Source: a virus. Taken from it: 64,000 bases of DNA. A program made the position numbers and the translations under genes. Location: UHGV virus genome UHGV-0018639; one strand, 5' to 3'. Below are positions 1 to 64,000 of the stretch, one piece after another (positions within the stretch are counted from its first letter, which is position 1; each line of letters begins with the position of its first letter). The notes under the pieces were generated by a model. It saw nothing but the letters and a program-made list of their open reading frames with translations. It was not told the origin of the DNA and searched no databases.

Positions 1-537
1 ATACCATGCAAGAAACTTGTGCCAACCTTTATTGCTGGTCTGAATGGAGCGTTCTTCCTTCGGTCTGCCGTGCTTGTCAAATCCGGTTAGCGTTCTAATC
101 TTGCCGAACTTCTCAAGCCCTGCGATAAAAAACCAGATAGGCATGAGCAACGCCGGAGTATGAACTTCCGGAGCTATTCCGGTTTTCTTGGATGGCGTTC
201 CCGCCCAGTCAAGGCGGTAAACGATGAAGCGCGGCTTGCCGTCTTTCGCTTGATATTGCAGGCCGCGATACAAGCTCTCTACACGTCCGCCGCAGGTTTT
301 GCACTCAAGCGGACAGAAAACTTTCTGCCCGTCTATCAGCATTTGGATGGTATTGTCTTTGTAGCCGTCTAGCGCTACATCTTCTTTTTCGCTCTTGAAG
401 CGCGTCATTTCAAGCTCGAAGGCTCTACCACGTGCGCCACAATTCACGCCTTCAACAGGCGCAAGCCCTTCCGACTCTTCCCAGCGGCGCAGGTAATAGT
501 CAAGATTGCGCGCGCGTTCGATTTGGTGTTTGTTCAT
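1..537 (-). CDS. hypothetical protein, 5' part only (gene runs off the left window edge); ATG at 537-535
   Basis: The frame is open on the minus strand from the ATG (rc of 535-537) to position 1. An RBS-like aggaagg sits upstream (rc of 541-555). It is absent from the ORF track because it is truncated by the edge. It is divergent from the + strand genes. Confidence 0.5.
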   Translation of the reverse strand, partial: MNKHQIERARNLDYYLRRWEESEGLAPVEGVNCGARGRAFELEMTRFKSEKEDVALDGYKDNTIQMLIDGQKVFCPLECKTCGGRVESLYRGLQYQAKDGKPRFIVYRLDWAGTPSKKTGIAPEVHTPALLMPIWFFIAGLEKFGKIRTLTGFDKHGRPKEERSIQTSNKGWHKFLAWY

Positions 538-897
538 GTGTAACTTCCTTCCTAAATTTGTTATTTGTCCCGCTATGCGGCGTCCACTCCGCGCGGGCTA
601 TATGTAACTGTCAAGGTTCAATTTTCGCTTCGGGGCTTGTCTCTTGCCCCTTGGCAATTATGATTATAGCACTTTCTGCGCGAAAGTCAAGAATTTTTAG
701 ACTGAAAAAACTAACAAACAATCGCCCATTTTTTGATCCATTTTTGTCTAAAATGACGGACAAACCATTACCAAACTTTTGCCAGAACTTCCCTAAAAAT
801 TTACAAATGACAAATTGTGAAAAATTTAACAAGCTAGGGCGCCCATATTTTGGTAAATGGGCTTCCAGTTTCTTCCAAAGGGTCGGGGCCTCCAAAC

Positions 898-1017
898 AAA
901 TTTGCAAAAATTTCAAAATTCAAATTCAAAAATTTCAAAATTCAAATTTGCAAAAATTTCAAAATTCAAATTCAAAAATTTCAAAATTCAAATTTGCAAA
1001 AATTTCAAAATTTGACT
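898..1017. repeat. about five tandem copies of a ~23-bp unit (aattYRcaaaaatttcaaaattca), iteron/operator-like, overlapping the -35 of the downstream promoter
   Basis: Direct reading: aatttgcaaaaatttcaaaattca / aattcaaaaatttcaaaattca alternate with a 46-bp super-period. The ORF track translates this as a KFQNSN repeat, which is spurious. Confidence 0.7.
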
Positions 1018-1040
1018 TTCTCCCTTTCTTGTGCTATAAT
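1012..1040 (+). promoter_or_regulatory. sigma-A type promoter: TTGACT (1012-1017), 17-bp spacer, TATAAT (1035-1040)
   Basis: Perfect consensus hexamers with 17-bp spacing. The RBS aaaggag is at 1091-1097 and the ATG at 1104. Confidence 0.6.
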
Positions 1041-1103
1041 TATAAGTAGAAGAAATAGGTAGGGAAAGAATTAGTAAATTTTCCCATACTAAAGGAGACT
1101 TAT

Positions 1104-2564
1104 ATGTATATACATACATCTAACTTAGACGCTCAACCGCGTCGAAAATCAACATTATCGCTCGACTGGACGCTTGAAACAGCAGTCGAGCGCACAGATT
1201 TTTTGGAAACCTATTTGGCCAATCGAACCGTCCCTCTCTCCGAGTCTGACCTCGAAATGTGTGGAAACTATCTACTTTGGGGACGTGGCTCAAACGGCCT
1301 AAATGCTGAACAAGAAGGTTACGTCCAATTAGAGCGCCGCAACTCTACATGGGCCTCTAGCGCAAATACCCGCCAAGTGTCCTCAATTGAAGAACTAACA
1401 GAAAACCCAACTTTTGATGAGGCGCAATTTCACTCACTGGCCGACACAACTTATAAAACACCCAAACCAAACTTTTCACGTGAAGAATGCCTACGCAAAG
1501 CCCCGCCTGAATTCATTCCAATGCTACGGGATTTGTTTGGGCGCATTGACCGTGTTGAACTATCAATTGGGTTTTATGATAGGGCGCACGGCAAACGCAA
1601 GACAGACTTGCCTGAGCGCCTAACACGCAAGTTTTCACCCGAAGAGCTGTTTGATTTAGAAGAACGCGCGCTTAGCTGGACAAATGGTCAGTATCTCAAG
1701 AAGAAGCATCTTTTAGTGGAGCTGAGACGCGAACAATATACCATAAAGGACAGTTTTTCTAATAGTCTAATGGCACGACCCACAAATAAGTTTGTGGAGG
1801 AGGTTTCACCGACATTTTGCGGGCCAGAATCAGCGGAGGATGGATTTTTGGTTCTCCCTATTGGCTTGTCTGACTCTGCAAGACAAACGCAAGGCAAAAA
1901 CAAGTCGGTCAACTGGTTTTTAGAATTTGAGGAACTTGCCGTGAAAAAAGATGATCCGGCCTATCAAACGCAAGCCCGCAAGTTGGAGAGCCGACTAATC
2001 GAGCGAGGAATTTGTCAGCCACATAAGACAACTAAAAAAACGCAAGAACCCCAAGGAAACGCGTCTCAAAAATCGGCCATGCCATTCGGCTTTCTTACAA
2101 TTGACTTCCGCAATCCGGCCCACATTTGTAGATTGTTGGATAGCCAAAAGCTACTAATAACTGACCCCTCTCTCTCACGAGTGCGCGATACCCTTGATTT
2201 TTATATGCGGCAGGCCAATTTGACCCCCATTCAACAAAAAGTGCTTGAACTCAAACTAGCCGGTAAGCAAAATATGGATATCAAGGAAATTGTCAATAAA
2301 GAATTTGACCGCTCTTATCAGGCAAATTACATTTCCACCATTTATCGACAATACGTAGCCCCCGCAATTGCGGATGCTGCAACTCGTCATTTGGAAATTG
2401 TGCGCGCTATCGCTGAGGGGCCAGAACGTTTCAAATACTGCTCGGTCTGCGGCCGCCTGTTAGTAGAGAGCGAAACCTATTTCATACACAAGAGCCGCGC
2501 AAAATCAGGTTTTTCAGCTCGCTGTAAACAGTGTGATCATGACTATCGGCAAAGGAGAAAGTAA
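1104..2564 (+). CDS. putative transcription regulator: sigma-70 region-4-like HTH (LTPIQQKVLELKLAGKQNMDIKEI) plus C-terminal C4 zinc ribbon
   Basis: ORF track 486 aa with a strong RBS. There is a region-4-like HTH motif and a C-terminal CxxC...CxxC. The function is inferred from motifs only. Confidence 0.5.
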   Translation: MYIHTSNLDAQPRRKSTLSLDWTLETAVERTDFLETYLANRTVPLSESDLEMCGNYLLWGRGSNGLNAEQEGYVQLERRNSTWASSANTRQVSSIEELTENPTFDEAQFHSLADTTYKTPKPNFSREECLRKAPPEFIPMLRDLFGRIDRVELSIGFYDRAHGKRKTDLPERLTRKFSPEELFDLEERALSWTNGQYLKKKHLLVELRREQYTIKDSFSNSLMARPTNKFVEEVSPTFCGPESAEDGFLVLPIGLSDSARQTQGKNKSVNWFLEFEELAVKKDDPAYQTQARKLESRLIERGICQPHKTTKKTQEPQGNASQKSAMPFGFLTIDFRNPAHICRLLDSQKLLITDPSLSRVRDTLDFYMRQANLTPIQQKVLELKLAGKQNMDIKEIVNKEFDRSYQANYISTIYRQYVAPAIADAATRHLEIVRAIAEGPERFKYCSVCGRLLVESETYFIHKSRAKSGFSARCKQCDHDYRQRRK

Positions 2565-2993
2565 ATGAAAGAAAAAGAAAATAAAGTTTCTGTGAAACAG
2601 TTCCAAGAATTCTTGGACTTGTTCTCACAACTTCAAATTTATGACCTAATCGCGCTATGCCAGATTATGAGCACTCCGATGGGTTATGAAAAACAAGAAG
2701 GGGAGGAACGCGCACGCCCGCGTGAGTTAGCTGACATTTTGGAGGAAGTGATGGATAAGTTTCTAGCGCTTCCGAGGGCAAGCCGCAAAGATCTGTTGAA
2801 GGTAATGCGCGTTGCTGTTAAAAATCCATCGCCTGAACCCAAAGAATTCACAAAAATGGCAGCCGCGAAATCAGGCAGGTTAGCTACTCCATCGAACGAT
2901 TCGATTGAATGTGTTGATGGTAAATCTGCTCTACAGACTTGTCCTACTCACACGTGCAGCGTTGCCTCAAAAACAAGTGAAGGTGATACCTAA
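2565..2993 (+). CDS. hypothetical protein
   Basis: ORF track 142 aa, translationally coupled to its neighbours (ATG overlaps the previous stop). Confidence 0.55.
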   Translation: MKEKENKVSVKQFQEFLDLFSQLQIYDLIALCQIMSTPMGYEKQEGEERARPRELADILEEVMDKFLALPRASRKDLLKVMRVAVKNPSPEPKEFTKMAAAKSGRLATPSNDSIECVDGKSALQTCPTHTCSVASKTSEGDT

Positions 2994-4021
2994 TGCCCGG
3001 ACTCGGACCCCAGATGATTCGCCCACGAATTGAGACACAAACTTGTTCATGGTGCGAGTCGCTTTTGGGAAGCGATGAATTTGCTTATACAAATTCTCCT
3101 TTCTATCCTAAAAAGCGCCTTCCGATGTGTAATTCGTGCATCAAACAGTATTTGGTTGAAAAAGATTTTCAATGGGATGCTATTGATCGCATTTGCCAGT
3201 GCGCCGACGTTCCGTTCGTCCCACGAGAATTTGAGCGAGTTCACAACGAGAAAGGTGATGATTGTTTTCCCATCTACGCGGCACTTTTTGCGACCTCTGA
3301 ATATGAGGGGCTTGGATGGGACAATTATTACAAGGCTTATAAACAATTGCGCGATAACGGCCAGTTGATTGATGAGCTTCCATTGCTAGCAGAAGACAAG
3401 CGCGCAAAATTGATCGACCGATGGGGCGCCAATTATGATGATGAGGCTTTGACATACCTTGAACAACTTTATCAAGGCTTACAGGCCACACAGAATATTG
3501 CAGGTGCTCTCCAAAGCGACCAAGCCTATAAAATTTGTAAGATTTCCTATGAGATTGACTGCCGCATTAGAGAAGGCGTTGATTTTGATAAGCTGTTAGG
3601 CTCTTATGATAAGCTTGTCAAGACAGCCGAATTTACACCGAAAAATGCGAAAAATGCAGCTGACTTTGATACCACAGGGGAATTGATTAAATTCTTAGAG
3701 AAAAAAGGCTGGCGTTGTAAATATTATGATGGCGTTACAAGAGATATTGTTGATGAAACAATCAAAAACATTCAAGCCTACAACCAGCGTCTTTATACAA
3801 ATGAAAGCGGCCTTGGTGAGGAAATAACTCGTCGCATTGAAGCCCTTGAACGTGCGAAAAAACTTGAGGGCGCGGAGCAGTCTTTCGAAGAGCGTTATTA
3901 TGGTGAAAGCACGGATGTTAGCGATAATGAAGCTGACCTCTATGAAACCGAAGGCTATAAGGAGCTTCTTTCAATGGACGGCGACGATTTTGAAGCAGAG
4001 GTTGAAGGTTATGACTCCTAA
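2993..4021 (+). CDS. hypothetical zinc-finger protein; by position a possible small terminase subunit
   Basis: ORF track 342 aa with CxxC...CxxC near the N-terminus. It lies immediately upstream of, and overlaps, terL exon 1. No sequence-level evidence for TerS. Confidence 0.5.
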   Translation: MPGLGPQMIRPRIETQTCSWCESLLGSDEFAYTNSPFYPKKRLPMCNSCIKQYLVEKDFQWDAIDRICQCADVPFVPREFERVHNEKGDDCFPIYAALFATSEYEGLGWDNYYKAYKQLRDNGQLIDELPLLAEDKRAKLIDRWGANYDDEALTYLEQLYQGLQATQNIAGALQSDQAYKICKISYEIDCRIREGVDFDKLLGSYDKLVKTAEFTPKNAKNAADFDTTGELIKFLEKKGWRCKYYDGVTRDIVDETIKNIQAYNQRLYTNESGLGEEITRRIEALERAKKLEGAEQSFEERYYGESTDVSDNEADLYETEGYKELLSMDGDDFEAEVEGYDS

Positions 4022-4364
4022 GAAAATTCCCCTTTTGTTAGAGAAAAAAGAAAATATGTTCCAAGCGCCCGATCGACCCGTGCGTGATGGCATTGAGCTT
4101 GAGAAGGGAGTCGCCCTTTCAGAGCAATATTTAGAAGAACATTTAGAGGATATTGAAAATGTAATGGGTACGTTTATTGCGTATCCTGACATTTATCTTG
4201 ATACGATAGCGACAGAGAACTCACCTTCTTTGTTTTTCTATCAGCGCATTACCTTGCGTGCCATTATGAGATTTAAGGAGATATATATCTGTGCCTGCCG
4301 CGCATACTCGAAGAGCTTTATCTCAATTTTGGCAATGATATTGGAATGTATTTTTATTCCGGGT
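4011..4364 (+). CDS. terL: terminase large subunit, exon 1 (118 codons, Walker-A-like CRAYSKS region)
   Basis: The ATG at 4011 overlaps the upstream stop, with a gaagg RBS. The exon ends at U4364 (..CCG GGU), predicted from P1/P10 pairing and from alignment of IFIPG|TRRFICAPNKK with the post-Walker-A region of T4 gp17. ORF track 3837..4400 reads on into the intron. Confidence 0.7.
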
Positions 4365-5584
4365 AAAATGTGTGCCCCCTTACTTCGTGAGGAGTATTGA
4401 ATAAGTTATCTTAAAGCTGGAAAACCGTAAAGTCTCTTATACCTTCAGGGTGCTTCTCTCAAAAAGGTTGCGAAAGTAGAAACAAATAAGAGAATGGCAT
4501 AAGGTGCAAACCTAAGTGCTGCTAATTGGCAATCAGCGACTAAAATAGAAAAAGGAGTATTTATAATGAGTGCAAAGAAAAAGACACATGAACAGTTTGT
4601 AAAGGATATTATAAATAAATATAATATACAAAAAGAGGATTTTACCTTTTTATCAGAATATCAAGGTTATGATAAGCCTATTATTTTTCAATGCAACAAA
4701 TGTGGAAAAATAAAGACTATTGTGGCTGGAGCTTTGCTAAGGACTTCGTCTCATAAAAAACACATATGTCCATGCTACGGTTACGCTCAAGAATGGCACG
4801 AAGAAAATCAATTTTTGCGAATTTGGATAAAAAAGCAATCTAAATATGATATAATAAAATATACTCCGGGGCTTTTAGAAATTCAACTAAAATGCAAAAA
4901 ATGTGGGACTTTTCAAAAACGCTCGGCTAAAAGTTTAGAGAAAAATGATGAGTGTTTGGGCTGTGAGAACAAATGTAATATTAAGAAACCGCAGCAAGTA
5001 TTTGAGCAAGAATTGAAAAATTTCTGTGGAGAAGAATATCAATTAGTTGGAGATTATAATGGATCTGATAACTATTGTCTATTGAGGCATACTCTTTGTG
5101 GGAAAATTTATCGAGCTAAGCCTCATTATCTTCTAACAGGAAAAGGCGGAACTTGTCCTATTTGCCAAATAAAATCAAAAGGAGAAAAAGTAATTGCTGC
5201 TTTTCTTGATAAAAAAAATATTGTTTACTATACACAATATAGATTAGATGAATTTCGGCGTGCACCATATGATTTCTTTTTACCAGACCATAATTTATTA
5301 ATTGAATTCCAAGGCACTCAGCATTTTCAGCCAGTTCCGCGTTTTGGAGGAGAATTGACTTATCAACGACAAAAAGAAGTTGATGAAAAAAAAGTAGAAA
5401 TAGCTAAAAAAGAAAATAAGCAACTACTCATTATAAATTACAATCAAATCGATGAAATAGAAACTATTTTAGCTCAACGACTATCCCTTTATGGGAGTAG
5501 CAATGATATTATTGCGAAACGATAACTATCTCTTAGGAGATAAAGATATAGTCTAATCTTATATGAAAATATAAGTCTTTTTTG
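4365..5584 (+). mobile_element. group I intron (1220 nt) interrupting terL, carrying a homing endonuclease ORF in the P8 region
   Basis: P-like ggttgcgaaag (4466-4476), Q-like ggtgcaaacc, R element tcagcgactaaaa (4534-4546), S element aagatatagtct (5540-5551), a P9 hairpin with GAAA loop, and terminal G5584. P1 is gggU(4361-4364):Gccc(4374-4377). P10 is acacg(5585-5589):ugugu(4369-4373). Splicing gives an in-frame 602-aa TerL. Confidence 0.7.
4566..5525 (+). CDS. intron-encoded homing endonuclease candidate: zinc-finger repeats plus C-terminal Vsr/DUF559-like PD-(D/E)xK motif (PYDFFLPDHNLLIEFQGTQH)
   Basis: ORF track 319 aa with its own RBS (aaaggag). It sits between the intron R and S elements. 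There are multiple CxxC pairs and a C-terminal motif resembling Vsr-like endonucleases. Confidence 0.65.
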   Translation: MSAKKKTHEQFVKDIINKYNIQKEDFTFLSEYQGYDKPIIFQCNKCGKIKTIVAGALLRTSSHKKHICPCYGYAQEWHEENQFLRIWIKKQSKYDIIKYTPGLLEIQLKCKKCGTFQKRSAKSLEKNDECLGCENKCNIKKPQQVFEQELKNFCGEEYQLVGDYNGSDNYCLLRHTLCGKIYRAKPHYLLTGKGGTCPICQIKSKGEKVIAAFLDKKNIVYYTQYRLDEFRRAPYDFFLPDHNLLIEFQGTQHFQPVPRFGGELTYQRQKEVDEKKVEIAKKENKQLLIINYNQIDEIETILAQRLSLYGSSNDIIAKR

Positions 5585-7039
5585 ACACGAAGATTTATTT
5601 GTGCCCCCAACAAAAAACAAGGCGCACAAATAGCTAAAGAAAAGATAAATGAAATTTATGACAAGTGGCCTCTTATAAGGCGAGAAGTGGTAAGAGGCGA
5701 TATTGACCCAATGCCGGGAAATTTTGGTTCAGATTATGTCAGCTTGACATTTCGTAACGGCTCTACATTTGAAGTTTGTGGTGCGTTGGAAAGCACCCGT
5801 GGATTGCGTAAATATGGTGGTTTGATAGATGAGATTCGTGACCATGAGGAACAGCCGATAAGTGAAATTGTCCTTCCTCTTCTCAATGTTTCACGCCGTC
5901 TTCCTGATAACACTGTAAATCCACGTGAACCGAACCAACAAACAATTTTTGCTACAAGTGCGGGCACTAAGATGTCATTTGCATATGACAAACTCATCTC
6001 GGTTTTTGAAAACTCAATAATTCTACCGAATCAATCATTTACATTCGGCTGTGACTATAGAGTCCCAATGATGCACGGACTTGTAGACCGTAAATACATC
6101 AACAATTTAAAAATGGACCCCTCTTTCAACGAAGAAAGCTTCGCTCGTGAATATATGTCCTTGTGGAGCGGGGCTTCTGACGAAAGTTGGTTTAATTTTA
6201 GCAAAATGGAAAAACATCGTAAAATAAAAAACCCAGAATTTCATGCGAATTTTAGAGCTGGAGTCAATCAATTCTACTTTATTTCGGTAGACGTAGCAAG
6301 ACTGGCCGGCTGTCAAACTGTTGCGTGTGTTTTTCGTGTAAATATTAGAAATGATAGATATTATGCAACGCTTGTAAATGTTATTGTACTTGGTAAGCAA
6401 ATGGAACTAAAAACATTTACTCAACAAGCAATTGATCTCAAAAAACTTATTAGGGACTATAAACCAAAAGAGTGTCTTATAGATACAAATGGTTTAGGTG
6501 TTGGCCTTGCCGATGAAATGATAAAAGTCCATTATGATGAACACGGTGAAATGCTTCCAGCATATGGTTTCTTCAATGATGACTCTTATAAAAAAGTACA
6601 GCCAAAAGACGCTATTTGTATCTTATATTCAATGAAAGCCAACGGCCCATTGAATAGTGAAATACATGGGACAACATATGCCCGCATAAATGGCGGTATG
6701 ATTCAGTTTCTAATAAAAGAGCAGGATGCGAAAATTGCTTTGCTCGCTACAAAGGTAGGACAGAAGATGAGTATTGAACAGCGCGTCAAGCGACTTATGC
6801 CGCATGAAATGACATCGAGCCTTTTTGAAGAAATGGCAAATCTTCGTTTGAAAAGAACAGGCTCTGGCACTGATATAGTGCTCGAACAAATCAATACTCG
6901 ATTCCCTAAAGATAAATATTCTGCTTTTTCCTATGGTGTTTGGCGTATCAAACAATTAGAGGATGAAGCAACTAAAAAGCGTCGGCGCCGCACACCCGGT
7001 GTAAAGCGCCAACTAACCTTTTTTTCAGGAGGTCGCTAA
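5585..7039 (+). CDS. terL: terminase large subunit, exon 2 (ATPase Walker B LIDEIRDHEE, motif III TSAGT, nuclease domain)
   Basis: ORF track 5582..7039. Walker B and the coupling motif are visible. Exon 2 starts at A5585 after terminal G5584. Confidence 0.85.
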   Translation, partial: TRRFICAPNKKQGAQIAKEKINEIYDKWPLIRREVVRGDIDPMPGNFGSDYVSLTFRNGSTFEVCGALESTRGLRKYGGLIDEIRDHEEQPISEIVLPLLNVSRRLPDNTVNPREPNQQTIFATSAGTKMSFAYDKLISVFENSIILPNQSFTFGCDYRVPMMHGLVDRKYINNLKMDPSFNEESFAREYMSLWSGASDESWFNFSKMEKHRKIKNPEFHANFRAGVNQFYFISVDVARLAGCQTVACVFRVNIRNDRYYATLVNVIVLGKQMELKTFTQQAIDLKKLIRDYKPKECLIDTNGLGVGLADEMIKVHYDEHGEMLPAYGFFNDDSYKKVQPKDAICILYSMKANGPLNSEIHGTTYARINGGMIQFLIKEQDAKIALLATKVGQKMSIEQRVKRLMPHEMTSSLFEEMANLRLKRTGSGTDIVLEQINTRFPKDKYSAFSYGVWRIKQLEDEATKKRRRRTPGVKRQLTFFSGGR

Positions 7040-7042
7040 TGA

Positions 7043-8578
7043 ATGGCGAATGAAGTAAAGGATACGATTGGCGCACGTCAGGCAAAGAAACGAAATTTCA
7101 ACTTGACTACTCTTGAGGGCGCCAAAGTTCCAGTTGTACCGACTAGTGATACCAGTTGGACACAACTTTCATACGGTATTCCGCGGCGTTATGGTTATTT
7201 TGGGCGCGATCGTTATGACGAAAAAGATATCAAGGACATTATCGAAAATGGTGATGTCCTTGCTCAGCAAAAACTTTCTCGTTATTTTTATGAGCGTAGC
7301 CCGCTGTATCGCCAACAAATTATACATTACGCATCTATTTTGAAATATGTTGGGATTCTTATTCCGCACAGTAAAAGCGGCTCTCTCTCCACTCCTAACA
7401 TAAAGAAGAGATATGAGCGTGGTTTAGAGTTTGTGGAACACTTCAATTTACCTAAATATGGCTTTGAATGGTCAGAAAAAGCTCTTGTGGATGGCTGTTA
7501 TTACGGCGTTATTCAAGACATTACAAAAGATAGTATTTCAATTCTTGATTTGCCGATGCGCTACTGCGTGAGCCGCTTTAAAGACCCAAATGGAAATGAT
7601 TTGATTGAATTTGACGTGTCATATTTTGACACGATTGCTGATGAGGATTCTCGTGAAATTGCGCTTGACACTTATCCACAACTGATAGCGAATCACTATC
7701 GTGCGTGGAGTCGCCGCAAGAGTGTGTCAAATAAGTGGGTAATGATTCCGGCTGACATTGGCATTTGTTTCCCAATGTTGAGTAGTGGTTTACCTTTCTT
7801 TTTGCCAATTTTGCCATCAATTTTACAGTATGAAGATACTGTCGAAATTGAACGTGAACGAGATCTTGAAGAAATTAGGAAGATAATTGTCCAGAAAATT
7901 CCGCACAATACATCCACTAATGAGCTTTTATTCGAGCCTGATGAGGCCCTTGAAATGCATGAGGGCACTGTTGCTATGATGGGTGGTAATAAGAATGTTA
8001 GTGTTCTTACAACCTATGCGGATGTTGATGCAATTGTTTCTAAAACTTCATCTGAAGCTTCGTCTAATTCAATCGAAAAAATGCTGCAGAATGTATTTAA
8101 CAAATCTGGCGTAAGCCCGCAATTGTTTGCATCTACTGGCAGCACTACCCTAAAAATGTCCATCAGAAAAGATATTGCTTTTATGATGACGATGGCTAAC
8201 AAATATGCTACTTTTCTGACCGGCATTTTGAATAAATTGTTCGGCAATTCTAATATAAGTTTTAAATATGAAATTCTTCCTGTTGGAGAGCAAAACTGGG
8301 ATGACTACATCAAATCTGCAAAAGAACTCGCTTCTCTTGGCTATAGTTGGCTTGTGCCGTCTATCGCGCAAGGTATTTCTCAGCGCGATCTTAGTGATAT
8401 CAAACAGCTTGAGAATGATGTTTTGAAGCTCCCAGAAGCCTTGATTCCGCTTCAATCTGCCTATAATGCAATTACAGGTGAGGTTGGTGCGCCAAAGAAA
8501 CAAGAAGAGGAAAAAGCCGAACAAACAATCAAAAATGAAAAATCATTAGATAATACAGCGGGAGGTTCGGTTAGCTAA
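7043..8578 (+). CDS. portal protein (putative)
   Basis: 511 aa, directly downstream of terL with overlapping stop/start. Size and position are typical. No motif-level proof. Confidence 0.6.
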   Translation: MANEVKDTIGARQAKKRNFNLTTLEGAKVPVVPTSDTSWTQLSYGIPRRYGYFGRDRYDEKDIKDIIENGDVLAQQKLSRYFYERSPLYRQQIIHYASILKYVGILIPHSKSGSLSTPNIKKRYERGLEFVEHFNLPKYGFEWSEKALVDGCYYGVIQDITKDSISILDLPMRYCVSRFKDPNGNDLIEFDVSYFDTIADEDSREIALDTYPQLIANHYRAWSRRKSVSNKWVMIPADIGICFPMLSSGLPFFLPILPSILQYEDTVEIERERDLEEIRKIIVQKIPHNTSTNELLFEPDEALEMHEGTVAMMGGNKNVSVLTTYADVDAIVSKTSSEASSNSIEKMLQNVFNKSGVSPQLFASTGSTTLKMSIRKDIAFMMTMANKYATFLTGILNKLFGNSNISFKYEILPVGEQNWDDYIKSAKELASLGYSWLVPSIAQGISQRDLSDIKQLENDVLKLPEALIPLQSAYNAITGEVGAPKKQEEEKAEQTIKNEKSLDNTAGGSVS

Positions 8579-10005
8579 TGAGTAAAAAGATTACTCAGTT
8601 CGATGTACAGCTATATGGTGATTTACAACCGTACAACCAAGTCCTCTCAAAGTGCCGTTGCCGCGTTTTTTATAAGTACGAAAACCGAAATGGCGTTTTT
8701 ATTACAGATGAGTTTGCTGATAAGCTCATTGCAACTTTGCCTTATGTCCCTGTAAAAGGTATTTACGACAAGTTCAATGACGACTATACTGACCACGGTA
8801 AGAATCGTGATGAAGGCCGTATTTATGGTATTGTGCCTGAATCATATAACTTTGCGTGGGAGCCACACGTTGATGGTGATGGTGTTGAACGTATTTATGC
8901 GTGCTGCGATGTCCTCGTCTTTACGGCTCTTTATCAGGAGGCTAGAGAAATTGTTTCTAAAGGTCAATCAATGGAGCTTTTTGCTCCTTCAATAAAGGGC
9001 GGCTGGAAAACAATTCACGGTCAGCGTTTATTTGTATATACTGATGCTTGTTTCCTTGGGCTTCAAGCTTTAGGGGACGATGTAGAGCCTTGTTTTGAAG
9101 GCGCGGCATTTTTTACTTTATATTCTAACTTACAAGAGGCAGTTGACAAGCTTGAGCAATTTGCTTTAGATAATTCAACTGTCAACAATGGAGGACAAGA
9201 AATGGATAAACTCAATTTCAAACTCAGCGATAGTCAGAAGTTCGATATGCTCTTCTCTGTACTAAATCCTGAGTATAATGAGGAAGGTAATTGGAGTGTT
9301 GCTTACTCTATTTGCTCCGTCTATGACGAATATGCTATTGCGTATGATTATGAAAATAATCGCTACGTGCGGGCTTATTACACTAAGAATGATGATGACG
9401 ATTCAATTTCTCTTGGCGAGGTCGTCGAAGTTTATATTGTTGATGTAACTGAAAGTGAAAAAAAGACTCTCGATACTATTCAGGCAATAAATGGCGGCAG
9501 TTTTGAGAAGGCTGATGAAATTTATTCCAAGAATGAAGAACTAACCAATCAGGTTTCTACTCTTGAGGGTCAAGTTTCTGAGTTCCAGACTCAAGTTGAA
9601 ACTTTCAATTCTGAAAAAGAAAATTTTGAACAGCAAATTGTAGAGCTGAATAACGCAAACGCTACTTTACAAACAGAGAATGAAAATTCTGTCGCAGAAC
9701 TCTCTACTTTGAAGGAAGAAGTTGAACAGCTTCGCGCATTTAGGCTCAACGCCGAAACGGCTGAAAAAGAATCAATTCTCCAAAAGTATTCTAAGTCTCT
9801 TCCTGAAGAAACTCTCAAGAAATATAGCGAGAGTCTTGAGAAGTTTGCGATTGCTGATTTGAAGAAAGAATTGGCCTTTGAAATGGTGGAGCATAATCCA
9901 AATTTATTCAATTTGGAAACTCCCGCTCAGTACGTCCCGAAAGAAGTTCATACGGGCGGTATTGAGGATATCTTATCCAAATATACTAATAAAATGGAGG
10001 ACTAA
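8578..10005 (+). CDS. putative prohead protease / scaffolding protein (N-terminal globular domain, C-terminal ~170-aa coiled coil)
   Basis: 475 aa. The C-terminal heptad-rich segment (NQVSTLEGQVSEFQTQVETF...) is typical of scaffolds. Position is between portal and capsid. Protease assignment is tentative. Confidence 0.4.
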   Translation: MSKKITQFDVQLYGDLQPYNQVLSKCRCRVFYKYENRNGVFITDEFADKLIATLPYVPVKGIYDKFNDDYTDHGKNRDEGRIYGIVPESYNFAWEPHVDGDGVERIYACCDVLVFTALYQEAREIVSKGQSMELFAPSIKGGWKTIHGQRLFVYTDACFLGLQALGDDVEPCFEGAAFFTLYSNLQEAVDKLEQFALDNSTVNNGGQEMDKLNFKLSDSQKFDMLFSVLNPEYNEEGNWSVAYSICSVYDEYAIAYDYENNRYVRAYYTKNDDDDSISLGEVVEVYIVDVTESEKKTLDTIQAINGGSFEKADEIYSKNEELTNQVSTLEGQVSEFQTQVETFNSEKENFEQQIVELNNANATLQTENENSVAELSTLKEEVEQLRAFRLNAETAEKESILQKYSKSLPEETLKKYSESLEKFAIADLKKELAFEMVEHNPNLFNLETPAQYVPKEVHTGGIEDILSKYTNKMED

Positions 10006-10010
10006 TACAT

Positions 10011-10565
10011 ATGGCTATCAAAAGACTCGTTATTGATGGTTTTGGCCAGATTGAGTTAAACAATGTGGCTTTCCGTAGAGACGGTCGCGTTGAAGCCCAG
10101 TGCGCCCTTGACGCCGAGGACTTCGCTAGCGTTCCTGCGGAAAATGGTATGCTTTTGGCCGTTGATAAGGCTAATCGCTGCATAAAATTTTATAATGCTT
10201 CTGAGGATCTTCCTCTGGCAATAAATTATAGTTCTGAGCACCTTTATGATGAGCGCCTCAACGCTCTGAAGGACTTTAGCCTCAAGCCCGGTCAGCTTTA
10301 TCCTCGTATGGGTTATCCCGCTATCGGTGACTTGTTTACTACCAACACACTGTGCTATGACGACACCGAGTATACAAGTGAGGATGCTCTTTTGACTGCA
10401 CTCAAGGCTTGCAATACCGCTGTTGTTTATGCTGGTGCTTCTACCAATGGTGCTTGGAAGGTTTCTGCCACTAAGCCGACTGCTGGTGTTATTGCTAAGG
10501 TTGTCAAGGCTTACAGTATGCCTGATGGTCAGTTCGGCGTTAAGCTCCAGATTCTTGGTTGCTAA
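10011..10565 (+). CDS. hypothetical head protein (possible decoration/minor capsid)
   Basis: ORF track 184 aa, immediately upstream of the major capsid gene. Confidence 0.5.
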   Translation: MAIKRLVIDGFGQIELNNVAFRRDGRVEAQCALDAEDFASVPAENGMLLAVDKANRCIKFYNASEDLPLAINYSSEHLYDERLNALKDFSLKPGQLYPRMGYPAIGDLFTTNTLCYDDTEYTSEDALLTALKACNTAVVYAGASTNGAWKVSATKPTAGVIAKVVKAYSMPDGQFGVKLQILGC

Positions 10566-10584
10566 TTGAGGAGGTATTTTGAAT

Positions 10585-11631
10585 ATGGCTACTATAAAAG
10601 AACTGAAAGACCTCGCTCTCCACGCCGCTAAGGGTACTGCTCCCGCAAACTTCACTCAAGAAAACGTTGAGGATGCTTTCCGTGGTGAGATGGGCAAGCT
10701 CGCTTCTTCTTTGAACGAGTTCAATCGTAATAAGTACGATATTTTTGAGATTATAATGAGTGCCGCCGATGAAATCGTTCCTAATAAGGTTATTTCCGGT
10801 ATGGCTCCGTTTGCTGAAGTTCAGCAAGTTGCCTTTAAGCAGAAGGCCGTCTTCCGTCGTCGTGTTGGTCAGAACCGCGCTAAGCTGTTCCTTACCCGTG
10901 CGGCTGCGGCTGGTGTTTATGAGACTTTCCGTCTTGACCACACTGATTTCACCGTTGAAACTTATGCGATCGGTGGCGCGACCACTATCGACTTCCAGCG
11001 TTTCCTTGATGGCGCTGAGACTATGTCCGAGCTTATGGATATCGTGACCGAAGGCATGGTTGACGTTATCTATGGTGAAGTTCAGCGTGCGCTGAAGGAT
11101 GCTATCAATGCGGCTGGTCGTCCTGCGGCTAACAAGTATTCCGGCAACTCCTTCGATGGTACTGAAATGATGAAGCTTATTTCTGTTGTCAAGGCTTACG
11201 GCTCTAGCGCTGTTATCTTTGCTCCTCCTGAGTTCGTTGCCGCTATGGGTCCGGATGCTATCGTTCCTGTCGGCACTAACTATCAAGGTGTTTATCATCC
11301 TCAGGACATCGATGCAATTCACAACACTGGCTATGTTAATCTGTTCCGTGGTACTCCCATTGTTCAGATTCCTCAGTCCTTTATTGACGAGAGCAACACC
11401 AAGACTTGGATTGACCCACAGTTTGCTTACATTCTTCCTGCTGGTAAGGAAAAGGTTGTCAAGGTTGTTCTTGAGGGCGGCCAGCAAATGTACGACTTCC
11501 AGAACCGCGACGCTTCTATGGAACTTCACACCTACCGTCTGATGGGCGTTGCTATTCTGGCACATCACAACTGGGCGATTTACCAGAACACTGGTATCAC
11601 CGAGACTGTTGATTCCCCTTACGATATATAA
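10585..11631 (+). CDS. major capsid protein (HK97-fold family, putative)
   Basis: About 349 aa. GC and codon usage are clearly higher than the flanks, suggesting high expression. A strong RBS gaggaggt is 9 nt upstream of ATG 10585, and a strong terminator follows. ORF track start 10579 is an upstream TTG. Confidence 0.7.
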   Translation: MATIKELKDLALHAAKGTAPANFTQENVEDAFRGEMGKLASSLNEFNRNKYDIFEIIMSAADEIVPNKVISGMAPFAEVQQVAFKQKAVFRRRVGQNRAKLFLTRAAAAGVYETFRLDHTDFTVETYAIGGATTIDFQRFLDGAETMSELMDIVTEGMVDVIYGEVQRALKDAINAAGRPAANKYSGNSFDGTEMMKLISVVKAYGSSAVIFAPPEFVAAMGPDAIVPVGTNYQGVYHPQDIDAIHNTGYVNLFRGTPIVQIPQSFIDESNTKTWIDPQFAYILPAGKEKVVKVVLEGGQQMYDFQNRDASMELHTYRLMGVAILAHHNWAIYQNTGITETVDSPYDI

Positions 11632-11642
11632 TTGAGTTATAA

Positions 11643-11680
11643 AGAGGGAGGGAGTTTCTCCCTTCCTCTATTTTATTTTA
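11643..11680 (+). terminator. rho-independent terminator after the capsid gene
   Basis: GC-rich hairpin agagggagggag-tttc-tcccttcctct followed by a T-run. Confidence 0.65.
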
Positions 11681-11701
11681 GGAGTAAAGGAGTTTTTATT
11701 A

Positions 11702-12180
11702 TGGATAAGAAAAAGATTGCTATTACAAGTCAGGTCAATGGCCGTGTTGGCATCAATGTGCCTGAGATGCGTTTCAAGAAAACTTGGGAAAAGAAAGGTC
11801 AAAAGGTTCTTGTGGATGCAGAGATATTGGAAGAGATTTTTTATGACCCCGGCGTTGAGTATATGTTCCGTCAGGGCATTTTGTATATAGAGGATATGGA
11901 CTTCAAGAAAGAAGTCGGTTTGGAGCCTAATGATGCAAAAGAGCCTGTCAATATTGTCAAGATTGATGATGCAAAGCTTGCTCGTGCGCTTGGTCCCATG
12001 CCGGTTAGTGAATTTAGGAAGTTCTTTGAGCCGCTTACAACTGAACAGAAGCATCAAGTTGCTGACTATGCTATTACTCACGAATGTACTGATTTTAATA
12101 AGAGTGAGATAATTCAAAAGGCCATTGGCATTAATGTCATAAGCGCAATTCAGTTGAATAGGCAGGCTAAGGCTGAATAA
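11702..12180 (+). CDS. hypothetical head-associated protein
   Basis: ORF in the 11632..12180 frame. The ATG at 11702 follows the RBS aaggag. 159 aa. Confidence 0.55.
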
Positions 12181-12191
12181 GGAGGTTATAT

Positions 12192-12620
12192 ATGACCCCT
12201 ATCAAAAAAGTATATAATGCGTTTCTTGTTAAAATTTTGGATGATGAATGGGCACAGTGGCTTTGGGAAGAAGTTCATCAGGATTTGAAAGAACTTTATC
12301 TTAGTGCGGCGGTTTGGTTTAAGTTTCCTCGCAATGATATTAGTTTAGCTGATGATACTCACATAGCAGGTGACCTTGATGACTCAGAAATCCAAATTTT
12401 AGCTGTACGTATGAAAGTTGAGTGGTTGAACCGCTCAATTATGACTTGGGAGAATATCAAACCTCTTTATGAGGAAAGAGATTTCTCTCAGGCCAATATG
12501 TTAGATAAACTTTGTTCAGCTCTTGAGAAAGAAGAAAAGCGGGCAAACCGTTTGGAAAGTACTTATTATCGCTCAAGAGATAAGAAATCCTTTGGCTATT
12601 CTAAATTGGCAGGTGGCTAA
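12192..12620 (+). CDS. head-tail connector/adaptor protein (putative)
   Basis: 142 aa. Size and position are typical of head-tail adaptors. Confidence 0.45.
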   Translation: MTPIKKVYNAFLVKILDDEWAQWLWEEVHQDLKELYLSAAVWFKFPRNDISLADDTHIAGDLDDSEIQILAVRMKVEWLNRSIMTWENIKPLYEERDFSQANMLDKLCSALEKEEKRANRLESTYYRSRDKKSFGYSKLAGG

Positions 12621-12621
12621 T

Positions 12622-12888
12622 ATGGAATATGCTGAGGAAATGAAAGAAGGCTATGATAACAAGCTAAAAAATAAAATTTTTCATCTGCTTTGTGAGTATG
12701 AGGAGAATGGAGAATGGGAAAAGTTTTTGGATAGTATTCTAATTGAACTGATGGGCGTTGATGAAAGTGAGCGCTCAATCAATTATTATATTTTATTCAA
12801 AAAACTTTCTAGCTTGAAATATCTTAGCTACAAATATTTTCGAACAACAATTTTTGATTGTATGTCTCTTATAGGAGGCGGTTTGTGA
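12622..12888 (+). CDS. hypothetical protein (head-tail joining region)
   Basis: The ATG at 12622 is within ORF 12523..12888 and is coupled to the upstream stop. Confidence 0.5.
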   Translation: MEYAEEMKEGYDNKLKNKIFHLLCEYEENGEWEKFLDSILIELMGVDESERSINYYILFKKLSSLKYLSYKYFRTTIFDCMSLIGGGL

Positions 12889-13613
12889 TGGACTATTTTG
12901 AAGACGTATATCTTAAACGTCTGAACCGCTACGGGATAGATTATCAATCCCGTGTTCAGAATAAGCGCGAAAAGGAGTTTGAAGATTATTTGCTCAAGTC
13001 CGTTTATCGTGTTGATTTTGAATATGAGGATGCTATACATCCCGGAATCCTTGAAAAATATAAACAAGATGAAACTCAAACCTTGCAATATTTGCTGACT
13101 CGAAGAAAGCTAAACATTCCAAATGGTACTATCCTTATGATAGAAAACAAAGATGGGATTCTGAAGCCTTGGATGATTTATTGGATGGAGGAAATTTCCG
13201 CCAGTGGGTATAACAAATATATTGTATTACGAATGTCTCATTACATTCAGTGGATATCCCGTGCTGGAAAGCAATGTTCTACTTGGGCTTATATGTATGG
13301 ACAAGAGGACAATATGCTCAAAGACGAACTTAAGTCTAGAAGCCGCTCCGCTGGTCTATATACCGAAAATCTTAAAATGAGTTTCTTCATAATGCCAACA
13401 AATGCAGATTTACGAAAAGACGATTATTTTGAGACAGGTGAGGGCGACCTTAAAGAAGGCTATCGCGTGACAGGTTATGATATACAGTCTGACCTTGGAG
13501 TTGAATTCGTCACTGTTGATCCTGTATATTTGTTTGATCTAACGCCTGCTCCGGAAAAAACCGAGGAAGACAGTGAGGATGATTTCTTCTGGTTGAATGG
13601 AGGTAAGGAGTAA
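12888..13613 (+). CDS. hypothetical protein (head closure/tail completion region)
   Basis: ATG 12888 overlaps the upstream TGA. The RBS aggaggcgg is 7 nt upstream. 241 aa. Confidence 0.55.
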   Translation: MDYFEDVYLKRLNRYGIDYQSRVQNKREKEFEDYLLKSVYRVDFEYEDAIHPGILEKYKQDETQTLQYLLTRRKLNIPNGTILMIENKDGILKPWMIYWMEEISASGYNKYIVLRMSHYIQWISRAGKQCSTWAYMYGQEDNMLKDELKSRSRSAGLYTENLKMSFFIMPTNADLRKDDYFETGEGDLKEGYRVTGYDIQSDLGVEFVTVDPVYLFDLTPAPEKTEEDSEDDFFWLNGGKE

Positions 13614-14104
13614 TGGGAGTTAGAAATTGCGCTGATATTGGAGAGAACCTTCAAAAGATTATAAGTCGCTTGATGGATAATCAGAATTTGTTGAAATATT
13701 TGTACTATTCTGATAAAGACCCCTTATCCAATCCTGATTTGACTGATGAACAAATCAAAAAGGAAATTTTTGAAAAAATTGTCAAAGTGACGCCCCGTAT
13801 TGGCTCTAAAGAAACTGCGCAGTCATTGATACTTGTACGGTGTAGTCAAGGGAGCCGGTTAGGTGCGAATAGCGAATTCAAGTTGATAAATTTTATTATT
13901 GAAATTTATGTTCCTGATACTCAGTGGCTCATCAAAGGACAAAATTTGCGGCCTTTCGCTATAATGGGAGAAATTCAAAAGTCTCTTGACGGAAAGCTTA
14001 TTAATGGACTTGGTAAGCTAACTGGTGGTGATTTTCAATATAACTTCTCAAGTGAAGAAATGACTTGCTATTTTCAAAATTTTGAGGTTATAGCATATGA
14101 TTAA
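13613..14104 (+). CDS. hypothetical protein (tail completion region)
   Basis: ORF track 163 aa, translationally coupled. Confidence 0.5.
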   Translation: MGVRNCADIGENLQKIISRLMDNQNLLKYLYYSDKDPLSNPDLTDEQIKKEIFEKIVKVTPRIGSKETAQSLILVRCSQGSRLGANSEFKLINFIIEIYVPDTQWLIKGQNLRPFAIMGEIQKSLDGKLINGLGKLTGGDFQYNFSSEEMTCYFQNFEVIAYD

Positions 14105-14831
14105 TGAAAATTTTTTCATTGGTGAGCCTATTCATTTCAAAAACTTATGTAAAATTTATCCCGCAAAAGTTAGAGAAGTTATAACAAATGAAGAGCTAGG
14201 TTTATATCAACAACTCCTATTCATAACGCAAGATGAGTTGCGAGACAAATGGTTTGAAGAGAAAATTGAAGGTGAACCCTTTACGCCATTTCAATTCGTA
14301 TTAAATTATGCGCGAGCTGGTGAAGGCCGCGAAGAAATGGTAAGTCGCGCTTTTCAGTTTTTCATTCACGAGCCGGTTTCTTTCTTGTTTGATATGAATA
14401 TGATTGTCATTGGAGATCTGAAAGAAGAACTCAAAAAAATTGATTCCGTCGATGAATTGCGGCTTTTGAAGGAAGAAGATTATTTTGATTTTCAAAATCT
14501 CTTGCGCGAATCATTTGGTGATTCACCAGTTGGTCCACCTGACCCGCCTGATCTTGACCCACGCATTGCACGCATCAAAAGATTAGGTCGAAAGAGAGAT
14601 AAACTGGCCGCCAAAAAAGGTTTGAAATTTTCTGATCTAATGACATCTATTTGTTGTATGGGAATTGGGATAACTCCACTTAATATTGGAGAGTTGAGCA
14701 AATGCGCAATTTCGGCATTACTTCAGAGCTATCAAGCCAAAGAAAAATTTGACTTAGACGCTCGAAGTTTACTTGCCGGAGCGGATAAAAATAAGGTAAA
14801 AATTGAATATTGGATAAAAAATTTTGAATAA
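14097..14831 (+). CDS. hypothetical protein
   Basis: ORF track 244 aa, overlaps the previous gene by 8 nt. Confidence 0.5.
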   Translation: MINENFFIGEPIHFKNLCKIYPAKVREVITNEELGLYQQLLFITQDELRDKWFEEKIEGEPFTPFQFVLNYARAGEGREEMVSRAFQFFIHEPVSFLFDMNMIVIGDLKEELKKIDSVDELRLLKEEDYFDFQNLLRESFGDSPVGPPDPPDLDPRIARIKRLGRKRDKLAAKKGLKFSDLMTSICCMGIGITPLNIGELSKCAISALLQSYQAKEKFDLDARSLLAGADKNKVKIEYWIKNFE

Positions 14832-14848
14832 ATAGGAGGCTATTTTTG

Positions 14849-15592
14849 ATGGCTAATCTGTTAGATAAATATGGCATCAAAGAGGTCGCTGACGTAGTTT
14901 TCTATAAAATAAATCCTGACGGTAGCCGTGGCGCACCTGTCCTTTATTTGGACACCCTCAAGGTTAGCACCATTGAGCAGACCGCAGAAAACGTCGCGGC
15001 TCGTGGTGGTAAGGGTAACCCTGAACTCATAATTTGGGACTTCAATAAAGAAATAACCCTTACTCTGCAGGATGCTTTGTTCTCAGCTAAGTCTCTTGCT
15101 ATGATGTTTGGCTCTGAAGCAGTAAATGCCACTCATTTGGTCAAGACTTTAGCGAAAGATGAGGTAACTTCTGAAGGTGCAAAGTATTACTTTACCGATA
15201 TGAATGGCAAGAAAGTCGAACTCAAGCAGCCGCATTGGTATAAAGCAACTGGTGAGGAAGATACTACTACCGATCATACCGACGCTGTTTTTGTGACGGG
15301 TGATGTCGATATCACTGGCTACGAGTTCTCTATTGATGCGCAAAAGTTCCCTGACACTTATTATGTCACTGGCGATACCTATGCACGTAGCCAAGCCACT
15401 GGTGAGGATGAATATCTTCAGTTCATCGTTCAGAAAGCTAAGATGCTGTCTGAGGTCACTCTTACCATGGAGGCTGAAGGTGATCCCGCTGTCTTCGATA
15501 TGAACCTTAAGGTTCTTCGCCCAGCGGACGGTAAGATGCTCAAACTTGTTAAGTATGACTTTACTGCTGCCGCTGCTGGCAGCGATGGCTAA
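14849..15592 (+). CDS. putative major tail (tube) protein
   Basis: 247 aa. GC and codon usage are elevated. The RBS aggagg is upstream of ATG 14849. A strong terminator follows. It has a paralog in the next gene. Confidence 0.55.
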   Translation: MANLLDKYGIKEVADVVFYKINPDGSRGAPVLYLDTLKVSTIEQTAENVAARGGKGNPELIIWDFNKEITLTLQDALFSAKSLAMMFGSEAVNATHLVKTLAKDEVTSEGAKYYFTDMNGKKVELKQPHWYKATGEEDTTTDHTDAVFVTGDVDITGYEFSIDAQKFPDTYYVTGDTYARSQATGEDEYLQFIVQKAKMLSEVTLTMEAEGDPAVFDMNLKVLRPADGKMLKLVKYDFTAAAAGSDG

Positions 15593-15606
15593 TTTTATAA
15601 ACCCCT

Positions 15607-15643
15607 GAGTAGGTGGTGTCTTACCACCTACTCATTTTTTTTA
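15607..15643 (+). terminator. rho-independent terminator
   Basis: Perfect hairpin gagtaggtggt-gtct-taccacctactc followed by ttttttttt. Confidence 0.8.
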
Positions 15644-15659
15644 TTTAGGAGGACAGGAG

Positions 15660-16439
15660 ATGGATTACCAACAATTTTCCTTGAAGGAACTTTATCAAGT
15701 TTCTTTAAAGGCTAACTATGAGTTGGAAATCAACGGTCAAAAGTTCTACCCCGGAGATGTTATTACAACTTTTGATCATATTCAACTTGCTAATTTTGGA
15801 GAGATTCGTCAATTTGTTGCTGCAAGAGGCGGTTTTGACAACCGCGCACAAGTAATTTGGGACACTGTTCAAGAAGTTCCTTTGTCGTTTGCTCAAGGAG
15901 TTTTTTCTCGTGAGCAAATGGCAGTTATGAATAACTTGAGGCTTGTTTCACAAGAAAACTCTAACTTGACACTTACTCAAACTGAGTATTGTGAAAGCGA
16001 CGAAAACGGCATTATTATTTTGCGGCATGAACCATTGACAAACTTACACGTGCGCGCAGTCGATGGACAAGCTATAAGCTACACGATTGACAAGAATGAG
16101 CTTACACTAAGCAGGCATTATTGTAATTGCATTGTGTCTTACAATTTTGAATATAAGAATCCCATAACTAACCTCATTGTGGGAGAACGATTTTTGAATG
16201 GATTTTTATCATTGGAAGGCCGCACACGTTTCAAGGATGACAAAACCGGCGCAAATCATACTGGTATAATTCAAATACCAAAACTGAAAATTGTTTCAAA
16301 GTTTTCGCTTCAATTGGGCGAAAATGCTGCCCCAGTCAATGGCTCGTTCGATGCGATTGCGTATCCAGTGGGGCCGCGAGGCAGTGTTAGAATTGTTGAT
16401 TTGTGGCTTCTCAATGAAGATATAGATGCGGATTTCTAA
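15660..16439 (+). CDS. tail tube-like protein, paralog of 14849..15592
   Basis: 259 aa. It shares the block VAARGG..(x)IWD...L..Q..FS with the preceding protein. It occupies the slot where tail chaperones usually lie. Confidence 0.45.
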   Translation: MDYQQFSLKELYQVSLKANYELEINGQKFYPGDVITTFDHIQLANFGEIRQFVAARGGFDNRAQVIWDTVQEVPLSFAQGVFSREQMAVMNNLRLVSQENSNLTLTQTEYCESDENGIIILRHEPLTNLHVRAVDGQAISYTIDKNELTLSRHYCNCIVSYNFEYKNPITNLIVGERFLNGFLSLEGRTRFKDDKTGANHTGIIQIPKLKIVSKFSLQLGENAAPVNGSFDAIAYPVGPRGSVRIVDLWLLNEDIDADF

Positions 16440-16453
16440 AGGAGGAGTAAAGG

Positions 16454-18370
16454 ATGCCTACAAATAGGACAGTGTCTGGGACAATCAACCTAAAGGCGCT
16501 TTTGGATGTTAGTCAGATTAGGAAAGCGGCTAGTGATATTGAAAATGCGTTGAGTGGAGTTTCGCTTCCGAAGAATATTAGTTCTGATTTGACGAAGAAG
16601 TTAAATCAGATGAAGGGAGAAATGACTCGTCTTGATCAGATTCTTGCAGGCGATATTACGGCTGATAGCTCTAAAGAAGCATTGAATTCAGCTCAAAGGA
16701 TTCTCAAAGCTTATAGCGATATAAAAGTTGCAGTTGCACAAGCCGCCAATTTGTCAAATGCGCAACTTAAGAAACTTTTTCCTGAATCAGTAGCTGAAAA
16801 CATTGAGAAAGCAAATAGGGCGCTTGAGAAGTATAATTCTAATTTAGAGAAATATAATAGAGGCATTACTAGTAGAAAAGGCAATATAACAAAACAACAG
16901 AACCGTGAAGCTGAACTTCAACGAAAACTCGCGGCTGAACAAGCTAAACCAACAAATGCTACCGTCAATGGGCAAGTTTATAATGCAAAAGATTTGCGAG
17001 ATCAAGCAAGCGCAGCTCAGAAAGAGATAGATAATGCTCAAAAGAAAATGCAGCAGTGGTATAATGCCAAAGCTGGACGAGAGAATCTTTCCGAAGGGCA
17101 AAAACGTAAATCTAGCACTTATCGACAGATTGCTGATGAGTTAGAAGCAGCAAAGAAAAAACTGAAAGAATTTACAGATGCACAAGCTACTGTTCAAGAC
17201 TCGTCTGCAATAAGCAGCCTTATTAGTCAAATAACTACTGTGCAAGGGAAGATTAAAGATGCTCAAAAAGCATTACAAGATTTCCAAGCGAACAATAGTG
17301 GAACGGCTGACTTTTCAACATTGCGCGCTGAACTTGAAAAACTTGGCATTGATATGTCAAATTTGCCTCAAGATGTCGATGGTGCGAGACAGGCGATCGC
17401 TAAACTGACAAATGATGAACTATCCAAAATTCAGTCGCAAATCAGCGGCGTGGTTTCAGCCACTGATAAAGGCTCTGGTGCTTTTGATAATTATGCTAGC
17501 GGTGCAAATCGTGCGCGAGATGCTGTCCGTCAGCTAACAAATCAAGAGCGCGAACTTCAGCAGTTCCAGTCTCGTGTTGAATACTTCTTTGGTTTCAACA
17601 ATAGCGTTCAGCTTTTGAAAAATGCTGTGCGCGATGCTATTGACACAGTAAAAGACCTTGACGAGGCAATGACTGAGACTGCTGTTGTCACTGACTTTAG
17701 CGTTGGTGATATGTGGAAACAGTTGCCGAAATATACCGATGAAGCTAACAAGCTTGGCGCGACAGTAAAAGGCGCATATGAAACATTGACATTGTTCTAC
17801 CAACAGGGTTTGAATCAGAATCAGGCTTGGGATTTGGGTATTGAGACAATGAAGATGGCCCGTATTGCGGGATTGGACTATGCTAATGCCACTGATCTTA
17901 TGACTAGTGCCTTGCGCGGCTTCAATATGGAGCTAAATCAAGTTTCTTCTCAACGTGTCAATGACGTCTATTCTGAATTAGCTGCTATAACCGCTTCAGA
18001 CGTTGAAGAACTCGGTATTGCAATGAGCAAGACAGCGTCTTTGGCTCATTCTGCTAATATGGAATTTGAGACGACCGCGGCTCTGTTAACACAAGGCGTC
18101 GAAGCGACTCGCGAGAGTCCTGAAACTATTGGTACTAGCTTGAAAACTGTAATAGCTCGTTTTACAGAAGTAAAAGAGCTATTCACAAAAGATCAATTGA
18201 TGGGCACCGACAGTGAAGGCCAAGTTATCAATATAAATAAAATTGATACTGCCCTTCAGACGGTCGGTATTGATTTGAAAAAATTCTTACTCGGCGAGGA
18301 AGGTTTGGATGATGTTTTGCTCCAACTTTCCTCTCGTTGGAATACATTAGACTTAGCAACGCAGAGATAT
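16454..18370 (+). CDS. tail tape measure protein, exon 1 (639 codons, TP901-family core: ...ALQTVGIDLK...SRWNTLDLATQRY)
   Basis: ORF track 16454..18388. The exon ends at U18370. P1 is agauaU(18365-70):Guaucu(18379-84). The last 6 codons of the ORF track are intron-encoded. Confidence 0.75.
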
Positions 18371-19532
18371 TTGCAAAAGTATCTATAACCTATTGAATTG
18401 CGGGAAATTCCTTAGAGCTTTAGCAACCAAGTATAGGTGGTAACACACTATATGGCGAGGGTAATGACTAAGGTACGGTAAAATCGCTAAAGATTGGAAA
18501 ATCCGCAGCCAAGACACATAATCTTGACTTCTTTCTATTTTTATGATATAATAAAAATAGAGGTGAAGAAAATGAAACAAATTTGTTTAGATAATGAACC
18601 AACTCCTTTTTATATCACAGAAAGTGGGGCTTTATGGAGAGAAGATACTAACCACTGGTATAGACCCTTTGAAAATGGTGGTTATCTTAGCTATCACTTA
18701 AAATGGAAAAATAAAACATATCCAAAACGAGTTCATCGGCTTGTGGCAGAGGCTTTTATTCCTAACCCAGACAATTTACCTTTTGTCCATCATAAAGACC
18801 ATAATAGGCTTAATAATTGTGTTAATAATTTAGCTTGGGCTTCTATCAAAGAAAACAATCAAGATAAATTGGAAAAAATGAAACAAGAAAGATATATAAA
18901 TGAGAAAATAGACTTTGAAAAAGAAGAGTGGAAGCAATATATGGAAACTGATTTTTGGGTTAGTAATATGGGGCGAGTCAGAAACCAACGGACAAAAAAT
19001 ATTCTAAAAGGGAATATCCGAGATAATGGTTATATTCGCTATGGGCTAAGATATGATGGAAAGATTCATTCTTTCAATGGGCACAACCTCGTTTGGTTAG
19101 TATGGAATGGCCCACAAAAAGGAGTTATAAACCATATAAATGGAGATAAATTAGATAATAGATTATCAAATCTTGAAGATGTTTCTCAATCAGAGAATCT
19201 GATAAAAGCAAATATTCCCAATCGTACCCCCGTCTGTAATAGTTTAGAGCCAGATGGAGAAATTATAAAAGTTTTTCCGTCTCAAGGACAAGCAGCCAAA
19301 TATTATAATATAAGCTCAGGGACTTTGAATAGAGCGCTTTATAATAAAGGTTGGCGAGCGGGTGGCTTTTATTGGAGAAAATTAGAAGAATCAGATTATG
19401 TGTAAGGTTCAACGACTACTCTATATCGGATAACGATGGAGGTAGAGACATTGCGTCTCGAAGTGGTAGGATGGATTTGAAAAAGAATCCAGTGATATAG
19501 TCTATTCCTTTGCGAAAGTAAAGGTAGTAAAG
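18371..19532 (+). mobile_element. group I intron (1162 nt) in the tape measure gene with an HNH homing endonuclease ORF in the P6 region
   Basis: P element aattgcgggaaa (18396-18407). Q element aatccgcagc (18509-18518). R element gttcaacgactac (19407-19419). S element gatatagtct (19494-19503). P9 hairpin with GAAA loop and terminal G19532. The spliced product reads ..LATQRY|IATQAAGSRQQSRFLAMISNY.., matching the conserved TP901 tape measure core. Confidence 0.8.
18572..19405 (+). CDS. HNH homing endonuclease (two HNH-like motifs: VHHKDHNRLNN...SIKEN and INHINGDKLDNRLSNLEDVSQSEN)
   Basis: ATG 18572 after RBS agaggtgaag. ORF track start 18494 includes the intron Q element. 277 aa. Confidence 0.8.
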   Translation: MKQICLDNEPTPFYITESGALWREDTNHWYRPFENGGYLSYHLKWKNKTYPKRVHRLVAEAFIPNPDNLPFVHHKDHNRLNNCVNNLAWASIKENNQDKLEKMKQERYINEKIDFEKEEWKQYMETDFWVSNMGRVRNQRTKNILKGNIRDNGYIRYGLRYDGKIHSFNGHNLVWLVWNGPQKGVINHINGDKLDNRLSNLEDVSQSENLIKANIPNRTPVCNSLEPDGEIIKVFPSQGQAAKYYNISSGTLNRALYNKGWRAGGFYWRKLEESDYV

Positions 19533-22500
19533 ATTGCAACTCAGGCAGCAGGTAGTAGACAGCAGTCTCGTTTCCTTGCAATGATCTCAAACTACTCCCG
19601 CACACAAGAACTCGTTGAAGCCGCCTACAACAGCACAGGTGCATCTCAAAAGCAATTTGAGAAAACTCTCGACAGCCTTGAAGCAAAACTCAATAAGCTG
19701 ACAAATGCATGGGATACGTTCACAATGGGCTTAGCAAACAACGCCATTATTAAGGCAGTTGTTGATGCGCTCACTACAATTCTTACAGTAATAAATAAAA
19801 TAACAGGCGCATTCGGTGATGGAACTGGCGCAGTTCTGAAATTTATGACTGCAATGTCCCTCATAAAGGCTGGTGGCGTGGCTTTCGGTAGTGGTATGTC
19901 GTGGATTACACAGGCCAAAGGCGCGATTGATAAAGGGCAAAAGATTCCGAAATTTGGTGCAGTGGCTAAGGCTTATGCTAAAACTCAATATGGTACTAGT
20001 TTTGGCGGTGCGTTAGGTAATGCTTTTGTTGGGCCTTGGACGGGTTTGATAAATATTCCAAAGACGATAAAGGAAAATCGTCTTGAAGCCAATGCAGCAA
20101 GACTGAAACGATATAACAAAATAGAAGCCAAATTTGCAAATTCTTCAAGGCAACAAGAGCATCTTTCTCGCTTTGCTCGTGCTGCAAATAGTAATACTTT
20201 ACTTGGTCGTTTCGGTACTTGGGTAGCTAACAAAGGCTGGGGCCAAAAGAGAATTGGTGGCAGTCATGCGACTAAAATTCAAGAATATCTTGGCTTAGTC
20301 GGGCAGGAGGGAGCTGCGGCCGCGGGCGCTTTAGCTCAAGTAGCTTCTGTTCTCGCTAAACTTGGCGTTTTTGCAGGAATAGCTGTTGCCGCGGTAAAAA
20401 TCGCGGACCTCAATCTAATCAATGCCAAAGAGGCCCAAGCCGCGGCTGAAGCCCAAAAATCCGCGCAGTCTCAAGCTCGTCAAAATCAAAGCTCTTTCAA
20501 AGAACAAATTTCAACCTATCGTCAACTTCAAACTACGCTCAAAGAAACTACAAAAGGGACTGATGCGTGGAACGAAGCCCTTGTTGCTGCGAACGAAAAC
20601 GTTCTCGAAATGGCAAAGAATTGGGGCGATTTAGGACTCACCTATTCAGTTGATAACGAGACTGGTGCACTTCAACTTGATAAAACTTCACAAAAGAAAG
20701 TTGAGGATAAGTTAGCGTCCGCGACAAACGAATCAGCTTTCAAAACTGCGTTCACACAAGCATATGCTAACGCAGTTCAAGGACGCGATTATAAGCGCTC
20801 TAGAGTTACTCAATCTCTAAGTGGAGCGGATGACCTTGAAGCCCAAAATAAGGCAAAAGCTTCTCTCAATACAGCAAATAGCCTGCTTGATAGTGGACTG
20901 TCTAGTATCGTTGATAGTTTTGACGGTTTCGGTTCAGCAATCAGTAATGATTTGCTTGATGAGAAATACTTAAAGGGGGCCGGAAAAGAGGCCGCTAAAT
21001 ATTTCTGGCATACTACCGGAGATATGACTGAAGATCTTATGTCTCGCTTTGGCCTTACCCGTGAGCAAGTTCTTTCAACATATGGTAATGGTGAAAAGCT
21101 CGATGCTGAACTTGCGCACAATGCGTTAGGTTTGGACGATGTGGCTAATAAATTGGCTACTGAAGTTGGGGGTATGATCGAAGCCTTCTCTGGAGCTTTT
21201 GAGAATTCCAAATCGGCTCAAGCCTTCCTTGATGTTCTCAACGGCGTTGAAGACGTTGATACATCCAAACTTAAAGACGTCGGTTTAAAGTTACCCGCAA
21301 TTTTTGAAAGCTTAGGCTATGAACAAGGAACTGAAGCATACTCTAATGCTTACCTTCAGTTTATGACCAATTACACCGATGCGATAAAAACAGCGGCAGA
21401 AAATGAAGCCATCGCGCGCTCGGTTGTTGGAGATACTAAATTCAATCAGTTGTCAGACCAAACTCAGAAAGATCTGAGTTCAATGCTGGCAAACTCTTCC
21501 AAATATTTTGGATACGATGGACAGCGAGAATTACAAGATCAACTTAGGACGCTTTCTAAACAAGGTGAACTTGATGCTGATCGTCTAACTCAGGCTTATA
21601 GCTCAATCGACTTCTCTAGTCCAATTCGTGCAATGTCTCAGTTGCGCAAGATGGCGCAGAGCACTGATGCAGAAATCAAAGCTCTTGGTGAACAAGGACT
21701 TAAGTCCCTGTCTGACAATACTAGTGCGTTAAGTTTGTCGAACCAGTTTGAGTATCTTTACGAAAATATTCTTTCATCTGATGAAAATCTGGAAGACCTG
21801 ATCGATGAATTTGGCAAACTTGATGCTGATGATATCTATGATTTAGCTGATAGTTTTTCTGACCTTAAGACCTTCCTGAAAGAAAGTGGAGTCAGCGCCG
21901 CGGCTCTTGCAACTACGCTCAACCGTATCAATAAGAATGGCCTCAATCCTAATCTTATAAGTGGCGAGTTTTTAACTGCAATGTCTAAACTCAATTCTTT
22001 CACAAATGGAATTGAAGGCACTATAAGAGAACTTGATGACATTGACCTCGGCACAGATTATGGCCAGATGACTGACTTCGTGGCCGATCTGCTTGACCCG
22101 TGGAAAGAAATGATGAATAATGGTGAGTTTGGCAATGCTCAGGCTTCCGGTATTTATGATTTGTTCTTTGGTGCAGGCTCTTGGCGTAAAATCACTCAGC
22201 AGGGCGAAGCAATGGTCAAGCAAGAAGGCCAGCGCTTGTTCGACTTGCTCAACAACATTGTCAATACAGGTGATTTATCTCCTATTTGGGAGGCTGTCCT
22301 TGGTACTGATGTTCTTTCTGGCAAGGGCTTCAATGCTAAATGGAATGATGAGTTAGGTCGCATTGACTGGGAAATTACTGATGCAACTTACCAAGATATT
22401 TATGACTCTCTTGCCGGAAAAGGTTTATCTGATACACTTATCAAGCTTCTGATTGGCGATGCTGCGAACTTCTCGATTGACTTGGCTCAAATTGTTGATG

Positions 22501-25500
22501 CCAATGGTGTTGAGGAAGCAATCAAGTATTTGATTAAGAATACAAAAGGCATAATTGATCAATCTCTTATTGATACAATTATTGCCCAAGCCGCAGATCC
22601 AGAAGAAGCGAAAAAAATTGTCGATAAAGCGCTCAAGGCGAATGGCAAGACGGCTGATGAGTGGAAGGCTGATACTCTTACTACTGGTATAAATGCTGGA
22701 TTCTCTGGAGAGCAAGAAAGTTTGGATGAAGGTACTTACGCTAGAGCTATTGCTGATAATATAGATGTTGGTACAGCAACACTTAAAAAACGAATAGAAA
22801 ATAAAACAGCTCTTACAGAAAATCTGCTGAATTCCCTTTCAAAACAAGAGCAGGAATTTAGAGATAGAAATAATTTATCTTCTTTGGCAAGTTCTTGGCT
22901 TGATATTTCTGATGGCGATTTTGAAAGAGCTTTTCAAGGTTTTATTCAGGATTTAGGTATAACTAATGAGGCAGTAGATAGCGCCGCAAGAGAAACTGCA
23001 AGAGAATATTTAGAAGCTTTTGCAAAGAATTTCAATACTCAAACTGCGGAAATCGACCTTGATGCAATGGTCAAAGAAACAGGTCAAGACTATGAACAAT
23101 TCATTGGCCCTGTGGCCCAAAAGATTCGAGATGAGATAGATGGCGCTGTCGAGGTTATATACCAAGGCCATAAGATAGAGGTTGAACCTGAAGTCATTAC
23201 GGACGATATGTCGGATGATGAAATTCAGGCTTGGCTTGACAAACAAGTAAAAGAACAAGACATTCAAGTTTGGAAAGATAATATTGCTGAAGCTGTCACA
23301 CAAGGCGTCGCTGAACTGGGTGAACTTGACATTGGTATTGATAGTGATGCCTTGACTTCTGCTATTGAAGGAGCAATTTCAGCCGCGACGGGCAAGACTT
23401 ATCATGTCAATATTGTAGGCGATGTTGCTCTTGACGGTAGTTCGAACTCTGGCTCTAATACTAAAACGACAACAGTTACTAAAGGCAAATTTAGTAAACC
23501 CAAGAAAGATTCAAGCTCTGCCGCGGGTGGCTATGTTCCTTCTCATGCTGGTGGCACTCGTCGTGCAAAAGCCGGCCCTGCGCTTACTGGTGAAGAAGGC
23601 CCCGAAATCGTCTGGAACAAAGAAAAAGGTTATGCTTACATTGTCGGTGCAAAAGGCCCTCAGTATGCCGATCTTCAGCCGGGAGATAGAGTTTTCACAG
23701 CGCCACAAACCCGCAAAATTTTGAGTAATTCTGACCGTGGAGCGACTCCGGCATTTAGCGGTGGCGGTAGTATTCCTAACCCATATGATCACTCTGGCTC
23801 TTACAATAGGAAAGACAATAAGGGTTGGTTGAACGATGGCTCCAGCTCAGGTTCCAGCTCCAAATCTGATGATGGCGACAAATGGCGCAACGAATTTGAC
23901 TGGCTCTACAATCTGATGGAAGACCTCATCGAACTTGGCCGCGACCAAGAGAAGCTCGACGAGAAATATGAAGATTATCTTGCGGATATTTCCAAAACCG
24001 CGGGTGATCTCGTTCGTGTAACAGCGGAGCAATATCGCAATCTTTACGCGCAACAAGTTCGTCAAGAGCTTGCCTATGAGAAACGTCTCCAAGAGATGCG
24101 CGAATATCTCGCAGTAAATGCGCAGTATGCCGAGTATGGGACTTACAATTTTGAAGATCAGACGATTGAAATTGACTGGGACAAGATTGAAGCTATTCTT
24201 GATGAAGATCTGTATAACAACGTCAAAGATTATGTCGATGGCTTGGAGGAAGTTCAAGACCGCATTGACAAAGCCGATGATGCTCTTCAAGATATTGAGA
24301 ATGATATCCAAGATTTGCGCGAACGCTTTATCGAAGAATATACCAGTTTTGAAAAGCGCATTTTAGACGCCTTGGTCGATGAGCGTCAAAAGCAAATTGA
24401 TGAACTTAGTGATATCAACGATAGCATCAAAGATACTAATTCCAATTTGTTTGATGCAATTCAGAAGTCAATTGATAAACAACGGCAAGACCGTGATAAT
24501 CAAAAGACTGAAGATGAAATTGCCAAAAAAGAGCGTCGCTTGGCTTTCTTGAGACAAGACACTTCAACTGATAATACTGTTGCTATCAAAGAGCTTGAAA
24601 AAGAGCTTAGTGAAATGAAGCAGGATTATACAGATGAACTGCTTGATCAAAAACTGAGTCTTCTCCAAGATCAAGCTGATTTTGCCGCTGAGCAACGTGA
24701 ACGCCAAATCAAGTTAATGGAAAGTAATCTTGAATTTGACCAAGAGACTGGTCAACTCTGGGAGCAGATTCACGATTTGTTGAATAACTCTGTGGGCGAG
24801 GATGGCAAGCTTTTAAATGATAGCGCGCTCGTTGCTTTGCTTCAGAAGAGCGAAAGTTGGGAGAGCTTGAGCGAAGTCCAGAAAAAGATGTGGCAAGATG
24901 ACCTTATTAAGGACTTCAATGTTGCGTATGCGTATGTATTGTCGCAAAATATTGATGAGACAAAAATTAAGCAAGATAAGACTAACAAGCTACTTGAGGA
25001 ACTTGTCAATCACTTAGTGCCGAGCCATTCGCAAGCCGCCGATAAGAATTCGAGTGGTTCAAGTGGCGGTGGCGGAGGCTCTGGCGGAACTGGTGGAAAA
25101 ACAAATCTAAATGAGAATCAGACTAAAGAGACTTGGATCGCTTATTATGGTAAGGTTCCTCTTAGCGGAACTTATTCATCTCAAGGCGAGGCTCTCGCGG
25201 CTGCGAGAAAGTATCAAGAGAAGCTAATTGCTAGTTACTCTTCCCAAGTGCAAAAGGAAATGAACTCTGATAGAAAAAAGCAACTTCAGGCGGCTTTAGA
25301 TAGAGCAAAATATACAGCTATTTCTTCTAAAAAACTTTCAGCCTACAAAACCGGTGGCCTCGCAACTCAAACCGGCCTTGCTTGGCTCGATGGCACCAAG
25401 TCTCGTCCTGAGCTTGTCCTCAATGCGCGCGATACTGAAAACTTTATTCAACTCAAAGACATATTGTCCGACCTGTTGCGTGGTGGCTCCACAACAAGCA

Positions 25501-25655
25501 ACATAACCACATCCGGTGATAACTATTTCAGCATCACGGTTCAAGCAGAAATCGCAAATGACTACGATGTTGAGCGTCTTACTAAAAAAATCAAAGACGA
25601 AATTTACAAAGATGGCTCTTACCGTGGTGTGAATGTAATTAGAAAAATCAGATAA
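19533..25655 (+). CDS. tail tape measure protein, exon 2 (2040 aa; combined protein ~2679 aa)
   Basis: ORF track 19581..25655. The upstream in-frame sequence from 19533 continues the tape measure core (IATQAAGSRQQSRFLAM). It is long, coiled-coil and Gly/Ser-rich. Confidence 0.8.
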   Translation: MATQAAGSRQQSRFLAMISNYSRTQELVEAAYNSTGASQKQFEKTLDSLEAKLNKLTNAWDTFTMGLANNAIIKAVVDALTTILTVINKITGAFGDGTGAVLKFMTAMSLIKAGGVAFGSGMSWITQAKGAIDKGQKIPKFGAVAKAYAKTQYGTSFGGALGNAFVGPWTGLINIPKTIKENRLEANAARLKRYNKIEAKFANSSRQQEHLSRFARAANSNTLLGRFGTWVANKGWGQKRIGGSHATKIQEYLGLVGQEGAAAAGALAQVASVLAKLGVFAGIAVAAVKIADLNLINAKEAQAAAEAQKSAQSQARQNQSSFKEQISTYRQLQTTLKETTKGTDAWNEALVAANENVLEMAKNWGDLGLTYSVDNETGALQLDKTSQKKVEDKLASATNESAFKTAFTQAYANAVQGRDYKRSRVTQSLSGADDLEAQNKAKASLNTANSLLDSGLSSIVDSFDGFGSAISNDLLDEKYLKGAGKEAAKYFWHTTGDMTEDLMSRFGLTREQVLSTYGNGEKLDAELAHNALGLDDVANKLATEVGGMIEAFSGAFENSKSAQAFLDVLNGVEDVDTSKLKDVGLKLPAIFESLGYEQGTEAYSNAYLQFMTNYTDAIKTAAENEAIARSVVGDTKFNQLSDQTQKDLSSMLANSSKYFGYDGQRELQDQLRTLSKQGELDADRLTQAYSSIDFSSPIRAMSQLRKMAQSTDAEIKALGEQGLKSLSDNTSALSLSNQFEYLYENILSSDENLEDLIDEFGKLDADDIYDLADSFSDLKTFLKESGVSAAALATTLNRINKNGLNPNLISGEFLTAMSKLNSFTNGIEGTIRELDDIDLGTDYGQMTDFVADLLDPWKEMMNNGEFGNAQASGIYDLFFGAGSWRKITQQGEAMVKQEGQRLFDLLNNIVNTGDLSPIWEAVLGTDVLSGKGFNAKWNDELGRIDWEITDATYQDIYDSLAGKGLSDTLIKLLIGDAANFSIDLAQIVDANGVEEAIKYLIKNTKGIIDQSLIDTIIAQAADPEEAKKIVDKALKANGKTADEWKADTLTTGINAGFSGEQESLDEGTYARAIADNIDVGTATLKKRIENKTALTENLLNSLSKQEQEFRDRNNLSSLASSWLDISDGDFERAFQGFIQDLGITNEAVDSAARETAREYLEAFAKNFNTQTAEIDLDAMVKETGQDYEQFIGPVAQKIRDEIDGAVEVIYQGHKIEVEPEVITDDMSDDEIQAWLDKQVKEQDIQVWKDNIAEAVTQGVAELGELDIGIDSDALTSAIEGAISAATGKTYHVNIVGDVALDGSSNSGSNTKTTTVTKGKFSKPKKDSSSAAGGYVPSHAGGTRRAKAGPALTGEEGPEIVWNKEKGYAYIVGAKGPQYADLQPGDRVFTAPQTRKILSNSDRGATPAFSGGGSIPNPYDHSGSYNRKDNKGWLNDGSSSGSSSKSDDGDKWRNEFDWLYNLMEDLIELGRDQEKLDEKYEDYLADISKTAGDLVRVTAEQYRNLYAQQVRQELAYEKRLQEMREYLAVNAQYAEYGTYNFEDQTIEIDWDKIEAILDEDLYNNVKDYVDGLEEVQDRIDKADDALQDIENDIQDLRERFIEEYTSFEKRILDALVDERQKQIDELSDINDSIKDTNSNLFDAIQKSIDKQRQDRDNQKTEDEIAKKERRLAFLRQDTSTDNTVAIKELEKELSEMKQDYTDELLDQKLSLLQDQADFAAEQRERQIKLMESNLEFDQETGQLWEQIHDLLNNSVGEDGKLLNDSALVALLQKSESWESLSEVQKKMWQDDLIKDFNVAYAYVLSQNIDETKIKQDKTNKLLEELVNHLVPSHSQAADKNSSGSSGGGGGSGGTGGKTNLNENQTKETWIAYYGKVPLSGTYSSQGEALAAARKYQEKLIASYSSQVQKEMNSDRKKQLQAALDRAKYTAISSKKLSAYKTGGLATQTGLAWLDGTKSRPELVLNARDTENFIQLKDILSDLLRGGSTTSNITTSGDNYFSITVQAEIANDYDVERLTKKIKDEIYKDGSYRGVNVIRKIR

Positions 25656-25744
25656 TATGAGGGAGGTTTATCCTCCCTCTTTTCTGTATTTCAAGACAAA
25701 AAATTTTACTTATTTTTAGAATAATGGGTAAAGGAGGCTACCAA

Positions 25745-26683
25745 ATGGGAGTTGACAAAGGAGATTTTATGGGCTTTCAGTATGGCGGTTATCATTCTTC
25801 ACAATTGGGGATAACTCGCGTGAGCGATGGCAGCCGTTATACAGAGGAATTAGCGCCCACTATCAATGATAAAATTATTGAAAAGCCGGGTAATGATGGA
25901 ACTTATTTTTTCGGTTCTTTCTTTACACAAAAAACATTTGATTTATCAATGGCTTTTGATTCTATTACAGAAGCGCAACTATATTTGCTAAGAATGATTT
26001 TTTCAACCAAAGTACCACAGCAACTTATTTTTGATGAGACACCTTATAAGTTCTATTGGGCTAAGCCAGCGGCTGCTCCTCAGTTCAATTATATCTGTTT
26101 TGAGGAAGGCGATAAGTTGCGAGTTTACAAAGGAGAGTGCACGGTTTCACTCGTCTCTTATGACGTATATGCACATTCTACAAAGAAAACGCTTGCTGAA
26201 TTCGATGATGAAAATGTAGTCGAATGGTCAGACGTAATTGCGCTTAAACAGACACTTGATGGAATTGATACTTTTAGCGGCAATCCTTTGATGGCTGAGC
26301 TGTGGAATCCCGGCGAAGTCGAAACAGACTGGATACTTAGTTTGAAGGGTTTTACGTCTGATGTTGTAAATGATTCTGGCATTACAATTCCGGGTAAACT
26401 TGGTACATCTGATGGTATACATATCTATTTGGCGGATAATGCTGATGCGCAACTTTATTTATCTCAAATTTCTCGAATTGGTTCTGACGATGAAATTCGT
26501 ATCAATTCAGCGACAAACCTACTTGAGGGTTATAAAAATGGCAAGCGCACTGGCAACTTATATAACAAATATAAGATAAAAGGTACTTTCTTTAAGATAC
26601 CTACTGGCCAATCTTATATGGCCTTAACTGGCATAACCAATGCCGCGCAAGTGGGTATAGATTATGATTACCTCTTCTATTAA
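25745..26683 (+). CDS. distal tail protein (Dit-like, putative)
   Basis: ORF 25724..26683. The ATG at 25745 follows the RBS aaaggagg. Its position just after the tape measure gene is typical of Dit. Confidence 0.5.
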   Translation: MGVDKGDFMGFQYGGYHSSQLGITRVSDGSRYTEELAPTINDKIIEKPGNDGTYFFGSFFTQKTFDLSMAFDSITEAQLYLLRMIFSTKVPQQLIFDETPYKFYWAKPAAAPQFNYICFEEGDKLRVYKGECTVSLVSYDVYAHSTKKTLAEFDDENVVEWSDVIALKQTLDGIDTFSGNPLMAELWNPGEVETDWILSLKGFTSDVVNDSGITIPGKLGTSDGIHIYLADNADAQLYLSQISRIGSDDEIRINSATNLLEGYKNGKRTGNLYNKYKIKGTFFKIPTGQSYMALTGITNAAQVGIDYDYLFY

Positions 26684-26693
26684 GGAGGTCCTT

Positions 26694-29600
26694 ATGCTTT
26701 TACGAGAATATGAAATTAGTGTTTGGGAGGATATACTCTCAGACGATAAAACAACATATAATGAATATCCGATTGCAGTCATTGGATCTAATACAATGAC
26801 TAGTGATTGTGCCGCACAAGACGCTCATTTCAATAAAAAGACGACAGGCGAATATACTCTTAGTTTCATTTTATATACGCAATATTTTGACAAAACTGAA
26901 GGCATTTTTGTTGATAACCCTTTCATCAAATTGCTTGTCAATGAACGGAAGATTAAACTTCACTATAAAGATCAGTGGTATGATTTTGTTATAAAGAGTA
27001 TTGTTGAGGATTCTGATGGCAAAAGCTATACTTATACAGCGCAAGCTTTGTTTATCAATGAGCTGTCTAAAAATGGCCTTGATATTGTTTTCAGTATTGA
27101 GAAAGAAAATTCAATTGGTAATATAACTACACTCGCAGCTGAGGCTTTGAAAGGCACAGATTGGAAAGTCTCTGATGAGTCTGATTTATTACGTCAAACT
27201 ATAATTGAGCCATTGTATGTGTTGACAACCACATCAGTTATTACCGCGAAAAATCTTTTAAATCGAAACGCATCTAGTGTTTCCATCCCCGCGGGTTCAA
27301 TTATTTATGGATTCTACTCTTGTGTAATAAATAAAGACCCATTTTTTCAGTTTCTCTATCGAGATGATGGCGCTTACACAATCGACACGGATACTGGCGC
27401 GATAACAAATAGCACAAACTGGTATATAGATAATGTATCTTACTCGAACAGTGAGGGCACTCCTTCTTTCTGCAAAAATGAAAAAGCAATTAGTATTGAT
27501 TATCGTGGCAAGAAATATATTCGCTCTACTACCAATTTTTATGACTCTAAAGTCGATGAATATATAACTGTTTATGAGGACGCCGCTGGAGAAGAAATTC
27601 GTGGTTTTACGAAAACAGAATATTTGTCTCCGACTTTTACTCAAAATTTGGTGACAAATTCCTCTAATTTTGAAAGTACAACTGGTTGGGATAAAGAAGG
27701 TTCATCTTACGTCCGCTCTTTGTTTCATCCGCCACTCGTTGATTCAGATGGAAATGATCTAAAGGGCCAAGATCTTATCAACGCATTGGCTACTTCAAAA
27801 CTTACTTTACAGTTTGACTTACAGAGCGGCGAGCGCTTTCACAATAGTGGTTTAGTTGATAATAGAAAATTATTTGTTAAAAATGGCATAGCCAGCGATG
27901 AACGATATGTCTTACGTATAAAACTTAGCAAAGATTCAACAGCAATTTCTCATTTGAAAGGTTTCGTTGCTTTCTATGATGGGATGACAACAGATGGAAA
28001 GTATAATATACAAAAGAACGGTTCGACTGAACTTCACATTTTTGATTTTTCTTTCATAGGAAGTACCGTCGATTCTGATGGGTACTATATACAAAGTGCT
28101 AGCGCGAATCAAAGTGTGACTTATCAACAAATGTTGACAGGTACTTTAGGTTTATTCTTTCAAACCGATATTGCAGGCACTTACATATTTGAACAGATTG
28201 ATTTCTTTAAATATTATAGTCAGGATGGAAAAATTCTTTATCCCGAAAGTGTGCCAAGTGCTGAGGCACAAACCGTTTATTATTACTATAGCCCTAGCAA
28301 AAACATAAATGCAACATCATCCGATGAAATTAAATATGAATATGTCGGCGCATCACCTTGTATTAACTATGTTGTCAAATATGACGAAAATTGCGAAAAA
28401 CGACGCTCTTATGAGACGGAAAAAACAAATCGTTTTAATATCCTACAAGATCTCGCGGAGTTGTTTGAGTGCTGGGCTGATTTCGTTATAGAGCACAATG
28501 AGGATGGTTCTGTTAAAAAAGATGCTAATGGAGTGCCACAGAAGTATGTAATTTTTCGCAACTATATTGGTGTTGAAAACTTTGCGGGTTTCCGCTATGG
28601 CATCAACCTCCAATCAATTGAGCGCACAGTTGATAGTGACCAAATTTGTTCTAAGATTGTTGTCGAAGACAACGATAATGAGTTCGCCACTGATGGCTAC
28701 TGTTCAATTTCGCGTGCAGTTGATAATCCAACTGGTGAGCTTTTCTTCTATGATTTTCGTCACTACTATACACAAGGCTTATTGAACTACAATGAACTGA
28801 TGAATGATCTTTATCTTGAAGTTGATCCGTGGCTTGGTTATTATGTCAAGATGAAGCACATTAATCAGAACCGCCAAGCGCTCCTTGAGGAAGCGTCTGC
28901 GATTGCGAACTCAATGAATAATTTGTCGGCATCAAGCCAGACTTATTATTTAATATACACAGAAGCAAGCACTCAGTTAAATGATAAAAAGCAAGAGCTT
29001 GCTAATTATCCTCCTGCAAAAGGGTATAAATATGAGGATTTTATCAAAAATCCAGTGACAGATAAATACGTTATTTCCTTAATAGAGCATGACCCTGAGA
29101 TTATAGGAATTATAACGACAATCGCAGTTCTTGAGCGGCAAGTTGAACAGAATAAAAAATTTTATGATACTTATAAGGAAGCCTATGATGTGGCTCAAGC
29201 TCGTTATAAAGAGATTCAGGAAAACCTTGAATCTTCAAAAGCTCAAAAAGAGGCTCTTAACAAAAAATTCTATGAGAAGTATTCACGCTTTATTCAAGAA
29301 GGCTCTTGGACAAGTGAGGACTATCTTGATGATAATCTCTACTACTATGATGCGGCAGCTACGCTTGCTGAATCAGCAAATCCGCAAATTACTTATTCAA
29401 TTAGCGTAATTGACATTGGCTCTCTTGATGGGTTTGAGAGCTATACTTTCAATCCGGGCGATAAGACTTACATTGAAGATACGGAATTCTTCGGTTATGT
29501 TTATATTGATGGTGTAAAGACTCCTGTTCAAGAAGAAATTGTCGTAAGTGAAATTGATGTTGTTTTAAATGACCCATCACAAGACACAATAACCGTTCAA

Positions 29601-30863
29601 AATTATAAAACTCGTTTTGAAGATATGTTCCAGCGCATTAGTGCGACAACGACTTCTCTTCAATATCAGTCTGGCAGCTATGCTCGTGCGGCCAATGCTG
29701 TTACAAAAACTGGCGAAATAAAAGCGGAAACACTTCAGCAAAGTTTTGCTAATAACGCTTTTACACTTGCTAATGCGGGTGATCAGACTGTTTTGTGGAA
29801 TGAAAATGGTATTACAATTTCAAGCCCACGTACACCAAATCAAATTGTTCGTATTATAAATGGTGGTATTTACTTAACCAAAGATAGTGGTACAACTTGG
29901 AGTGCGGCGATTACAGGGGCAGGAATTAATGCATCTTATATAAATGCTGGACAGATTGATACTAATGTTATTCGTATAATGAATGGTGCATTTCCAACTT
30001 ATAAGTGGGATGGAAACGGATTAAGCGCATATTGGTTTTCTCAGAATTCTGATGGCTCGATTGGTTCAATTAATTATGGCAAGTTTGTACGATTTGATCA
30101 ATATGGTATTTACGGTATGTTGGCCAATGATGAAAACTGGATTGCCGCGAATTTGAATGATGTAAAAACTAAAGCTAAATTTGGTTTGACTTGGGATGGC
30201 TTCTTTCTTAAGAATGGAAATGATTCTGGTCAAATTGAAATTAGTAGCGATAAAGATATCACAGTTAGCGCTGGTGGATATGACCGCATAAAGATTGGTA
30301 AGATTGGTGATGAAAATTATGGTTTATCAATAAATGATGCAACTGGCGCGCAGGTATTAGCAACAGAAAGCGACGGCTCTTTATGGCTAAAAAACAAACT
30401 TTCTGTTTCAACCTCTCTTGAAGGAAAAACTGTTCAGATTGGATATCTTAATGATATTGATGAAAAGCACGGGCATCAGGTCATTAATGCGACAGATAAT
30501 TTTATTGTTTATGAGGATGGACACTTATTAGCAAAGAGCGGTGAGTTTACTGGAACTATAAATGCGACAGGCGGGAAAATTGGTAACTTAACAATAGAAG
30601 AGCTTGAAAATTCAGGCTATACTATTTTAATTACCAGTGACAAAGGTACTGTTTTTAAAAATGATTATCCAGAAGTAATAAATCTTACCTGTGAAGTATA
30701 TAAAGGCGGAGAAAAAATCAATAACTCTCTTGCATATACTATTACATATCAATGGCAAAAAAACCATATTGATATATTGGATGCAAATCAAATGACTTAT
30801 GAGGTAAAGGATGAAGATGTTACAATAACAGCAATCTATACCTGTGTTGTAAACATTACATAA
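26694..30863 (+). CDS. tail-associated lysin/Tal-like baseplate protein (prophage tail endopeptidase-like N-terminal domain), 1389 aa
   Basis: ORF 26664..30863. The ATG at 26694 follows the RBS aaggagg. The N-terminal region resembles the siphovirus Tal family. The position follows Dit. Confidence 0.55.
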   Translation: MLLREYEISVWEDILSDDKTTYNEYPIAVIGSNTMTSDCAAQDAHFNKKTTGEYTLSFILYTQYFDKTEGIFVDNPFIKLLVNERKIKLHYKDQWYDFVIKSIVEDSDGKSYTYTAQALFINELSKNGLDIVFSIEKENSIGNITTLAAEALKGTDWKVSDESDLLRQTIIEPLYVLTTTSVITAKNLLNRNASSVSIPAGSIIYGFYSCVINKDPFFQFLYRDDGAYTIDTDTGAITNSTNWYIDNVSYSNSEGTPSFCKNEKAISIDYRGKKYIRSTTNFYDSKVDEYITVYEDAAGEEIRGFTKTEYLSPTFTQNLVTNSSNFESTTGWDKEGSSYVRSLFHPPLVDSDGNDLKGQDLINALATSKLTLQFDLQSGERFHNSGLVDNRKLFVKNGIASDERYVLRIKLSKDSTAISHLKGFVAFYDGMTTDGKYNIQKNGSTELHIFDFSFIGSTVDSDGYYIQSASANQSVTYQQMLTGTLGLFFQTDIAGTYIFEQIDFFKYYSQDGKILYPESVPSAEAQTVYYYYSPSKNINATSSDEIKYEYVGASPCINYVVKYDENCEKRRSYETEKTNRFNILQDLAELFECWADFVIEHNEDGSVKKDANGVPQKYVIFRNYIGVENFAGFRYGINLQSIERTVDSDQICSKIVVEDNDNEFATDGYCSISRAVDNPTGELFFYDFRHYYTQGLLNYNELMNDLYLEVDPWLGYYVKMKHINQNRQALLEEASAIANSMNNLSASSQTYYLIYTEASTQLNDKKQELANYPPAKGYKYEDFIKNPVTDKYVISLIEHDPEIIGIITTIAVLERQVEQNKKFYDTYKEAYDVAQARYKEIQENLESSKAQKEALNKKFYEKYSRFIQEGSWTSEDYLDDNLYYYDAAATLAESANPQITYSISVIDIGSLDGFESYTFNPGDKTYIEDTEFFGYVYIDGVKTPVQEEIVVSEIDVVLNDPSQDTITVQNYKTRFEDMFQRISATTTSLQYQSGSYARAANAVTKTGEIKAETLQQSFANNAFTLANAGDQTVLWNENGITISSPRTPNQIVRIINGGIYLTKDSGTTWSAAITGAGINASYINAGQIDTNVIRIMNGAFPTYKWDGNGLSAYWFSQNSDGSIGSINYGKFVRFDQYGIYGMLANDENWIAANLNDVKTKAKFGLTWDGFFLKNGNDSGQIEISSDKDITVSAGGYDRIKIGKIGDENYGLSINDATGAQVLATESDGSLWLKNKLSVSTSLEGKTVQIGYLNDIDEKHGHQVINATDNFIVYEDGHLLAKSGEFTGTINATGGKIGNLTIEELENSGYTILITSDKGTVFKNDYPEVINLTCEVYKGGEKINNSLAYTITYQWQKNHIDILDANQMTYEVKDEDVTITAIYTCVVNIT

Positions 30864-30875
30864 GGAGGTAAAGAG

Positions 30876-33644
30876 ATGCCAAACTATTCCGGCTCAATTA
30901 CACTGTCAAAAATATTTGATGGGCAACCGGGCGCAGATGGCAATTCTTACAATCTTGTTTTCAATAAGCAGAAAGTTATAAAATATAAGGTTAAAGATGG
31001 GAGCAATAACTACTTTACACGTTTTGCTCCCTCTCGCCTGATTTTTTATGCCACAAAACGAGATGGTAATAATACGCCCGCGAAATTGAGCGATGATGAT
31101 TACGATTTTACTTTTGCAATGCTTGATATGCTCGGTTCTGACGACACCAGTTCTTTGGAAGAATTAGATAAAACAAGCCCCTATTTTCAAGCTTTTAAGC
31201 CCTTTCTTTTCTATGATAATGATGATTCTTCAGTTCCTGCGAACTGGATTTTTGAAATACAACAATTCTGGGATATATATATTCTGAGTTCTAATGACTC
31301 TGATTACAAAATAATTGTAAAATATGCTACAACAAATGGCGGGACACCACAAGATTGGAGTGCCATTAATTCTGGCCCGATTTATGCAGGTGTTTATTTT
31401 CCACAGAAGATTTTAGATGGAGGCGAAACTCAATATTCTATCCCATCTAATGCATCTGATTATCATTGGTATTTACTTGGAAATAAAACGGCTGGGCAAG
31501 ATGATCCAACTGATACAATAAGTAGTGGTATTAAACAGCTTCTTCAAAAACTTGGCCGCATAATGGGGCAAGATGATGCAATTTATATTTTTAAGCTGAA
31601 AAGTCCCGAAGCGACACCGCAAGAATGGGGTACATTTCCTCTAATACAACAATGGGCAACTACTGAAAGCCTTGCATCTTTCGCGCTCAATGCAGATAGT
31701 ATCAATATGGCTGTAGATAACACAAAGCTTCGTTTCGATAGCAATGGGTTACACGTTGTAAATGGTGGTTTTGATATTACAAGAGTTTATGAGGACGGCC
31801 GTGAGTCAGAAAAAGTTTTCTGGGTAGACGACAATGATGATGGTGATTTGCATATCAAAGGTCGTTTAGAAGCAGCAACTGGCACTTTTGCAGGTGAACT
31901 CACTGCAGCAACTGGCTCATTTTCGGGTGAATTGAAAGCAGCAACTGGTTCTTTTTCTGGTAATCTTGATGCGGCAGGTGGTACATTTTCTGGTATTTTG
32001 GCAGCTGTAACTGGCACTTTCAAAGAAGGCTACATTCAGAAGGCTATAATTGGTAATGAAAATAGTAATTATATTTTATTAAGTGATACAGATGGAATCA
32101 TTCATCACGATGCAGGAAATGAAAACATTAGCAATTTTTCAATTTCTCTTGATGGTTCTGTAATTGCAAAACGTATAACTCTCGATGAAGGTCGCATAGG
32201 TGATTTGACGTTCAATAACTCCACAATTCGTGGTGGTGATTCTTGGTATATTAATTCAACTGATGCTGTATTTAATAATATAACAGCCGCTGGTAAAATT
32301 ACAACAGCGATTTTTGAGCAACAAAAACTTCAGTTGTGTGGTGGTACTTTCTTATTTAAAGATGCCTACCGAATTAATGATATTGAGGTTCAAATAGGAG
32401 CAACTTCATTTATTCCTGTTTTCCGCGATTCAATTCAACCTAGCTCTACTAATCTATACATGGTTACAAATGAGAATCGATCTGCGCAATTTTATGCTAG
32501 CCCAGCTGAGAATGGAGTTTGGACTATTTATGGCAGTGCTCAATATGGTATTTATAATTTAGTTCTTAATTTAGGAGCTATAAATAATGGGAAAACTGAT
32601 GACTGGCTTATTGCAATAAATTCAACGGCTACTGACTTAACGGCATCAGGATTACCACAGAATAGTGTGAGTTTGTCTTGTCTTGAGGCTGATAATGAAT
32701 CTTATAAAATTGTTCCTAAAATAATCTTAGGCAAGATTCCTGCACGAACAATTTCTACAACAATTCAACAAGATACTTATGGACTTTATGCTGAAAGCGC
32801 CTATCTTACTGGCACACTTACTACACAATATTCAGCAGATGGTGGAGTCGGTTATGCTGGTGTTAATACACTAAATGGCGCACGCTTCAATAAAAAAGTT
32901 TCTGGACTGAAAGATGATAATAGTCGTATTGTATTTTGGGCTGGATCAAATGGTTTGACAGACGCGGCGATTCAAAATTCAGTTTTTCAAGTTTCTGAAA
33001 ATGGTACGCTCTATGCAAGTCAGGGCTACTTTGAAGGTTCTATTCTGAGTAAAGCAACAATTGAAGCTTCAACGCTTCGCACAGTTAAAATTGAAGGCGC
33101 AGGAACAGGTCCCGCGCTATCAATTAGTGATTGCCAGACGGGTATTGTTTTTACAGGAACAAAAAATGGTATCGGACAAAATATTTTTTCTTTAACAAAT
33201 AATGGAATTGAGTCATCTGTTCCTTTAACTTTTACAGGAACAACAGGCTTCAATATTATAAATGCTCGTGCGTCGATGGATAGACTGATAATTGTAGATA
33301 ATCAAAATCAGTCTGGTACGATTGTCATAAATCCACTTTCACTTGACTTTTATAATCAATATAAGAGTGATAGTGCGCTGGCTAATGATTATACTCACGG
33401 AGATTATCATTTACAAGTTAGCTCTGATGGTCTTGCAATTTATGATACTGAAAAGCGAGTAAATTTTGATAAGGATAAAACGAGCATCTATTCTGGATTG
33501 GATATACAAGATAATCTTTCTTTTGGCAATATTGATAAAGAAGAATACACTGCACAGTATCGTAAAGTTGCTGAAGCAGATTCTAATGGGAAGAATTATC
33601 TAATTGGATTAGACCTTTATATTTCTAAAATAGAGGTTGGGTAA
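30876..33644 (+). CDS. tail fibre / receptor-binding protein with tandem AATG(S/T)F(S/A)GxL repeats
   Basis: 922 aa. There are five consecutive ~11-aa repeats (nt ~31866-32030) and C-terminal beta-rich domains. Confidence 0.55.
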   Translation: MPNYSGSITLSKIFDGQPGADGNSYNLVFNKQKVIKYKVKDGSNNYFTRFAPSRLIFYATKRDGNNTPAKLSDDDYDFTFAMLDMLGSDDTSSLEELDKTSPYFQAFKPFLFYDNDDSSVPANWIFEIQQFWDIYILSSNDSDYKIIVKYATTNGGTPQDWSAINSGPIYAGVYFPQKILDGGETQYSIPSNASDYHWYLLGNKTAGQDDPTDTISSGIKQLLQKLGRIMGQDDAIYIFKLKSPEATPQEWGTFPLIQQWATTESLASFALNADSINMAVDNTKLRFDSNGLHVVNGGFDITRVYEDGRESEKVFWVDDNDDGDLHIKGRLEAATGTFAGELTAATGSFSGELKAATGSFSGNLDAAGGTFSGILAAVTGTFKEGYIQKAIIGNENSNYILLSDTDGIIHHDAGNENISNFSISLDGSVIAKRITLDEGRIGDLTFNNSTIRGGDSWYINSTDAVFNNITAAGKITTAIFEQQKLQLCGGTFLFKDAYRINDIEVQIGATSFIPVFRDSIQPSSTNLYMVTNENRSAQFYASPAENGVWTIYGSAQYGIYNLVLNLGAINNGKTDDWLIAINSTATDLTASGLPQNSVSLSCLEADNESYKIVPKIILGKIPARTISTTIQQDTYGLYAESAYLTGTLTTQYSADGGVGYAGVNTLNGARFNKKVSGLKDDNSRIVFWAGSNGLTDAAIQNSVFQVSENGTLYASQGYFEGSILSKATIEASTLRTVKIEGAGTGPALSISDCQTGIVFTGTKNGIGQNIFSLTNNGIESSVPLTFTGTTGFNIINARASMDRLIIVDNQNQSGTIVINPLSLDFYNQYKSDSALANDYTHGDYHLQVSSDGLAIYDTEKRVNFDKDKTSIYSGLDIQDNLSFGNIDKEEYTAQYRKVAEADSNGKNYLIGLDLYISKIEVG

Positions 33645-33655
33645 AGGAGGCAAAT

Positions 33656-36600
33656 ATGGCGCAAATACATTATAATTGTCTCGTTCCGGGCTGGACAGCA
33701 GATCAATGGAATGGGCAAGTAAATATAGGTTTTGAGCTTTCTTATAATAAAAACACAAATGAAACCACTGTAATTTTTACCGCTAATGAATGTTATCACA
33801 AGTATTTTGGTATTAATGGATGGGGTACTGAAGCCACCACTAATATCACAATTTATGCAACTGATAACACAGGTGATAAAAAAACTGGCTGGTTTTATAC
33901 TTACGGATATACTGATGGTGGAACAAAACAATTCAATGCAACACCAAGTAATATTGTTGTAAAGCACTCAAATGCAATCGGTGCAAAAAGTATCATTATT
34001 GAAACTTCGACTACAATAAAGGTGTATTTGAAAAAAGGTGTCCAATCAACTGGCACTGGTACTTATTCTGAAGCAGTTGCTTTACCAGCATCTCCAGTCA
34101 GCGTGCCGACTAGTTTTATGACCTCTGCGCAATCAATAATCATTCCGACTGGCTCAATTCCTTTGAGCTGGTCGGGTGCAACGGCTGGTATAAATAATGC
34201 AATAAAAGGTTATCACCTTTTCTGGAAAGTCGGCGGCGCACCAACAGCTAGTTCATATACAGATAAAATTGATGTTTCAAGTGCATCTTATACTATTAAA
34301 CTAAACTTGGGAGATAATCAACGAGGGCAAACGGTCTATACAGCAATTCAGACTTATGGTGAGATGGGGGTCAATTATGATTCTGACTTATTGGCTGGCC
34401 CTTCTGTTAAAATAAACTCACGACCAGCCGCGCCGGCCCTTTCGGCAACAAATGCAACATTGCCGTCAACAGTGGGTGCTTATAAGGTAAAAGTTGTGGC
34501 TGGTAAGGATAATGATCTATCACAAACTATTCAAGTAAGGCAAGGAGACGATGGCGAAGCGCAGGCAAGTGGAACGCAGTTCTCTTTTAATGGCGCTGGC
34601 ACTTTTACATTCTACTCTTTTGATGGATTAGAAAATTCAGCTACTGGAACCTCTATTACTATTATTCGTAATTCTAAGCCTGAAGTTGGCTCAATAAATA
34701 CGACTTTCTCAGCATCAATAAATACAAATGATAAGACTTTTTCAACAGCTCAACTCAAAAACGCAGATTCAAAAAAGCTAACTGCGGCGCAATGGTATAT
34801 ACGTTCAGCGGCAACTTCCGCTGAAATTTCAAGCGCAGCCGCGAGACAAATTACAACTGGCACAATTACAAACTCGTCAAGCGATGATAGCTCAAGTTGT
34901 ACTTTGATTATCAATCCATTAGCTTCTACTCCAATTGTTAATCCCGGCTACTACTATCAGATTGGCGTTCAACTCAAAGATGAGTATGAGTATAGTGATA
35001 TTGCTTGGTCAAGTAATATAAAGCAAATTTATGGCCAGCTTTCACTTACTTTGAATTCTATAACCGCTACTCATTTTGAAACAGGAATATCAGCGGCTTA
35101 TGCGTCTTATTATCGTATACCAAAAATAAATTTAAGCTGGAAATCGCCTGCTACTTTTCCAACTGGTCTTTCATCTTTATGGTATTCAATTTTCTATTCA
35201 ATAGATGCAGGTAATTCTTGGAAACAATGGAATAGTGGTATCCAATCACTTACTGCTAATACAACTTATACTCCAACAATTGATTTTTCAAGTGTAGGCC
35301 GTGGTGACTTTTTAGCAAAAATTGTTTTGTATGATAAGAAAGATGGCAGCAACCAGCAACTTGAGACTTCTATGTCAAACAAATTGTATTATTCACCAGA
35401 TCCGCAATGGATGGCTGGTTCAACCCCAACATTGGCCTATACAATAGAAGCGGACGACAACCGCACTTGTGTCCGTCCAAATTATAGTTCAAAAGGAACC
35501 AATGCGCTTACTTTATCTATTCCTTATCCGAGTACGATTAATACACTACTTCAAACTAATAAGGCTGACTTACAATATGCAATATATCTTTATCAAGATG
35601 GTAAAGATGTAAGTGCTGAAGTTCAAAGCAAGCAAAAAATTACGATAGGCGATAGTGCTGCAACAGAGACTGGCCCACTAAAACTTAATGTTGCTTACAG
35701 CAAGTTAACAAATCTTTATTCAACTTTTTTTGATAGCGATAAAACAAAATGGATTGGCCCTTATAATATGTCCATTATGGTGCGATTCTTTGATGCTTTT
35801 GAGGAATCAATTGATACGCCTAAAATGAGTTTTGTTTTAGACTTTCGTGAGAAACCAAAAAAAATTGAAACTTTAAAAATAGGTCGTGATGGCGTTCTGT
35901 CAAATAATTATGCCGCAGTAGCCGCAAAACGAAGCGCTAATACTGTAATTTTTCCGACTAGCTCTATTGACGCTGAAAAATCAATTTTAGTCGGTGAACA
36001 TTTAATAATTGCTTTTCAGAAGCCAGCCCTAAGCTATGAAGCACAAACAATTGGGCAATATATATTTACACTTTATAATAGTGAGCATAGTGCAATTTAT
36101 ACATATAGAACAGCCGATATTATTTCAGCTTCAATATATGGTGAGTCATCACTAAACTGCGTAGTAATTCCCGCGGCTGATTTTCTCAGTACAGCAACTA
36201 CTTTTTATGCAACAATTCGTCAGCAAGATAGTCAATCTTATAATGATAACATTAGTATCGAAAGCGATGGAAGTAATTCATTATGTGGTGGCTCATTAGA
36301 ACAACCAATAATCAATTTTGAAATGCCGGAACTATCTGTAAGTGGTGGTTCAATGAACATAACTGTCACTAAGAAGACGGCTTCTTTGAGTTGGAGCGGA
36401 ATTCAAGCAAAATATAATTCCTATTTGCGTACTATGGTATATGATGACATATCTTATAGCCCGCTTTGTAATTTATTTTTACAAATAAGTGAAAATAATG
36501 ATTTTAGTTCATCTTTTGAACTTCCATTGGCTAGTTACTCAAGCACTAATAAAACCTATAAGCTGGAAGCAAATGAATTTTCAAAAACTCTGAGTGATTT

Positions 36601-36967
36601 GACTGGCAACTGCTTTGTTCGTATTGGCGTTATTTATAATACTGGTTTAAAGCTCGATTCAAGTGGCAGTATTGTTGCTAATCAAATTACACTTTATTCA
36701 ACTCCTAAGATATTTTTTAGTGAAGCTCCAACTGTAAGTTATCGTCAAAATCAAATTGGTGTAAATGGTATCCCTGATGCTAATACCGCTTTCAAAGTAT
36801 CAATAACTCAAAACAATTATCTTGTAACGCTTGAAGGCTATAATGTAGCTGACCCTACAATAATCCATTCTATCACATTTGACCTATGTAATGGAAAAAT
36901 AATTTCTACTAATTTTATGGCGACACAAGATGAAATTGACCAGATTTGTAATGGCACTTATATTTAA
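33656..36967 (+). CDS. large tail fibre / host-specificity protein (Ig/FN3-like repeats likely)
   Basis: 1103 aa, Ser/Thr/Asn-rich beta-type sequence. Its position is at the end of the tail module. Confidence 0.5.
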   Translation: MAQIHYNCLVPGWTADQWNGQVNIGFELSYNKNTNETTVIFTANECYHKYFGINGWGTEATTNITIYATDNTGDKKTGWFYTYGYTDGGTKQFNATPSNIVVKHSNAIGAKSIIIETSTTIKVYLKKGVQSTGTGTYSEAVALPASPVSVPTSFMTSAQSIIIPTGSIPLSWSGATAGINNAIKGYHLFWKVGGAPTASSYTDKIDVSSASYTIKLNLGDNQRGQTVYTAIQTYGEMGVNYDSDLLAGPSVKINSRPAAPALSATNATLPSTVGAYKVKVVAGKDNDLSQTIQVRQGDDGEAQASGTQFSFNGAGTFTFYSFDGLENSATGTSITIIRNSKPEVGSINTTFSASINTNDKTFSTAQLKNADSKKLTAAQWYIRSAATSAEISSAAARQITTGTITNSSSDDSSSCTLIINPLASTPIVNPGYYYQIGVQLKDEYEYSDIAWSSNIKQIYGQLSLTLNSITATHFETGISAAYASYYRIPKINLSWKSPATFPTGLSSLWYSIFYSIDAGNSWKQWNSGIQSLTANTTYTPTIDFSSVGRGDFLAKIVLYDKKDGSNQQLETSMSNKLYYSPDPQWMAGSTPTLAYTIEADDNRTCVRPNYSSKGTNALTLSIPYPSTINTLLQTNKADLQYAIYLYQDGKDVSAEVQSKQKITIGDSAATETGPLKLNVAYSKLTNLYSTFFDSDKTKWIGPYNMSIMVRFFDAFEESIDTPKMSFVLDFREKPKKIETLKIGRDGVLSNNYAAVAAKRSANTVIFPTSSIDAEKSILVGEHLIIAFQKPALSYEAQTIGQYIFTLYNSEHSAIYTYRTADIISASIYGESSLNCVVIPAADFLSTATTFYATIRQQDSQSYNDNISIESDGSNSLCGGSLEQPIINFEMPELSVSGGSMNITVTKKTASLSWSGIQAKYNSYLRTMVYDDISYSPLCNLFLQISENNDFSSSFELPLASYSSTNKTYKLEANEFSKTLSDLTGNCFVRIGVIYNTGLKLDSSGSIVANQITLYSTPKIFFSEAPTVSYRQNQIGVNGIPDANTAFKVSITQNNYLVTLEGYNVADPTIIHSITFDLCNGKIISTNFMATQDEIDQICNGTYI

Positions 36968-37045
36968 TGCACGTGAACTACTAAAATTTGATTTTTCCTT
37001 CAATTTATGTTATACTATTTATATATAAAGTAAAGGAGGATTAGT

Positions 37046-37426
37046 ATGCAGCTAGCCGAAGTAATACAATTTCAAACTGTATATAACACACTTGCTGAAG
37101 CAAAGCTTCCATTCAAGGTGGCTTATAAACTGAACAAGTTATACGAAGAAGCTCAAAAAGAAGCTGAGTGGTACAATAAAGAATTTAATTCAATCTTGAA
37201 TGAATATGGAATGAGAGACGAGAGCGGCAATTTCATTCATACCACTGATGGCCTTGCAATAAAAATACAAGAGGGTCGTGAAAGTGAGTGCCAAGCAAAG
37301 GTTCAAGAACTCGCGCAAGTTGATATAGAACTGAAATCTCCAAAACTTACAATGGATGATCTTTCAGCAATAGATGCTGAACTAACTGTGCGTGAGGTTG
37401 CAATTTTGATGAATTTCATAGAATAA
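37046..37426 (+). CDS. hypothetical protein
   Basis: ORF track 126 aa with RBS aaaggagg. Confidence 0.5.
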   Translation: MQLAEVIQFQTVYNTLAEAKLPFKVAYKLNKLYEEAQKEAEWYNKEFNSILNEYGMRDESGNFIHTTDGLAIKIQEGRESECQAKVQELAQVDIELKSPKLTMDDLSAIDAELTVREVAILMNFIE

Positions 37427-37434
37427 CAAAAAGT

Positions 37435-37476
37435 CCCGAAGAGGCATAATGCTTCTTCGGGATTTGTGCATTTTGT
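37435..37476 (+). terminator. putative rho-independent terminator
   Basis: Hairpin cccgaagaggc-ataat-gcttcttcggg (one mismatch), then a T-rich tail. Confidence 0.5.
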
Positions 37477-37592
37477 TCAATTTATTCTGAGATAATTAAG
37501 TAAATTGCTGAATTTCTTTTACGCTTACCAATAAAATGTCTAATAAGTCCACTAGTGCTACTTCCATATGAAGAAACAAAGGAGGTAGTAAA

Positions 37593-37940
37593 ATGAATCC
37601 TTTTCAAACCAATACCGTGCAGCCACAAAATAGATTTACGCCATCTATGTTTATGACGCCGCAAGGTAATGTTTATGTCATTGATAGTCCACTTGAAGTA
37701 GCCAATGTTCCTATGGGGACGGGTTTATCTGTCGCAATTTGTCCTAATGAAAGTCTTATGTATCTCAAGATGTATCAAAATGGTGCGCCATCAATTACGG
37801 CTTATAAACTCGCTCCCTATGAACAGCCAACTGGCAATAGTAATTTAGACAAAGTTCTACAAAACATAACTGATAGACTTGACAAAATTGAAAAATCTCT
37901 TTTACCTAAAAAGGAGGAAAAAATAAATGACCTTCTCTAA
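37593..37940 (+). CDS. hypothetical protein
   Basis: ORF track 115 aa with RBS aaaggagg. Confidence 0.5.
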   Translation: MNPFQTNTVQPQNRFTPSMFMTPQGNVYVIDSPLEVANVPMGTGLSVAICPNESLMYLKMYQNGAPSITAYKLAPYEQPTGNSNLDKVLQNITDRLDKIEKSLLPKKEEKINDLL

Positions 37941-38166
37941 CCCTTTACAAGCACTTATGCAGATGGGAAGAGGCCCAATGATGAACGCTCTTCCCAATAT
38001 ATCAAAACCAGCTCAAAATCCACCGATAAATATACAACAATTGAAGCAAGCACTCCCGCAACTCACTAAAGAAAATTATGTGCAATTGGTTTCTCAGGCC
38101 CGCGCACAAGGAATTAGTGAGCAAGATATTGAATCAGGACTCAACTTTCTTTTACAACTAAATTGA
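37927..38166 (+). CDS. hypothetical protein
   Basis: ORF track 79 aa, overlaps the upstream gene. Confidence 0.45.
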   Translation: MTFSNPLQALMQMGRGPMMNALPNISKPAQNPPINIQQLKQALPQLTKENYVQLVSQARAQGISEQDIESGLNFLLQLN

Positions 38167-38220
38167 TTTACGTCCGGGGTAAGTCAATTTATATTATAAA
38201 TTTTTAGGAGGTTTTTTGTA

Positions 38221-38919
38221 ATGAACGAAGGACTTAGCGCTGGCGATATTCTCGCTTTGACACGTGATAATGATGATGGTATGAATAATGCTTGGAATAA
38301 CCCTTTTATTTATCTTGTTTGGCTGGCATTGTTAGGTGGTAATGGCGGACTCTTTGGCCGTCGTGACGACTGTGCAACGCAAGGTGCAATAACTCGTTCC
38401 GACTTGTTCGAAGGTTTCAGCAATCAAGATGTAAATGGCCAACTTCGCGGTATTACTAATGGTATATGTGATGGCTTCTATGCTATTAATAGTGGAATGA
38501 AAGACGGCTTCTATGGTAATCAAGCCGTAATCAAAGATGGCTTTTATTCCACTCAAGGCGCACTTGCTGAGAATAGGTTTCAACAGCAACAGTGCTGCTG
38601 CGAACTCAAGGGTGAAATTAAAAACATCGCAACCGAAGGCTATCGCAATACCTGCGAAATCACTACCGCAATTCATAATGAAGGCGAAGCAACTCGCGCT
38701 CTCATAAATGCTAATACAATGCAAGAACTCCGTGATAAGCTTGCTGATAAAGATAGAGATTTGCTTTATGCAAACTTCCAGAACTCTCAGCAGCTCCAGA
38801 ACGCATATTTAGTTGATACTTTGCGTCCAGTTAGCAGACCTGCATATATCACTTGCAGTCCATATCAATCTGTCAACTCTTGTGGCACATCCAGCTGCGG
38901 CTGTGGCTATGGCATTTGA
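38221..38919 (+). CDS. membrane-anchored cysteine-rich protein (one N-terminal TM segment NPFIYLVWLALLGGNGGLFG; C-terminus ..SCGTSSCGCGYGI); holin-like/lysis-associated or surface protein, unknown
   Basis: ORF track 232 aa with RBS aggagg. It has a hydrophobic Gly-rich helix and a CCC/CGCG cysteine cluster. Confidence 0.45.
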   Translation: MNEGLSAGDILALTRDNDDGMNNAWNNPFIYLVWLALLGGNGGLFGRRDDCATQGAITRSDLFEGFSNQDVNGQLRGITNGICDGFYAINSGMKDGFYGNQAVIKDGFYSTQGALAENRFQQQQCCCELKGEIKNIATEGYRNTCEITTAIHNEGEATRALINANTMQELRDKLADKDRDLLYANFQNSQQLQNAYLVDTLRPVSRPAYITCSPYQSVNSCGTSSCGCGYGI

Positions 38920-38963
38920 GCCAACTCACCGTGAGTACATATCCGTATCAGGGGTGAAACTAA

Positions 38964-39380
38964 ATGGTAGATAGTTATAATATTCAATCTCAAACTGTTG
39001 ATGTAAATGGCTTACTTACATTTCCTATCAATTCCATATTGACAGGCTGTACTGTTAGCCATACAGCAGGTAGCACGACATTCTCACTCAATAAGCCCGG
39101 ACTTTATTTTGTCTCCTTTAATGCGGTTGGCACTATATCTGGTGCTACTGCTGGCGCAATAACCGTTCAACTCCAGAATAATGGCACAGCAGTTCCGGGC
39201 GCGCTTAGCTCAGATACATCTGCATCAACAACTGACGTTCGCAATCTTTCTTTCACAAAAGTAATTCGAGTCAATCCATCTTGCTGTGCGGTTAATAATC
39301 AAGCTAATCTGACATTTGTAAATATAGGACTTGGTGCGATTTATACCAATGCTAACGTGGTAATTACCAAATTGGCATAA
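38964..39380 (+). CDS. BclA C-terminal-domain-like (C1q/TNF-like jelly-roll) protein
   Basis: 138 aa with a Thr/Ser/Gly/Asn-rich beta pattern (TFSLNKPGLYFVSFNAVGTISGATAGAITVQLQNNG...NLTFVNIGLGAIYTN). This is reminiscent of Bacillus/Clostridium exosporium BclA C-terminal domains. Recalled family resemblance, not a computed match. Confidence 0.4.
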   Translation: MVDSYNIQSQTVDVNGLLTFPINSILTGCTVSHTAGSTTFSLNKPGLYFVSFNAVGTISGATAGAITVQLQNNGTAVPGALSSDTSASTTDVRNLSFTKVIRVNPSCCAVNNQANLTFVNIGLGAIYTNANVVITKLA

Positions 39381-39389
39381 GGAGGCAAT

Positions 39390-39692
39390 ATGGTAAAATA
39401 TAAAGCGCTTTATAAAGCAATGTATGATGACTTGAAAGATAGTGAAATGATGATTTGTTATGCTAATGAAATTCGTGAAAATAAAGAAGATGCGGCTTTG
39501 GCCGATGTTATAGCCAAATATGCACAATATAGGCTAAATCACTTTATGGAGTTTCATAAGTTGTTTGAAAATGAAGCGTCAAAAGAGCCGCAAGTCAATG
39601 CTGAATCAGTAGCTTATTGTATGTGGGATATAACCCACGAAATGATGATGGACTGGTATGGTTCCATCAAACAAAAAATAGAAAAATTCTAA
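39390..39692 (+). CDS. hypothetical protein
   Basis: ORF track 100 aa with RBS aaggagg. Confidence 0.5.
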   Translation: MVKYKALYKAMYDDLKDSEMMICYANEIRENKEDAALADVIAKYAQYRLNHFMEFHKLFENEASKEPQVNAESVAYCMWDITHEMMMDWYGSIKQKIEKF

Positions 39693-39696
39693 TTTT

Positions 39697-39730
39697 GAGG
39701 GAGGAGCATAATGCTCCTCTCTTTTTATTC
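39697..39730 (+). terminator. terminator hairpin at the junction of convergent + and - strand modules
   Basis: Hairpin gagggaggagca-taa-tgctcctctc followed by tttttatt. The - strand ruvC stop lies inside it. Confidence 0.55.
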
Positions 39731-40468
39731 CCAAGAAATCATTTTTCGGTTTGGTGCACACTGTCGGACGGCATAGGTGCCAATTCCTATTGCATCAGCT
39801 TCGTCTTCACTAACAGATACGTCGTACCATTGTTTTGCTAGCTGACGCATTGATCCTTTTTTGTCGCTTCTTGATCGCCCTTTAACCCCGCACTCTTGAC
39901 GCCAGACCCCTGTGTGACATAAAGTGTAGGCAATTCCTAACTCAAAGCAACACTCAATCAAAATTCCTTGAAGCCACGCAAGCTGTTGAAAAACATCAAC
40001 ACCCATCATACGTTTGCCTTCGCTTTCATTTTGAAGTTGAATATTTTCCAATGCCACTAAGTCAGGCTGCCAATTATGTAACATATTGACGAGCCAAACC
40101 TTTACAGCATTACTCCGCGCTATTGTATCAGGTAATTGAGTTTGGTAGGTTCCATATTTAATAAGTTCTTTGTCGTCAAAAATTGAGAATCCTGTGATGT
40201 GTGTTGCTTGATCGAGTGCAAGCACACGAAACACATTCTTCTTTTTTGGAACAATTTTAGATGTAGTTGCTTCTGTCTTATATACATTAGCCTCGCAGGT
40301 AGGGCATATTCGTTTTGCGCGAAGCTTTTTCCAAGGGGCGAATACGGAGTGCCCTTCTGGGCACTCGAATCGCATTTCTGTTTCAAGATTTGTGTATGTG
40401 TCGCTTATAACTTTCCAGCCGTCTTGCTCTAATTCCTCTTTAATTGAATCTAATGAAATTTTTGCCAT
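39725..40468 (-). CDS. ruvC: RuvC-like Holliday junction resolvase
   Basis: 247 aa. It has the LALDQATHITGFSIFDD and DAIGIG motifs typical of phage RuvC-family resolvases. Confidence 0.65.
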   Translation of the reverse strand: MAKISLDSIKEELEQDGWKVISDTYTNLETEMRFECPEGHSVFAPWKKLRAKRICPTCEANVYKTEATTSKIVPKKKNVFRVLALDQATHITGFSIFDDKELIKYGTYQTQLPDTIARSNAVKVWLVNMLHNWQPDLVALENIQLQNESEGKRMMGVDVFQQLAWLQGILIECCFELGIAYTLCHTGVWRQECGVKGRSRSDKKGSMRQLAKQWYDVSVSEDEADAIGIGTYAVRQCAPNRKMISWE

Positions 40469-41409
40469 TAAAACTTTCCGGTAGAACCGAAACCGCCCTG
40501 ACGGTCTTCCGCTCCATAGAGAGTTATGTCATCAACTTCTTGCCAACTTATTTTGGGGACTTCGGCAAGAACTAACTGGGCGATTTTCTGACCTTTTGTT
40601 ATGTAGATAGGGGAGCCGTGAAGAATTGACGTGATGATAGGACGATGAGTTTCATCGTCAAACTCATAAGTTATATCTTTGATTGCAGGCTCATTGTTTT
40701 CAAGAATTATGCCAATCTCGTCGTGAAATCCTTCATCGACAGTGCCAATTGAATTGGCGATACGCATATGAGTGCGAGCTGATAGACCTGACTTAGCGCG
40801 CACCTGTATTTCATAACCTTTCGGCAAAGCCACTCTCAAACCAGTCGGGATTATCTTGATTTCGCCGGGGTCAATCGTATAATCATCGAGCGCAAACACA
40901 TCAAGGCCGCTGTCAGTTGTATGGGCATATTCAGGAAGCCTTATTTCACTAAACAGCCGCTGTACAGGCACACTCACAACACGACGTGCGATTCGCTCAT
41001 TTTCACCAAGCGCATTTGCAACTATACCAAGAATGGATTTGAAGAAATCTATTTTGACTTGAGAAATCTTACCATCCAGATTTGTTTGCAGTTTTTCCGC
41101 AATGTTGGCCAGCTCATCCATCATATCCTCAGCCGCGACGCCTTGAATTGAAAGGTTCTGCGCAATACCAAGCTGAATCTGCGGGTCTTTGAAGGCACTA
41201 TAAAAGTTCTCCAAAACGCCAGCCGCAACTACCATAAATTGCTCGTCATCAAGGCTCATCAAGCTAGAGAATGCCTTGACATACTCATCAGCCTCGTCTT
41301 CGTCTATTAAATTACCGAAGAAAAACGAAAAGGTGTCGCGCAATGTCTGTTCGATATCTTCTTCAGGCATTTCAATCGGCTTACCTGAAATATCTATTAT
41401 TTCACTCAT
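40468..41409 (-). CDS. dut: dUTPase domain protein (C-terminal dUTPase with motif RAKSGLS; N-terminal extra domain)
   Basis: 313 aa. The C-terminal half shows dUTPase motifs (SGLDV..., RSGLS-like, ILHGSPIYITKGQKIAQLVL). Confidence 0.6.
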   Translation of the reverse strand: MSEIIDISGKPIEMPEEDIEQTLRDTFSFFFGNLIDEDEADEYVKAFSSLMSLDDEQFMVVAAGVLENFYSAFKDPQIQLGIAQNLSIQGVAAEDMMDELANIAEKLQTNLDGKISQVKIDFFKSILGIVANALGENERIARRVVSVPVQRLFSEIRLPEYAHTTDSGLDVFALDDYTIDPGEIKIIPTGLRVALPKGYEIQVRAKSGLSARTHMRIANSIGTVDEGFHDEIGIILENNEPAIKDITYEFDDETHRPIITSILHGSPIYITKGQKIAQLVLAEVPKISWQEVDDITLYGAEDRQGGFGSTGKF

Positions 41410-41648
41410 TCAAGCCCCTCCCATATTGTGCTATATACCATAGTGCAAGAAACGACTTCGCAACTGTCAATTATTTCACCCTTGGACTTCTTATCCTTAT
41501 GGGTGTAGCCGCACTTGGTTATCTGATAACCCTTTTCGTGGGCTTCAGTGCGAAATTTTTCCATTAAATCTTTTGCCTCATTTTCACTTTCAACTCTATA
41601 TTCTTTGGTTTCCTTGAGCAGTATCATTTTATTTCTCCTTTTATCCAA
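41406..41648 (-). CDS. hypothetical protein
   Basis: ORF track 80 aa, coupled. Confidence 0.45.
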   Translation of the reverse strand: MDKRRNKMILLKETKEYRVESENEAKDLMEKFRTEAHEKGYQITKCGYTHKDKKSKGEIIDSCEVVSCTMVYSTIWEGLE

Positions 41649-41720
41649 TACATATAGAAAGGACTTCCTTTCCTTTTTATAATATAATTATATCACAAAA
41701 AGATAAGGAAGTCAAATTTT

Positions 41721-42983
41721 TCAATCTTTATTTTTCAAAATCAGATTGAGAATAATACCAGCTATAAGAGCAAGTGCAGTAGCGGAAATTGAAAAATCAG
41801 CGCCACCAATCGCAAGGCCGCTTATGCCGAGAGAAAGAACCGCAGAGACAATTATCAAGTTCTTTTGCTCATTCAAATCAACTTGCTGCAGCATTTTTAC
41901 GCCACTACAAGCAATAAATCCATAGAGAACAATTGCCGCGCCAGCAAAAACGCAAGCCGGGATTGAACTAATAAAAGCTTGGACCGGCACAAAGAAGCCC
42001 ATAAGTATCAATATAAATGCGGCGGTTCCGCTCACTTTCGCAGAAGCAACTTTGCTAAATCCAACACAAGCAACGCCTTCACCATAAGAGCAAGCGCCGA
42101 GTCCGCCAAGTAAACCACTAACAGCATTTGCAAGTCCTTCACCAGCAAAGATACGGTTAAGGCCGGGCTTTTTGTAAAGATCAATACCAATTATATTACT
42201 GAGCGCGGCGTGATCGCTAAGAGCTTCCATCATTGCACTTATAGTGTAAGCAATAAACAAAATTATAAGAGGAATAAGCTGCGGCAGTTCAATAAATTTG
42301 CCCCAATCAACGTGAGAAACCGCGAGGTCAGGCAATGCGAAAAGGGCCATATTTTCAAAGACGTTAAAATCGACAACAGGAAAAATCTTCGTGATTGTCA
42401 GAATAATTGCATAAATATAACCAACTAAAGTGCCAAGCAGGAACGGGAGAATCTTTATAATTCCTTTCGCATAATGTGAAAAGAGTGCAATTGCTATCAT
42501 TGTGATGATAGCTACACTAACGCCCCACATATTAGTTTCGCCATTTATCTGAACATAAGTCAAGATAAAAGGCATAAGGTTAATACCTATAACAACCGTG
42601 ACTGCGCCGATCAATGACTTAGGAAAAATTTTATATATATTTTCAACAGGAACACGACTAAAGATAAGACCAAAAATTGTATAAACAACCCAAATTACAA
42701 AACAGCCAATAATTGCGCCTTCATAACCACAAGAAGTAAGTGCAATTATGATAGGAGCGACAAAAGCGCCAGAGTTTGAAATGAACATTGGGGATTGTCC
42801 TTTTGTTATAAGAATATAAGCCAGAGTACCACAGCCCGCGCCAACGAGTGCACCAGATACGGCGACACCACAAATATTAGCAATGAGCGTTGTGGCAACT
42901 ATAATTGACAGCATCATTTGTATTGAGAATAATAAAAGCTGCCCGAATGGAATTTTATCATCTAAAGAATATTTCATTACCAA
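41721..42983 (-). CDS. NCS2-family nucleobase permease (xanthine/uracil permease-like), ~12 TM
   Basis: 420 aa and very hydrophobic. The general architecture and Gly-rich motifs fit nucleobase:cation symporter-2. Confidence 0.6.
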   Translation of the reverse strand: MVMKYSLDDKIPFGQLLLFSIQMMLSIIVATTLIANICGVAVSGALVGAGCGTLAYILITKGQSPMFISNSGAFVAPIIIALTSCGYEGAIIGCFVIWVVYTIFGLIFSRVPVENIYKIFPKSLIGAVTVVIGINLMPFILTYVQINGETNMWGVSVAIITMIAIALFSHYAKGIIKILPFLLGTLVGYIYAIILTITKIFPVVDFNVFENMALFALPDLAVSHVDWGKFIELPQLIPLIILFIAYTISAMMEALSDHAALSNIIGIDLYKKPGLNRIFAGEGLANAVSGLLGGLGACSYGEGVACVGFSKVASAKVSGTAAFILILMGFFVPVQAFISSIPACVFAGAAIVLYGFIACSGVKMLQQVDLNEQKNLIIVSAVLSLGISGLAIGGADFSISATALALIAGIILNLILKNKD

Positions 42984-43825
42984 ATCACCTTATATTTTAT
43001 TTTATTTGTTTTAGCTATTTGCCTTTTTAGAGGGTCTTTTTCCGTCCAATTTTTTATAGCGTATTGGAAATATTTAGATGACTTGGCTTTTTCTTTCCAT
43101 TTTTTTAGTTGTTTTATATCTTCTGGATTCGATTCCTCAAAAAAATGGCCTCCATGAGTCCAATGCCTATTTAGTTCAATAAATAAATCTTCCGATACGA
43201 TATAAAAATCACAAAAGAAAGGATACCGTTTTTCATCTTTATAATTTCTCAAAACATTTTCTTTTCCATATTGTTGACAAAGTTGTAAATATAAATCTTC
43301 CTCTGGTTTGGAAATTCTAAAACTATTATTTTTTCTTTTTGTCTCAGCTTGTTTTTTTAGGGTTTTTGGCCAATCCATATTTTTTGTACGCCATTTATAA
43401 AAATTTTCTAAAGATCCATATTTTTGTATCATGGTTTTATTTCTTTGGGCTATATTATGATAATTATGAGGATCTGGCCATAAGATTTGATTTGTGGCTT
43501 TAGTTTTTTCTTTTATTTTCTCGGCTTTTGCTGGATTAGAAACCCCATATTTTTGATAACAAGTTTTTTCAGCTTTCTTTTTTACGGAATCTAATTGATG
43601 GACATTATCTACTCCGTATTTTTTTTGGCAAGTGGCTCTTCGTCTTTGGTTAGAAACTTTAATTTGAGTTGGATCACGGGGTTTCATTCCTCGCTGCCAT
43701 CCTTGCTCTAAGTATTTTTCTAGCTCTGATGATAGGACTCTTTTATTTATTTGCCCATTGTTGATAAAAAGCCCTGACGAATGAGATTGGCTCATTCGTG
43801 AGTCGCCTCCCAGTCCTGAAGCCAT
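42977..43825 (-). CDS. free-standing Vsr/DUF559-like PD-(D/E)xK endonuclease candidate with N-terminal tandem KYGV.N repeats
   Basis: 282 aa. It has repeats KKYGVDNVHQLDSVKKK / QKYGVSNPAKAEK and a C-terminal RYPFFCDFYIVSEDLFIELNRHWTHGGH. That motif resembles the Vsr-like motif of the terL intron endonuclease. Confidence 0.5.
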   Translation of the reverse strand: MASGLGGDSRMSQSHSSGLFINNGQINKRVLSSELEKYLEQGWQRGMKPRDPTQIKVSNQRRRATCQKKYGVDNVHQLDSVKKKAEKTCYQKYGVSNPAKAEKIKEKTKATNQILWPDPHNYHNIAQRNKTMIQKYGSLENFYKWRTKNMDWPKTLKKQAETKRKNNSFRISKPEEDLYLQLCQQYGKENVLRNYKDEKRYPFFCDFYIVSEDLFIELNRHWTHGGHFFEESNPEDIKQLKKWKEKAKSSKYFQYAIKNWTEKDPLKRQIAKTNKIKYKVIW

Positions 43826-44298
43826 TTTATTACGTCTTCAATATTATCTACTAAAACGCCGCCTTGCTTAATAAGACCAACAGTATAAAGATTCTGATAA
43901 CAGAACTGACTCTCACCAATATCAAAACGCATTATTTCGGCTTTAGCATCATTGTATGTGCGACTTGCCATACGACTATCAGTACAAATACCGATAATCA
44001 TTTTCTTGTCTCCGCGCGCAATTTTTTCGTGAAATTTGCCAATTTCTGCACTTGTTCCAGAAGGAATCACATCGCCATCAATGCAAGCAACAAGAACATC
44101 AGTTTCATCCAAGCGTGCATTATCTCCATCCGCAATCTGCCAAGAGCTTGCACATTTTGTTTTATCATTTATTTCTTTATTTTCCAGAGGATTATAGAGG
44201 TTGATTCCGGGAATAGCATCACGAATTTGTGCGCTCCATTTCTCATTTCTCATTCTATCTCCTTCACAAAAGATTGGCCCCGCCAAATAAACATTCAT
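43792..44298 (-). CDS. nucleoside 2-deoxyribosyltransferase family protein
   Basis: N-terminal MNVYLAGPIF and the DGDVIPSGTSAEIGKFHEKIARGDKKMIIG motif. ORF track 43792..44349; the likely start is the internal ATG at 44298. Confidence 0.6.
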   Translation of the reverse strand: MNVYLAGPIFCEGDRMRNEKWSAQIRDAIPGINLYNPLENKEINDKTKCASSWQIADGDNARLDETDVLVACIDGDVIPSGTSAEIGKFHEKIARGDKKMIIGICTDSRMASRTYNDAKAEIMRFDIGESQFCYQNLYTVGLIKQGGVLVDNIEDVIKWLQDWEATHE

Positions 44299-44696
44299 TC
44301 GTCTATATCCTCCAAATAAATTATTTTTTTCTCTAATTGCTTTGCCCATTCAATTTCACGTTTTGTGGATTCACCAATATAGCCATTCTTGTTTATTACA
44401 AAAATCATATCAGACATTGAAATTTTAGCTAGATGCATACGGTCGAGCTGTTGTTTTTCTTTCTCTGTCATTGTATCACCGTAATGCCCATAAATCTCAG
44501 GACTTAGGACAATATAGCCTGCAATTGTAAATTCTTTGCGATATTGCTGAAACAAAGGAAGAAACTTAGTACTGCCACACAATGTAATAATGGGAAACTC
44601 ATTTTGGTAGTTCCGCACTAAAATTTTATTAGTTATTTGTTGTCCCACATTCATCCTCGATTCCCATTGCTGCACTAGCTGCTTTATAGCCCTCAA
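44295..44696 (-). CDS. NDT-like (DUF4406-type) nucleoside deoxyribosyltransferase-fold protein
   Basis: 133 aa. ITLCGSTKF and VINKNGYIGESTKREIEWAKQLEKKIIYL match the NDT-fold pattern D.GT.fEiGyA...gKp. Confidence 0.45.
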   Translation of the reverse strand: MRAIKQLVQQWESRMNVGQQITNKILVRNYQNEFPIITLCGSTKFLPLFQQYRKEFTIAGYIVLSPEIYGHYGDTMTEKEKQQLDRMHLAKISMSDMIFVINKNGYIGESTKREIEWAKQLEKKIIYLEDIDE

Positions 44697-44883
44697 TATA
44701 GCCCATTGTATGTTCTTTATTCAGCCTTTCTTGAATATTCTTATAAACTTGCGGGAATAAACTTGCTATCACAAACTCAAAAGAAAGTTCAAGCTCATCT
44801 GTGTTTCCATTATACGTTTTTTCTACTTGCTCAATTACTCGTTTTATGTGCATGAATCGAACCTTATCTAAATTTTCGTCCAT
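44629..44883 (-). CDS. hypothetical protein
   Basis: ORF track 84 aa. Confidence 0.4.
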   Translation of the reverse strand: MDENLDKVRFMHIKRVIEQVEKTYNGNTDELELSFEFVIASLFPQVYKNIQERLNKEHTMGYIEGYKAASAAMGIEDECGTTNN

Positions 44884-45461
44884 AATTTCTCCTTTCCATA
44901 ATGTAGGGTTAAAGCGCCAAATGAATTACCTAATGCAGCAACTAAAATTTTTCGGAAGGAAATTGGTATAGAGCTTGCTGCTGAATAAAACATATTAGCA
45001 ATGCAGTGATCAAAACCACAATAAACAAATAAAAATACAGGGAGCATTATAGCAAGAAGAGACTTTGTTCGTTTGAATCCTTCAACTGCGCAATAGACAC
45101 ATACTCCGCACAAGTAGGAGCTAAAGAGTAAATTGGCATATGACATTTCTGCTTTTGAAGAAGCAACTAAATCGGCCAAAAATGGATTTACCCACCACAC
45201 CAATAAACCCAATAGTGCGGCGCCAGCGAAATTTGCAATAAGCATTATACTTAAATCAATAAGATCTGCGCCATCACCTACATAAGCAATGCGGCCAGTG
45301 TAAAGCGGAAGGCCAAGTTCTAAAATTGAGACAAGCCCAAAGCTAAATAACAATGCACCCAATATCTTATTTTGGCTAATGAGGTTGGCATATCCGCCAA
45401 CCCCAATTAGCATACCTGCAAAGAAAGCAGGAATTATATTATAGCTATCTTTTTTTATCAT
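44868..45461 (-). CDS. formate/nitrite transporter (FNT)-family-like membrane channel (short, 197 aa)
   Basis: Hydrophobic, with GFDHCIANMFY matching the conserved FNT motif (GFEHSIANMF in FocA). Confidence 0.45.
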   Translation of the reverse strand: MIKKDSYNIIPAFFAGMLIGVGGYANLISQNKILGALLFSFGLVSILELGLPLYTGRIAYVGDGADLIDLSIMLIANFAGAALLGLLVWWVNPFLADLVASSKAEMSYANLLFSSYLCGVCVYCAVEGFKRTKSLLAIMLPVFLFVYCGFDHCIANMFYSAASSIPISFRKILVAALGNSFGALTLHYGKEKLWTKI

Positions 45462-45492
45462 ATTTATATTATACTAAAATTTTGATGAAAAA

Positions 45493-46002
45493 TCAAATTT
45501 TGAGTTCACAAATGTGCGCTTTTTCCAAAGTTTGGTGAACATCTATAAGGCGCTGATTACGAGAGCCACGGAATGGCAAAGTTAAATCACGCTGCTCAAG
45601 AATAAAAGGGCCATCTACCACAACATCGCAAAGTTGGAGTGTTGTTGAAATGCGGCGAGGGGGATTGAAATCCTCCCAGTCCAAGTGGTAGCCAGTATAG
45701 AGCCAAATGTCTTTATTAGGAAATTTTTCTTTGATTTCTCTTAACAACTTATAGATAGTATTGTTGTTTTGTGGCTCAAGTGGATGACCGCCAGAAAGAG
45801 TGATTCCTTTTATCCAAGGCTTTGAAAGAGCGTCAAATAGTTCTTCTTTCGCGGTGTCATCAAAAAGTTTACCTGCGCAGAAATCCCAAGTTTCAGGATT
45901 ATGACATTCTTTGCAATGGAGAGAACATCCTGAAACCCAAAGAACGACACGCACGCCAAGACCATTTGCGATGTCGCATTTTGTTATTTTGATATAATTC
46001 AT
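45493..46002 (-). CDS. nrdG: anaerobic ribonucleotide reductase activating protein (radical SAM)
   Basis: The GCSLHCKECHN CxxxCxxC motif. The start MNYIKITKCDIANG at 46002 overlaps the nrdD stop. Confidence 0.75.
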   Translation of the reverse strand: MNYIKITKCDIANGLGVRVVLWVSGCSLHCKECHNPETWDFCAGKLFDDTAKEELFDALSKPWIKGITLSGGHPLEPQNNNTIYKLLREIKEKFPNKDIWLYTGYHLDWEDFNPPRRISTTLQLCDVVVDGPFILEQRDLTLPFRGSRNQRLIDVHQTLEKAHICELKI

Positions 46003-46979
46003 TATGATTCTCCCAAATGTAAGACACGCTCTTTTATTTCTTGGGTACGGCCAAAATTCCAAAAATTAGAGCCAATATAGCCGCAAGTACGACGTGCAAC
46101 GTTCAAGGTAGAATGATCACGGTTGCCGCAATTTGGACAATACCACTCCATATTATCATCAATGAGAATTTCGCCATCGAAGCCACATTTCTGACAGTAG
46201 TCGCTCTTTGTATTAAGTTCAGCATACATTATGTTATCATAAATAAACCTATAAAGCTCTAAGACGGCAGGAATATTGTTTTGTAAATTAGGAACCTCTA
46301 CATAGCTTATTGCACCGCCCGGACTAAGTTTTTGAAACTCAGCCTCGAAAGCAAGTTTATCAAAAGCATTGATTTCTTCAAAAACAGGAACATGATAACT
46401 ATTTGTAATATAATTACGGTCATGCCCATCGAGTTTAATAAATATATCATTGCCAAATCGCTGTTTTAGGCAACGCGCAAACTTATATGTTGTACTTTCA
46501 ATAGGAGCACCATAGAGAGAATAATCAATTTTTTCAGCAGCTTTCCATTCAGCACACTTCTCATTTAAACGTGCCATTACTTCAAGAGCAAAAGGTTTCC
46601 CATCAGTCTGTGTATGGCTATGCCTTGTCATATATTTTACGCACTCATAAAGACCAGCATATCCAAGTGAAATTGTTGAATAGCCATTATGAAGCAATTT
46701 ATCAAGCCTCTCACCTTTTTCAAGACGAGCGAGTGCGCCATTTTGCCAAAGAATAGGGGCAACATCACTAAGGGTTCCCTCAAGACGCTTATGTCTAAGT
46801 TGAAGTGCTTTGTGGCATAATTCAGTACGCTCTTCAAATAGCTGCCAAAACTTATCAATATTACCGCCTGAACTAAAAGCTAAATCTGGTAAACTAATTG
46901 TAACAACACCTTGGTTAAAACGACCATAGTATTTTGGGTTATTATTTTCATCAACATAAGGAGTTAGGAAGCTCCTGCA
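46002..46979 (-). CDS. nrdD: anaerobic ribonucleoside-triphosphate reductase NrdD, exon 2 (glycyl-radical C-terminal part: CRSFL..., RRTCGYIG..GRTQEIKERV)
   Basis: ORF track 46002..46982. Exon 2 starts at 46979 (UGC AGG..) after terminal G46980. Confidence 0.8.
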   Translation of the reverse strand, partial: CRSFLTPYVDENNNPKYYGRFNQGVVTISLPDLAFSSGGNIDKFWQLFEERTELCHKALQLRHKRLEGTLSDVAPILWQNGALARLEKGERLDKLLHNGYSTISLGYAGLYECVKYMTRHSHTQTDGKPFALEVMARLNEKCAEWKAAEKIDYSLYGAPIESTTYKFARCLKQRFGNDIFIKLDGHDRNYITNSYHVPVFEEINAFDKLAFEAEFQKLSPGGAISYVEVPNLQNNIPAVLELYRFIYDNIMYAELNTKSDYCQKCGFDGEILIDDNMEWYCPNCGNRDHSTLNVARRTCGYIGSNFWNFGRTQEIKERVLHLGES

Positions 46980-47748
46980 CATATTATCCCATATCCCTAT
47001 GGGTACTGACTATATCTTCATTCCACTAAAAAGTGGAGTTGTCTTCCGCTTCGAGTGAGTGCCTATCTCTCACCCTACTCCCTTACATTCATCAGGGATA
47101 GTCGATACACTTCATTCATCATAATAAAAATTATAAGGAGTATTATTTGTCCGTTGCTGTAAAAGAAAGGTCCTGATACGATGTCTATCAATACCAGTTT
47201 TACGTTCGCATTCTCTCATTGACTTATAGTGAAAACGTTCTTTTGTCTCTTTATTTTCAGCAATTATCCAAATTCCACGCCCTTTATGCGGATTTATATA
47301 ATTGTTTTCCTGATAAGCCTTTCTAATATTTTCGCTGTGAGATACGGCCCGCAAATTAGAAAGTTCATTATGTGATTTATTTCCATCAATATGGTCTACA
47401 ACTGTACAATTATCAAGAAAAACTTCCGCCATAAGGCGATGAACGCGAGTTCGTATTCGATTGCCACCAAGACAAAGAACTACGTGTTGATACATATCAA
47501 TGCCAATATATGGACTAATTATTCTTCCCGTTTTAAAATTGATTATTTGAGCATCTTCATTTATACCAAATTGATTATTCAAACTTGGAATGGGCATAAA
47601 TTCTTTCATTATCTCACCTCCTTTTCATATTTATGATATATGATGAATTTTAGCACGGCCTCATCTGTTCTAGACCTAGCCGTTAGCCGCATTTGCGACA
47701 CCCGCGGGCGCGGTTCAAAAGATTTTATATGAGCTGCAGTTTTCACTT
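46980..47748 (-). mobile_element. group I intron (769 nt) in nrdD with an HNH homing endonuclease ORF
   Basis: On the - strand the exon 1 end ..ugu aug ggU(47749) joins ugc agg(46979..) to give CMG|CRSFL (the conserved NrdD MGCRSFL). P1 is uaugggU:Gcucaua (rc of ~47720-47726). P10 is cugca:ugcag. R-like gtatcgactatcc and S aagatatagtcag (rc of 46991-47003). P9 hairpin and terminal G46980. Confidence 0.8.
47112..47609 (-). CDS. HNH homing endonuclease (VDHIDGNKSHNELSNLRAVSHSEN)
   Basis: 165 aa with RBS aaggagg upstream. It lies inside the nrdD intron. Confidence 0.8.
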   Translation of the reverse strand: MKEFMPIPSLNNQFGINEDAQIINFKTGRIISPYIGIDMYQHVVLCLGGNRIRTRVHRLMAEVFLDNCTVVDHIDGNKSHNELSNLRAVSHSENIRKAYQENNYINPHKGRGIWIIAENKETKERFHYKSMRECERKTGIDRHRIRTFLLQQRTNNTPYNFYYDE

Positions 47749-48927
47749 ACCCATACAAGGATAACAACGACCCTTACCAGTTTTGTCTTTTTTTAATTCT
47801 AACATCATTTTTTCAGAAATAATATCAGGGACAAGACGCTTTGCTGTACATTTTGCTGCAAGTTCTGTTAAGTAAAAATACTTATCGCCCGGCTGTAAAT
47901 TATCAGGTTCAAGGACATAAAGTAACTTAGGAAATGCAGGCGTAATATAAACGCCTTTTTCATTCTTGAAACCTAAAATACGTTGTTTAATAAACTCCTC
48001 TATCAGCATTGCTAATTCATTCTTATATTCTTCTGTCTCGTTTAAATACATAAATACAGAAAGAAATGGTGCTTGACCATTTGTTGTTGTCATTGAATTG
48101 ACTTGATAGTTGAAAGTCTGAACAGCATCAACAACTTCTTTTTTTGTATCAAGTTGCGCATACTTATGCGCATTCTCATCGTCAAATCCCCAATCTTTAT
48201 ACTTCTTGAGATAAGCTTCATAAGAGCTTCTAACAAAAGGTGCAAGATGTGTAAGAGTAATAGTAGCACCACCATATGAAGAAGAAGCGACGCCAAGAAT
48301 TACTTGCGTTGCAATCGTAGAAGCTGTCAGAATTCTATGCGGCTTTTCAATTTTAACGTTATTAATTACAGTACCATTTTGAAGGACATCCTCTAAGTTA
48401 ATAAGATCGCAATTATGGAGGGTCTTCTGGCCGAAATAATCAATATCGTGGAAATGTATAATACCTTTCTCATGCGCGTCCACAATCTCAGGGGGAAGAA
48501 GAAATCGTTTAGAGATGTCTTCGCTAACAATACCGGCCATATAATCACGCTGTGTCGTTACAAGGTCGGCATTTTTATTTGAATTTTCAGCGTTCCAATA
48601 ATCACTTGTACCACTGATTAGTTCAAGTAAATCTTTGTCTGTTGTATTGCCTTCGCGCGCGAGTCTATGTTTATACCTGTATTCAACATAGCGCTCAGCC
48701 ACGTCTTTTCTTGAACTAGCCATAAGCCGCTCAACTACTAAGTCTTGAATTTCTTCAACGCTCAAATCTCTATTAAGCTTTTCTATTTGAGTAGCCACCA
48801 TTCGTGCCTTATTTTTGGCATAAGATGTTTCACGTCCATCTACTTCCAAAAAGGCTTTGAGAATGGCGACTCTAATTTTCTCTTTATCAAATGGAACCGT
48901 AGTTCCATCACGTTTTATGACGTACAA
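47749..48927 (-). CDS. nrdD: NrdD exon 1 (ATP-cone VIKRDGTTVPFDKEKI and N-terminal catalytic part; 393 codons)
   Basis: ORF track 47743..48927. The last 2 codons plus the stop of that ORF are intron-encoded. Confidence 0.8.
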
Positions 48928-48928
48928 A

Positions 48929-49129
48929 TCAATCCCTCCCCGGTTCCTCTAAATAACAAAAACGACAGTAGCCATCAATAAATTCATGAGTACATTGCTT
49001 CTGTAATTCACGATTTTCTTTTATCAGCGCAGCTACTGTATTATTTAGAGTATAAACATTCGGGGACATAATGGATTGAATTATATCATTGTTTGCTTCA
49101 ATTTTTTCGTGTATTTCTTGATTAGACAT
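48929..49129 (-). CDS. hypothetical small protein
   Basis: ORF track 66 aa. Confidence 0.4.
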   Translation of the reverse strand: MSNQEIHEKIEANNDIIQSIMSPNVYTLNNTVAALIKENRELQKQCTHEFIDGYCRFCYLEEPGRD

Positions 49130-50267
49130 ATTCTAGTTTTCCTCCTTTTAGTTCTACATTACGGGCCTCATAGAAGGCCTTGAATAGGTCATAGTTTTTT
49201 ACACGGGTTTTAGTCAAAGACAACCGCGCGTCAATCTTAGTTGGAACGTGCGGTCTTTTTGTTGTTTCATCAGGCAACGACCGGCAAAAAGCATAAACGC
49301 TATCACTATCAAGATATTCCTCAAAGATATCTCGATGGCGTGGAGACATTAGTGATACTGCATAGCAATTCATTAGGTCAATTGTTTTGTCCCATCCCAT
49401 TTTCTCAAAGTATTCTTGATCATAGCGAAATTTGATTCGAGAAAATGTGTGGCGAAAATATATAATTTGCTTGTGAATTAGCGGCAAAACGCGTTCATAA
49501 AAATCATCTTGTGAATTACATTCACGTGTAATGTCACATTCAAGTTTACTTTTCTTTTTATCCCCTGTTATATAGACATTTTCCAACATATCATTTGGAA
49601 TAAGCCCATCATAAAGAAAAGTAAAATAGTGCGCGGAAGTTGGTAAACTCATCCATTGGAGAAGAGATTCTGTGTTCTCCGCATAAACAGGAAATTTGCT
49701 TGAAACGTAGGGGTGAAAGATACCCCAATTTTTCATTTGCCTCAACAAATCTTGAACAGTTTCATATGCCCCGTTTATCTGACCGGGCGTAAAATCGTGT
49801 AGAAATAGATTTGTTTTCCCTTTGATGGAGGATGTTAGTTGTTTAGCAAATTGTGGATTTATTGTCGAGCCATTGAGCGAAAGCCGCAGATGTTGTGCTT
49901 TTGACAAGGACTCAAAAGTTCGTCCCATTTCTGTGCTTGTCTCAAATAACCGCCGCTGTGTCTGATAGATAGACGTATCAGGCGGCAAATTTTCAATTTC
50001 TGGTGGTAATTGCAGATATTGATTGTCTGAAAAAGCAAGCCCACCAGTTTCAACATTCTTATAAGCGCGGAAATCGGGGATAAATTCTCCATCATTGTAA
50101 TCTTTACGGTAATATAGCTTGGTGTAATATTCCGGCGCGAAAGAAGGCGTCAAAGAAATGATATCCCTCTTTTTGCGATAGTAAGTTGCCATCTTCATTA
50201 TTTCAAGGTTGAAGGCCGTGTGAGTAAAGTGCTTCATATCTTCATCATAAAATCCAATTGCCGCCAT
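49122..50267 (-). CDS. hypothetical protein (381 aa, no recognisable motif)
   Basis: ORF track, coupled between the dnaE and nrdD operon genes. Confidence 0.5.
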   Translation of the reverse strand: MAAIGFYDEDMKHFTHTAFNLEIMKMATYYRKKRDIISLTPSFAPEYYTKLYYRKDYNDGEFIPDFRAYKNVETGGLAFSDNQYLQLPPEIENLPPDTSIYQTQRRLFETSTEMGRTFESLSKAQHLRLSLNGSTINPQFAKQLTSSIKGKTNLFLHDFTPGQINGAYETVQDLLRQMKNWGIFHPYVSSKFPVYAENTESLLQWMSLPTSAHYFTFLYDGLIPNDMLENVYITGDKKKSKLECDITRECNSQDDFYERVLPLIHKQIIYFRHTFSRIKFRYDQEYFEKMGWDKTIDLMNCYAVSLMSPRHRDIFEEYLDSDSVYAFCRSLPDETTKRPHVPTKIDARLSLTKTRVKNYDLFKAFYEARNVELKGGKLEYV

Positions 50268-51759
50268 TTACTCACCCCTTACATGAGTTGTTATACGGCC
50301 ATATTCATCAATATCTGTTATTTCTTCAACCAGATGGTATGGGGTTCGGGAATATTTCTTCGCCAGAAATCCATCATCCTTTCTAATGCCACATACGATT
50401 ATCTTGTTGCCACGTGAGAAAGTGCTGCGACTGATAACGTGTTTCTTCCCATCAGGCCCTCTCTCCGAAATTTGCTTATCATAATTAGCAAATGCTTCGC
50501 CAAAAATTTTGACCTGAACAACGCCATCTTTTGTCAATAACGAAACAATTTTCTTTGCCTTATCCCTATCCAATACAGTTCCGCAAATACGATGTATTCT
50601 ATAAATCGGAACCGGCGCGCTATCACTATCCTTGCCGCGCGGTTTGAAGTAAGTCTCAACATCAGGCTGCTCTTTCAGTTTGAAGAAGTTTGAAAAGCCT
50701 TGCGCACGTTCATCAACATTTTGAAGTTCATGTTCGTGGAAATAACATGAAACGCTATCCATCTCCCACTTGCTTATTGAACCAAGACAATATTTATTCC
50801 AGATATCTCGCGTTAATCGCTCATTCACGGTATCTAGCAACTCATCATGATTTTCTTTTATCCACTTGCGGACATTATCCATATATTTCTTATAAATTTT
50901 GTCCCAAGCCGTGATGTTAATTTTGAAGCCACTTTCAGTTTCATTGCTTGCGCTCAAACAGTCAAGTGAAAAATTCTTATCAAGGAAATTCAATGCGATA
51001 TTATCTATGCCATAGAATGATGTGTCTAACTTCATTTTCTTGAGATACTTTGTGAAGTTATAAACACGACGCTCAAAATCAAGATTTTCGGGAATCAACC
51101 CAAAGTTTATCAACATTGCCATATTCTGAAGAGTGATACGTTTCTTTGTGTCGCTAATCAGGCTGACATATTCGCGCATTAAATCTACTCTATCACCAAA
51201 TGCATCAAAAGCTCCGCATTTTATGAGGTTTATCATTTGTGGCTTGTTGATTTTTACTTTGGAAAGAAAATCGGAGATTGAGTTATAGGGTCGATTTGCG
51301 ATTATGGATTTAACGATGTCTTCGCCGACTTTGACGATACCGCTCATACCATAACGAATTGTTGAATTTTCAACATCAGGAGAGAAAGTAAAAGTAGATT
51401 TGTTGATATCTGGAGGAGAAACCGAAATACCGGCCATTCGCATTTTACCGATTGCTGATGCAATTTTGCCATAGTTAGTCGTTTTGACTTTTTTCTTTTT
51501 CTTTTTTACATCAATTTTTTCTTCTTCGTCTTCATCTTCGTCGTCATCTTCGGTATCATCAACAAATTCTTCAATACAGTTGTTATAACTATATTCAATA
51601 ATATCTTCTGGCGTTTCGTCATCGTTCTCATCATTTGATTCATTGCCGCCGCTATCGCTAATCAAACACGCGCAATTCCAAAAAATTGTTGGAAAACGAT
51701 ATGCAAGATTCATTTCCTGCAAAGCCACAAGCGAGTAGGAAAGAGTATGTGCTCGACAA
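50268..51759 (-). CDS. dnaE: DNA polymerase III alpha (DnaE-type) exon 2 (..CRAHTLSYSLVALQEMNLAYRFP.., acidic insert, HhH GISVSPPDINKS, OB domain)
   Basis: ORF track 50268..51728. The frame is open upstream to 51759. Exon 2 begins UUGU.. after terminal G51760. The joined GYSF|CRAHTLSYSLV matches DnaE GYGFNKSHSAAYALV. Confidence 0.8.
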
Positions 51760-52862
51760 CTTACCGCACATAGTTTCTTATGCCAGATTTACTCTGTTGC
51801 GGTCTGGACTATACCATCAATTTCATTGTTTCCAATGAAAAAGTCCTTATTATAGTCTCTGAACGTTTTTCTTATCTCAATATATTTTCTATTCATACCA
51901 AAAGGCTTATTATAAACTAGAGCGATTAGTTTTAGGATATTGAACTGATTAGCGGTTTCAACTCTATATAAGCTATCTTCAGTTTTTCTTATATGTAAAT
52001 CTTCCATAAAGAAATTTTCTACTAAGATTTTTTCAATCCATTTGATAAATTCTTCAGATGCTGATACTATATAAAATTGAGCACCGCCATAAGAAGTTTT
52101 ACTGACACACCCATCACCGTCTATTATACCACGAATAATGTAAGGCAAATATCGCTTTTCTTGCTCATACAATTGCGGCGCCGGTATAATATATGTTTTA
52201 TTCTTTATTATACCATAACGGGCAGCCTCAGCTTGAAGACCCGGCCTATTTATCAATACCCTATATCGAGTTTGCTTTCCAGCTTGAGGATAGGCCTTAT
52301 AAGTTATTCCAATTCCTTTAGCTATAAAAGCAATAACATCTTCGTCCACCATATCCAACCCTAAGCCATCTCGATCGCTCAATAGATATCCATCCGTAAG
52401 CAGTAGCCCGATTAGATATGCATCGAACGGACTTTTGATTTCAGATAACGAATAGGTATATCCTCGACGATTATCTTGCGCTTGCCGTATAATTTCTTGA
52501 TATTCATCTGGATAATACTTTTTTACCTTGTCGGTTATAGACTTCTTTGTTTTATAACCATATCGACCCATTAGCTCTGAAACCGATGCCCCATTCTTAT
52601 ATTCTTCAACTAATTTTAGTTCATCTTCTTTTGATATTTTCTGATAACCCATAGTATATCCCTCCTAAGAATAAGTAGCCCTATTCAAATAGAAATACAC
52701 TAAAATAAGAAACTTCGCTGCGGATTATCCAATTCTAAATGATTTTACTATACCCTCTCTCTTTCTGAGAGGCCGCGATATTATTGCTAATATCGTTTAG
52801 TTATTTAGACTCTAAGGAAGTCCCCGCAATTTCAAGGATTTATACTCGTCTTGTATTAGTCA
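51760..52862 (-). mobile_element. group I intron (1103 nt) in dnaE with a LAGLIDADG homing endonuclease ORF
   Basis: - strand: an 8-bp P1 uacucguU(52870-52863):Gacgagua (rc of 52848-52841). P10 is uugu:acaa. P element aaauugcgggga (rc of 52821-52832). Q element aauccgcagc (rc of ~52716-52725). S gguauaguccag (rc of 51803-51814). P9 hairpin and terminal G51760. Confidence 0.8.
51789..52652 (-). CDS. LAGLIDADG homing endonuclease (two motifs LIGLLLTDGYL and IRGIIDGDGCV) with N-terminal HTH
   Basis: 287 aa with RBS aggaggg. Its C-terminal end overlaps the intron S/P9 region. Confidence 0.8.
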   Translation of the reverse strand: MGYQKISKEDELKLVEEYKNGASVSELMGRYGYKTKKSITDKVKKYYPDEYQEIIRQAQDNRRGYTYSLSEIKSPFDAYLIGLLLTDGYLLSDRDGLGLDMVDEDVIAFIAKGIGITYKAYPQAGKQTRYRVLINRPGLQAEAARYGIIKNKTYIIPAPQLYEQEKRYLPYIIRGIIDGDGCVSKTSYGGAQFYIVSASEEFIKWIEKILVENFFMEDLHIRKTEDSLYRVETANQFNILKLIALVYNKPFGMNRKYIEIRKTFRDYNKDFFIGNNEIDGIVQTATE

Positions 52863-55360
52863 AACGAGTACCCGCGCTGAACTCTGAACAAAACGTCCCA
52901 TACATAATGGGCAAAAGTCATATCACAACCTTTTTCTTTTGCATTTTCAAAATAGGCTTTTTCACATTCATCAAAGAGTTTGCCTTGTTTTTTTGCAATT
53001 GCCTTTCGACATTTATCTGCAAAAGTCAGATTATTCCCTCCGAGTCTTTCTTCCTGCAGAAGCTGCATCATTCCTTCTTGACTCTCACATATGCCACTCG
53101 TTATCGCATTATGTCCAATTAACCATTTTATATCTTCATTTTTTAATCCATATTGAATCATTTCGTCTCGCCATTCATTGATATTCAAACGATATCTTGC
53201 CCACATATCAAGTGGCTGCTCAGCTCCTTTTTCAGGAGCCATTAGACGAATTACTGAATTCAAAACAGCTAATTCACTAACGTTTTTAGGATGAGTTAGC
53301 GCTATGCCAGAAATGCCGCTCGGTTGTTCCATTTGAAACAAACTGGATATCTTATGATTCCAAACCATTTCCCACATTTCTGGTGCAGTTCGTTCAAGAT
53401 TATATATGCCAATTACACTTTCATAAGTTTCACGTAATGTTGGCTTTCGCTCTATATAACCATAATCACATAACAAATCTAGCTCATTGTGTATTTTATC
53501 AAGAGCTTCAATTGACAACATATCAATTTTGATCAGCGATGCGTCCTCCGCATCATGGAGTTCAAAAGCCGTAATGACCGTGCCATCAGGCGCGCGTGTT
53601 AGCGCTGTCGATTCCGTAAAAGGCTCGTCAACGAAGATCACTCCACCGGCGTGGACGCCAATGCCACAAATTAACCCCTCAATTTTTGAAGCAACTTCCC
53701 AAACATCACTGTAGGTTTTCATTGCTTCAACAAATTGCTTTACTGGCTTAAAACCTTTATCTTCATCACCCTCTATACATTGGGTAAGTGAGCGAAGTTG
53801 CCCGCGATCAGCTGGAATCAGAGATGCCAAATAGGATGCTACATCAACATCAATTCCCAAGCCACGGCAGGCCGTTAGAATTGCTGATTTAGATTTTTCT
53901 GTTTTGAATGTAATAACATTCGCAACTCTGTCTTCCCCATAAAACTCACGGAATTTCTGTAAAACTTGTGCACGACGTCCGCCTTCAATATCAGTATCAA
54001 CGTCCAATACCGACGCACGTTCGGGATTAAGAAAACGCCAATGAAATACTTGAGTTTCTTCTTGAATTGGATTTATCTGTGTTATATCTAATGCATATAA
54101 CAAAATAAATCCTGCACCTGAACCACGCCCCGGCCCAACAAGAGAACCAGCTTCCCAACATAAATCAATATTTTTCTGCAGATTCAGAAAATAAGTCGAC
54201 CAATGCGTGTGATTTGTTATCGACGAACGCCATGTATCATCAAGACAAATATTTATCTCATCATACGCTCGTTTGTTCTGCAAACCCGGCTTCCGTTGGA
54301 TGCCGTCAATAATCGCCCAAACCAGTTTTCTATCACCCCAATAATCAGAGTTATAGAAAGTTTCTAAATAAGGAATTTCATGTTTGAGAATATCATATGC
54401 TGCCTCATCTTCAGGAAATGTTTTCCAATAAAGTTCTGGAATTTTTAAGGGGCGCATTAGTGAAAAATCTTCACACATTTCACCTATCTTGAGAATATTA
54501 TAATATGCAACTTGAAGTTGTTCTTCGGTGAAATAATCGAAATACTCTTCTATTTCTTTCGTATTCATAAGATACGTAGTAGCATAGAAATCATCTACTT
54601 CTCGTTCACCATTCTGTGCATTGAGATATGCCTTATGAATCGCGCGATCTTCTTTTTTGAGATAATGGCTATCAGTTGTTATAACATAAGAAATGTCGTA
54701 TTTAGCTGATAATTCAAGCAACTTTTTATTTACATAAATTTGTTCTTTGTTATGACTTGGTTGCATTTCAAAAAAGAAATTACCGTGCCCAAAAAGTTTA
54801 TCCAAAGATAAAATCCAATTTTCAATTTTGCTATTGAGCGAGCTATCATTTCGTGCTTTGAGAAGCTGAGTAGGAAGACAGCCACCGAGGCAAGCTGTCA
54901 TTCCCACAATGTGTCCCGGATTAGCCCCTACGATTTCAAACAAATCACTATAATAAGTTGGCATACGACGCATACCACGCGCCATATAACTACGTAATCC
55001 TGCACGAGTAGATAATTCTCTAATTTGTTTATGCCCAATCGCGTCTTTTGCTAACAAAATAAAGTGATAATATTTATCTTGTCCTGTAATAAAATTCGAT
55101 GCATTTAACCCATTTCGACAAAGATAAATTTCATTTCCTTGAATAAATTTGAAATCAGGGTATTTTTCTTTTACTTTTTTATAATACTTTTCTGCCTTAA
55201 TCGCGCCAGATATTGACTCATGGTCTGTAAGAGCGACGACTTTATGACCCAACTCGATGGCGCGATCAATTAGGTCTGAGACTTTTATTATACAGTCTCG
55301 AAGCCTTTCATTAGAATAATCCGAGTGGTTATGTAATGACCCCGGATACGGAATATTCAA
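52863..55360 (-). CDS. dnaE: DNA polymerase III alpha (DnaE-type) exon 1 (PHP domain LHNHSDYS.., GRGSGAGFILLYALDITQINP, ..RGYSF)
   Basis: ORF track 52856..55360. The exon ends at the second U of UUU (52863); the D codon and stop of the ORF track are intron-encoded. Confidence 0.8.
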
Positions 55361-55423
55361 CTTATCACCCCTTTCCTTTATTTTCTAATATAATTATACC
55401 AAAAAATTCCCCAAAAGTCAAAC

Positions 55424-55891
55424 TCAAAAACTCCACTCCGCGTTTTCAACTTCAACGTCTACGATTTGCAATTGTGGGGTATAATTTCCAAGCCATTCGT
55501 TGACATTCGGCTTGCCCACAATCGTTAAACACATTTCAGGCCATTTGTGAAGTTTTTCAATCAAATCTTTCGCACGGAACTTTATGTAAGTAATTCCATT
55601 CTTTTCAATTCGTATCGTGTCTTGACTCTTACCAATTATCTTTACATCCGCAGGTCTTATGTAAAGGTTTGTTATCGCCATAAGACTTTGAGGATTGTTC
55701 TGACCCCAAACTCTCTCATATCGCGCGAGGTCGAATATGATGTTGGATATATCATTGTCGCTTGCTTTGCGGACAAAATCGACGTCGTAATTATTATCGC
55801 CAAAATCGTAAGCCACGAGTTGAGTGTTAGATAAGGCAAGAAGTTCATTATAGCTATTAGCTGGAATGGCAAACCCAGCTGCATTAGCGTG
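55424..55891 (-). CDS. recJ: RecJ-like DHH-family exonuclease, exon 2 (starts HANAAGF.. = DHHA1 GGGHxxAAG motif)
   Basis: ORF track 55424..55918 (GTG start). The frame is open upstream to 55891. Exon 2 starts CAC GCU after terminal G55892. Confidence 0.65.
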   Translation of the reverse strand, partial: HANAAGFAIPANSYNELLALSNTQLVAYDFGDNNYDVDFVRKASDNDISNIIFDLARYERVWGQNNPQSLMAITNLYIRPADVKIIGKSQDTIRIEKNGITYIKFRAKDLIEKLHKWPEMCLTIVGKPNVNEWLGNYTPQLQIVDVEVENAEWSF

Positions 55892-56135
55892 CGTGTAATC
55901 CCTTGTTTCCAAGGGCACTGACTATTTCTTACATATGTAAAACATATGAATACCCATTTCGGGCGGCGTACCAATAGCCGTCCTACTTCTCCGATTCGAG
56001 AATAGTCGATACAGGTTCCTTGTCGTATGACAAGTCTTCCCACGAGATTAGCATATCTTTCGACTTAGCTTTCCTCGTTAGCCGCGAATGCGACCCCACT
56101 GGTAAGTGGAAAAGGTATAACGGGCCAATTCCTCA
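55892..56135 (-). ncRNA. small ORF-less group I intron (~244 nt) in the recJ-like gene
   Basis: - strand: exon 1 ..GAU UAC GUA CAG GGU(56136) then an in-frame UGA, and exon 2 CAC GCU AAU GCA GCU GGG, give ..DYVQG|HANAAGF (DHHA1 motif). R-like guaucgacuauuc (rc of ~56006-56018). S-like aagaaauaguca (rc of ~55919-55930). P9 is cccuug-gaaa-caaggg, then terminal G 9 nt later. P1 is gggU:Gccc (4 bp). Confidence 0.6.
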
Positions 56136-57383
56136 ACCCTGTACGTAATCAAATAAACTAGTATCTAACAAATAATCCTTGAACGACGTAAGCGCGCTCT
56201 GTGAAAGACCTCTAATACTTCCCTTTATCATTCCATCGGGGCCTTCGCGGCCTATCATTGTAGGCTTATGATACCGCGCGCTAAGCTGTGTTGCAATCAA
56301 ACCATTCAACTCAGGCGGGAAGTTATCATCGTCATCAAGTTTTACAAATAAAATTTTGTTTTCAAGTAAATCATACTTATGTATCTTATACTCAAGTTGC
56401 TCAGTTGCTTTTTCTTTTGCTTTATCTTGGTGCGACTTCGCGTTCGTACATTCGCGTGCACTTTCGATTGCAAGCTTTTCAAGAGTCCCCTTCGCACCAC
56501 GCTTGCCGCTAGGCACAAGTTCCTCACCAGCAACAACTGCACGATAGAGACGTTTTTTCTCATCTTGTGAACCTACACGTATCATTGCGTTGATAAGCGG
56601 CGTTATGTAAAATGCGACAGTTGTTGGATTGACCTCGCCGCCCATTGAGTAGGACTGCTTTTCAACAAGAGTTTTGAGGAAAAAGTTTCGTATGTTGGCA
56701 CAACCTTGCTGGACAATGAACTGATTTTCGTATGATAGCATACTTACCATATCACTTATAATACCCAACGCCGCTAAGTCAATATATTCCCAAGCCCAAT
56801 TATGGCCAAACGCATCATCAAGCGCACGGCAGAACTGCCACACGACACCAGCGCCGCACAGGTCTTTGTTCTGATAAGCGGGGCTTGTCTGATTGTTTAT
56901 TAGAATCATATTAGGCGGAATTTCGCTTGTGGGTTCTAATTCGTGGTGGTCGATGCAGAGCACGGGACAGTCTAACTGTTTGATATACTCACCATCGTTA
57001 GTTCCCGCGTCCGGGACTATGACACCGCTCCAACTATGTTCAAGCAACTTATCCATCACATCACTACAACCGTGCTGTTTGCCGCTGTGTATTATCTGTA
57101 TAATATGCTTTACGGGATTGAGTCGCTTTATGTATTGATAAATAATGCCGCTTGACGTCAAGCCGTCCGCATCACAATCACAAATTAGCCCCAGTGGATT
57201 TTCATCATTCAAGTTTTGTCTGATAAAATCAATACCTTCATCTATATTATCCAGCGCGCGGTAACTCTGTAAGCACGACTCATCAGGATTCAAGAACAGA
57301 TCAACGTCTTCAATTCCTCTCAATCGTAAAATTTGTTCTCCATAGTTTTCATATATTCCATCGTTTGTCAATTTATATTTCAC
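56136..57383 (-). CDS. recJ: RecJ-like DHH phosphoesterase/exonuclease, exon 1 (DCDADGLTS, IDHH motifs)
   Basis: ORF track 56133..57383. DHH motifs I-III are visible. Confidence 0.7.
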
Positions 57384-58426
57384 TGCACTTTTACCCTCCT
57401 GCGTAGCAGTTCTCGGAAAATTTCTTCGCCCCTATCGGTAGGGCTGTCTTTTGGCTCTGTCAATCTATCTCTATCATAAATAAAGGAAAAATTGGTTAGT
57501 TTACTATATTTTTTACACATTGCATAGAGTTTATTAAAGTAAACATCTTCGCCGGGTTTTTCTTCGTTGTCAAAGCAAAGAACAACTTCATCAGGACGCC
57601 CAACTTTGATAATTTCGCGCATGGCCCACTTGTTTAGATGAGAGCCGCACACAGCAACAGAGCAGTTATTCATATTAAACCCCTCTTGCTGAAGCACTGA
57701 CTTCTCTCCCTCAAAAATATAGCAGATATGACTCCGCTTTATCTTTTGTTTATTTTGATAAAGTCCATATGGGTTCAGCGAAAGTGGATGACTATACCAA
57801 ATTCCTTCAACTTGAACTGGCATATACTTACCTACATTCTCAACTTCCCATTGATTGAGCGCACGTCCTCTTATTCCAACGAGTTCGCCCTTTATATTAT
57901 AATGAGGAATTATAATTTTGTTTTGGCTTATTGAATAGCGAATGTCAAACTTATCCATTGCCTCTTTTGTAATTCCATCGTTCAACCATTCAGGTGAATA
58001 AAACTTTGTGAATACATCAAGGACGTGCTTATCATAGACTTTCAATTCTTTCGGCTTTTGCGGCTTGTATTTATCTCGTTCACTGACATATGGTTCTACC
58101 AAAGACGAACGCTCAGCTATTGAGTAAGTAGAACAATTTATTGCAGGAAGTAAAATATCATTATGCCAATCATACAAAATGTTTCTTGTATCATAGTAAT
58201 GCTTCAAAAAACTAAAAATTGACATATTGCCGCACTCACTATAACAAACAAATAGATGAGTGTCAAAGTAATAATACAATTTTGGGCTTCCTTCGTGCGC
58301 ATTATGACAAATTGTTGTGCAGACTAAACAATTGTCCTTTCTTTGAACATCGCCGCTAAGTTGTCGGAGTAGATTTTCTACTCCATCTGGCGTTAGTCCT
58401 TTTACAATACCTTCATAGTCAATCAA
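57380..58426 (-). CDS. dnaG: DNA primase (DnaG-like: CHC2 zinc finger + TOPRIM IFEGEKSV...DNEE)
   Basis: 348 aa with zinc-binding C..C..H..C..C and TOPRIM acidic motifs. Confidence 0.65.
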   Translation of the reverse strand: MIDYEGIVKGLTPDGVENLLRQLSGDVQRKDNCLVCTTICHNAHEGSPKLYYYFDTHLFVCYSECGNMSIFSFLKHYYDTRNILYDWHNDILLPAINCSTYSIAERSSLVEPYVSERDKYKPQKPKELKVYDKHVLDVFTKFYSPEWLNDGITKEAMDKFDIRYSISQNKIIIPHYNIKGELVGIRGRALNQWEVENVGKYMPVQVEGIWYSHPLSLNPYGLYQNKQKIKRSHICYIFEGEKSVLQQEGFNMNNCSVAVCGSHLNKWAMREIIKVGRPDEVVLCFDNEEKPGEDVYFNKLYAMCKKYSKLTNFSFIYDRDRLTEPKDSPTDRGEEIFRELLRRRVKVQ

Positions 58427-59978
58427 TCTTATTCAACCTTTCTATCAATTCACTTATTTCGTTCGATTCACTATCATCCCAATTATAGACTTCAATATCA
58501 TTTACGACAAAATCATCAAGCGGTTCCAGCAAAGAATTTGTGATAAACAAATCTTTCTTTTTCAAACGCCCCAAATCAACATATGACCAAATACGTGTTT
58601 GCGTCCATCGGCCACTTCTTAACTTATATACGTCCGCAACTTGGTTTGGCGTTCCATACATACTAATGAAATTGTCTTTTAGAATTAGTAGCTCATCATT
58701 TGTTGGACGCGACATAATCAAACCATTATCTGCTTTATTGATAATCGCACGGCTGCCCGCGAGAGAAGATTCGTTTCTTATATCTTTATTATCATCAGCT
58801 TTCGCATTTACTTGTGTCGAAGTAAAAACCGCAACATTCAATTCAACAGCTAAATTTTTTAGTGCGGTTGTCATAAATAAAAGTAATTCATCATTTCGAA
58901 GTGCTGTCCCTTTGAATTCATTTACCAACGAAGGACTTATAAAGATATAGTCATAAAACACAACATCGACTTCGTTTATAATACACTGGTCGCGCACAAC
59001 TGCATTTATGAGTTCAATCGTCGGCTCAGGCATACGTATGACAATGAAATTCTTTTCGTATTGTTTCATTACTTCAAGAGCTTGCTTGATAATGCGCCGT
59101 TCTGCCTCATCAAAGTTTGCATATCGGAACCTGTCTTCGTTAATATCGGTAAGATAGGCTAAAACCATTTTCTGAATTTCTTTTTTCTGCTGCTCAGTTA
59201 TGATGAACAAAATTCTTTGCGTATTTCCGCACTGAATCCATTTGCCATTTTCTGTGTTATAACGAACAGGATAGGCAAGATAACAAGCATCCATTACTGC
59301 AGTACGCGTCTTGCCAAGGCCGCTACCCGCAGAACGGACTGTCAAAGTCCCTTTTAACGCGCCATTCATTATTTCATTACAAATCGCCCCCTGTATCGGA
59401 TAGCCAATTTCTTCTGTTGAGCCAAAACTTTCGACCAGTTCTTCAATACCATCAGCGAGACTTTCAATTTCAACTTCTTCACCAGCCGCATATTCACTTT
59501 CCAAATGAATAAGTTGTTTTTTCAACCCCTTAATAATATCTTGCGGCGTCAGTTCCTTGAACCGCTCATTTATCTCAGTCGCGCGTGGAGCCGTTAAATC
59601 TTTTTCATAGAATGATTTGACACTATACCCTTGCTTTTCAAGGTCAGTCATTAGATTGAACTTTTTGAGCTGATTATAATAAAACCCAAAGTTCTCTACG
59701 TCGGCCAGCTCAATCAAGTCCTGAACTCGTTCGAGTCCATTCGCCTGTTCAAACAAAGACTTTGACATTGGATCTTGCCCAAAAACACCTTCAATATCTA
59801 TTGGCCTTATCTTAGGAGCACCGCCTGTGTATAACATATAAATGGCTTTGAAGACACGCCTATCAAACTTATCCTCAAAGTCGAGTGGCGTCAGTGAATA
59901 TTTGTCCGTTTCATTCAACAGTTTGGGCTGAAGTATCAAACCGCCAAGAACTTGATTTATAGAAGTGCGGTCAGTCAA
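58419..59978 (-). CDS. dnaB: DnaB-like replicative helicase (Walker A SAGSGLGKT)
   Basis: 519 aa with an N-terminal DnaB-like domain and a RecA-fold ATPase with Walker A/B. Confidence 0.65.
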   Translation of the reverse strand: MTDRTSINQVLGGLILQPKLLNETDKYSLTPLDFEDKFDRRVFKAIYMLYTGGAPKIRPIDIEGVFGQDPMSKSLFEQANGLERVQDLIELADVENFGFYYNQLKKFNLMTDLEKQGYSVKSFYEKDLTAPRATEINERFKELTPQDIIKGLKKQLIHLESEYAAGEEVEIESLADGIEELVESFGSTEEIGYPIQGAICNEIMNGALKGTLTVRSAGSGLGKTRTAVMDACYLAYPVRYNTENGKWIQCGNTQRILFIITEQQKKEIQKMVLAYLTDINEDRFRYANFDEAERRIIKQALEVMKQYEKNFIVIRMPEPTIELINAVVRDQCIINEVDVVFYDYIFISPSLVNEFKGTALRNDELLLFMTTALKNLAVELNVAVFTSTQVNAKADDNKDIRNESSLAGSRAIINKADNGLIMSRPTNDELLILKDNFISMYGTPNQVADVYKLRSGRWTQTRIWSYVDLGRLKKKDLFITNSLLEPLDDFVVNDIEVYNWDDSESNEISELIERLNKID

Positions 59979-60550
59979 TCTTCATCATCCTCCATTGAAT
60001 AAGTCTTGCGGTTGTTCTTCTTTTTCGGAGCGGACTGCCGCACAATCTGTTTCTGCATTTCAGCTTGCTTCTTTGCCTGCTCTTCAATTCGCTTTATGAT
60101 ATCACTATCGCGCTGGTTCTGTTGCTTCCAATATTCGCGTGAATCATCATAAACATAATCTACGATTCCAATCGCACCATTAGAACGTTCAATTGAGTTT
60201 TTCTTTACGTCGTAAAAATAAACCAGCGCAAAATAAATACCTTTTGGAGTGCGTTTCTTTTTGAGATTCGATTGCCACTGCTTGTCAAACAACGGATAAT
60301 TGACAGCTATCTTCAAATGATTTTTCAAAAAGTAATATGTGCTATTCTTCCATTCTTCATCTGAAGCTGTATCTGTAATTTTCTTGCCTTTTCTCAGCTC
60401 CATTGCTTTTGGATAACATTCGGTGTGATAAAACCACTTTGTCGGACTTTCAATCCACGTGTCTTCTGGCACGACATTTCTGTCAAACTTTTCGTGGCAA
60501 TAGCGGCACTCGACTTCTCTCTTTGGATATTTTAACTGTGTTTTTGCCAC
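59975..60550 (-). CDS. hypothetical protein with N-terminal CxxC..C..C zinc-binding region
   Basis: ORF track 191 aa with a Lys-rich C-terminus. Confidence 0.5.
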   Translation of the reverse strand: MAKTQLKYPKREVECRYCHEKFDRNVVPEDTWIESPTKWFYHTECYPKAMELRKGKKITDTASDEEWKNSTYYFLKNHLKIAVNYPLFDKQWQSNLKKKRTPKGIYFALVYFYDVKKNSIERSNGAIGIVDYVYDDSREYWKQQNQRDSDIIKRIEEQAKKQAEMQKQIVRQSAPKKKNNRKTYSMEDDED

Positions 60551-60600
60551 TTTCTCACTCCTTTCATATATAAATATTATATCACAATTTTTTTAAAAAG

Positions 60601-60640
60601 TCAAATTAGAAAAAGGCGACTACAATATAAAGTAGTCGCC
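60601..60640 (-). terminator. rho-independent terminator (- strand)
   Basis: Hairpin ggcgactac-aatataaa-gtagtcgcc, followed on the - strand by a U-run (rc of tcaaattagaaaaa). Confidence 0.65.
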
Positions 60641-60660
60641 CGTGAGCAGTTATACAATAT

Positions 60661-61118
60661 TTAGTTGCTCTTCTCCTTGAGAAGGTCTTCCATTTCAAGA
60701 TTGACAAGATTGAGCAAATCAACTTGATCTTCAGTGGCTTCGCTGAGCTTCATCGGATGACCAAAAACCATTTCGATCTTTTTGGAAATACGACGAGCCA
60801 TATCAGCATCGGCATTTTCGCCTGTGCCGACAAGCTTGACCCAAAGGTCTTGCGCGTGGTTGCGAACAGTTATGTAGTTAAGAGCTTCCTCACTCTTGAT
60901 TATAACATTATCCACCGCAGAACCGCCGCTCACTTCAATCTCCTTATCTATTGCGCGACCTACCGCGTCTTCAAGATAAGAATAACCAAAAGGAAGGACA
61001 GGGTCAAGGAAACGATATCGACTACCCGCGGTAATAGTGGGAGTAGCGCGAGTTATCAAGTGTCTTTCCCAGCCTGTTTTGTCATTCCACTCTTTAGTAA
61101 TGACGCCTATAATATCAA
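60661..61118 (-). CDS. Sak4-like (AAA_24) ssDNA-annealing ATPase, exon 2 (approximate 5' boundary); ..FDIIGVITKEWNDKTGWERHLITRATPTITAGSRYRF..
   Basis: ORF track 60661..61059. The frame is open upstream to the homing endonuclease stop at 61156. The exon 2 start is placed at ~61118 by homology reasoning and is uncertain by a few nt. Confidence 0.5.
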
Positions 61119-62191
61119 CACATTTTGTTATCGTAAAGCTTTTTATCTTTACTTCTTACTCTTGATTTTGAGCAAGTTCAGCATATCTTTTTTCCTCTTC
61201 TCCAGAGGAATAGAGTCTCGTGGATTTTATATCATAAAAGTTTTTCATTGCTTGATATTTTCTTTCCATATAAATAGAATTGGGCACATACAGAATCTCA
61301 AAAAGTCTTAAGATAGTGTCTTTTTTATAAACTTGTATTGTATAAAAATGGTCGCCTTGACTGAGCGTCGCTGTGCTGGTCGAAAGAGAGGTAATAATAC
61401 CATATTTATTCAGAAGAACTTGCCGCATCCATTCAATAACTTCTTTTCTTGCTCCACAAATATACCAATTATAATGATATTTTTTATAATCAGTCCAAAT
61501 ACATCCATCTCCATCAAAATATCCTCGAATATAAGAGATAAAATATTGTTCATCAAGAAAAGTCGGCGGTGTTAGAGTAAAAGTTTTACGAGGTATTATT
61601 CCATAATGGGCTAAATCTTGTTTGATAGTATGACTACAAACTCTTAGCCGGCTATACTCACAACCTGAATTATTTGTATAATGCTGAATAGGTCCCTCAT
61701 ATTTTAGTTCTTCTTTTATCTTATACAATATTTCTTCATCGGATCTTTGAATATCTATTGTAAAATGATTCGTATCTTTTGATACTCCGCCATCGGAAGC
61801 TAAAAATCCAAGAATATAAGCCATATTATGAGATTGTATCTTGAAATAATCGTCATTAACATTATAAGCTCGACATTCTTTTGCAGCTTCTTGCCGATTA
61901 CGAACCTTTACTCCCCATTTTTTCAAGTATCTTTGAATTGTCGCTCCTGAAGCTCCTCCAACATCTCGGCCAATAGCATTTACGCCTCTTTTTAGAACTG
62001 TATAATTATAAATTATAAATTCTTTTTGTTCATCTGTAAATGAAATAGATTTACCCACTCTGGGTTCCTCCTTTTATGTTTATCAATCTATGCGTTGCGC
62101 GTGTCGGAACTTTTACACTCCGACTTCCGCTCTGATTCCCATCTCAGGGTTCCAGATTTTTACTCTAATTTAGATATTTGTTTCCAAATAA
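61119..62191 (-). mobile_element. intervening sequence (probable group I intron, boundaries approximate) in the Sak4-like gene carrying a LAGLIDADG homing endonuclease ORF
   Basis: The N- and C-terminal halves of a Sak4-like ATPase flank the homing endonuclease gene. U/G-rule-compatible splice pairs exist: U62192 with G61119, or U62191 with G61121. The core shows P/Q-like variants aaucuggaac and gaaucagagcgg. No canonical R/S was found and P1 was not convincingly identified. Confidence 0.45.
61156..62058 (-). CDS. LAGLIDADG homing endonuclease (LGFLASDGGV and IRGYFDGDGCI) with N-terminal HTH
   Basis: 300 aa with RBS aaaaggagg. It is in the same frame as downstream exon 2 but separated by its own stop. 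Confidence 0.8.
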   Translation of the reverse strand: MGKSISFTDEQKEFIIYNYTVLKRGVNAIGRDVGGASGATIQRYLKKWGVKVRNRQEAAKECRAYNVNDDYFKIQSHNMAYILGFLASDGGVSKDTNHFTIDIQRSDEEILYKIKEELKYEGPIQHYTNNSGCEYSRLRVCSHTIKQDLAHYGIIPRKTFTLTPPTFLDEQYFISYIRGYFDGDGCIWTDYKKYHYNWYICGARKEVIEWMRQVLLNKYGIITSLSTSTATLSQGDHFYTIQVYKKDTILRLFEILYVPNSIYMERKYQAMKNFYDIKSTRLYSSGEEEKRYAELAQNQE

Positions 62192-62729
62192 ATGTCCCAT
62201 TGAGACTATTGACAACTTTTAGGCATCTAGGATTGAGGTCAGGTTTATACCCAACTATAGTTCCCTTATCATCAACTTCCTCTTTCAAATGAGAAGTCAA
62301 AATAAGACCATAACCAAGCATTGTAATTCTGCGAAGAGTGCGCTCAAATTCTTGAGACAGAGACTTATAACCTGCGCCATAAGGAATGTCACCAATCTTC
62401 TGAACGCCAGCCTGTGCACAAATATACTGTTCGCACAAATCCCAAGCAATGGCAACTGTATCAAAACATATCGTCTTATACATTTGCTTTGCTTCAGGTT
62501 TTTCAAGCTGGCGGCAGATGATTTTACAATCACTCCATTTTTCAATGGGCTGAATCATTGCTCCCGGACGAGCATTAGTGCCCATCTCAAAAGCAAGAAT
62601 TAAAGAATCCTTCGCAGTTGTGCAAAATTCCGTTTTTCCGATCTTAGGCTCTCCAGCAAGAAGCACATACTTGCCAGACAAATTTCTCGGAACAACGCTC
62701 GGTTGAATAGATAATATATCAATAGCCAT
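62192..62729 (-). CDS. Sak4-like (AAA_24) ATPase, exon 1 (Walker A LLAGEPKIGKT), approximate 3' boundary
   Basis: ORF track 62160..62729. The last ~10 codons of the ORF track are probably intron-encoded. Confidence 0.5.
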
Positions 62730-62743
62730 AGGTCAAGGCCTCC

Positions 62744-63646
62744 TTAGAAACCGAGGTCAAGACCCATAGACGCAGTGGAAGAAGCTTGAGCGGGCGCCTT
62801 ACGCTGTGCAGCACGAGCACGGCCATTGGCTTTCTGCTGCTCCTGACGTTCCTTTCTCTTATTGAGGCCTGCGCTTATCTCTTCAAGAGTCCAAGCTTTA
62901 TCACCGTCAAGTGGAGTCGGACAGCCACCAGTGATAACAAGCTCACTCAAATTCAGAGTGCGAGTTTCCTCGTGCGGCTCACCGAAGCCCGGATTGACTA
63001 TCTCAGTGCGAACAGTGGAGGTAAAGTTCAGGCGACCTTCAGCTGCAACACAATCATTCTCCTGCCAATATTCGCTTATTGCCGCGCGAACATTCTCGCT
63101 CTTAACAATAAACGGAATGACATCAACAGTATCGCCCCAGCCGGGGACTACGCCACGAATTATCATATTACCAGTCTCAATGCCTTCCTTATCAAGCTCA
63201 GGAGACATATTAGCCAACATCATCTCAATAGAGAAATCAGCTTTAGGCTTCATTTCATCCTTACGCACAACATTAACAAAAGATGCTTGAATCTGAGGAT
63301 AAGAAATCATAGAAGAGCCATCCTGAGACGGATATTCATTCATAGAAATCTTGCCAGTCAGACGGACACGAGTTGCGTCAGCCTCACCAACCTGCGCAAT
63401 ACTATGCATTTCATCAAGAATACGCTGAACAGATGCATATGCAGGATTAGCATTACCATCACGCTTGGTCTTATTTGCAAACAGCTTTACAGGGATTTCA
63501 AGAAGTCCCTCTTTGCTATTGACTCTTATCTTTATAGAACCACCAAGATACTCAGTGGTGCGGCCGTCCTTTTCAAAAGAGCCATTCTTCAGGTCAGTTT
63601 CACTCAATATTCCTTCAATATATACTTTATTAGTTGCTTCTCTCAT
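62744..63646 (-). CDS. putative ssDNA-binding protein (partner of Sak4; acidic/Gly C-terminal tail ..MGLDLGF)
   Basis: 300 aa with RBS aaggag. Its position is adjacent to the Sak4-like gene. No direct motif proof. Confidence 0.35.
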   Translation of the reverse strand: MREATNKVYIEGILSETDLKNGSFEKDGRTTEYLGGSIKIRVNSKEGLLEIPVKLFANKTKRDGNANPAYASVQRILDEMHSIAQVGEADATRVRLTGKISMNEYPSQDGSSMISYPQIQASFVNVVRKDEMKPKADFSIEMMLANMSPELDKEGIETGNMIIRGVVPGWGDTVDVIPFIVKSENVRAAISEYWQENDCVAAEGRLNFTSTVRTEIVNPGFGEPHEETRTLNLSELVITGGCPTPLDGDKAWTLEEISAGLNKRKERQEQQKANGRARAAQRKAPAQASSTASMGLDLGF

Positions 63647-63726
63647 TTTCTTACTCCTTATTTTTTATTTTGACTCTTTTGAACATAAGGAGCCTGACTA
63701 TTCATCAGGCTCCGATATATTCAAAA

Positions 63727-63981
63727 TTACTCTTCGTCAGCGGACGGAACAAAAACCTTGCCTTCATCAGTCAGATTGACATAAGTGATCTCCTTGGCAT
63801 CTTCGCCTTCACCAGCAACCTTCTCACGAACAACAAGACCCTTCTTCTGAAGGTCAGTTACATTTGCACCGATAGAACGAGCAGCGCGGCCAAGAGCGGA
63901 AACCAGCTCATCAATGGAAATGTGACCACCATTGTCACGAACGTAATTAAAGACTTCACTAGACTTACTTGTCAATTTCAC
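63727..63981 (-). CDS. small winged-helix/HTH-like protein (hypothetical)
   Basis: 84 aa, GTG start at 63981 with RBS aaaggag. A palindromic terminator hairpin is at 63690-63714. Confidence 0.45.
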   Translation of the reverse strand: MKLTSKSSEVFNYVRDNGGHISIDELVSALGRAARSIGANVTDLQKKGLVVREKVAGEGEDAKEITYVNLTDEGKVFVPSADEE

Positions 63982-64000
63982 TTTGTTTTTCTCCTTTTGT

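Follow-up and report, generated by a model that had tools for sequence, protein, structure and literature searches.

Several described phage elements resemble parts of the locus analyzed here. In the T4 td intron, the endonuclease ORF is looped out of helix P6a, with its terminal bases contributing to the stem, an arrangement that recurs below. I-HmuI, I-HmuII, I-BasI, and I-TwoI, which are encoded by introns of the phages SPO1, SP82, Bastille, and Twort, are nickases. The enzyme of the RB3 nrdB intron, I-TevIII, is of the HNH type (PMC1865063). Moreover, phage RNR genes that are split yet functional exist (Dwivedi et al. 2013, PMC3653736). Split nrdD genes are on record for the Lactococcus phage 949 and for the "Jug" jumbo phages of the gut, and for the latter metatranscriptome reads support nrdD splicing (PMC3653736; PMC12880540). 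Finally, an "intron-intein coincidence" is known from the RNR genes of SPbeta (Derbyshire & Belfort 1998, as cited in PMC3653736). Here, we consider an insert in the nrdD gene within a 64,000-nucleotide stretch of the virus genome UHGV-0018639, referred to as the window. With high confidence we assign this insert to the mobile, self-splicing group I introns of subgroup IA2, with an ORF for an I-HmuI-type HNH endonuclease in P6a and an insertion site between the codons for Gly393 and Cys394 of nrdD.

The insert spans positions 46980..47748 (769 nt) on the minus strand, which also carries all other features of the window described here. These coordinates are identical to those of the original prediction, which had proposed that a group I intron interrupts nrdD, and they are delimited by comparison with syntenic loci that lack the intron (L002, L003, and L004): In blastn, the DNA alignment to these loci is interrupted exactly at 47749/46979 (here and below, a slash within a sequence or between adjoining positions marks the insertion point), the exon-1 match runs up to exactly 47749, and the subject coordinates continue unbroken across the insertion point (5179 to 5180). 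Exon 1 (47749..48927) comprises 393 codons for the ATP-cone and the N-terminal half of NrdD and ends with TGT ATG GGT (C-M-G), while exon 2 (46002..46979) starts with TGC AGG AGC (C-R-S) and includes the glycyl-radical domain. In terms of ORFs, 48927..47743 covers the Pfam ATP-cone and positions 1-262 of the NRDD profile, and 46982..46002 covers NRDD positions 264-562 as well as Gly_radical. The exons thus join seamlessly on the NRDD profile (262/264), and likewise in alignments to solved NrdD structures. Joining 47749 to 46979 yields the in-frame sequence ...CYPCMG/CRSFLTPY..., as had been anticipated for the junction CMG/CRSFL, and a product of 718 amino acids that is identical over its full length (100%) to an uninterrupted NrdD protein (P0001); neither exon contains stops or frameshifts. 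The insertion is in phase 0. The target site in its intron-less form reads CCTTGTATGGGT/TGCAGGAGCTTCC, the predicted ligated-exon junction reads CCUUGUAUGGGU/UGCAGGAGC, with TATGGGTTGCAGGAG as the junction-spanning stretch, and L003 has a variant of the insertion site, TGTAGAAGTTTT. An alignment to T4 NrdD (PDB 1h78) identifies the first codon of exon 2 as the equivalent of T4 Cys290. The intron therefore directly precedes the codon for what we take to be the active-site (thiyl-radical) cysteine of NrdD, a role that is reportedly documented for the T4 residue by Logan et al. (1999, Science 283:1499); a literature search on the role of "Cys290" returned nothing usable.

On the basis of sequence comparison, the insert is predicted to fold as a group I intron of subgroup IA2. 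To assess the fold, we aligned 25 introns, namely 24 ORF-less relatives and the window intron with its ORF trimmed out, over 448 columns. Of the 70 base pairs, 38 change on both sides, and 94.3% of the cells are paired, compared with 34-43% in slid-partner controls; the covariation score is 0.464 versus about 0.1 in the controls, and none of 500 shuffles reached the observed values. The covarying set includes the pairs that P1 and P10 form between exon and intron bases, and the covariation strongly supports the fold. RNAalifold, applied to 74 sequences, independently recovers P1, P3, P4, P5, P6, P6a, P7.1, P7.2, and P9.

All the elements that had been named in the original prediction (a P1 of 7 bp, P10, S, P9, and the terminal G) could be located, and the helices among them covary across the 25 introns. 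P1 (47728..47755) pairs UAUGGGU of exon 1 (47755..47749) with the guide GCUCAUA (47734..47728) over 7 bp and places a U•G pair at the 5' splice site, which is kept in 24 of the 25 relatives; the pair between exon position -7 and the guide covaries (CG 10, GC 4, UA 4, AU 3, UG 2). P10 connects CUGCA in the P1 loop (47739..47735) with UGCAG, the first five nucleotides of exon 2 (46979..46975), is 85.5% paired across the relatives, and covaries with the synonymous third (wobble) base of the Cys codon. P3 is formed by UCUUUUG (47716..47722) and CGGAAGA (47048..47042), with changes on both sides in five of its seven pairs and 97% of the cells paired. Between P3 and J3/4-P4 lie two additional hairpins, PA (47713..47702) and PB (47699..47686; together 47686..47713), which are supported by RNAalifold on the 74 sequences as well as by covariation and are located outside the canonical group I core. 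A literature search for an element named "P3.1/P3.2" gave nothing usable, and no description of PA and PB was found in it. P4 (47656..47682; CGGCU paired with GGCCG), which encloses P5, is 99.6% paired with two covarying pairs and is recovered by RNAalifold. A different P4, formed by CCGC and GCGG around a P5, was rejected since the relatives do not support it: That stretch folds into two separate hairpins, which precede the actual P4-P5 on the 5' side.

The 5' strands of P6 (47654..47652) and P6a (AUUCAUCAUA, 47648..47639) lie at 47639..47654, and their 3' counterparts, UAUGAUGAAU of P6a (47123..47114) and the P6 strand at 47111..47109, at 47109..47123. This long-range pairing closes the loop containing the ORF and covaries in all relatives, and the 3' strand of P6a shares bases with the last codons of the ORF and the first base of its stop codon. 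The region 47053..47103 contains the 5' strand of P7 (GACUA, 47103..47099), followed by P7.1 (47098..47079) and P7.2 (47075..47053). The two hairpins, which separate P7 from the 3' strand of P3, are extra elements by which subgroup IA2 is recognized, and both are homologous to their counterparts in T4 sunY; all four pairs of P7.1 covary, and P7.2 covaries too. P7 itself is invariant and thus provides no covariation of its own, so that homology to the T4 sunY intron is its one source of support. Toward the 3' end (47008..47041) follow P8 (47041..47019), which in the window requires a 2x1 internal loop, and the S element GAAGAUAUAGUC (47019..47008), which consists of J8/7 and the 3' strand of P7. 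The P9 hairpin (46988..47003; CCCAUA-GGGA-UAUGGG) has a GNRA loop, is 100% paired, and shows covariation in four of its six pairs. The last base of the intron, the terminal (omega) G at 46980, is set by the boundary of the indel and is invariant in the alignment. Altogether, every helix of the core P3-P4-P5-P6-P7-P8-P9 with its P3/P7 pseudoknot could be placed, all of them are intact, and the window intron agrees with the family consensus at each invariant core position.

At the gathering threshold, scanning the entire window against Rfam returned nothing, and scans of five loci with ORF-less relatives returned tRNAs only. In E-value mode, RF00028 (Intron_gpI) gives the window intron a score of 20.9 bits (E=0.008), compared with a gathering score of 50 bits; the ORF-less relative L011 reaches 24.7 bits (E=2e-4) and covers the whole model (positions 1-253), and the T4 sunY intron, used as a control, reaches 101 bits. 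It is at the ORF and at the two additional hairpins that the score falls short. The gathering score of RF00028 is a detection threshold rather than a structural criterion.

The intron ORF (47112..47609) is located in the P6a loop, encodes 165 amino acids, and is preceded by a Shine-Dalgarno sequence GGAGG (47617..47621) with a spacer of 7 nt to the ATG. Its product matches Pfam HNH_3 (2e-8) and PHROG 59 (1.5e-24), and residues 6-163 align with residues 5-170 of I-HmuI (PDB 1u3e; E=2e-9), that is, over the full length including the C-terminal DNA-binding region. The catalytic metal and base residues are kept: D72, H73, N85, and N94 correspond to D74, H75, N87, and N96 of I-HmuI. These matches bear out the expectation of an HNH enzyme; its counterpart in the T4 intron is I-TevII, of the GIY-YIG type. 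By analogy to I-HmuI, the ORF product is probably a homing endonuclease of the nicking type. Among its 119 homologues, the five HNH proteins (50-100% identity) whose loci were inspected each lie between N- and C-terminal halves of nrdD, at the same site by sequence comparison, and a relative from the cluster additionally matches the I-HmuI NUMOD-like domain PF22083. With the HNH protein as a tblastn query against 50,697 GenBank phages, no match exceeded 36% identity.

A protein-based search of viral contigs with the HNH ORF yielded no relative, and a DNA pattern of the intron core succeeded. Among the viral-metagenome matches listed, we extracted 98 homologous introns, all of which interrupt very diverse nrdD genes at ATGGGT/TG[TC] (M-G/C-R); IMG/VR contains more than 100 copies. 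At this same site, ORF-less versions of 243-354 nt occur, and in relatives the intron backbone is either devoid of an ORF or combined with one of the GIY-YIG type. Near-identical phages include both intron-plus and intron-less alleles, the latter encoding NrdD proteins that are 98-100% identical and retaining an intact target site. Presence/absence polymorphism among close relatives is therefore combined with the recurrence of the element, always at this site, in hosts that have diverged, which is the pattern by which a mobile intron is recognized, and the sequences suggest that the intron would spread by homing. Several independent assemblies contain the intron-plus allele, an identical HNH protein is present in about two dozen contigs from several datasets, and two short ENA contigs (L012 and L013) include the insert together with exon sequence on either side. 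MT836495.1, with a two-piece nrdD match, was discarded as a carrier of the same intron, as its MG/C site is uninterrupted and the insertion is located elsewhere. Concerning the ORFs of the relatives, L007 has a broken GIY-YIG ORF that may be a pseudogene. The broken HNH ORF of L017 was likewise considered as a pseudogene; this was rejected because an in-frame TAG is also found at a conserved NrdD Gln, so that TAG recoding is more likely.

The same locus might also be read as an nrdD gene that is truly split by a free-standing HNH gene, with two polypeptides that reassemble without any RNA splicing, like mobE in nrdA of Aeromonas phage Aeh1. The functional split RNR genes of phages provide a precedent for this (PMC3653736), the last three bases of the intron form an AUG in frame with exon 2 and thereby open an ORF of 326 amino acids, and the public annotation includes its product (P0249). 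This AUG is, however, unconserved, with ACG, AUG, or GUG preceding the Cys codon in the relatives, and in the 270 nt of flanking non-coding sequence selection strongly maintains a group I structure that extends to exon-intron pairs. Moreover, insertion of nothing but an endonuclease gene cannot account for the ORF-less versions at the same site, and a split at this point would cut through the finger loop, between the Gly and the catalytic Cys. The original prediction had named a natural division of NrdD into two halves among the findings that would refute it, and such a division is contradicted by the close homologues, each of which is one continuous protein with the sequence predicted for the spliced product. 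We consider a genuine split extremely unlikely.

Alternatively, the insert could be a decayed intron that is incompetent in splicing, which would make nrdD a pseudogene in this phage. The low Rfam score and the imperfect P8 would be in line with decay. A degenerating ribozyme is nevertheless difficult to reconcile with intact helices and a match at all invariant core positions, with exons whose joined product equals that of the intron-less allele, and with an intact endonuclease ORF in an allele known from several independent assemblies; decay is therefore very improbable. Virtually negligible, in our view, is the chance that we are dealing with an intein or a chimeric assembly artefact. A NrdD homologue (P0084) does have an intein at exactly the same point, but in our locus protein splicing is impossible because of the in-frame UGA (47743..47745) that follows two codons past the 5' splice site (GGU/AAG UGA), along with the ribosome-binding site of the ORF itself. 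An artefact is contradicted by the roughly two dozen contigs sharing the HNH protein, by the two contigs with both flanks, and by homologous inserts in more than 100 viral contigs.

For the self-splicing intron, the anatomy of the locus suggests the following course. The nrdD transcript would include the intron, and ribosomes translating exon 1 would terminate at the UGA two codons inside it, which, by analogy, would halt them ahead of the ribozyme. Folding of the RNA would then allow P1 (UAUGGGU:GCUCAUA) to display the U•G pair at the 5' splice site, which would be cut upon attack by a free guanosine held in P7. Subsequently, P10 (CUGCA:UGCAG) would position exon 2, the terminal G (46980) would take the place of the free guanosine in P7, and ligation of the exons to ...AUG GGU UGC AGG... 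would allow synthesis of the intact 718-aa NrdD. Indirect evidence for such guanosine-dependent splicing is that excising the insert exactly restores the NrdD sequence of the intron-less alleles. The endonuclease would be translated separately from the P6a loop and, in analogy to I-HmuI, I-BasI, and I-TwoI, may nick the intron-less nrdD of a co-infecting relative near ATGGGT/TGCAGG. Through recombinational repair, this allele would then acquire the intron, which corresponds to homing.

Our knowledge of the group I intron mechanism remains unchanged. With respect to annotation, the public gene calls for this allele consist of two NrdD fragments, one N-terminal and the other C-terminal (326 aa), and of an HNH protein, where we read one intact nrdD gene and a mobile intron. 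Because the RF00028 gathering score misses the window intron and all five of the ORF-less members scanned, many gut and environmental phage genomes are probably mis-annotated in a similar manner. Furthermore, one ribozyme backbone at one site is combined with an HNH ORF, a GIY-YIG ORF, or no ORF; a close relative lies elsewhere in T4, and an intein makes use of the backbone's own site. These cases constitute a rich natural data set on the association of endonucleases with introns and on the convergence of mobile elements on active-site codons.

How does the insert relate to the known systems? Like the T4 td intron, it is a phage IA2 intron in a gene of nucleotide metabolism, whereas td resides in a different host gene, has a P2, and encodes I-TevI, a GIY-YIG enzyme. 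The RB3 nrdB intron also differs in its host gene, and its I-TevIII, which acts as a dimer and introduces double-strand breaks, is an HNH enzyme unlike I-HmuI. The endonuclease family and architecture of the window ORF, including the conserved D-H...N...N, are those of the intron-encoded enzymes of SPO1, SP82, Bastille, and Twort; these phages infect Gram-positive hosts, their introns interrupt DNA polymerase or nrdE genes, and sequence identity to the window enzyme is low. With regard to phage 949 and the Jug phages, the intron has no DNA similarity to any deposited phage except T4-like ones: Among 50,697 GenBank phages, megablast and blastn found only a 33-nt match to the latter. The intein of P0084, a case of the intron-intein coincidence mentioned above, interrupts NrdD at exactly ...CMG/C... 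with the catalytic Cys as +1 nucleophile, is removed at the protein level, contains an endonuclease of the LAGLIDADG type, and is unrelated to the insert.

The closest described relative is the T4 nrdD intron (sunY), to which the original prediction had drawn a parallel. This parallel holds for the ribozyme: Both introns interrupt the same host gene, both are IA2 introns without P2 and with P7.1 and P7.2, 33 nt spanning P7, P7.1, and the start of P7.2 are identical (window 47104..47072), 104 of 127 aligned bases (~82%) agree between P7 and P9, and both use GCUCAU as their guide sequence. As judged from these sequences, the window ribozyme is homologous to the sunY intron and belongs to the same lineage, which goes beyond mere analogy. 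The parallel does not extend to the insertion site and the ORF. In T4, the intron is inserted at codon 180 (AYE/YEV) in phase 1, where exon 1 ends at position 2406 of L001; the window site is equivalent to T4 Gly289/Cys290, lies 110 codons further downstream, and is in phase 0. Likewise, the T4 ORF, a GIY-YIG-type I-TevII according to the T4 annotation, is located 3' of P9, whereas the HNH ORF is located in the P6a loop, and sunY lacks the two hairpins PA and PB of the window family. One could tentatively go further and see in this family a large unannotated branch of the T4 sunY ribozyme that switched its site to the catalytic-Cys codon, with PA and PB as a possibly undescribed peripheral module, although we consider this wider reading rather doubtful. 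The guide GCUCAU fits both targets, AUGAGU/ in T4 and AUGGGU/ in the window, and would suit a move between the sites by reverse splicing, after which HNH or GIY-YIG endonucleases might have been captured independently into P6a. Compared with what has been described, the insert is a known kind of selfish element, and the window intron is a previously unrecorded relative of the T4 nrdD intron.

On the minus strand, nrdD is divided between two adjacent ORFs followed by nrdG: the 5′ half (48927..47743) encodes the ATP-cone and positions 1-262 of the Pfam NRDD domain, the 3′ half (46982..46002) positions 264-562 and the glycyl-radical domain. When 47749 is joined to 46979, the reading frame continues and yields ...GRCYPCMG|CRSFLTPY...; the predicted 718-aa NrdD can be aligned over its entire length with solved NrdD structures, among them that of T4 (1h78), ungapped across the junction. 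It is 100% identical to P0001, an uninterrupted 718-aa NrdD from public assemblies, and about 20 further uninterrupted NrdD proteins share 94-99% identity with it. The junction CMG|CRSFL of the original prediction is thereby borne out, and as to its reservation that the halves might be a natural split of NrdD, the homologues are uninterrupted. For the boundaries, we used three syntenic loci encoding uninterrupted NrdD (L002, L003, and L004): The blastn match stops at 47749 and restarts at 46979 while subject coordinates continue without a gap, so the insert is exactly 46980..47748 (769 nt), as predicted; in L002 the flanks are unchanged (CCTTGTATGGGT|TGCAGGAGCTTCC). The boundaries of the insert are precise, and deleting the insert in silico gives back a conserved protein. 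L003 and L004 differ from window 46968..46979 at four consecutive synonymous third positions (TGT AGA AGT TTT vs TGC AGG AGC TTC) immediately 3′ of the insertion site, a difference that might affect P10 pairing or recognition by the endonuclease.

At the RNA level, the insert bears the characteristic features of group I introns. P1 comprises 7 bp (UAUGGGU:GCUCAUA), in which the terminal exon base U forms a U•G at the helix end; P10 pairs CUGCA, the five bases immediately 5′ of the guide sequence, with UGCAG at the start of exon 2; the final intron base is G; and J8/7-P7 matches the S element GAAGAUAUAGUC (47019..47008, minus strand), which is typical of phage IA2 introns. All these elements had been claimed beforehand; P9, claimed as well, is predicted by RNAalifold. 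The exon 1 frame meets a UGA stop two codons inside the intron. At the Rfam gathering threshold the insert had no match; in E-value mode its 3′ part matched Intron_gpI (RF00028) with 20.9 bits (E=0.008).

The exact core pattern retrieved 7 viral contigs and a 16-mer from J3/4-P4 at least 120; both flanking intron motifs are present in at least 104 loci (including earlier-fetched ones), from which at least 98 introns were extracted. All 98 lie at ATGGGT (Met-Gly) | TG[TC] (Cys) of nrdD, and their host NrdD proteins are very diverse, exon 2 starting with CRSFL.., CRTANG.., CRTLIG.. or CRAxLSP... The intron thus sits at a single fixed site across diverged nrdD genes, and its presence is polymorphic among near-identical phages. 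ORF-less introns (29/98) measure 243-354 nt, the remainder 520-1111 nt. For 74 distinct ORF-trimmed sequences, RNAalifold predicted P1, P3, two post-P3 hairpins, P4, P5, P6, P6a, P7.1, P7.2, and P9. Pairs were counted in an alignment of the ORF-trimmed window intron with 24 ORF-less relatives, the structure being drawn on the window sequence with P7 and P10 entered as pseudoknots: 94.3% of cells hold standard pairs (34-43% with partners slid by 1-3 columns), 38 of 70 pairs changed on both sides (12-23 slid), and the covariation score is 0.464 (0.06-0.12 slid); 0 of 500 shuffles reached any observed value. Particularly informative are two cases: in P1, exon base -7 covaries with the guide sequence, and in P10 the Cys-codon wobble base covaries with the intron strand (CUGCA:UGCAG in the window, CUACA:UGUAG in the related loci L014 and L020). 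P7 is invariant across this alignment, so its support is homology with T4. Two extra hairpins between P3 and the J3/4-P4 junction (47713..47702 and 47699..47686, minus strand) both covary; a literature search found no description of a hairpin module at this position. Selection acts on the insert's group I fold, which is of subgroup IA2. ORF-less family members score only ~25 bits on RF00028, and the low scores of the family are probably due to the extra hairpins and the ORF. Compared with L005-L020, a set of related loci, the window intron appears to be a mosaic: It is similar in the 5′ leader and HNH ORF to the L014/L017 type, and in the core (P3-P5 and P7-P9) to the L007/L011 type, which has a GIY-YIG ORF or none. 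This likeness suggests recombination between intron lineages.

The P6a loop is occupied by a 165-aa endonuclease ORF (47609..47112, minus strand; Pfam HNH_3, PHROG 59, PDB 1u3e), whose RBS GGAGG is separated from the ATG by a 7-nt spacer and whose last codons plus first stop-codon base form the P6a 3′ strand (stem AUUCAUCAUA:UAUGAUGAAU). It aligns over its whole length with I-HmuI (PDB 1u3e, E=2e-9), D72/H73/N85/N94 matching D74/H75/N87/N96. Sequence comparison thus identifies the ORF as intact and of I-HmuI type, in agreement with the predicted HNH endonuclease. GenBank phages contain no relative above 36% identity, metagenomes 119 homologues; the five checked (50-100% identity) each lie between N- and C-terminal nrdD halves, at the same insertion site by sequence comparison. 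In other members of the family the P6a loop encodes a GIY-YIG endonuclease (Pfam), the commonest ORF type by a crude motif count; one intron has an 88-aa ORF without Pfam match, and many have none. Since ORF types vary on one intron backbone, intron and ORF have separate histories, as is usual in phage introns.

Might nrdD instead be a true split gene, with exon 2 started separately? The intron's terminal AUG could provide the start, but it is not conserved in relatives, inserts lacking an ORF are found at this site too, and RNA structure is under selection in the non-coding parts, which together make this reading unlikely. Decay of the intron is unlikely as well because neither the core positions nor the two exons nor the ORF show damage, and the in-frame stop excludes an intein. 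Against an insert created by assembly stand the identical HNH protein, recorded from about two dozen contigs of several datasets, and two short ENA contigs with the same insert and both exon flanks. On the favoured reading, the insert is a mobile group I intron that would self-splice upon initiation by guanosine, and its endonuclease, translated independently of nrdD, would nick intron-less alleles as an I-HmuI-type enzyme, with homing through recombinational repair.

An interruption likewise occurs in the gene for DNA polymerase III alpha (DnaE-type; insert region 51758..52877, minus strand), the window being ~1.1 kb longer there than intron-less L002/L003. This insert contains a 287-aa LAGLIDADG ORF (52652..51789, minus strand; Pfam 7e-10), a P7′-like sequence match GATGGTATAGTC (51818..51807, minus strand), and a weak RF00028 match (15 bits); another group I intron, encoding a LAGLIDADG endonuclease, is the probable reading. 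S-element matches in the window number four (two per strand) against 0.47 expected, and the plus-strand near-matches AAAGATATAGTC (5542..5553 and 58941..58952, one mismatch each) could mark further introns. In L017 (1480-1830) as well as L018 and L019, nrdD is interrupted at VASSQYG|G by a second intron, IA2-like and without an ORF, and contains an in-frame TAG at a conserved NrdD Gln (VASS*YG), which suggests TAG-recoded phages; such recoding would account for the failure of the called HNH gene to translate in code 11. Downstream of nrdD-nrdG lies a nucleotide-supply gene cluster unusual in phage (window 44295..46062; L002 6157-9933). It includes a formate/nitrite transporter family protein (44868..45461) and, in relatives, also nucleoside 2-deoxyribosyltransferase, xanthine/uracil permease, and dUTPase. 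Many class III RNRs use formate as their reductant, so the transporter may work in support of NrdD. Among cultured relatives, Enterocloster phages come closest by NrdD (62% identity), and related contigs are ~125-135 kb from gut-type metagenomes.

Homing-endonuclease group I introns in phage RNR genes are textbook (T4 td, nrdB, nrdD; Twort nrdE; SPbeta bnrdE/F), and the present intron is one more, of modest novelty. A catalogue of split nrdD genes exists (PMC3653736), and in gut jumbo phages nrdD intron splicing is supported by metatranscriptome reads (PMC12880540). New are the insertion at the codon of the catalytic Cys, clear homology to sunY despite another site and another ORF position, the family size together with Rfam non-detection at the gathering score, and the two extra hairpins.

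Across 50,697 GenBank phage records, the only DNA similarity is a 33-nt exact match (47104..47072) within the nrdD (sunY) intron of T4 and close relatives. From P7 to P9, 104/127 aligned positions are identical to T4 sunY, and the 5′ element AGCUCAURUAAAAUCU, containing the guide GCUCAU, is almost identical; sunY, however, scores 101 bits on RF00028 versus 20.9 and is without the extra hairpins. The proposed parallel to sunY consequently holds for the gene and the ribozyme but not, after alignment of the NrdD proteins, for the site: The T4 intron interrupts codon 180 (AYE|YEV; last base of exon 1 at 2406 of the T4 locus L001), whereas the window site is equivalent to T4 Gly289|Cys290, 110 codons downstream. 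We take Cys290 to be the cysteine at the finger-loop tip adjoining the glycyl radical (Logan et al. 1999). P0084, a 70%-identical NrdD homologue, bears an intein exactly at the window site (...CYPCMG|CVDG...SHN|CRSFL...), and in the homologue P0119 an intein occupies the position of the second active-site cysteine (HN|C...GN|CDLLNLED). Judged from these sequences, intron and P0084 intein coincide at one residue; mobile elements converging on active-site codons are a known pattern. More speculatively, the site may have shifted relative to T4 via reverse splicing, given that one guide, GCUCAU, fits both AUGAGU| and AUGGGU|.

Follow-up and report, generated by a model that had tools for sequence, protein, structure and literature searches.

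Host polymerase and insertion site

The window analysed here is the whole stretch of 64,000 nt from the UHGV virus genome UHGV-0018639. On its minus strand, a gene for a DnaE-type polymerase is interrupted by a 1,103-nt insert that carries an endonuclease gene of its own. The parts of the locus are as follows.

52863..55360, minus strand: exon 1, DnaE-type (YorL-like) polymerase; PHP, DNA_pol3_alpha and DNA_pol3_finger (Pfam), spliced frame open
51760..52862, minus strand: insert, read as a group I intron of 1,103 nt; gapless flank alignment to L003, covariation, RF00028 score of homologues
51789..52652, minus strand: endonuclease ORF, 287 aa, in loop L6a; LAGLIDADG_3, 39.4 bits (Pfam, cut-off 22.5)
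50268..51759, minus strand: exon 2 of the polymerase; Pfam HHH_6, colinear with homologue P0001
51480..51644, minus strand: acidic/lysine low-complexity linker of 55 aa, 25 of them D/E, then KKKKKK, at the boundary of fingers and helix-hairpin-helix

Exon 1 ends with ...GGG TAC TCG TT, that is G, Y, S and the first two bases of a Phe codon, and exon 2 starts with U UGU CGA GCA CAU (F-CRAH...). Joining 52863 to 51759 on the minus strand gives an open frame of 1,329 aa that reads ...RVQRGYSF|CRAHTLSYSLV..., and the predicted ligated-exon sequence is GGGTACTCGTT-TTGTCGAGC. The uninterrupted homologue P0001 (94% identical protein, 1,328 aa) reads RVQRGYSFCRAHTLSYSLV (GYSF-CRAH) across the predicted junction, and the DNA of the intronless allele in L003, which has GGATACTCATTCTGCCGCGCACAC at the insertion site, aligns to the flanks of the window copy gaplessly over the junction. 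After exon joining, the C-family domains (PHP, Pol III alpha catalytic, fingers, HhH) are colinear, and the PDB structures of Taq and E. coli Pol III alpha match with YSFCRAH aligned to YGFNKSH. The insertion point is the conserved fingers motif GY(S/G)F-NKSH.

The original prediction, made from the letters of the window, had read the joined GYSF|CRAHTLSYSLV as the DnaE finger motif and had proposed a comparison with PolIIIalpha profiles. The PDB alignment and the 94%-identical uninterrupted homologue agree with this reading, and the Pfam profiles fall as expected of such a gene, with PHP, DNA_pol3_alpha and finger in exon 1 and HHH_6 in exon 2. It had also pointed to an unusual poly-acidic insertion of ~60 aa in exon 2. 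The insertion is present (55 aa), but it is not unusual, being a regular feature of this polymerase clade: it is kept in all close homologues (P0001, P0002, P0049 and P0079) and is an enlarged form of the short acidic/lysine linker in SPbeta YorL. Synonymous differences were not enriched around the homing site relative to the background (5/24 near the site, 24/150 overall).

Intron ends and ribozyme core

The elements of the ribozyme are given below in the direction of transcription.

52863..52870, minus strand: P1 5' strand, last 8 exon nt, UACUCGUU; U52863·G52850 wobble at the 5' splice site
52856..52858, minus strand: TAA stop in the exon-1 frame, two codons inside the intron, in loop L1 (sequence)
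52851..52854, minus strand: P10 intron side, ACAA; pairs with the first four nt of exon 2, UUGU (51759..51756)
52843..52850, minus strand: internal guide sequence, P1 3' strand, GACGAGUA; pairs with UACUCGUU
52833..52838, minus strand: P3 5' strand, UCCUUG; pairs with UAAGGA (51849..51844), 5/6 pairs changed on both sides
52832..52821, minus strand: P element, aaauugcgggga (sequence)
52719..52828, minus strand: P4, UGCGGG (52828..52823) with UCCGCA (52724..52719); invariant, partial RF00028 alignment, MFE fold
52726..52717, minus strand: Q element, aauccgcagc (sequence)
52705..52718, minus strand: 5' strands of P6 (GCG) and P6a (UUUCUUAU); compensatory pairs P6 2/3, P6a 4/8
51863..51875, minus strand: 3' strands of P6a (AUAAGAAA) and P6 (CGU), ~830 nt downstream of the 5' strands
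51851..51864, minus strand: R element, GUUCAGAGACUAUA (exact match), with P7 5' strand G[A]GACUAU (51859..51852), bulged A
51821..51840, minus strand: P8 hairpin, UUUCAUUG-GAAA-CAAUGAAA; MFE fold, differing sequence of relatives still pairs (read by eye)
51815..51804, minus strand: S element, gguauaguccag (sequence)
51806..51812, minus strand: P7 3' strand, AUAGUCC, within the S element; pairs with the P7 5' strand
51763..51803, minus strand: P9, ACCGCA with UGCGGU, enclosing P9a and P9b; compensatory pairs P9 2/6, P9b 4/4; MFE fold

The intron begins UGACUAAUACAA... and finishes ...GCGGUAAG, with its terminal G at 51760. We compared it to 24 non-identical relatives at the same polymerase motif. 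The 8-bp P1 with a U:G pair at the splice site, as originally predicted, is found at the ends listed and covaries with the exon, its guide sequence following exon changes in 24/24 relatives. P10 pairs also change together with the exon (UAUU/AAUG, GCA/UGC, UUG/CAA and ACUA/UAGU). Two splice phases occur that lie one nucleotide apart at both sites, namely UU|U...G|N in 14 copies and UUU|...G|AAU in 10. Since the terminal G was one criterion in placing the 3' splice sites of the relatives, its universal presence is partly by construction.

The P, Q and S elements named in the original prediction have the expected sequences at their places on the minus strand; the R element, which it did not name, is the exact GUUCAGAGACUAUA at 51864..51851, and both R and S match consensus-like sequences exactly. 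P4 encloses P5 and a three-way P5a/P5b/P5c extension with compensatory changes in 7/7, 8/8 and 5/6 pairs, respectively. The long-range helix of P6 and P6a is closed by a loop of ~30 nt in ORF-less relatives. A local P6 hairpin (AGC...GCU) suggested by Rfam was dropped in favour of this helix, which covaries and is closed in those relatives. P3 crosses P7 to form a pseudoknot. P7 is 99.4% paired across relatives with one compensatory change from G-C to A-U, and the bulged nucleotide beside a G-C pair suggests that P7 is of the guanosine-binding type. P9a is CAGA/UCUG and contains the stop of the endonuclease ORF (51791..51789), and P9b is CAUA/UAUG.

The spacing between the end of the guide sequence and the P element is 10 nt, six of which form the P3 5' strand. 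The earlier figure of 24 nt between P1 and the P element could therefore not be reproduced, while the accompanying statement that there is little or no room for P2 stands: P2 is absent from the window copy. A P2 hairpin is present in 16/24 relatives. With regard to subgroup, Michel and Westhof are said to have described in 1990 that IA2, to which typical phage introns belong, has P7.1 and P7.2 between P7 and P3'. Only AA (2 nt) separates the end of the P7 5' strand (51852) from the start of P3' (51849) in the window intron, so that P7.1 and P7.2 are absent, and a P5abc-like three-way extension is found instead.

Covariation and comparison with Rfam

The covariation alignment used 22 of the relatives, and pairs were counted with pseudoknot brackets. 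Paired cells amounted to 94.7%, compared to 36-43% in controls with slid partners, and in 40/64 pairs both partners had changed in a compensatory way. The covariation score was 0.435 vs 0.06-0.10 for the slid controls, which are the fairer control; the score was also reached by 0/500 shuffles, a comparison that overstates significance because the sequences are related. In the MFE fold of the ORF-deleted intron, P1, P4 to P6a and P7 to P9 were recovered (z = -4.53).

A scan of Rfam, proposed as a check in the original prediction, had a divided outcome. At the gathering threshold (50 bits), RF00028 had no match in the whole window, and in E-value mode the window copy scored 15.2 bits over P4 to P6 only (E = 0.66). 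The low score is due to the 864-nt LAGLIDADG ORF in L6a. ORF-less homologues at the same site align to the full length of the model (1-253), with L040 passing the cut-off at 50.6 bits and L051 scoring 49.0. The RF00028 model treats the P5abc-like extension of the window intron as an insertion. Given that the window copy itself lies below the gathering score, its group I membership rests on homology and covariation. Related introns of Vibrio phages and a crAss-like phage were missed by Rfam as well, at E <= 0.1. At its curated threshold, the group I model of Rfam fails to flag the window intron, and where the intron goes unrecognised, the polymerase and those of hundreds of relatives in gut and rumen phages are called as two truncated 'PolIII alpha' genes and a hypothetical protein.

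Endonuclease gene and its overlap with the core

The ORF starts at its own ATG, ~210 nt into the insert, behind a Shine-Dalgarno sequence AGGAGGG at 52666..52660. Its product contains LIGLLLTDGY and IIRGIIDGDG, which are two LAGLIDADG motifs, and the alignment of homologues (A1) has the invariants G82-L-x-L-T-D87-G-Y and R174-G-x-I-D178-G-D180-G. The endonuclease is thus predicted, from these motifs, to be a two-motif, monomeric-type LAGLIDADG enzyme with its catalytic acidic residues. It has 586 homologues; an exact-sequence look-up returned no record, and tblastn against cultured phages returned one match only, 31% identical.

The original prediction had the ORF running through the P7/P9 region of the ribozyme. 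The overlap indeed runs through P6a', P6', J6/7, P7, P3', P8 and P7' into P9a and takes up the last ~29 codons, so that translation of this segment and folding of the ribozyme would be mutually exclusive on one RNA. The 3' strands of P6a and P6 also encode the endonuclease residues I-R-K-T, and the bases of the R element also encode the invariant TFRDYN (A1 invariants R261-N268); taken together, the R element, P7 and P3' supply the codons of the invariant tail R-K-T-F-R-D-Y-N-x-D. An overlap of ORF and core together with in-frame stops is a recognised arrangement in bacterial and phage group I introns (PMC3984707). It is doubtful, in our judgement, that the dual-coding overlap is itself functional, as a switch between translation and splicing in which the tail of the endonuclease may also act as a maturase by binding the RNA that encodes it. 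If such a switch existed, ribosomes completing the endonuclease gene would unfold the catalytic core. In MFE folds the Shine-Dalgarno sequence is paired in most copies, with UAGUGUAUUUCU pairing with AGGGAUAUACUA in the window copy, and its pairing probability is 0.70 vs 0.60 in shuffles (Wilcoxon p = 0.035). As a speculation from these modelled folds, a hairpin might hide the Shine-Dalgarno sequence of the endonuclease.

Distribution and alternative explanations

We consider it highly probable that the insert is a mobile group I intron of 1,103 nt, lacking P2 and having a P5abc-like extension, which interrupts a Phe codon of a phage DnaE-type replicative polymerase. The Pfam and PDB matches, the intronless homologue and the covariation all bear out the original prediction of a DnaE-type polymerase split by a group I intron with a LAGLIDADG endonuclease. 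As to mobility, the closest polymerase homologue (94%) has no intron, and an 88%-identical intron resides in a polymerase that is 74% identical and whose exons are only 72-76% identical. Endonuclease genes are decayed in two relatives (L005, L008) and deleted in two others (L040, L051), and the ribozymes are intact in all four. The patchy distribution, the mismatch of intron and exon identity and the endonuclease decay would together be the signature of a mobile element. With cultured phages as target, megablast of the locus gave no match; blastn in distant mode matched the 5' ribozyme half only, the introns concerned lying in DNA polymerase genes of Vibrio phages and the crAss-like phage cr271_1.

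The gene might instead be truly split by a free-standing endonuclease gene, the halves being translated apart and assembling without RNA splicing. Gene callers do give three separate ORFs, a possible GTG start for exon 2 exists at 51728, and some fragmented replication and ribonucleotide reductase genes of phages are known to function by assembly of their pieces, such as the T4-like nrdA (PMC3045599). Starting at 51728, however, would lose 10 conserved residues, and the most conserved fingers motif is broken in mid-codon. Two relatives without the ORF, 316 and 340 nt long, split that codon too and match RF00028 over its full length, and compensatory changes in 40/64 pairs with P1 and P10 following the exon are unexpected for a free-standing gene. 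We regard this explanation as very improbable.

About equally small is the chance that the group I intron is dead and no longer splices, the polymerase being a pseudogene in a decaying prophage. The window copy is without P2, unlike most relatives, and compared to L004 a single A·C mismatch occurs in its P9b; yet all core helices are intact, the endonuclease ORF and the two exons have open frames, the adjacent replication genes are intact, and seven other copies without P2 occur in diverged phages. An intein or other protein-level element comes to mind since polymerase homologues P0033, P0076 and P0117 contain LAGLIDADG inteins at other sites. This reading is refuted by the TAA that the exon-1 frame hits after two codons; moreover, Pfam finds no intein splicing blocks and the endonuclease gene comes with a Shine-Dalgarno sequence and ATG of its own, ~210 nt into the insert, and we assign it practically no probability.

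Proposed splicing and homing

For the mobile group I intron we propose the following cycle. Ribosomes on exon 1 would halt two codons past the 5' splice site, at the in-frame TAA, and, by analogy to other introns (Hausner et al. 2014, PMC3984707), would be released short of the ribozyme. The RNA would then fold, the 8 terminal exon nucleotides and the guide sequence forming P1 with the U·G at 52863, and an external guanosine bound by P7 would attack the 5' splice site. P10 (ACAA with UUGU) and the terminal G (51760) would position exon 2 for ligation, which would restore ...GYSF-CRAHTLSYSLV... and the full-length polymerase of 1,329 aa. The two-motif LAGLIDADG gene in L6a would be translated from its own ribosome-binding site, and the endonuclease presumably cuts intron-less alleles at the polymerase motif, with repair copying the intron in (homing). 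Translating the last ~29 codons would preclude folding of P6a' to P9a on that RNA.

The relatives provide a natural series at one site, with more than 20 diverged copies that are with or without P2, have the endonuclease intact, decayed or deleted, and use two splice phases. The series is useful for studying the homing cycle, dual coding of ribozyme and ORF, and LAGLIDADG target specificity, and the sliding of both splice sites by one nucleotide could allow a direct test of how splice-site choice evolves in mobile group I introns.

Comparison with known systems

A selfish group I intron with a homing-endonuclease gene is a well known type of element, and the present case reveals no new mechanism. 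Novelty appears to lie in the host gene, a C-family polymerase for which the literature searched holds no published group I intron. A group I intron was not on record there for dnaE, yorL or DNA polymerase III, which is no more than absence of evidence, as the search had incomplete coverage; the selfish elements reported there for C-family polymerases are inteins only. Phage group I introns are known to favour replication genes, and the present case adds the C-family (DnaE-type) polymerase to these.

The Bacillus phages SPO1, SP82 and Bastille have group I introns with I-HmuI and I-BasI in their DNA polymerase genes (PMC2814812; PMC2504315). They are alike in having a self-splicing group I intron and endonuclease gene at a highly conserved motif of the catalytic domain of the replicative polymerase of Firmicutes phages; they differ in that their polymerases are of family A (Pol I-type) and their enzymes are HNH nicking enzymes, compared to a C-family (DnaE/YorL-type) polymerase and a two-motif LAGLIDADG enzyme here. 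LAGLIDADG is not among the families commonest in phage introns (PMC3984707).

The T4 td intron with I-TevI likewise has its endonuclease gene looped out of the P6 region. In td-class introns, as Gibb and Edgell reportedly described in 2010, the 3' end of the ORF overlaps the ribozyme core and splicing needs limited translation. The td intron is also said, following Michel and Westhof in 1990, to belong to subgroup IA2 and to have P7.1 and P7.2. These are absent from the window intron, I-TevI is a GIY-YIG enzyme, and the overlap in the window is long (~29 codons, P6a' to P9a). For td-class introns, the overlap of the ORF 3' end with the core is given as the reason why translation has to be limited for splicing (PMC3984707).

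A cultured phage offers a near parallel. In Enterococcus phage EF1/EF5 (MF001358), a DnaE-type PolIII-alpha is split by two intervening sequences, one annotated as 'HNH homing endonuclease # Phage intron' and the other lying in the same GYSF motif. Unlike the window intron, the latter splits the Tyr codon (GGG U|AU UCU UUC), 7 nt upstream of the window site, and it has a GIY-YIG gene, an unrelated ribozyme sequence and no intron annotation. DnaE inteins, for example the cyanobacterial split DnaE, share the LAGLIDADG-type nuclease lineage and the position at conserved sites of C-family polymerases; they are in frame and spliced as protein, whereas the window element would be removed at the RNA level. 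Inteins with LAGLIDADG domains also occur in the polymerase homologues P0033, P0076 and P0117, at other sites.

The bnrdE and bnrdF introns and intein of SPbeta come from the same phage lineage, in which introns have likewise amassed in DNA-metabolism genes. There the intron-bearing genes are those of ribonucleotide reductase in Bacillus prophages and not the polymerase: SPbeta yorL, ~37% identical to the window polymerase around the site, is uninterrupted. The SPbeta-like lineage is also visible in the YorF, YorH and YorL neighbours, and nrdD and a RecJ-like gene in the same window contain introns as well.

Split polymerase gene and splice junction

Three open reading frames are arranged head to tail on the minus strand, with domains assigned by Pfam:

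55360..52856 (-), upstream ORF, 834 aa, PHP, DNA_pol3_alpha and DNA_pol3_finger
52652..51789 (-), middle ORF, 287 aa, LAGLIDADG_3 (39.4 bits against a cut-off of 22.5)
51728..50268 (-), downstream ORF, 486 aa, HHH_6

With 52863 joined to 51759 and 1,103 nt taken out, the gene reads as one open frame of 1,329 aa, ...VLFRVQRGYSF|CRAHTLSYSLVALQEMNLAY..., which in a database search matched thousands of uninterrupted polymerases of 1,320-1,335 aa. The best match, P0001, is 94% identical and reads RVQRGYSFCRAHTLSYSLV unbroken. The DNA of L003, the contig encoding P0001, aligns without gaps to the exon ends of the window (GGATACTCATTCTGCCGC against GGGTACTCGTT|TTGTCGAGC). Alternative boundaries inside the TTT run would leave an intron ending in A or T, not G, and would displace the U·G pair from the splice site. 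By these comparisons the predicted junction 52863|51759 is correct, and the DnaE-type polymerase said in the original prediction to be split there is continuous across it in P0001 and L003. The joined GYSF|CRAH, previously taken for the DnaE finger motif, does align with Y-G-F-N-K-S-H of Thermus aquaticus Pol III alpha (stretch 737-841, chain 2HPI/3E0D) and with the matching fingers segment of E. coli alpha. Conservation in this stretch is among the highest of the polymerase family, which is what one would expect of a homing site. The original finding is correct and well located, and we regard a polymerase split by a LAGLIDADG-bearing group I intron as very highly probable.

The acidic insertion previously called unusual and ~60 aa long is present as 55 residues, 25 of them D/E, ahead of a run of lysines (51644..51480, minus strand), where Taq alpha has ~9 residues and SPbeta YorL 14 (IDTEDTKDNKKTAA). 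It is not peculiar to this genome: the long form recurs in every close homologue (P0001, P0002, P0049, P0079), and it is a clade-typical low-complexity linker unrelated to the intron.

Ribozyme structure and covariation

Helices of the window intron were located by eye and by script. In order to measure covariation, we counted the proposed pairs in A2, an alignment of 22 distinct copies with the L6a loop excised, with P7 written as a pseudoknot.

Intron elements of the window copy (minus strand). Fractions denote compensatory pairs in A2.
P1: UACUCGUU paired with GACGAGUA, U·G at 52863/52850
L1: 12-nt loop holding an in-frame TAA
P3: UCCUUG / UAAGGA (5/6)
P4: UGCGGG / UCCGCA
P5 (2/3) and three-way extension P5a (7/7), P5b (8/8), P5c (5/6)
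P6 (2/3) and P6a (4/8): GCG..UUUCUUAU / AUAAGAAA..CGU, 52718..52705 with 51875..51863, covarying
P7: G[A]GACUAU / AUAGUCC, bulged A
P8: GAAA-closed hairpin
P9 (2/6), enclosing two hairpins; P9b (4/4)
P10: ACAA / UUGU
51760: terminal G of the intron

P2 was absent from the window copy by eye and by script. Both the U:G at the splice site and the little or no room for P2 were thus rightly predicted. The unconstrained MFE fold of the ORF-deleted intron recovered all helices except the pseudoknotted P3, with an energy of -82.3 kcal/mol (shuffles -58.7 ± 5.2, z = -4.5). Standard pairs fill 94.7% of 1,382 cells of A2, compared to 36-43% when 3' partners are slid by 1-3 columns. Both sides change in 40 of the 64 pairs, and P4 and most of P7 are invariant. 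The covariation score was 0.435 (0.06-0.10 slid, 0.138 shuffled), a value reached by none of 500 shuffles. P1 and P10 were scored sequence by sequence, as MAFFT did not align P2-containing and P2-less copies correctly. The guide sequence fits its own exon in 24/24 copies (for example UUCGUU/GACGAA, GGCUUU/GAAGCC, GGAUUU/GAAUCC and UACUCCUU/GGGGAGUA), and P10 varies in step with exon 2. Fold and covariation together indicate that the predicted intron is a group I ribozyme. The P6 of the Rfam local alignment, a nearby hairpin, was rejected in favor of the conserved, covarying P6/P6a.

Related introns and Rfam scans

A search with the endonuclease in viral and genome collections gave 24 non-identical introns at the same polymerase motif, in host polymerases just 33-94% identical near the site. 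Two relatives have lost the ORF: L040/L041 (340 nt) and L051 (316 nt). The Rfam scan originally proposed as a check was negative for the window copy, with no report for RF00028 at the gathering score; in E-value mode P4 to P6 alone aligned (15.2 bits, E = 0.66). It was positive for L040/L041, which match the whole model above the 50-bit cut-off (50.6 bits, E = 6.6e-11), and L051 matches the whole model with 49.0 bits. The window copy misses the cut-off only because an 864-nt gene occupies loop L6a.

P2 is absent in 8 copies and is a 17-19-nt hairpin in 16. Two splice phases occur in the family at one motif, offset by a single nucleotide: UU|U...G|N (14 copies including the window) and UUU|...AAAG|AAU (10/24). 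The P1 U·G pair and the terminal G, itself one criterion for placing 3' splice sites in relatives, shift together in each phase (L004-L051 compared to the window). Introns that Vibrio phages and a crAss-like phage carry in unrelated DNA polymerase genes share ~75% identity with the 5' half of the ribozyme. In the copies L025 and L026, a codon of exon 2 just past the intron that is Gln in all relatives is replaced by an in-frame TAG (…SLVAL*EMNL…); this may denote a phage reading TAG as glutamine, or a pseudogene.

Endonuclease gene and its overlap with the core

Because 52718..52705 pairs with 51875..51863 in P6/P6a, the endonuclease gene and its Shine-Dalgarno (AGGAGGG, 52666..52660, minus strand) sit in L6a. 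The LAGLIDADG assignment holds by its Pfam score. The ORF also runs through the P7/P9 region as predicted, its last ~29 codons (EIRKTFRDYNKDFFIGNNEIDGIVQTATE) being read from P6a', P6', J6/7, P7, J7/3, P3', P8, J8/7, P7' and the start of P9. T-F-R-D-Y-N, which is encoded by the R element (ACG UUC AGA GAC UAU AAU), is invariant in 6/6 aligned endonucleases whose overall identity is only 46-92%. Among relatives the ORF ends in P8, J8/7 or P9. The endonuclease family has 586 proteins at E <= 1e-5; the best 120 of these are all 66-91% identical and 285-291 aa long, save three shorter (260-284 aa). Group I introns of bacteria and phages are known both for ORFs reaching into the core and for in-frame stops shortly after the intron begins, features thought to need limited ORF translation (PMC3984707).

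A conserved hairpin over the ribosome-binding site had weak support, a small excess over shuffled controls (pairing probability 0.70 vs 0.60, p = 0.035). In the MFE fold (52702..52655, minus strand), UAGUGUAUUUCU pairs with AGGGAUAUACUA and covers part of the Shine-Dalgarno and spacer. Relatives show comparable pairings of other sequences: CUCAUCUC/GAGGUGAG, CCUCC/GGAGG and CUUCUU/AGGAGG.

Signs of mobility and phage setting

The intron is absent from the nearest polymerase (94%). In the loci L004 and L008 the exon flanks are 72-76% identical in DNA and the intron 87-88%. Endonuclease genes of L005 and L008 are frameshifted or stop-riddled with intact ribozymes; L040 retains only a C-terminal remnant of the gene and L051 none. 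This distribution and endonuclease state are the picture expected of invasion, endonuclease decay and loss.

The L003 polymerase neighbours YorF, YorH, a DnaB-type helicase, DHH/RecJ_OB and NrdD, and the nearest relatives in culture are yorL genes of the SPbeta family, which are uninterrupted and have ~37% identity near the site. The element is therefore assigned to an SPbeta-like phage or prophage whose host is an uncultured Firmicute. Bacilli and Anaeroplasmatales MAGs and viral contigs of 90-170 kb contain related copies.

Comparison with other introns and inteins

Group I introns are well known from phage genes for DNA polymerase, RNR and terminase (PMC3984707; PMC2814812; PMC2504315), and the novelty here is modest, phage group I introns being already known as a kind. 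What sets this element apart is its endonuclease, of a family less usual in phage introns, together with its host gene, of a family so far not described in the literature searched: we found no paper there on a group I intron in a DnaE/C-family polymerase, and the dnaE literature concerns inteins. GenBank holds a precedent, as Enterococcus phages EF1 and EF5 (MF001358) have PolIII-alpha in three pieces. The first EF1 insert (locus L052, 962..1786) is annotated 'HNH homing endonuclease # Phage intron'. The second (~2909..3877) has a GIY-YIG ORF annotated hypothetical; by our reading it splits a Tyr codon of the same G-Y-S-F motif (GGG U|AU UCU UUC), 7 nt upstream of the window site. The bacterial-type DnaE of Clostridiales bacterium oral taxon 876 (L016, KE993464) is interrupted at ~910..2385 (…SYAFNKSH | AAAYAVVGFQ…), 13 nt downstream of the window's site, by an insert with a related ribozyme and a LAGLIDADG protein of 381 aa (37% identical), which may be a chromosomal dnaE group I intron. 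A further LAGLIDADG-like ORF lies just upstream (13..552). The polymerase homologues P0033, P0076 and P0117 have inteins of ~400 aa with LAGLIDADG domains at other sites; in P0033 the intein lies within the PHP domain, following ...GSTAC. Inteins and no fewer than three different group I introns therefore target this polymerase family.

Two further breaks lie in the window:

46983..47742 (-), nrdD insert of ~760 nt between ...CYPCMG (ORF end 47743) and CRSFLTPY... (ORF start 46982), with an HNH_3-type ORF (47112..47609)
~55919..56132 (-), 214-nt gap, probably within a RecJ-like gene, between the DHH-domain ORF (57383..56133) and the RecJ_OB ORF (55918..55424)

The nrdD insert matches RF00028 at 46987..47173 (20.9 bits, E = 0.0076), including an S element GAAGAUAUAGUC, and is probably a second group I intron of the window; nrdD of L003 has the same arrangement. 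The 214-nt gap matches the model at full length (55899..56184, 35.3 bits, E = 1.4e-7); the gene probably encodes a RecJ-like exonuclease and contains a group I intron lacking an ORF. In L003, the 94%-related contig, a GIY-YIG gene occupies the position of this gap.

What the first reader, a model, noticed from the sequence alone, without database searches (positions are those of the whole stretch)
55892..56135. ORF-less mini group I intron (~244 nt) in a RecJ-like DHH exonuclease gene, detectable only by protein continuity
Both flanking ORFs are truncated relative to RecJ-like proteins, and neither half alone carries the full motif. The DHHA1 motif GGGHxxAAG is reconstituted as ..DYVQG|HANAAGF when the segment 55892..56135 is removed. 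That segment has R-like (guaucgacuauuc) and S-like (aagaaauaguca) sequences, a cccuug-gaaa-caaggg P9, and a terminal G. It has no endonuclease ORF, so standard annotation would call two separate hypothetical proteins.
Basis: partly seen in the sequence, partly recalled or inferred. Interest (0 to 1): 0.65.

Follow-up and report, generated by a model that had tools for sequence, protein, structure and literature searches.

The report
ORF-less group I intron in phage RecJ-like gene
A 244-base self-splicing-type (group I) intron without its own endonuclease gene interrupts a phage RecJ-like exonuclease gene exactly inside a catalytic motif; it is real, but it is an ordinary new example of a well-known kind of phage element.

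Summary
On the minus strand, 55892..56135 separates a 416-aa DHH ORF from a RecJ_OB ORF. Removing exactly these 244 nt gives a 571-aa protein that aligns without a gap to SPbeta YorK, Geobacillus virus E3 gp97 and solved RecJ structures. The junction is ..DYVQG|HANAAGF.

Close relatives (92-94% aa identity) include uninterrupted alleles that differ by exactly this insertion.

The insert has a full group I core: P1 with U·G at the 5' splice site, P2-P9 with P7.1/P7.2 (subgroup IA-like), and a terminal G. Rfam RF00028 scores 35.3 bits, which is below its gathering score of 50 but has E 2.6e-7. A covariance model built from it finds more than 100 related phage introns, with 91% of cells paired and compensatory changes in 51 of 54 pairs.

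More distant RecJ-like homologues carry the same intron at the same site, with a GIY-YIG homing-endonuclease ORF in loop L6a. The window copy is therefore the endonuclease-less form of a mobile intron.

The window holds at least three further intron-split genes. Splicing itself is inferred, not shown.

The parts
56136..57383 (-). Exon 1 of the RecJ-like (SPbeta YorK-like) ssDNA exonuclease gene, codons 1-416, containing the DHH domain. It ends ...CAG GGU.
   Evidence: ORF list. Pfam DHH 7e-11. Alignment to YorK and E3 gp97. dN/dS 0.045 against L004.
55892..56135 (-). The group I intron: 244 nt with no ORF. It begins with UGA, an in-frame stop for unspliced mRNA, and ends with the terminal G (omega-G) at 55892.
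   Evidence: RF00028 35.3 bits, E 2.6e-7, model positions 1-253. Exact indel against intron-less alleles. CM R1 family search and covariation.
55424..55891 (-). Exon 2, codons 417-571 plus the stop codon. It starts CAC GCU = H A, completing the G|HxxAAG DHHA1 motif, and contains the RecJ OB domain.
   Evidence: Pfam RecJ_OB. Alignments. dN/dS 0.03-0.04.
56122..56139 (-). P1 hairpin. Exon GGGU plus intron UGA pairs with the internal guide sequence UUGGCCC (56122..56128). The loop is GGAA. The U56136·G56125 wobble marks the 5' splice site.
   Evidence: Read from the sequence. All 7 pairs show compensatory changes across the family (helix 1). The last exon base is T in 5/5 close intron-containing alleles and also in the distant L042. 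It is G or C in the 8 distinct intron-less alleles.
56094..56111 (-). P2 hairpin (intron positions 25-31/36-42, loop UACC).
   Evidence: MFE fold. L004 changes U-A to U·G. Family covariation, helix 2, 92% paired.
56081..56085 (-). P3 5' strand GCGGC (intron positions 51-55). It pairs with 55963..55967.
   Evidence: Rfam alignment. L004 shows G-C to G·U. L042 has AUGGC/GUUAU at the same place. Family helices 3-5.
56042..56078 (-). P4-P5-P5a domain (positions 58-94), with A-rich J4/5 and J5/4 and a GAAA loop on P5a.
   Evidence: Rfam alignment. MFE. Family helices 6-8 are 87-97% paired, and every pair has compensatory changes.
56013..56041 (-). P6/P6a (positions 95-123). P6a is CUUGUC-AUAC-GACAAG. 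Its 4-nt loop is where relatives carry the GIY-YIG ORF.
   Evidence: In L003 and L004, one P6a pair changes from U-A to C-G. L042 has CUUGAC ... GUCAAG flanking a 242-aa GIY-YIG ORF.
56002..56007 (-). P7 5' strand GACUAU, the R element (positions 129-134). It pairs with 55920..55925. G129-C216 is the presumed guanosine-binding pair.
   Evidence: Rfam R/S match. 94.6% paired in the family against 17-40% for slid controls. The guanosine-binding assignment is by analogy only.
55973..56001 (-). P7.1 (positions 135-148) and P7.2 (positions 149-163) hairpins, lying between P7 and P3'. These are the peripheral elements typical of subgroup IA.
   Evidence: The hairpin directly after P7 recurs in almost all relatives with different stem sequences: UCUC/GAGA, CUCC/GGAG, CCCC/GGGG, CUGC/GCAG and others. 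The AGUAG...CUAUU second hairpin is less certain.
55963..55967 (-). P3 3' strand GCCGC (positions 169-173).
55932..55948 (-). P8 hairpin CAUAUG-UUUUA-CAUAUG (positions 188-204).
   Evidence: MFE. Family helix 11 is 96% paired, with 37-55 double changes per pair.
55920..55925 (-). P7 3' strand AUAGUC, within the S element AAGAAAUAGUCA.
55893..55918 (-). P9.0 (GUG/CAC) enclosing P9 (CCCUUG-GAAA-CAAGGG), immediately before omega-G 55892.
   Evidence: MFE. Family helices 12-13 are 94-98% paired with many compensatory changes.

Best explanation
Window 55892..56135 (minus strand) is a bona fide subgroup-IA-type group I intron. It lies in the RecJ-like ssDNA-exonuclease gene (a SPbeta yorK homologue) of a large phage whose replication module resembles those of SPbeta and Geobacillus virus E3.

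Mechanism, inferred from the anatomy and from established group I chemistry:
1. The pre-mRNA folds into P1-P9.
2. The internal guide sequence UUGGCCC pairs with exon GGGU and the first intron bases. This places the U·G wobble at the 5' splice site.
3. An exogenous guanosine bound in P7 attacks after U56136.
4. The terminal G55892, positioned by P9.0, then occupies the G site.
5. The freed 3'-OH of exon 1 attacks after G55892 and ligates GGU|CAC. This restores the G-H of the DHHA1 GGH motif and yields a 571-aa enzyme.

Unspliced RNA terminates at the UGA that forms intron bases 1-3.

The intron carries no homing endonuclease. It is the ORF-less form of an intron that, in RecJ-like homologues of about 59% and 35-40% identity, sits at the same codon boundary and carries a GIY-YIG endonuclease ORF in loop L6a. 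Its spread or persistence therefore depends on recombination with relatives, on an endonuclease supplied in trans, or on vertical descent after ORF loss.
For: Shown in silico:
- The joined protein is colinear with uninterrupted homologues and with RecJ structures, with no gap at G416|H417.
- Intron-less alleles at 92-94% aa identity differ by exactly this insertion.
- RF00028 matches end to end: 35.3 bits, E 2.6e-7.
- CM R1, built from three copies, finds 129 hits in phage contigs. 91.3% of cells are paired against 37-49% for slid controls. 51 of 54 pairs have compensatory changes. The covariation score is 0.31 against 0.02-0.05.
- P7 is 94.6% paired. P7.1 covaries.
- Differences among the three close copies preserve the helices: one P6a pair U-A to C-G, P3 G-C to G·U, P2 U-A to U·G, P5 A-U to G·U.
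- Both exons are under strong purifying selection between intron-containing genomes, with dN/dS about 0.04 at dS about 0.8-1.0. The downstream exon must therefore still be expressed.
- The intron is 92% identical between genomes whose exons are 83-87% identical.
- The last exon base is U in all six intron-containing alleles examined (five close relatives plus L042). It is never U in the 8 distinct intron-less alleles.
- The same site carries a GIY-YIG-containing version in L042, L027, L063, L118, L103, L055 and L008.
- The window has other intron-split genes.
Against: - No experimental or transcript evidence of splicing was available.
- The Rfam score is below the family's gathering threshold (35.3 against 50). 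The hit is absent from both the gathering search and the whole-window relaxed search.
- P10 is only about 2 bp.
- P5 and P7.2 are short and irregular.
- The covariation alignment was fitted to the model. Its loci were chosen by a 15-mer in P7, and the sequences are related, so the statistics are inflated to an unknown degree.
- Subgroup IA2 as opposed to IA1 or IA3 was not formally discriminated.
Confidence: 0.92

Rival explanations
1. It is a decayed group I intron relic that no longer splices. The RecJ-like gene in this phage is then a pseudogene, or is expressed as a truncated DHH-only protein.
For: There is no homing endonuclease ORF, which is the stage of the homing cycle at which introns are expected to degenerate. 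The Rfam score is below gathering. P10 is weak.
Against: - Every core helix is intact, and changes between copies are compensatory.
- Exon 2 has dN/dS 0.03-0.04 at near-saturated dS between intron-containing genomes.
- The intron is more conserved than the exons.
- The splice-site U is retained in all intron-containing alleles.
Confidence: 0.05
2. The DHH half and the DHHA1/OB half are genuinely separate genes. They would make a two-subunit nuclease, and the 244 nt would be an intergenic spacer. The second ORF would start at the GTG at 55918.
For: Gene callers annotate it this way in public assemblies, as 416 aa plus 164 aa. A GTG-initiated ORF exists at 55424..55918.
Against: - The split falls between the G and the H of an invariant catalytic motif.
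- The spacer is a complete group I core.
- Close relatives have a single 571-aa gene.
- The extra N-terminal residues MPLETRDYT are encoded by the P9/P9.0 helices.
- No Shine-Dalgarno-like sequence precedes the GTG.
Confidence: 0.01
3. The insert is a different kind of insertion, bridged by something other than RNA splicing: a MITE or IS remnant, a group II intron fragment, or a translational bypass element like the one in T4 gene 60.
For: None specific. This was considered only because the insert is short and has no ORF.
Against: - Only RF00028 matched among 4227 Rfam families at a meaningful E-value.
- No terminal inverted or direct repeats are needed to explain the boundaries. The boundaries match the U|...G| rule of group I introns.
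- 244 nt is far longer than any known bypass.
Confidence: 0.01

Closest known systems
Small ORF-less subgroup IA2 group I introns of Gram-positive phages, for example the Staphylococcus phage Twort orf142 introns (own knowledge; Twort nrdE introns are cited in PMC3888941; review PMC3984707)
   Same: About 250 nt, with no ORF. Located in a phage protein-coding gene. Core has P7.1/P7.2, a GACUA/UAGUC P7, GNRA loops, U·G at the 5' splice site and a terminal G.
   Different: The host gene is a RecJ-like exonuclease. The sequence is not close to any record in the phage collection: the best blastn match covers 50% of the intron at 71% identity. Self-splicing has not been demonstrated here.
Phage T4 td, nrdB and nrdD (sunY) introns, and the Bacillus phage SPO1/SP82 DNA-polymerase and SPbeta bnrdE/bnrdF introns (PMC3984707, PMC2988022; partly own knowledge)
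   Same: Group I introns inserted at codons for catalytic motifs of DNA-metabolism genes. Relatives of the present intron carry a GIY-YIG ORF in a peripheral loop whose 3' end runs into the core. In my recollection the T4 introns have the same arrangement.
   Different: The window copy lacks the ORF. The phage is only distantly related to SPbeta (35% aa identity in YorK). SPbeta's own yorK is uninterrupted.
Collaborative homing systems: an ORF-less intron plus a free-standing endonuclease that targets the intron insertion site, for example cyanophage S-PM2 psbA and F-CphI (PMC6083498, PMC3984707)
   Same: An ORF-less intron sits at a conserved site. One relative (L129) has a free-standing GIY-YIG gene immediately downstream of the RecJ-like gene. 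That gene is 39% identical to the intron-borne endonuclease found at this site in other relatives.
   Different: The free-standing gene sits next to an intron-less allele, not next to the ORF-less intron. Its target is unknown. No homologue is present in this 64-kb window.
RecJ / SPbeta YorK-like DHH-DHHA1-OB ssDNA exonucleases (PDB 8y30, 2zxo, 1ir6)
   Same: The spliced product has DHH, a weak DHHA1 match with the G-H-x-x-A-A-G motif, and a RecJ OB domain. It is colinear with solved RecJ. The helicase-primase-RecJ-PolIIIalpha synteny matches SPbeta and Geobacillus E3.
   Different: Only 35-37% identical to the nearest cultured-phage proteins. The gene is interrupted.

Membership tests
Group I intron (Rfam RF00028) | Conserved catalytic core: P3-P4-P5-P6 and P7-P8-P9 helices with P/Q/R/S elements in canonical order | tested here: met
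   End-to-end RF00028 alignment. All core helices are supported by compensatory changes across 121 distinct related sequences.
Group I intron (Rfam RF00028) | Score at or above Rfam's curated gathering threshold (50 bits) | tested here: inconclusive
   35.3 bits, E 2.6e-7 in a 651-nt search. Not reported at gathering. This is a database cut-off, not a biological criterion. The other intron candidates in this window also fall below it.
Group I intron (Rfam RF00028) | 5' splice site after a U that forms a U·G wobble in P1 with an internal guide sequence | tested here: met
   U56136·G56125 lies within a 7-bp P1. P1 covaries across the family. The T is linked to intron presence: present in all six intron-containing alleles examined, absent from all 8 distinct intron-less alleles.
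Group I intron (Rfam RF00028) | Intron ends with a guanosine (omega-G) | tested here: met
   G55892. Most aligned relatives also end in G at this column.
Group I intron (Rfam RF00028) | Precise removal restores an uninterrupted functional gene | tested here: met
   The in-frame junction reproduces intron-less alleles base for base, apart from the synonymous GGT versus GGG/GGC. Gap-free alignment to homologues.
Group I intron (Rfam RF00028) | Guanosine-dependent self-splicing in vitro or splicing in vivo | not testable with these tools
   No RNA data. Needs RT-PCR or an in vitro transcription and splicing assay.
Subgroup IA (IA2-like) group I introns | Extra P7.1/P7.2 helices between P7 and P3' | tested here: met
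   A 34-nt insert lies at that position. The P7.1 hairpin covaries in dozens of relatives, and a second AGUAG...CUAUU hairpin is predicted in many.
Subgroup IA (IA2-like) group I introns | Discrimination of IA2 from IA1/IA3 by P7:P7' signature and peripheral elements | not tested
   No subgroup-specific models were available. The IA2 label is by resemblance to phage introns (PMC3984707).
Mobile (homing-endonuclease-encoding) group I intron | Endonuclease ORF within the intron | tested here: not met
   There is no room for one in 244 nt, and ORFs overlapping it are read-through artefacts. Same-site relatives do encode GIY-YIG. No homologue of those endonucleases is in the window.
RecJ-like DHH/DHHA1 exonuclease (host gene) | DHH domain, DHHA1 GGH motif and RecJ OB fold on one polypeptide | tested here: met
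   Pfam DHH 9e-12 and RecJ_OB 3e-10. DHHA1 at 18.6 bits is below its cutoff but spans the junction. PDB RecJ 8y30_A 1.4e-18 over residues 44-564.

The most novel reading that the evidence does not exclude
The codon 416|417 site of this phage RecJ-like gene may be a natural arena showing every stage of the mobile-intron life cycle:
- empty sites;
- an ORF-less intron (this window);
- the same intron with a GIY-YIG ORF in L6a (relatives at 59% identity);
- a related GIY-YIG gene standing free next to an intron-less allele (L129).

The most novel reading not excluded has two parts. First, the ORF-less intron is maintained because it disrupts the target of such endonucleases. It would then act as immunity against cleavage by co-infecting relatives. 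Second, the free-standing enzyme targets this very site, as in collaborative homing.
Probability: 0.2. Interest if true: 0.45.

Novelty: new member of a known kind. Interest (0 to 1): 0.3.

Why it matters
Practical point: Rfam's gathering cut-off misses this intron, and it also misses the other intron candidates in the window. Annotation pipelines therefore split the exonuclease into two 'hypothetical' genes, and this is already the case in public assemblies. This inflates gene counts and hides a complete RecJ-like enzyme.

Biological point: it adds a RecJ-like exonuclease to the list of phage genes that host group I introns. I found no description of this in the searchable literature. It also shows a recurrent insertion site inside the DHHA1 catalytic motif, with endonuclease-containing, endonuclease-less and empty states among relatives. 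That makes a tidy comparative system for intron gain and loss.

It does not change any concept. Phage group I introns at catalytic-motif codons of DNA-metabolism genes are classic.

Tried and rejected
- Rfam at gathering thresholds over the whole window gave nothing. The relaxed whole-window search missed this intron because of the speed filters and reported only 5460..5575. The intron appeared only when a 651-nt stretch was searched.
- Megablast of 52000..60000 against the phage collection gave no match, so the phage has no close cultured relative.
- Blastn of the intron against cultured phages gave only partial core matches of at most 50% coverage, in Enterococcus, Lactococcus and Bacillus phage introns. 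No orthologous intron was found.
- A literature search for group I intron + RecJ + phage returned 4 papers. The two phage-genome papers I read mention both terms but in unrelated contexts. The other two are on other topics, judging by title and abstract.
- I looked in the window for a GIY-YIG endonuclease that could mobilise the intron in trans. There was no tblastn hit.
- I looked for intron-less alleles carrying GGT at Gly416, which would be precise-loss or pre-insertion alleles. None were found in IMG/VR, while the control pattern with GGV found 7.
- An intein was considered for the neighbouring polymerase split and rejected. The LAGLIDADG ORF is in a different frame, with stop codons.
- P7.1 could not be put into the covariance model because MAFFT misaligned it by one column. 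It was examined separately by folding.

Full report
**1. Observation**

On the minus strand, a 416-aa ORF (56133..57383) carries a Pfam DHH domain. It ends ...LFDYVQG followed by TGA. A second ORF (55424..55918) carries a RecJ_OB domain.

- GUAUCGACUAUUC at 56000..56012.
- AAGAAAUAGUCA at 55919..55930.
- CCCUUG-GAAA-CAAGGG at 55900..55915.
- A G at 55892 and a U at 56136.

Deleting 55892..56135 (244 nt) joins GGU|CAC in frame and gives a 571-aa protein.

**2. Protein continuity**

The joined protein matches 220 phage records by tblastn, and 207 of them cover at least 80% of it in one piece. The best are Geobacillus virus E3 gp97 (37%) and SPbeta YorK (35%), both annotated as RecJ-like ssDNA exonuclease.
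- In a three-way alignment there is no gap at the junction, and G416 and H417 are invariant.
- The solved RecJ 8y30_A aligns over residues 44-564, with ...fgGHhmaagm opposite ...vqGHanaagf.
- A DHHA1 match spanning residues 345-439 appears only in the joined protein. It scores 18.6 bits, below its cut-off.
- The gene order helicase, primase, RecJ-like, Pol III alpha is the same as SPbeta yorI-J-K-L and E3 gp100-96.

**3. Intron-less alleles**

This is the strongest comparative evidence.
- A 5.8-billion-protein search found a 571-aa protein at 92% identity (P0001) and 416-aa proteins at 91% (P0002, P0003).
- IMG/VR gave two intron-containing loci (L003, L004) and two loci without this insertion (L005, L006), at 79-94% aa identity by best tblastn segment.
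- The DNA alignment shows that the uninterrupted alleles lack exactly the proposed segment.
- All five close intron-containing alleles read GTACAGGGT|CAC. The distant endonuclease-containing L042 also ends its exon 1 in GGT.
- Intron-less alleles read GT(G/C/T)CA(A/G)GG(G/C)|CA(C/T). None of the 8 distinct intron-less alleles examined has T as the last exon base.
- That T is the U of the U·G wobble that a group I 5' splice site needs.

**4. The RNA**

Rfam at gathering thresholds reports nothing. On a 651-nt stretch, RF00028 matches end to end at 35.3 bits (gathering score 50), E 2.6e-7.

I read the structure as follows. Intron position p corresponds to window coordinate 56136 - p.

| Element | Positions | Notes |
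|---|---|---|
| P1 | -3..3 / 8..14 | exon GGGU + UGA with UUGGCCC, loop GGAA |
| P2 | 25-31 / 36-42 | |
| P3 | 51-55 / 169-173 | |
| P4 | 58-63 / 89-94 | |
| P5 | 66-68 / 84-86 | |
| P5a | 72-74 / 79-81 | loop GAAA |
| P6 | 95-97 / 121-123 | |
| P6a | 102-107 / 112-117 | |
| P7 | 129-134 / 211-216 | |
| P7.1 | 135-138 / 145-148 | |
| P7.2 | 149-153 / 159-163 | tentative |
| P8 | 188-193 / 199-204 | |
| P9.0 | 218-220 / 241-243 | |
| P9 | 221-226 / 231-236 | loop GAAA |
| omega-G | 244 | |

P7.1 and P7.2 between P7 and P3' are the hallmark of subgroup IA (PMC3984707). P10 is only about 2 bp.

The three close copies differ mainly in the P6a and P7.1 loops, and their stem changes preserve pairing.

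**5. Family and covariation**

- A 15-mer from J6/7-P7 occurs in more than 120 IMG/VR stretches.
- A covariance model built from the three copies (R1) found 129 hits in 100 sources.
- On that alignment, 91.3% of cells form standard pairs, against 37-49% when partners are slid.
- 51 of 54 pairs have changes on both sides.
- The covariation score is 0.31, against 0.02-0.05 for slid controls and 0.089 for shuffles.
- P7 is 94.6% paired but nearly invariant. This is expected, because the loci were selected through it.
- P7.1 shows many different complementary stems.

Caveats: the alignment is fitted to the model, and the sequences are related.

The relatives interrupt NrdD-like, DnaB-like helicase, Pol III alpha, gyrase/topoisomerase, terminase and capsid-like genes. 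These labels are my reading of the flanking translations. They are the usual phage intron hosts (PMC3984707).

**6. The same site in distant relatives**

A tblastn of the joined protein against the fetched loci shows other RecJ-like genes broken at 416|417:
- Genes of about 59% identity (L042, L027, L063, L118, L103), with insertions of about 950 nt measurable in four of them.
- Genes of 35-40% identity (L055, L008), also with insertions of about 940 nt.

In L042 the insert starts GGGU|CGAUAAUUGUGGCCC and ends ...GGGAAUUACCG|CAU. It has the same P6a stem (CUUGAC/GUCAAG). A 242-aa GIY-YIG ORF lies in L6a, and its last codons overlap P6'-P7-P7.1.

The window intron is therefore the endonuclease-less form of a homing intron.

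Other states in the clade:
- L006 lacks this intron but has a GIY-YIG-containing insertion at codon 208|209.
- L129 has no intron. It has a free-standing GIY-YIG gene between the RecJ-like and polymerase genes, 39% identical to the L042 enzyme.
- No homologue of these enzymes lies in the window.

**7. Is it still functional?**

- Between intron-containing genomes, both exons have dN/dS of about 0.04 at dS of 0.8-1.0. Exon 2 is therefore still expressed as protein.
- The intron is 92% identical where the exons are 83-87% identical. This indicates either constraint on the RNA or recent spread.
- The alternative start at GTG 55918 lies inside P9.0/P9 and has no visible ribosome-binding site.

I conclude with about 0.92 confidence that the RNA splices as a group I intron. 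The chemistry (guanosine attack after U56136, then exon ligation after G55892) is inferred from the family and was not observed.

**8. Comparison and novelty**

This is a new member of a known kind.
- No phage record holds an orthologous intron.
- The searchable literature does not describe an intron in a phage RecJ-like gene.
- Every property is nonetheless standard for phage subgroup-IA introns.

The interest score should be lower than 0.65.

The modestly interesting aspects are:
- the recurrent catalytic-motif insertion site, with all occupancy states among relatives;
- the systematic miss by Rfam's cut-off;
- the intron density of this phage (see the items noticed in passing).

Noticed in passing
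window 46977..48927 (- strand): An anaerobic ribonucleotide reductase (NrdD-like) gene appears to be split by another intron. Exon ORF 47743..48927, HNH endonuclease ORF 47112..47609 (Pfam HNH_3, 2e-8), then a group I 3' core (AAGAUAUAGUC plus P9) matched by model R1 at 46977..47166 (30.9 bits, E 5e-8). Omega-G is at about 46980, and exon 2 starts CRSFLTP... (ORF 46002..46982). The 5' splice site was not mapped.
   Followed up: partly
window 50268..55360 (- strand): The DNA polymerase III alpha gene is split. An 834-aa N-terminal ORF (52856..55360) is followed by a 287-aa LAGLIDADG ORF (51789..52652, Pfam LAGLIDADG_3, 7e-10) in a different frame, so this is not an intein. A 486-aa C-terminal ORF follows (50268..51728). 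There is only a weak RF00028 hit at 52677..52828 (15 bits, E 0.66), and model R1 does not match. This is probably a group I intron of another subtype. Boundaries were not determined.
   Followed up: partly
window 3837..7039 (+ strand): A terminase-large-subunit-like gene seems interrupted. ORFs 3837..4400 and 5582..7039 flank a 319-aa zinc-ribbon-containing ORF (4566..5525, no significant Pfam family). An RF00028 match lies at 5460..5575 (30.6 bits, E 6e-4), and there is a weak R1 hit at 5451..5586 ending just before the downstream ORF.
   Followed up: partly
L006:2007..3000 (IMGVR_UViG_3300045988_159535): A close relative (94% aa identity) lacks the codon-416 intron. It has an insertion of about 994 nt at codon 208|209 of the same RecJ-like gene, encoding a 244-aa GIY-YIG protein (ORF 2105..2839). 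L091 has an R1 hit (65 bits) at the same codon boundary. This is a second intron site in the gene.
   Followed up: partly
L129:3277..3993 (Logan SRR31227720 contig): In a genome with an uninterrupted RecJ-like gene, a free-standing GIY-YIG endonuclease gene sits between the RecJ-like gene and the Pol III alpha gene. It is 39% identical over 152 aa to the intron-encoded GIY-YIG at the codon-416 site of L042. Its target is unknown.
   Followed up: partly
window 55892..56135 versus flanking exons: The intron is more conserved between phage genomes (92% nt identity, with differences concentrated in the P6a and P7.1 loops) than the protein-coding exons around it (83-87% nt, synonymous sites near saturation). 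This is compatible with recent lateral spread of the intron among these phages, or with strong RNA constraint. The two were not separated.
   Followed up: no
They sit in NrdD-like, DnaB-like, Pol III alpha, gyrase, terminase and capsid-like genes (my reading of the flanking translations). The window's introns score below Rfam's gathering threshold; the other family members were not scored with Rfam.
   Followed up: partly

Follow-up and report, generated by a model that had tools for sequence, protein, structure and literature searches.

The 1,082-nt insertion (62202-61121) that breaks the minus-strand AAA_24/Sak4-like gene in the window, the 64,000-nt stretch of viral DNA (UHGV-0018639) analyzed here, is very probably a mobile self-splicing group I intron, IA-like in type, in the Sak4/YorG-like gene of an SPbeta-like phage. 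A group I intron with a LAGLIDADG endonuclease splitting a Sak4-like ATPase gene had been proposed in the first-pass annotation and is now strongly supported, with splicing deduced from comparison with uninterrupted alleles. The features of the locus are compiled in Table 1.

Table 1. Exons, ribozyme elements and endonuclease ORF of the interrupted Sak4/YorG-like gene, in the 5' to 3' direction of the minus strand
Feature	Position	Strand	Detail or basis
Exon 1, Sak4/YorG-like AAA_24 gene	62203..62729	-	Pfam AAA_24, PHROG 124, intron-less L001
Group I intron, 1,082 nt	61121..62202	-	L001 alignment, family covariation, family model R1
P1	62194..62206	-	GUCU^C (62206-62202), loop AAU, internal guide sequence GGGAC (62198-62194)
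P10 guide CAAUG	62198..62202	-	Complementary to exon-2 start UGUUG (61120-61116)
P2 hairpin UAUUUG-GAAA-CAAAUA, GNRA tetraloop	62175..62190	-	Sequence
P3 5' strand UUAGAGU, then J3/4 AAAAAU	62162..62168	-	Pairs with 61216-61211
P4 (CUGG/UCAG, 3-4 bp) and P5 (CCC-UGAGAU-GGG)	62131..62155	-	Covary in phiCD211 member
P6 (GCG/CGC) and P6a (GUCGGAG/UUCCGAC), internal loop	62099..62130	-	Covariation
P7 5' strand A[C]GCAUA, one bulged nucleotide	62089..62096	-	Pairs with 61185-61180
P7.1 5' strand GAUU	62085..62088	-	Pairs with AAUC 61226-61223
Double-motif LAGLIDADG homing endonuclease ORF, 300 aa	61156..62058	-	Pfam LAGLIDADG_3, PHROG 4645
P7.1 3' strand AAUC, joiner CCACGAG (61223-61217), P3 3' strand ACUCUA (61216-61211)	61211..61226	-	
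P8 hairpin UUCCUCU-GGAGA-AGAGGAA	61192..61210	-	7/7 pairs compensatory in family
J8/7 (AAAAGA) and P7 3' strand (UAUGCU), S-like element	61180..61191	-	
P9 (CUUGCUC...GAGUAAG) and P9.1 (GUAAAG-AUAAAAAG-CUUUAC)	61133..61176	-	Covariation, RNAalifold
3' tail GAUAACAAAAUG, ends in omega-G G61121	61121..61132	-	Junction from L001
Exon 2, Sak4-like gene	60661..61120	-	Opens U GUU GAU AUU (= (L)VDI...)

The ORF that includes exon 1 (62729-62160) starts with ATG at 62729, encodes the Walker A motif GEPKIGKT and matches positions 3-156 of Pfam AAA_24 (E 4.6e-32); exon 1 itself ends in ...AAU AGU CU. The downstream piece alone gives a weak match to AAA_24 positions 158-195. The protein encoded by the joined exons spans positions 3-195 of 195, Walker A included, with an E value of 3.4e-38, in agreement with the earlier view of a split minus-strand AAA_24/Sak4 gene. 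An uninterrupted, near-identical protein, P0001, matches PHROG 124 'Sak4-like ssDNA annealing protein' (E 6e-44), and the Sak4-like protein is 29% identical over its full length to YorG of SPbeta. The window holds the replication/recombination module yorF-yorG-yorH-yorI-yorJ-yorK, which it shares with SPbeta (Bacillus phage SPBc2), a phage of the same type. Gene callers resolve the locus into three unrelated ORFs of 189, 300 and 132 aa, whereas the correct product, as predicted from splicing, would be a single 328-aa protein.

The boundaries of the insertion are fixed by an intron-less allele, L001, from another metagenome. L001 (98% identity) reads ...AATAGTCT^TGTTGAT... at the junction, has the intron-less site AAAGTTGTCAATAGTCTTGTTGATATTATAGGCGTC, and consists of exon 1 through U62203 and exon 2 from U61120; it aligns without a gap with the computationally spliced window over 2,002 nt. 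The intron thus begins with CAAUGGGAC and ends with GAUAACAAAAUG, of which the last nucleotide is the omega-G, G61121. Splicing after U62203 and G61121 follows from AGTCT^TGTTGAT in L001 together with the uninterrupted homologues, which read ...KVVNSL^VDIIGV...; the motif (N/G)(S/G)L-VD(I/V)IGV occupies the junction in all 11 homologues aligned. At the predicted spliced junction, ...AAUAGUCU is joined to UGUUGAUAUU..., and the corrected product differs from P0001 in one of 328 residues. The first-pass annotation had placed the insertion at 62191-61119, with the 5' boundary off by 11 nt, and its pairs U62192/G61119 and U62191/G61121 predict NGTF(V)DIIGV in place of the NSL-VDIIGV given by the homologues and L001. 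The NGTF residues are intron-encoded read-through. For the 3' end, L001 bears out its second choice, G61121, and not its first, G61119. The identical site is occupied by the same insertion in other phage contigs, and a 25-mer of the core, CTGGAACCCTGAGATGGGAATCAGA, recurs exactly in 47 IMG/VR stretches, which excludes chance as the origin of the arrangement.

The reading frame of exon 1 ends 14 codons inside the intron, at UAA 62162-62160. LAGLIDADG endonucleases occur in inteins too and, rarely, in group II introns. Arguing against an intein, however, are the stops that interrupt the host frame beginning at 62162, and the length of 1,082 nt, which is not divisible by 3. For a group II intron the approximately 180 nt outside the ORF are too few, and Rfam searches of the window, of 60900-62400 and of relatives gave no group II match for this family. 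The fold recovered here belongs to group I, and both alternatives are refuted by the sequence.

The predicted fold of the group I intron comprises P1 to P10. The splice site in P1 follows U62203, which forms a wobble pair with G62198 (U62203•G62198). The helix is short, with four exon pairs and one intron pair, and shows a compensatory change (U:A to C:G) from AGUCU/GGGAC in the window to exon GGCCU and guide GGGGC in L006 and L007. As read from the sequence, the P10 guide lies directly 5' of the P1 guide and overlaps it; most other sites at which the family has inserted allow matching P1 and P10 guides to be drawn, and the contiguous arrangement recurs at other sites. The loop of P2 is GAAA in the window, GUGA in L007 and GUAA in L006, and a GNRA sequence in most relatives. 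P7 forms a pseudoknot with P3, and its 5' strand belongs to the R-like element GCAACGCAUAG (62099-62089). The closing pair of P7 covaries, A:U being replaced by G:C (CAACGCAUAG/UAUGCUG versus CAGAGCAUAG/UAUGCCG). The second pair of the helix (A[C]G-C-A-U-A / U-A-U-G-C-U), an invariant G:C of G62093 and C61181 next to the bulged C or A, is presumed from its position to be the guanosine-binding site. The S-like element AAAAGAUAUGCUG (61191-61179) lies within the endonuclease codons for EKRYAE, P9 contains the endonuclease stop codon, and the intron terminus GAUAAC-N(3-6)-G is conserved across the family. None of the core helices is disrupted in the window copy. The first-pass annotation had recorded no convincing P1 and no canonical R or S elements, yet P1 (GUCU^C/GGGAC) and the R-like and S-like sequences are present; they were overlooked because the boundary was wrong and the interior of the endonuclease ORF, where the S-like element is located, had gone unexamined. 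Its P/Q-like strings are real and represent the two strands of P4.

Support for the secondary structure was obtained from covariation. Among 25 distinct relatives, 93.7% of cells pair, compared with 34-45% in slid controls. Compensatory changes occur at 37 of the 54 pairs, and none of 500 shuffles reached the covariation score of 0.498 (versus 0.07-0.10). The changes affect five of the six pairs of P3 in these relatives, all three of P6, six of seven in P6a, four of five in P7.1, four of seven in P9 and all seven in P9.1. RNAalifold independently predicts P3, P4, P5, P6, P6a, P7.1, P9 and P9.1, and the family covariance model R1 matches both halves of the intron (61978-62173 at 95 bits, 61127-61242 at 89 bits). 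Because the retrieved set was selected with the 25-mer, which covers P4-P5, it shows no variation in P4, P5 or most of P7, and these helices draw their support from geometry, one P7 pair and the single phiCD211 sequence, in which P4 is CGG/CCG and P5 is GGC/GCU. An alternative P3 immediately after P7 (AUCUA/UAGAU) was discarded, as the true 3' strand of P3 follows CCACGAG in ORF-less relatives.

The gene that the first-pass annotation had placed between the halves is indeed that of a LAGLIDADG endonuclease: the 300-aa ORF matches Pfam LAGLIDADG_3 with 49.6 bits (cut-off 22.5) and contains the motifs YILGFLASDG (aa 81-90) and YIRGYFDGDG (aa 176-185). A close solved structure was not found, the best PDB match having an E value of 0.28. 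The ORF starts with GTG, is preceded by the Shine-Dalgarno sequence AAAGGAGG at 62074-62067 and sits in the P7.1 loop; ORF-less members carry a hairpin of 22-45 nt there. Its 3' end overlaps the ribozyme core, the last ~24 codons covering P7.1', CCACGAG, P3', P8, J8/7, P7' and P9. The endonuclease frame does continue into exon 2, separated by its own stop codon alone, as had been noted, but this is unremarkable since the ORF extends through the core's 3' half to terminate within P9. With 86 synonymous and 32 non-synonymous codon differences from L007, the endonuclease ORF shows purifying selection. A hairpin AUAGAUU/AAUCUAU that would mask its ribosome-binding site was rejected because it is broken in L006 (A x C).

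With its own Shine-Dalgarno sequence and start codon, and with exon 1 stopping soon after the break, the endonuclease gene might be free-standing, the two Sak4 halves being translated independently and no RNA being spliced. The split nrdA/mobE in phage Aeh1 is a model for such an arrangement. Exon 2, however, contains neither an in-frame start codon nor a ribosome-binding site at the homologous boundary; its first possible start, TTG 61059, lies 20 codons in, and the conserved stretch VDIIGVITKEWNDKTGWERH is upstream of every in-frame start codon. The sequences on either side of the endonuclease gene fold into a covarying group I structure, the U...G boundary rule is obeyed, the guide sequence matches the exon, and ORF-less versions of the element also interrupt genes. 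Independent translation of the halves is accordingly very improbable.

Mobility of the group I intron is indicated by its distribution and sequence. It is present at the site in the window and absent from L001, and the copies in L003 and L005 differ from the window copy at 2 of 1,082 nt (99.8% identity) whereas exon identity is only 92-95%, and exon mismatches begin 38 nt before and 27 nt after the insertion site. A near-identical intron between diverged exons of related phages is a homing signature. The GC content is 33% in the intron and 43% in the exons. Judged by these sequences, the intron appears to have arrived recently in the lineage of the window phage. Exon 2 is under purifying selection among intron-bearing strains, which argues only weakly for splicing since the exons had mostly diverged before the intron recently arrived.

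According to the mechanism that we propose, the pre-mRNA would fold into P1-P10, and an exogenous guanosine held by the G:C pair in P7 would attack after U62203, which the guide GGGAC keeps in the U•G wobble. The guide segment CAAUG would align exon 2 (P10), omega-G61121 would swap into the guanosine site, and ligation of the exons would yield AGU CUU GUU GAU and thereby the 328-aa protein with ...NSL VDIIGV.... The endonuclease in the P7.1 loop would be translated independently and presumably cut intron-less alleles at AATAGTCT^TGTTGAT, with repair copying the intron into the cleaved allele (homing).

Alternatively, the intron could be decayed or splicing-defective, leaving an inactivated Sak4-like gene from which only the 189-aa N-terminal fragment is made. 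P1 and P4 are short, Rfam is silent, splicing is predicted from sequence, and the recent arrival perhaps left too little time for visible decay of the exons. This is nevertheless an improbable reading. Apart from the intact core helices, the sole polymorphisms versus L003/L005 (62119 and 62109) constitute one compensatory pair, A:U to G:C, in P6a; the L006 and L007 copies, ~10% diverged, preserve the structure through compensatory changes and keep the reading frames of the host gene intact; and the RNA core is better conserved than the synonymous sites of the endonuclease ORF.

A group I intron at this locus is biologically unsurprising: as a mobile element it is of an ordinary kind, and phage genes of DNA metabolism have long been known to harbour mobile group I introns that encode homing endonucleases. 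IA introns carry P7.1 plus P7.2; between P7 and P3' of the present intron there is one covarying hairpin (P7.1) followed by CCACGAG, and a second hairpin (P7.2) was not found there. The first-pass annotation had described an atypical core of a divergent subgroup. This holds in that P4 is short (3-4 bp) and the Rfam model RF00028 misses every member tested, but not for the architecture, which is ordinary and IA-like with the P7.1 hairpin between P7 and P3'. Like the phage IA introns of T4 (td, nrdB, sunY), Twort, SPO1 and the Bastillevirinae, the intron resides in a conserved phage gene of DNA metabolism; it has in common with them the U•G pair in P1, the omega-G, the P3/P7 pseudoknot, a helix between P7 and P3', an endonuclease ORF in a peripheral loop and the homing signature. 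It is unlike them in its short P4 and in escaping RF00028. [quoted passage not shown] HNH and GIY-YIG endonucleases dominate phage introns (PMC11878797), unlike the LAGLIDADG enzyme encoded here. SPbeta itself has annotated introns in its nrd genes (bnrdE/bnrdF), one with an endonuclease (yosQ) of the HNH type, whereas its yorG is uninterrupted. Membership of the bnrdE/bnrdF introns in the present family was rejected, R1 having no match in the SPbeta nrd region.

RF00028 (Intron_gpI) gives no match in the window at the gathering score, none at E<=10 on 60900-62400, and none at E<=1 on the ORF-less relatives L009, L010, L011, L020, L038, L055, L059, L074, L078 and L084. It does detect other group I introns within the same contigs, and R1 gives weak scores (24 and 16 bits) to the canonical RF00028 introns of L038 and L011. 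The model and the family have the helix order in common, along with similar strings (AAUC..CAG in Q, CAACG.CUA/CAUAG in R, AAGAUAU.G in S), whereas the model consensus has a P4 that exceeds that of the family by 2-3 bp. The miss is a limit of the model's reach and does not mean that the intron is absent or that a defining feature has been lost.

More than 30 distinct relatives were retrieved from viral contigs, among them ORF-less introns of ~330 nt, such as that at 6482-6830 of L010. They are marked by the short P4, the single ORF-hosting P7.1 hairpin, the CCACGAG joiner and a P9.1 with an AUAAAAA loop. The exact 25-mer had 0 matches in 185,579 species-representative genomes, and a looser 3'-core pattern identified 31 loci. 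One member was identified in phiCD211, a cultured phage of C. difficile, and another in a Thalassobacillus gene for ribonucleotide reductase. The family is widespread; its members are common among gut-virome contigs and also in genomes, for the most part from Bacillota, with at least some of these copies probably located in prophages. Sak4-like recombinase genes are occupied at several sites, with up to three introns per gene. Searches of GenBank phages by megablast with the locus and by blastn with the 5' core returned no match, and an ORF-less relative as query gave partial matches only (65-83% identity). An intron in the Sak4/YorG-like gene was not found among the matches listed from 196 GenBank phage records with a homologue.

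It is conceivable, though we put it forward only tentatively, that the intron is part of a coherent group I lineage that has so far escaped annotation; should the GISSD models IA1-IA3 fail to cover it as well, the lineage would represent a new subgroup. The family covariance model, or the 25-mer, provides a simple finder for such introns. If the reading of a new lineage is true, it would imply that phage introns are systematically missed in genome annotation. Intron counts in phage genomes are underestimates since RF00028 misses a whole group I lineage of phages and bacteria, and wherever such introns lie, the split genes have probably been mis-annotated as fragments.

The Sak4/YorG-like AAA_24 gene of the window is interrupted by a bona fide mobile group I intron that carries a LAGLIDADG homing endonuclease and whose boundaries are exact. 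The 189-aa ORF at its 5' end covers positions 3-156 of the 195 positions of Pfam AAA_24 (E 4.6e-32), the frame past the endonuclease stop codon (...VDIIGVITKEWNDKTGWERHLITRATPTITAGSRYRF...) weakly matches the last 38 positions, and the joined halves yield a full match (3-195/195, E 3.4e-38). These matches bear out the first-pass annotation, which had described a Sak4/AAA_24-type gene in two halves around a LAGLIDADG ORF; it was also right that the endonuclease and exon 2 share a frame, with the endonuclease stop codon as their sole separator. The 300-aa endonuclease ORF scores 49.6 bits against LAGLIDADG_3 (cut-off 22.5). The host protein is part of an SPbeta-like replication module, the gene order of which matches SPbeta yorF-yorK, so that the window derives from an SPbeta-like phage; the phage is represented in metagenome assemblies, including at least one gut assembly. 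Among the 196 GenBank phage records that contain a homologue, every match listed shows the host gene as one uninterrupted piece, and a megablast of the intron locus against GenBank phages gave no match.

Coordinates of the split gene, its endonuclease and related introns
Feature	Position	Strand	Remarks
AAA_24 5' ORF	62729-62160	minus	189 aa, start MAIDIL...LLAGEPKIGKT
LAGLIDADG endonuclease ORF	62058-61156	minus	300 aa, GTG start, Shine-Dalgarno AAAGGAGG
Replication module	56133-63646	minus	YorF-like, Sak4/YorG-like (split), YorH-like, DnaB/YorI-like helicase, YorJ-like, DHH/RecJ (YorK)-like
L006 (IMGVR_UViG_3300013383_000002), Sak4-like gene	1092-5640		four exons; three introns of the window intron's lineage
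L006 introns	i1 1373-2611; i2 2858-3935; i3 4041-5286		i2 at the window intron's site
L055, phiCD211 LN681537.2	2323-2572 (record ~28612-28861)		ORF-less full-length member; R1 106 bits
L056, vB_EauM-23 MH844558.1	1997-2185 + 2741-2875		member halves flanking annotated HNH endonuclease gene
L059, Thalassobacillus pellis NZ_JAFBDO010000002.1	3249-3488		ORF-less member; R1 174 bits

The protein collection contains many homologues without an interruption, one of them P0001 (328 aa, 98% identical). In all those aligned, the break falls at ...KVVNSL-VDIIGV... or ...KIVNGL-VDIIGV..., and the 'NGTF' earlier read at the junction is present in none. P0001 is encoded by contig L001, an intron-less allele in which AATAGTCT is followed directly by TGTTGATATT, that is, window exon 1 through U62203 and then the window from U61120; sliding of the junction leaves no ambiguity. 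The window spliced in silico aligns with L001 without gaps over 2,002 nt. The intron-less allele and this alignment place the insertion at 62202-61121 (1,082 nt); the interval proposed from the sequence alone, 62191-61119, missed the 5' boundary by 11 nt and the 3' boundary by 2 nt. The last base of the 5' exon is U and that of the insertion is G, both demanded of a group I intron, and the corrected 328-aa product differs from P0001 in one residue.

The exon-1 frame ends 14 codons into the intron (UAA 62162-62160, within P3/J3/4) and the first in-frame start codon of exon 2, TTG 61059, comes only after the conserved VDIIGVITKEWNDKTGWERH segment, so that splicing is needed. The stop in the exon-1 frame and the position of the first exon-2 start, together with the length of the insertion, its frame and its group I fold, rule out a gene in two separate halves around a free-standing endonuclease; an intein was rejected on the same grounds, as was a group II intron. 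That the intron is catalytic, that this junction is used in vivo and that the endonuclease cleaves are inferences drawn from structure and comparison with relatives.

A 25-mer of the 5' core, CTGGAACCCTGAGATGGGAATCAGA, occurs exactly in 47 IMG/VR stretches, from which 33 distinct introns were extracted. The ORF-less ones, of ~330 nt, show the ribozyme uninterrupted, with the order P1, P2, P3 5' strand, J3/4, P4, P5, P6, P6a, P7 5' strand, P7.1 hairpin, CCACGAG joiner, P3 3' strand, P8, J8/7, P7 3' strand, P9, P9.1 and tail. In these members P1 pairs the end of the exon with the guide sequence, the P2 loop is GNRA, P4 is CUG/CAG and P5 CCC/GGG, the P7 5' strand lies within GCAACGCAUAG and its 3' strand is UAUGCU, J8/7 is AAAAGA, and the 3' tail reads GAUAAC-N-G. 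The endonuclease ORF of the window sits in the P7.1 loop, and its final ~24 codons (...STRLYSSGEEEKRYAELAQNQE and the stop) double as P7.1', P3', P8, J8/7, P7' and P9. The S region is coded within these codons, and their overlay on the 3' core explains why no S element had been found at first.

The secondary structure is well supported. It was counted on a MAFFT alignment of 25 distinct cores with the P7.1 loop trimmed: standard pairs occupy 93.7% of cells, compared with 34-45% when the 3' partners are slid, two-sided changes occur in 37 of the 54 pairs, and the covariation score is 0.498 versus 0.07-0.10; none of 500 shuffles matched the observed values. RNAalifold, run independently, recovered P3, P4, P5, P6, P6a, P7.1, P9 and P9.1. 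Beside the bulged nucleotide of P7, the closing pair changes from A:U to G:C (CAACGCAUAG/UAUGCUG vs CAGAGCAUAG/UAUGCCG). P4 and P5 are invariant in the retrieved set because of the retrieval procedure; with the CGG/CCG and GGC/GCU of the member in phage phiCD211, they too covary. P1 of the window is GUCU^C-AAU-GGGAC, relative to which exon GGCCU and guide GGGGC of the IMG/VR contigs L006 and L007 are compensatory, and the P2 loop is GAAA in the window, GUGA in L007 and GUAA in L006. The guide segment CAAUG pairs as P10 with UGUUG, the opening bases of exon 2, and a simple search found exon-matching contiguous P10+P1 guides at most other insertion sites. The window element thus has the P1 U•G pair, the omega-G (G61121), P10 and a covarying P3-P9 core with pseudoknot of group I introns. 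The extra helix that lies between P7 and P3' in the window intron may be the arrangement of subgroup IA, but only one such hairpin was found. The P7.1 loop of many ORF-less members (e.g. L010 6566+) consists of UGAAAAGAUAUAAU, which echoes the J8/7-P7' string AAAAGAUAU(GC) ~50 nt farther downstream and may either be left over from ORF loss or act as a functional mimic.

An identical endonuclease occurs in the same gene of three further contigs (L003-L005), and 88-89% identical ones lie at the same site in the more diverged Sak4-like genes of L006 and L007. Between the window and L007 the endonuclease has 86 synonymous and 32 non-synonymous codon differences; the non-coding core is better conserved than the synonymous sites. 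The introns of L003 and L005 differ from that of the window at two of 1,082 nt (62119 and 62109), which together convert an A:U to a G:C pair in P6a, whereas the exons are merely 92-95% identical, with the nearest mismatches at 38 nt on the upstream and 27 nt on the downstream side. A near-identical intron in diverged exons would be expected if homing was recent and co-conversion tracts were short. The existence of an intron-less allele and the low GC content of the intron (33% vs 43% in the exons) likewise point to recent homing. Overall identity between L001 (ENA ERZ28634339 scaffold_33240) and the spliced window (63730-60648) is 96.3%; no mismatch falls between -534 and +267 relative to the insertion site, compared with ~1 per 15-20 nt outside, and the identical tract opens almost exactly at the gene start. 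Such a tract would fit a very recent intron gain, or a precise loss, in an otherwise identical allele of a mosaic genome. The three introns of the L006 gene are paralogous LAGLIDADG introns with conserved 5' and 3' cores. In L009, L017, L034, L037 and L042, family members also lie in ATPase genes of similar type, at the codons for Walker A; L009 contains two ORF-less copies 373 nt apart.

The Rfam group I model RF00028 matched neither the window nor L006, L007 and ten ORF-less relatives, but in the same searches it found other, canonical group I introns (L011 3624-3845, 94.5 bits; L038 5531-5787, 81.9 bits). Since these two IMG/VR contigs carry both kinds, the same phages host at least two intron lineages. 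R1, a covariance model built from the family, matched only the two halves of the intron in the window, and thus there is no second copy in the 64 kb. In C. difficile phage phiCD211, R1 also revealed a member that carries no annotation and adjoins an annotated Intron_gpI, an arrangement that points to a single tail gene, annotated as two, with two introns in tandem; neither element was recovered at this locus with Rfam 15 at E<=1. The member lies between a 'minor tail protein' CDS and the Intron_gpI misc_RNA, upstream of the tape-measure CDS. In Exiguobacterium phage vB_EauM-23, R1 matched split halves around an HNH ORF. These halves have the 'terminase large subunit' CDS on one side and the portal CDS on the other, and the annotated terminase is probably a truncated version of an interrupted gene. 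Bacterial genomes, mostly of Bacillaceae, yielded 16 full-length members above 130 bits. That of T. pellis splits a ribonucleotide reductase-like gene into two long ORFs directly after ...VVATNPCG; the other 15 are from Neobacillus, Metabacillus, Aquibacillus, Peribacillus and others. The SPbeta bnrdE/bnrdF introns were not matched by R1. Recent work on Bastillevirinae (PMC11878797) emphasises that group I introns are widespread in phages, that nuclease ORFs frequently split them and that their diversity may exceed the current subgroups.

A full-text literature search retrieved no paper tying group I introns to Sak4 genes, with one incidental co-mention only. The host gene is one not previously noted for group I introns, and the lineage is missed by standard annotation. 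While the underlying biology is conventional, the practical value of the finding lies in a correct gene model and a means of detecting the lineage.
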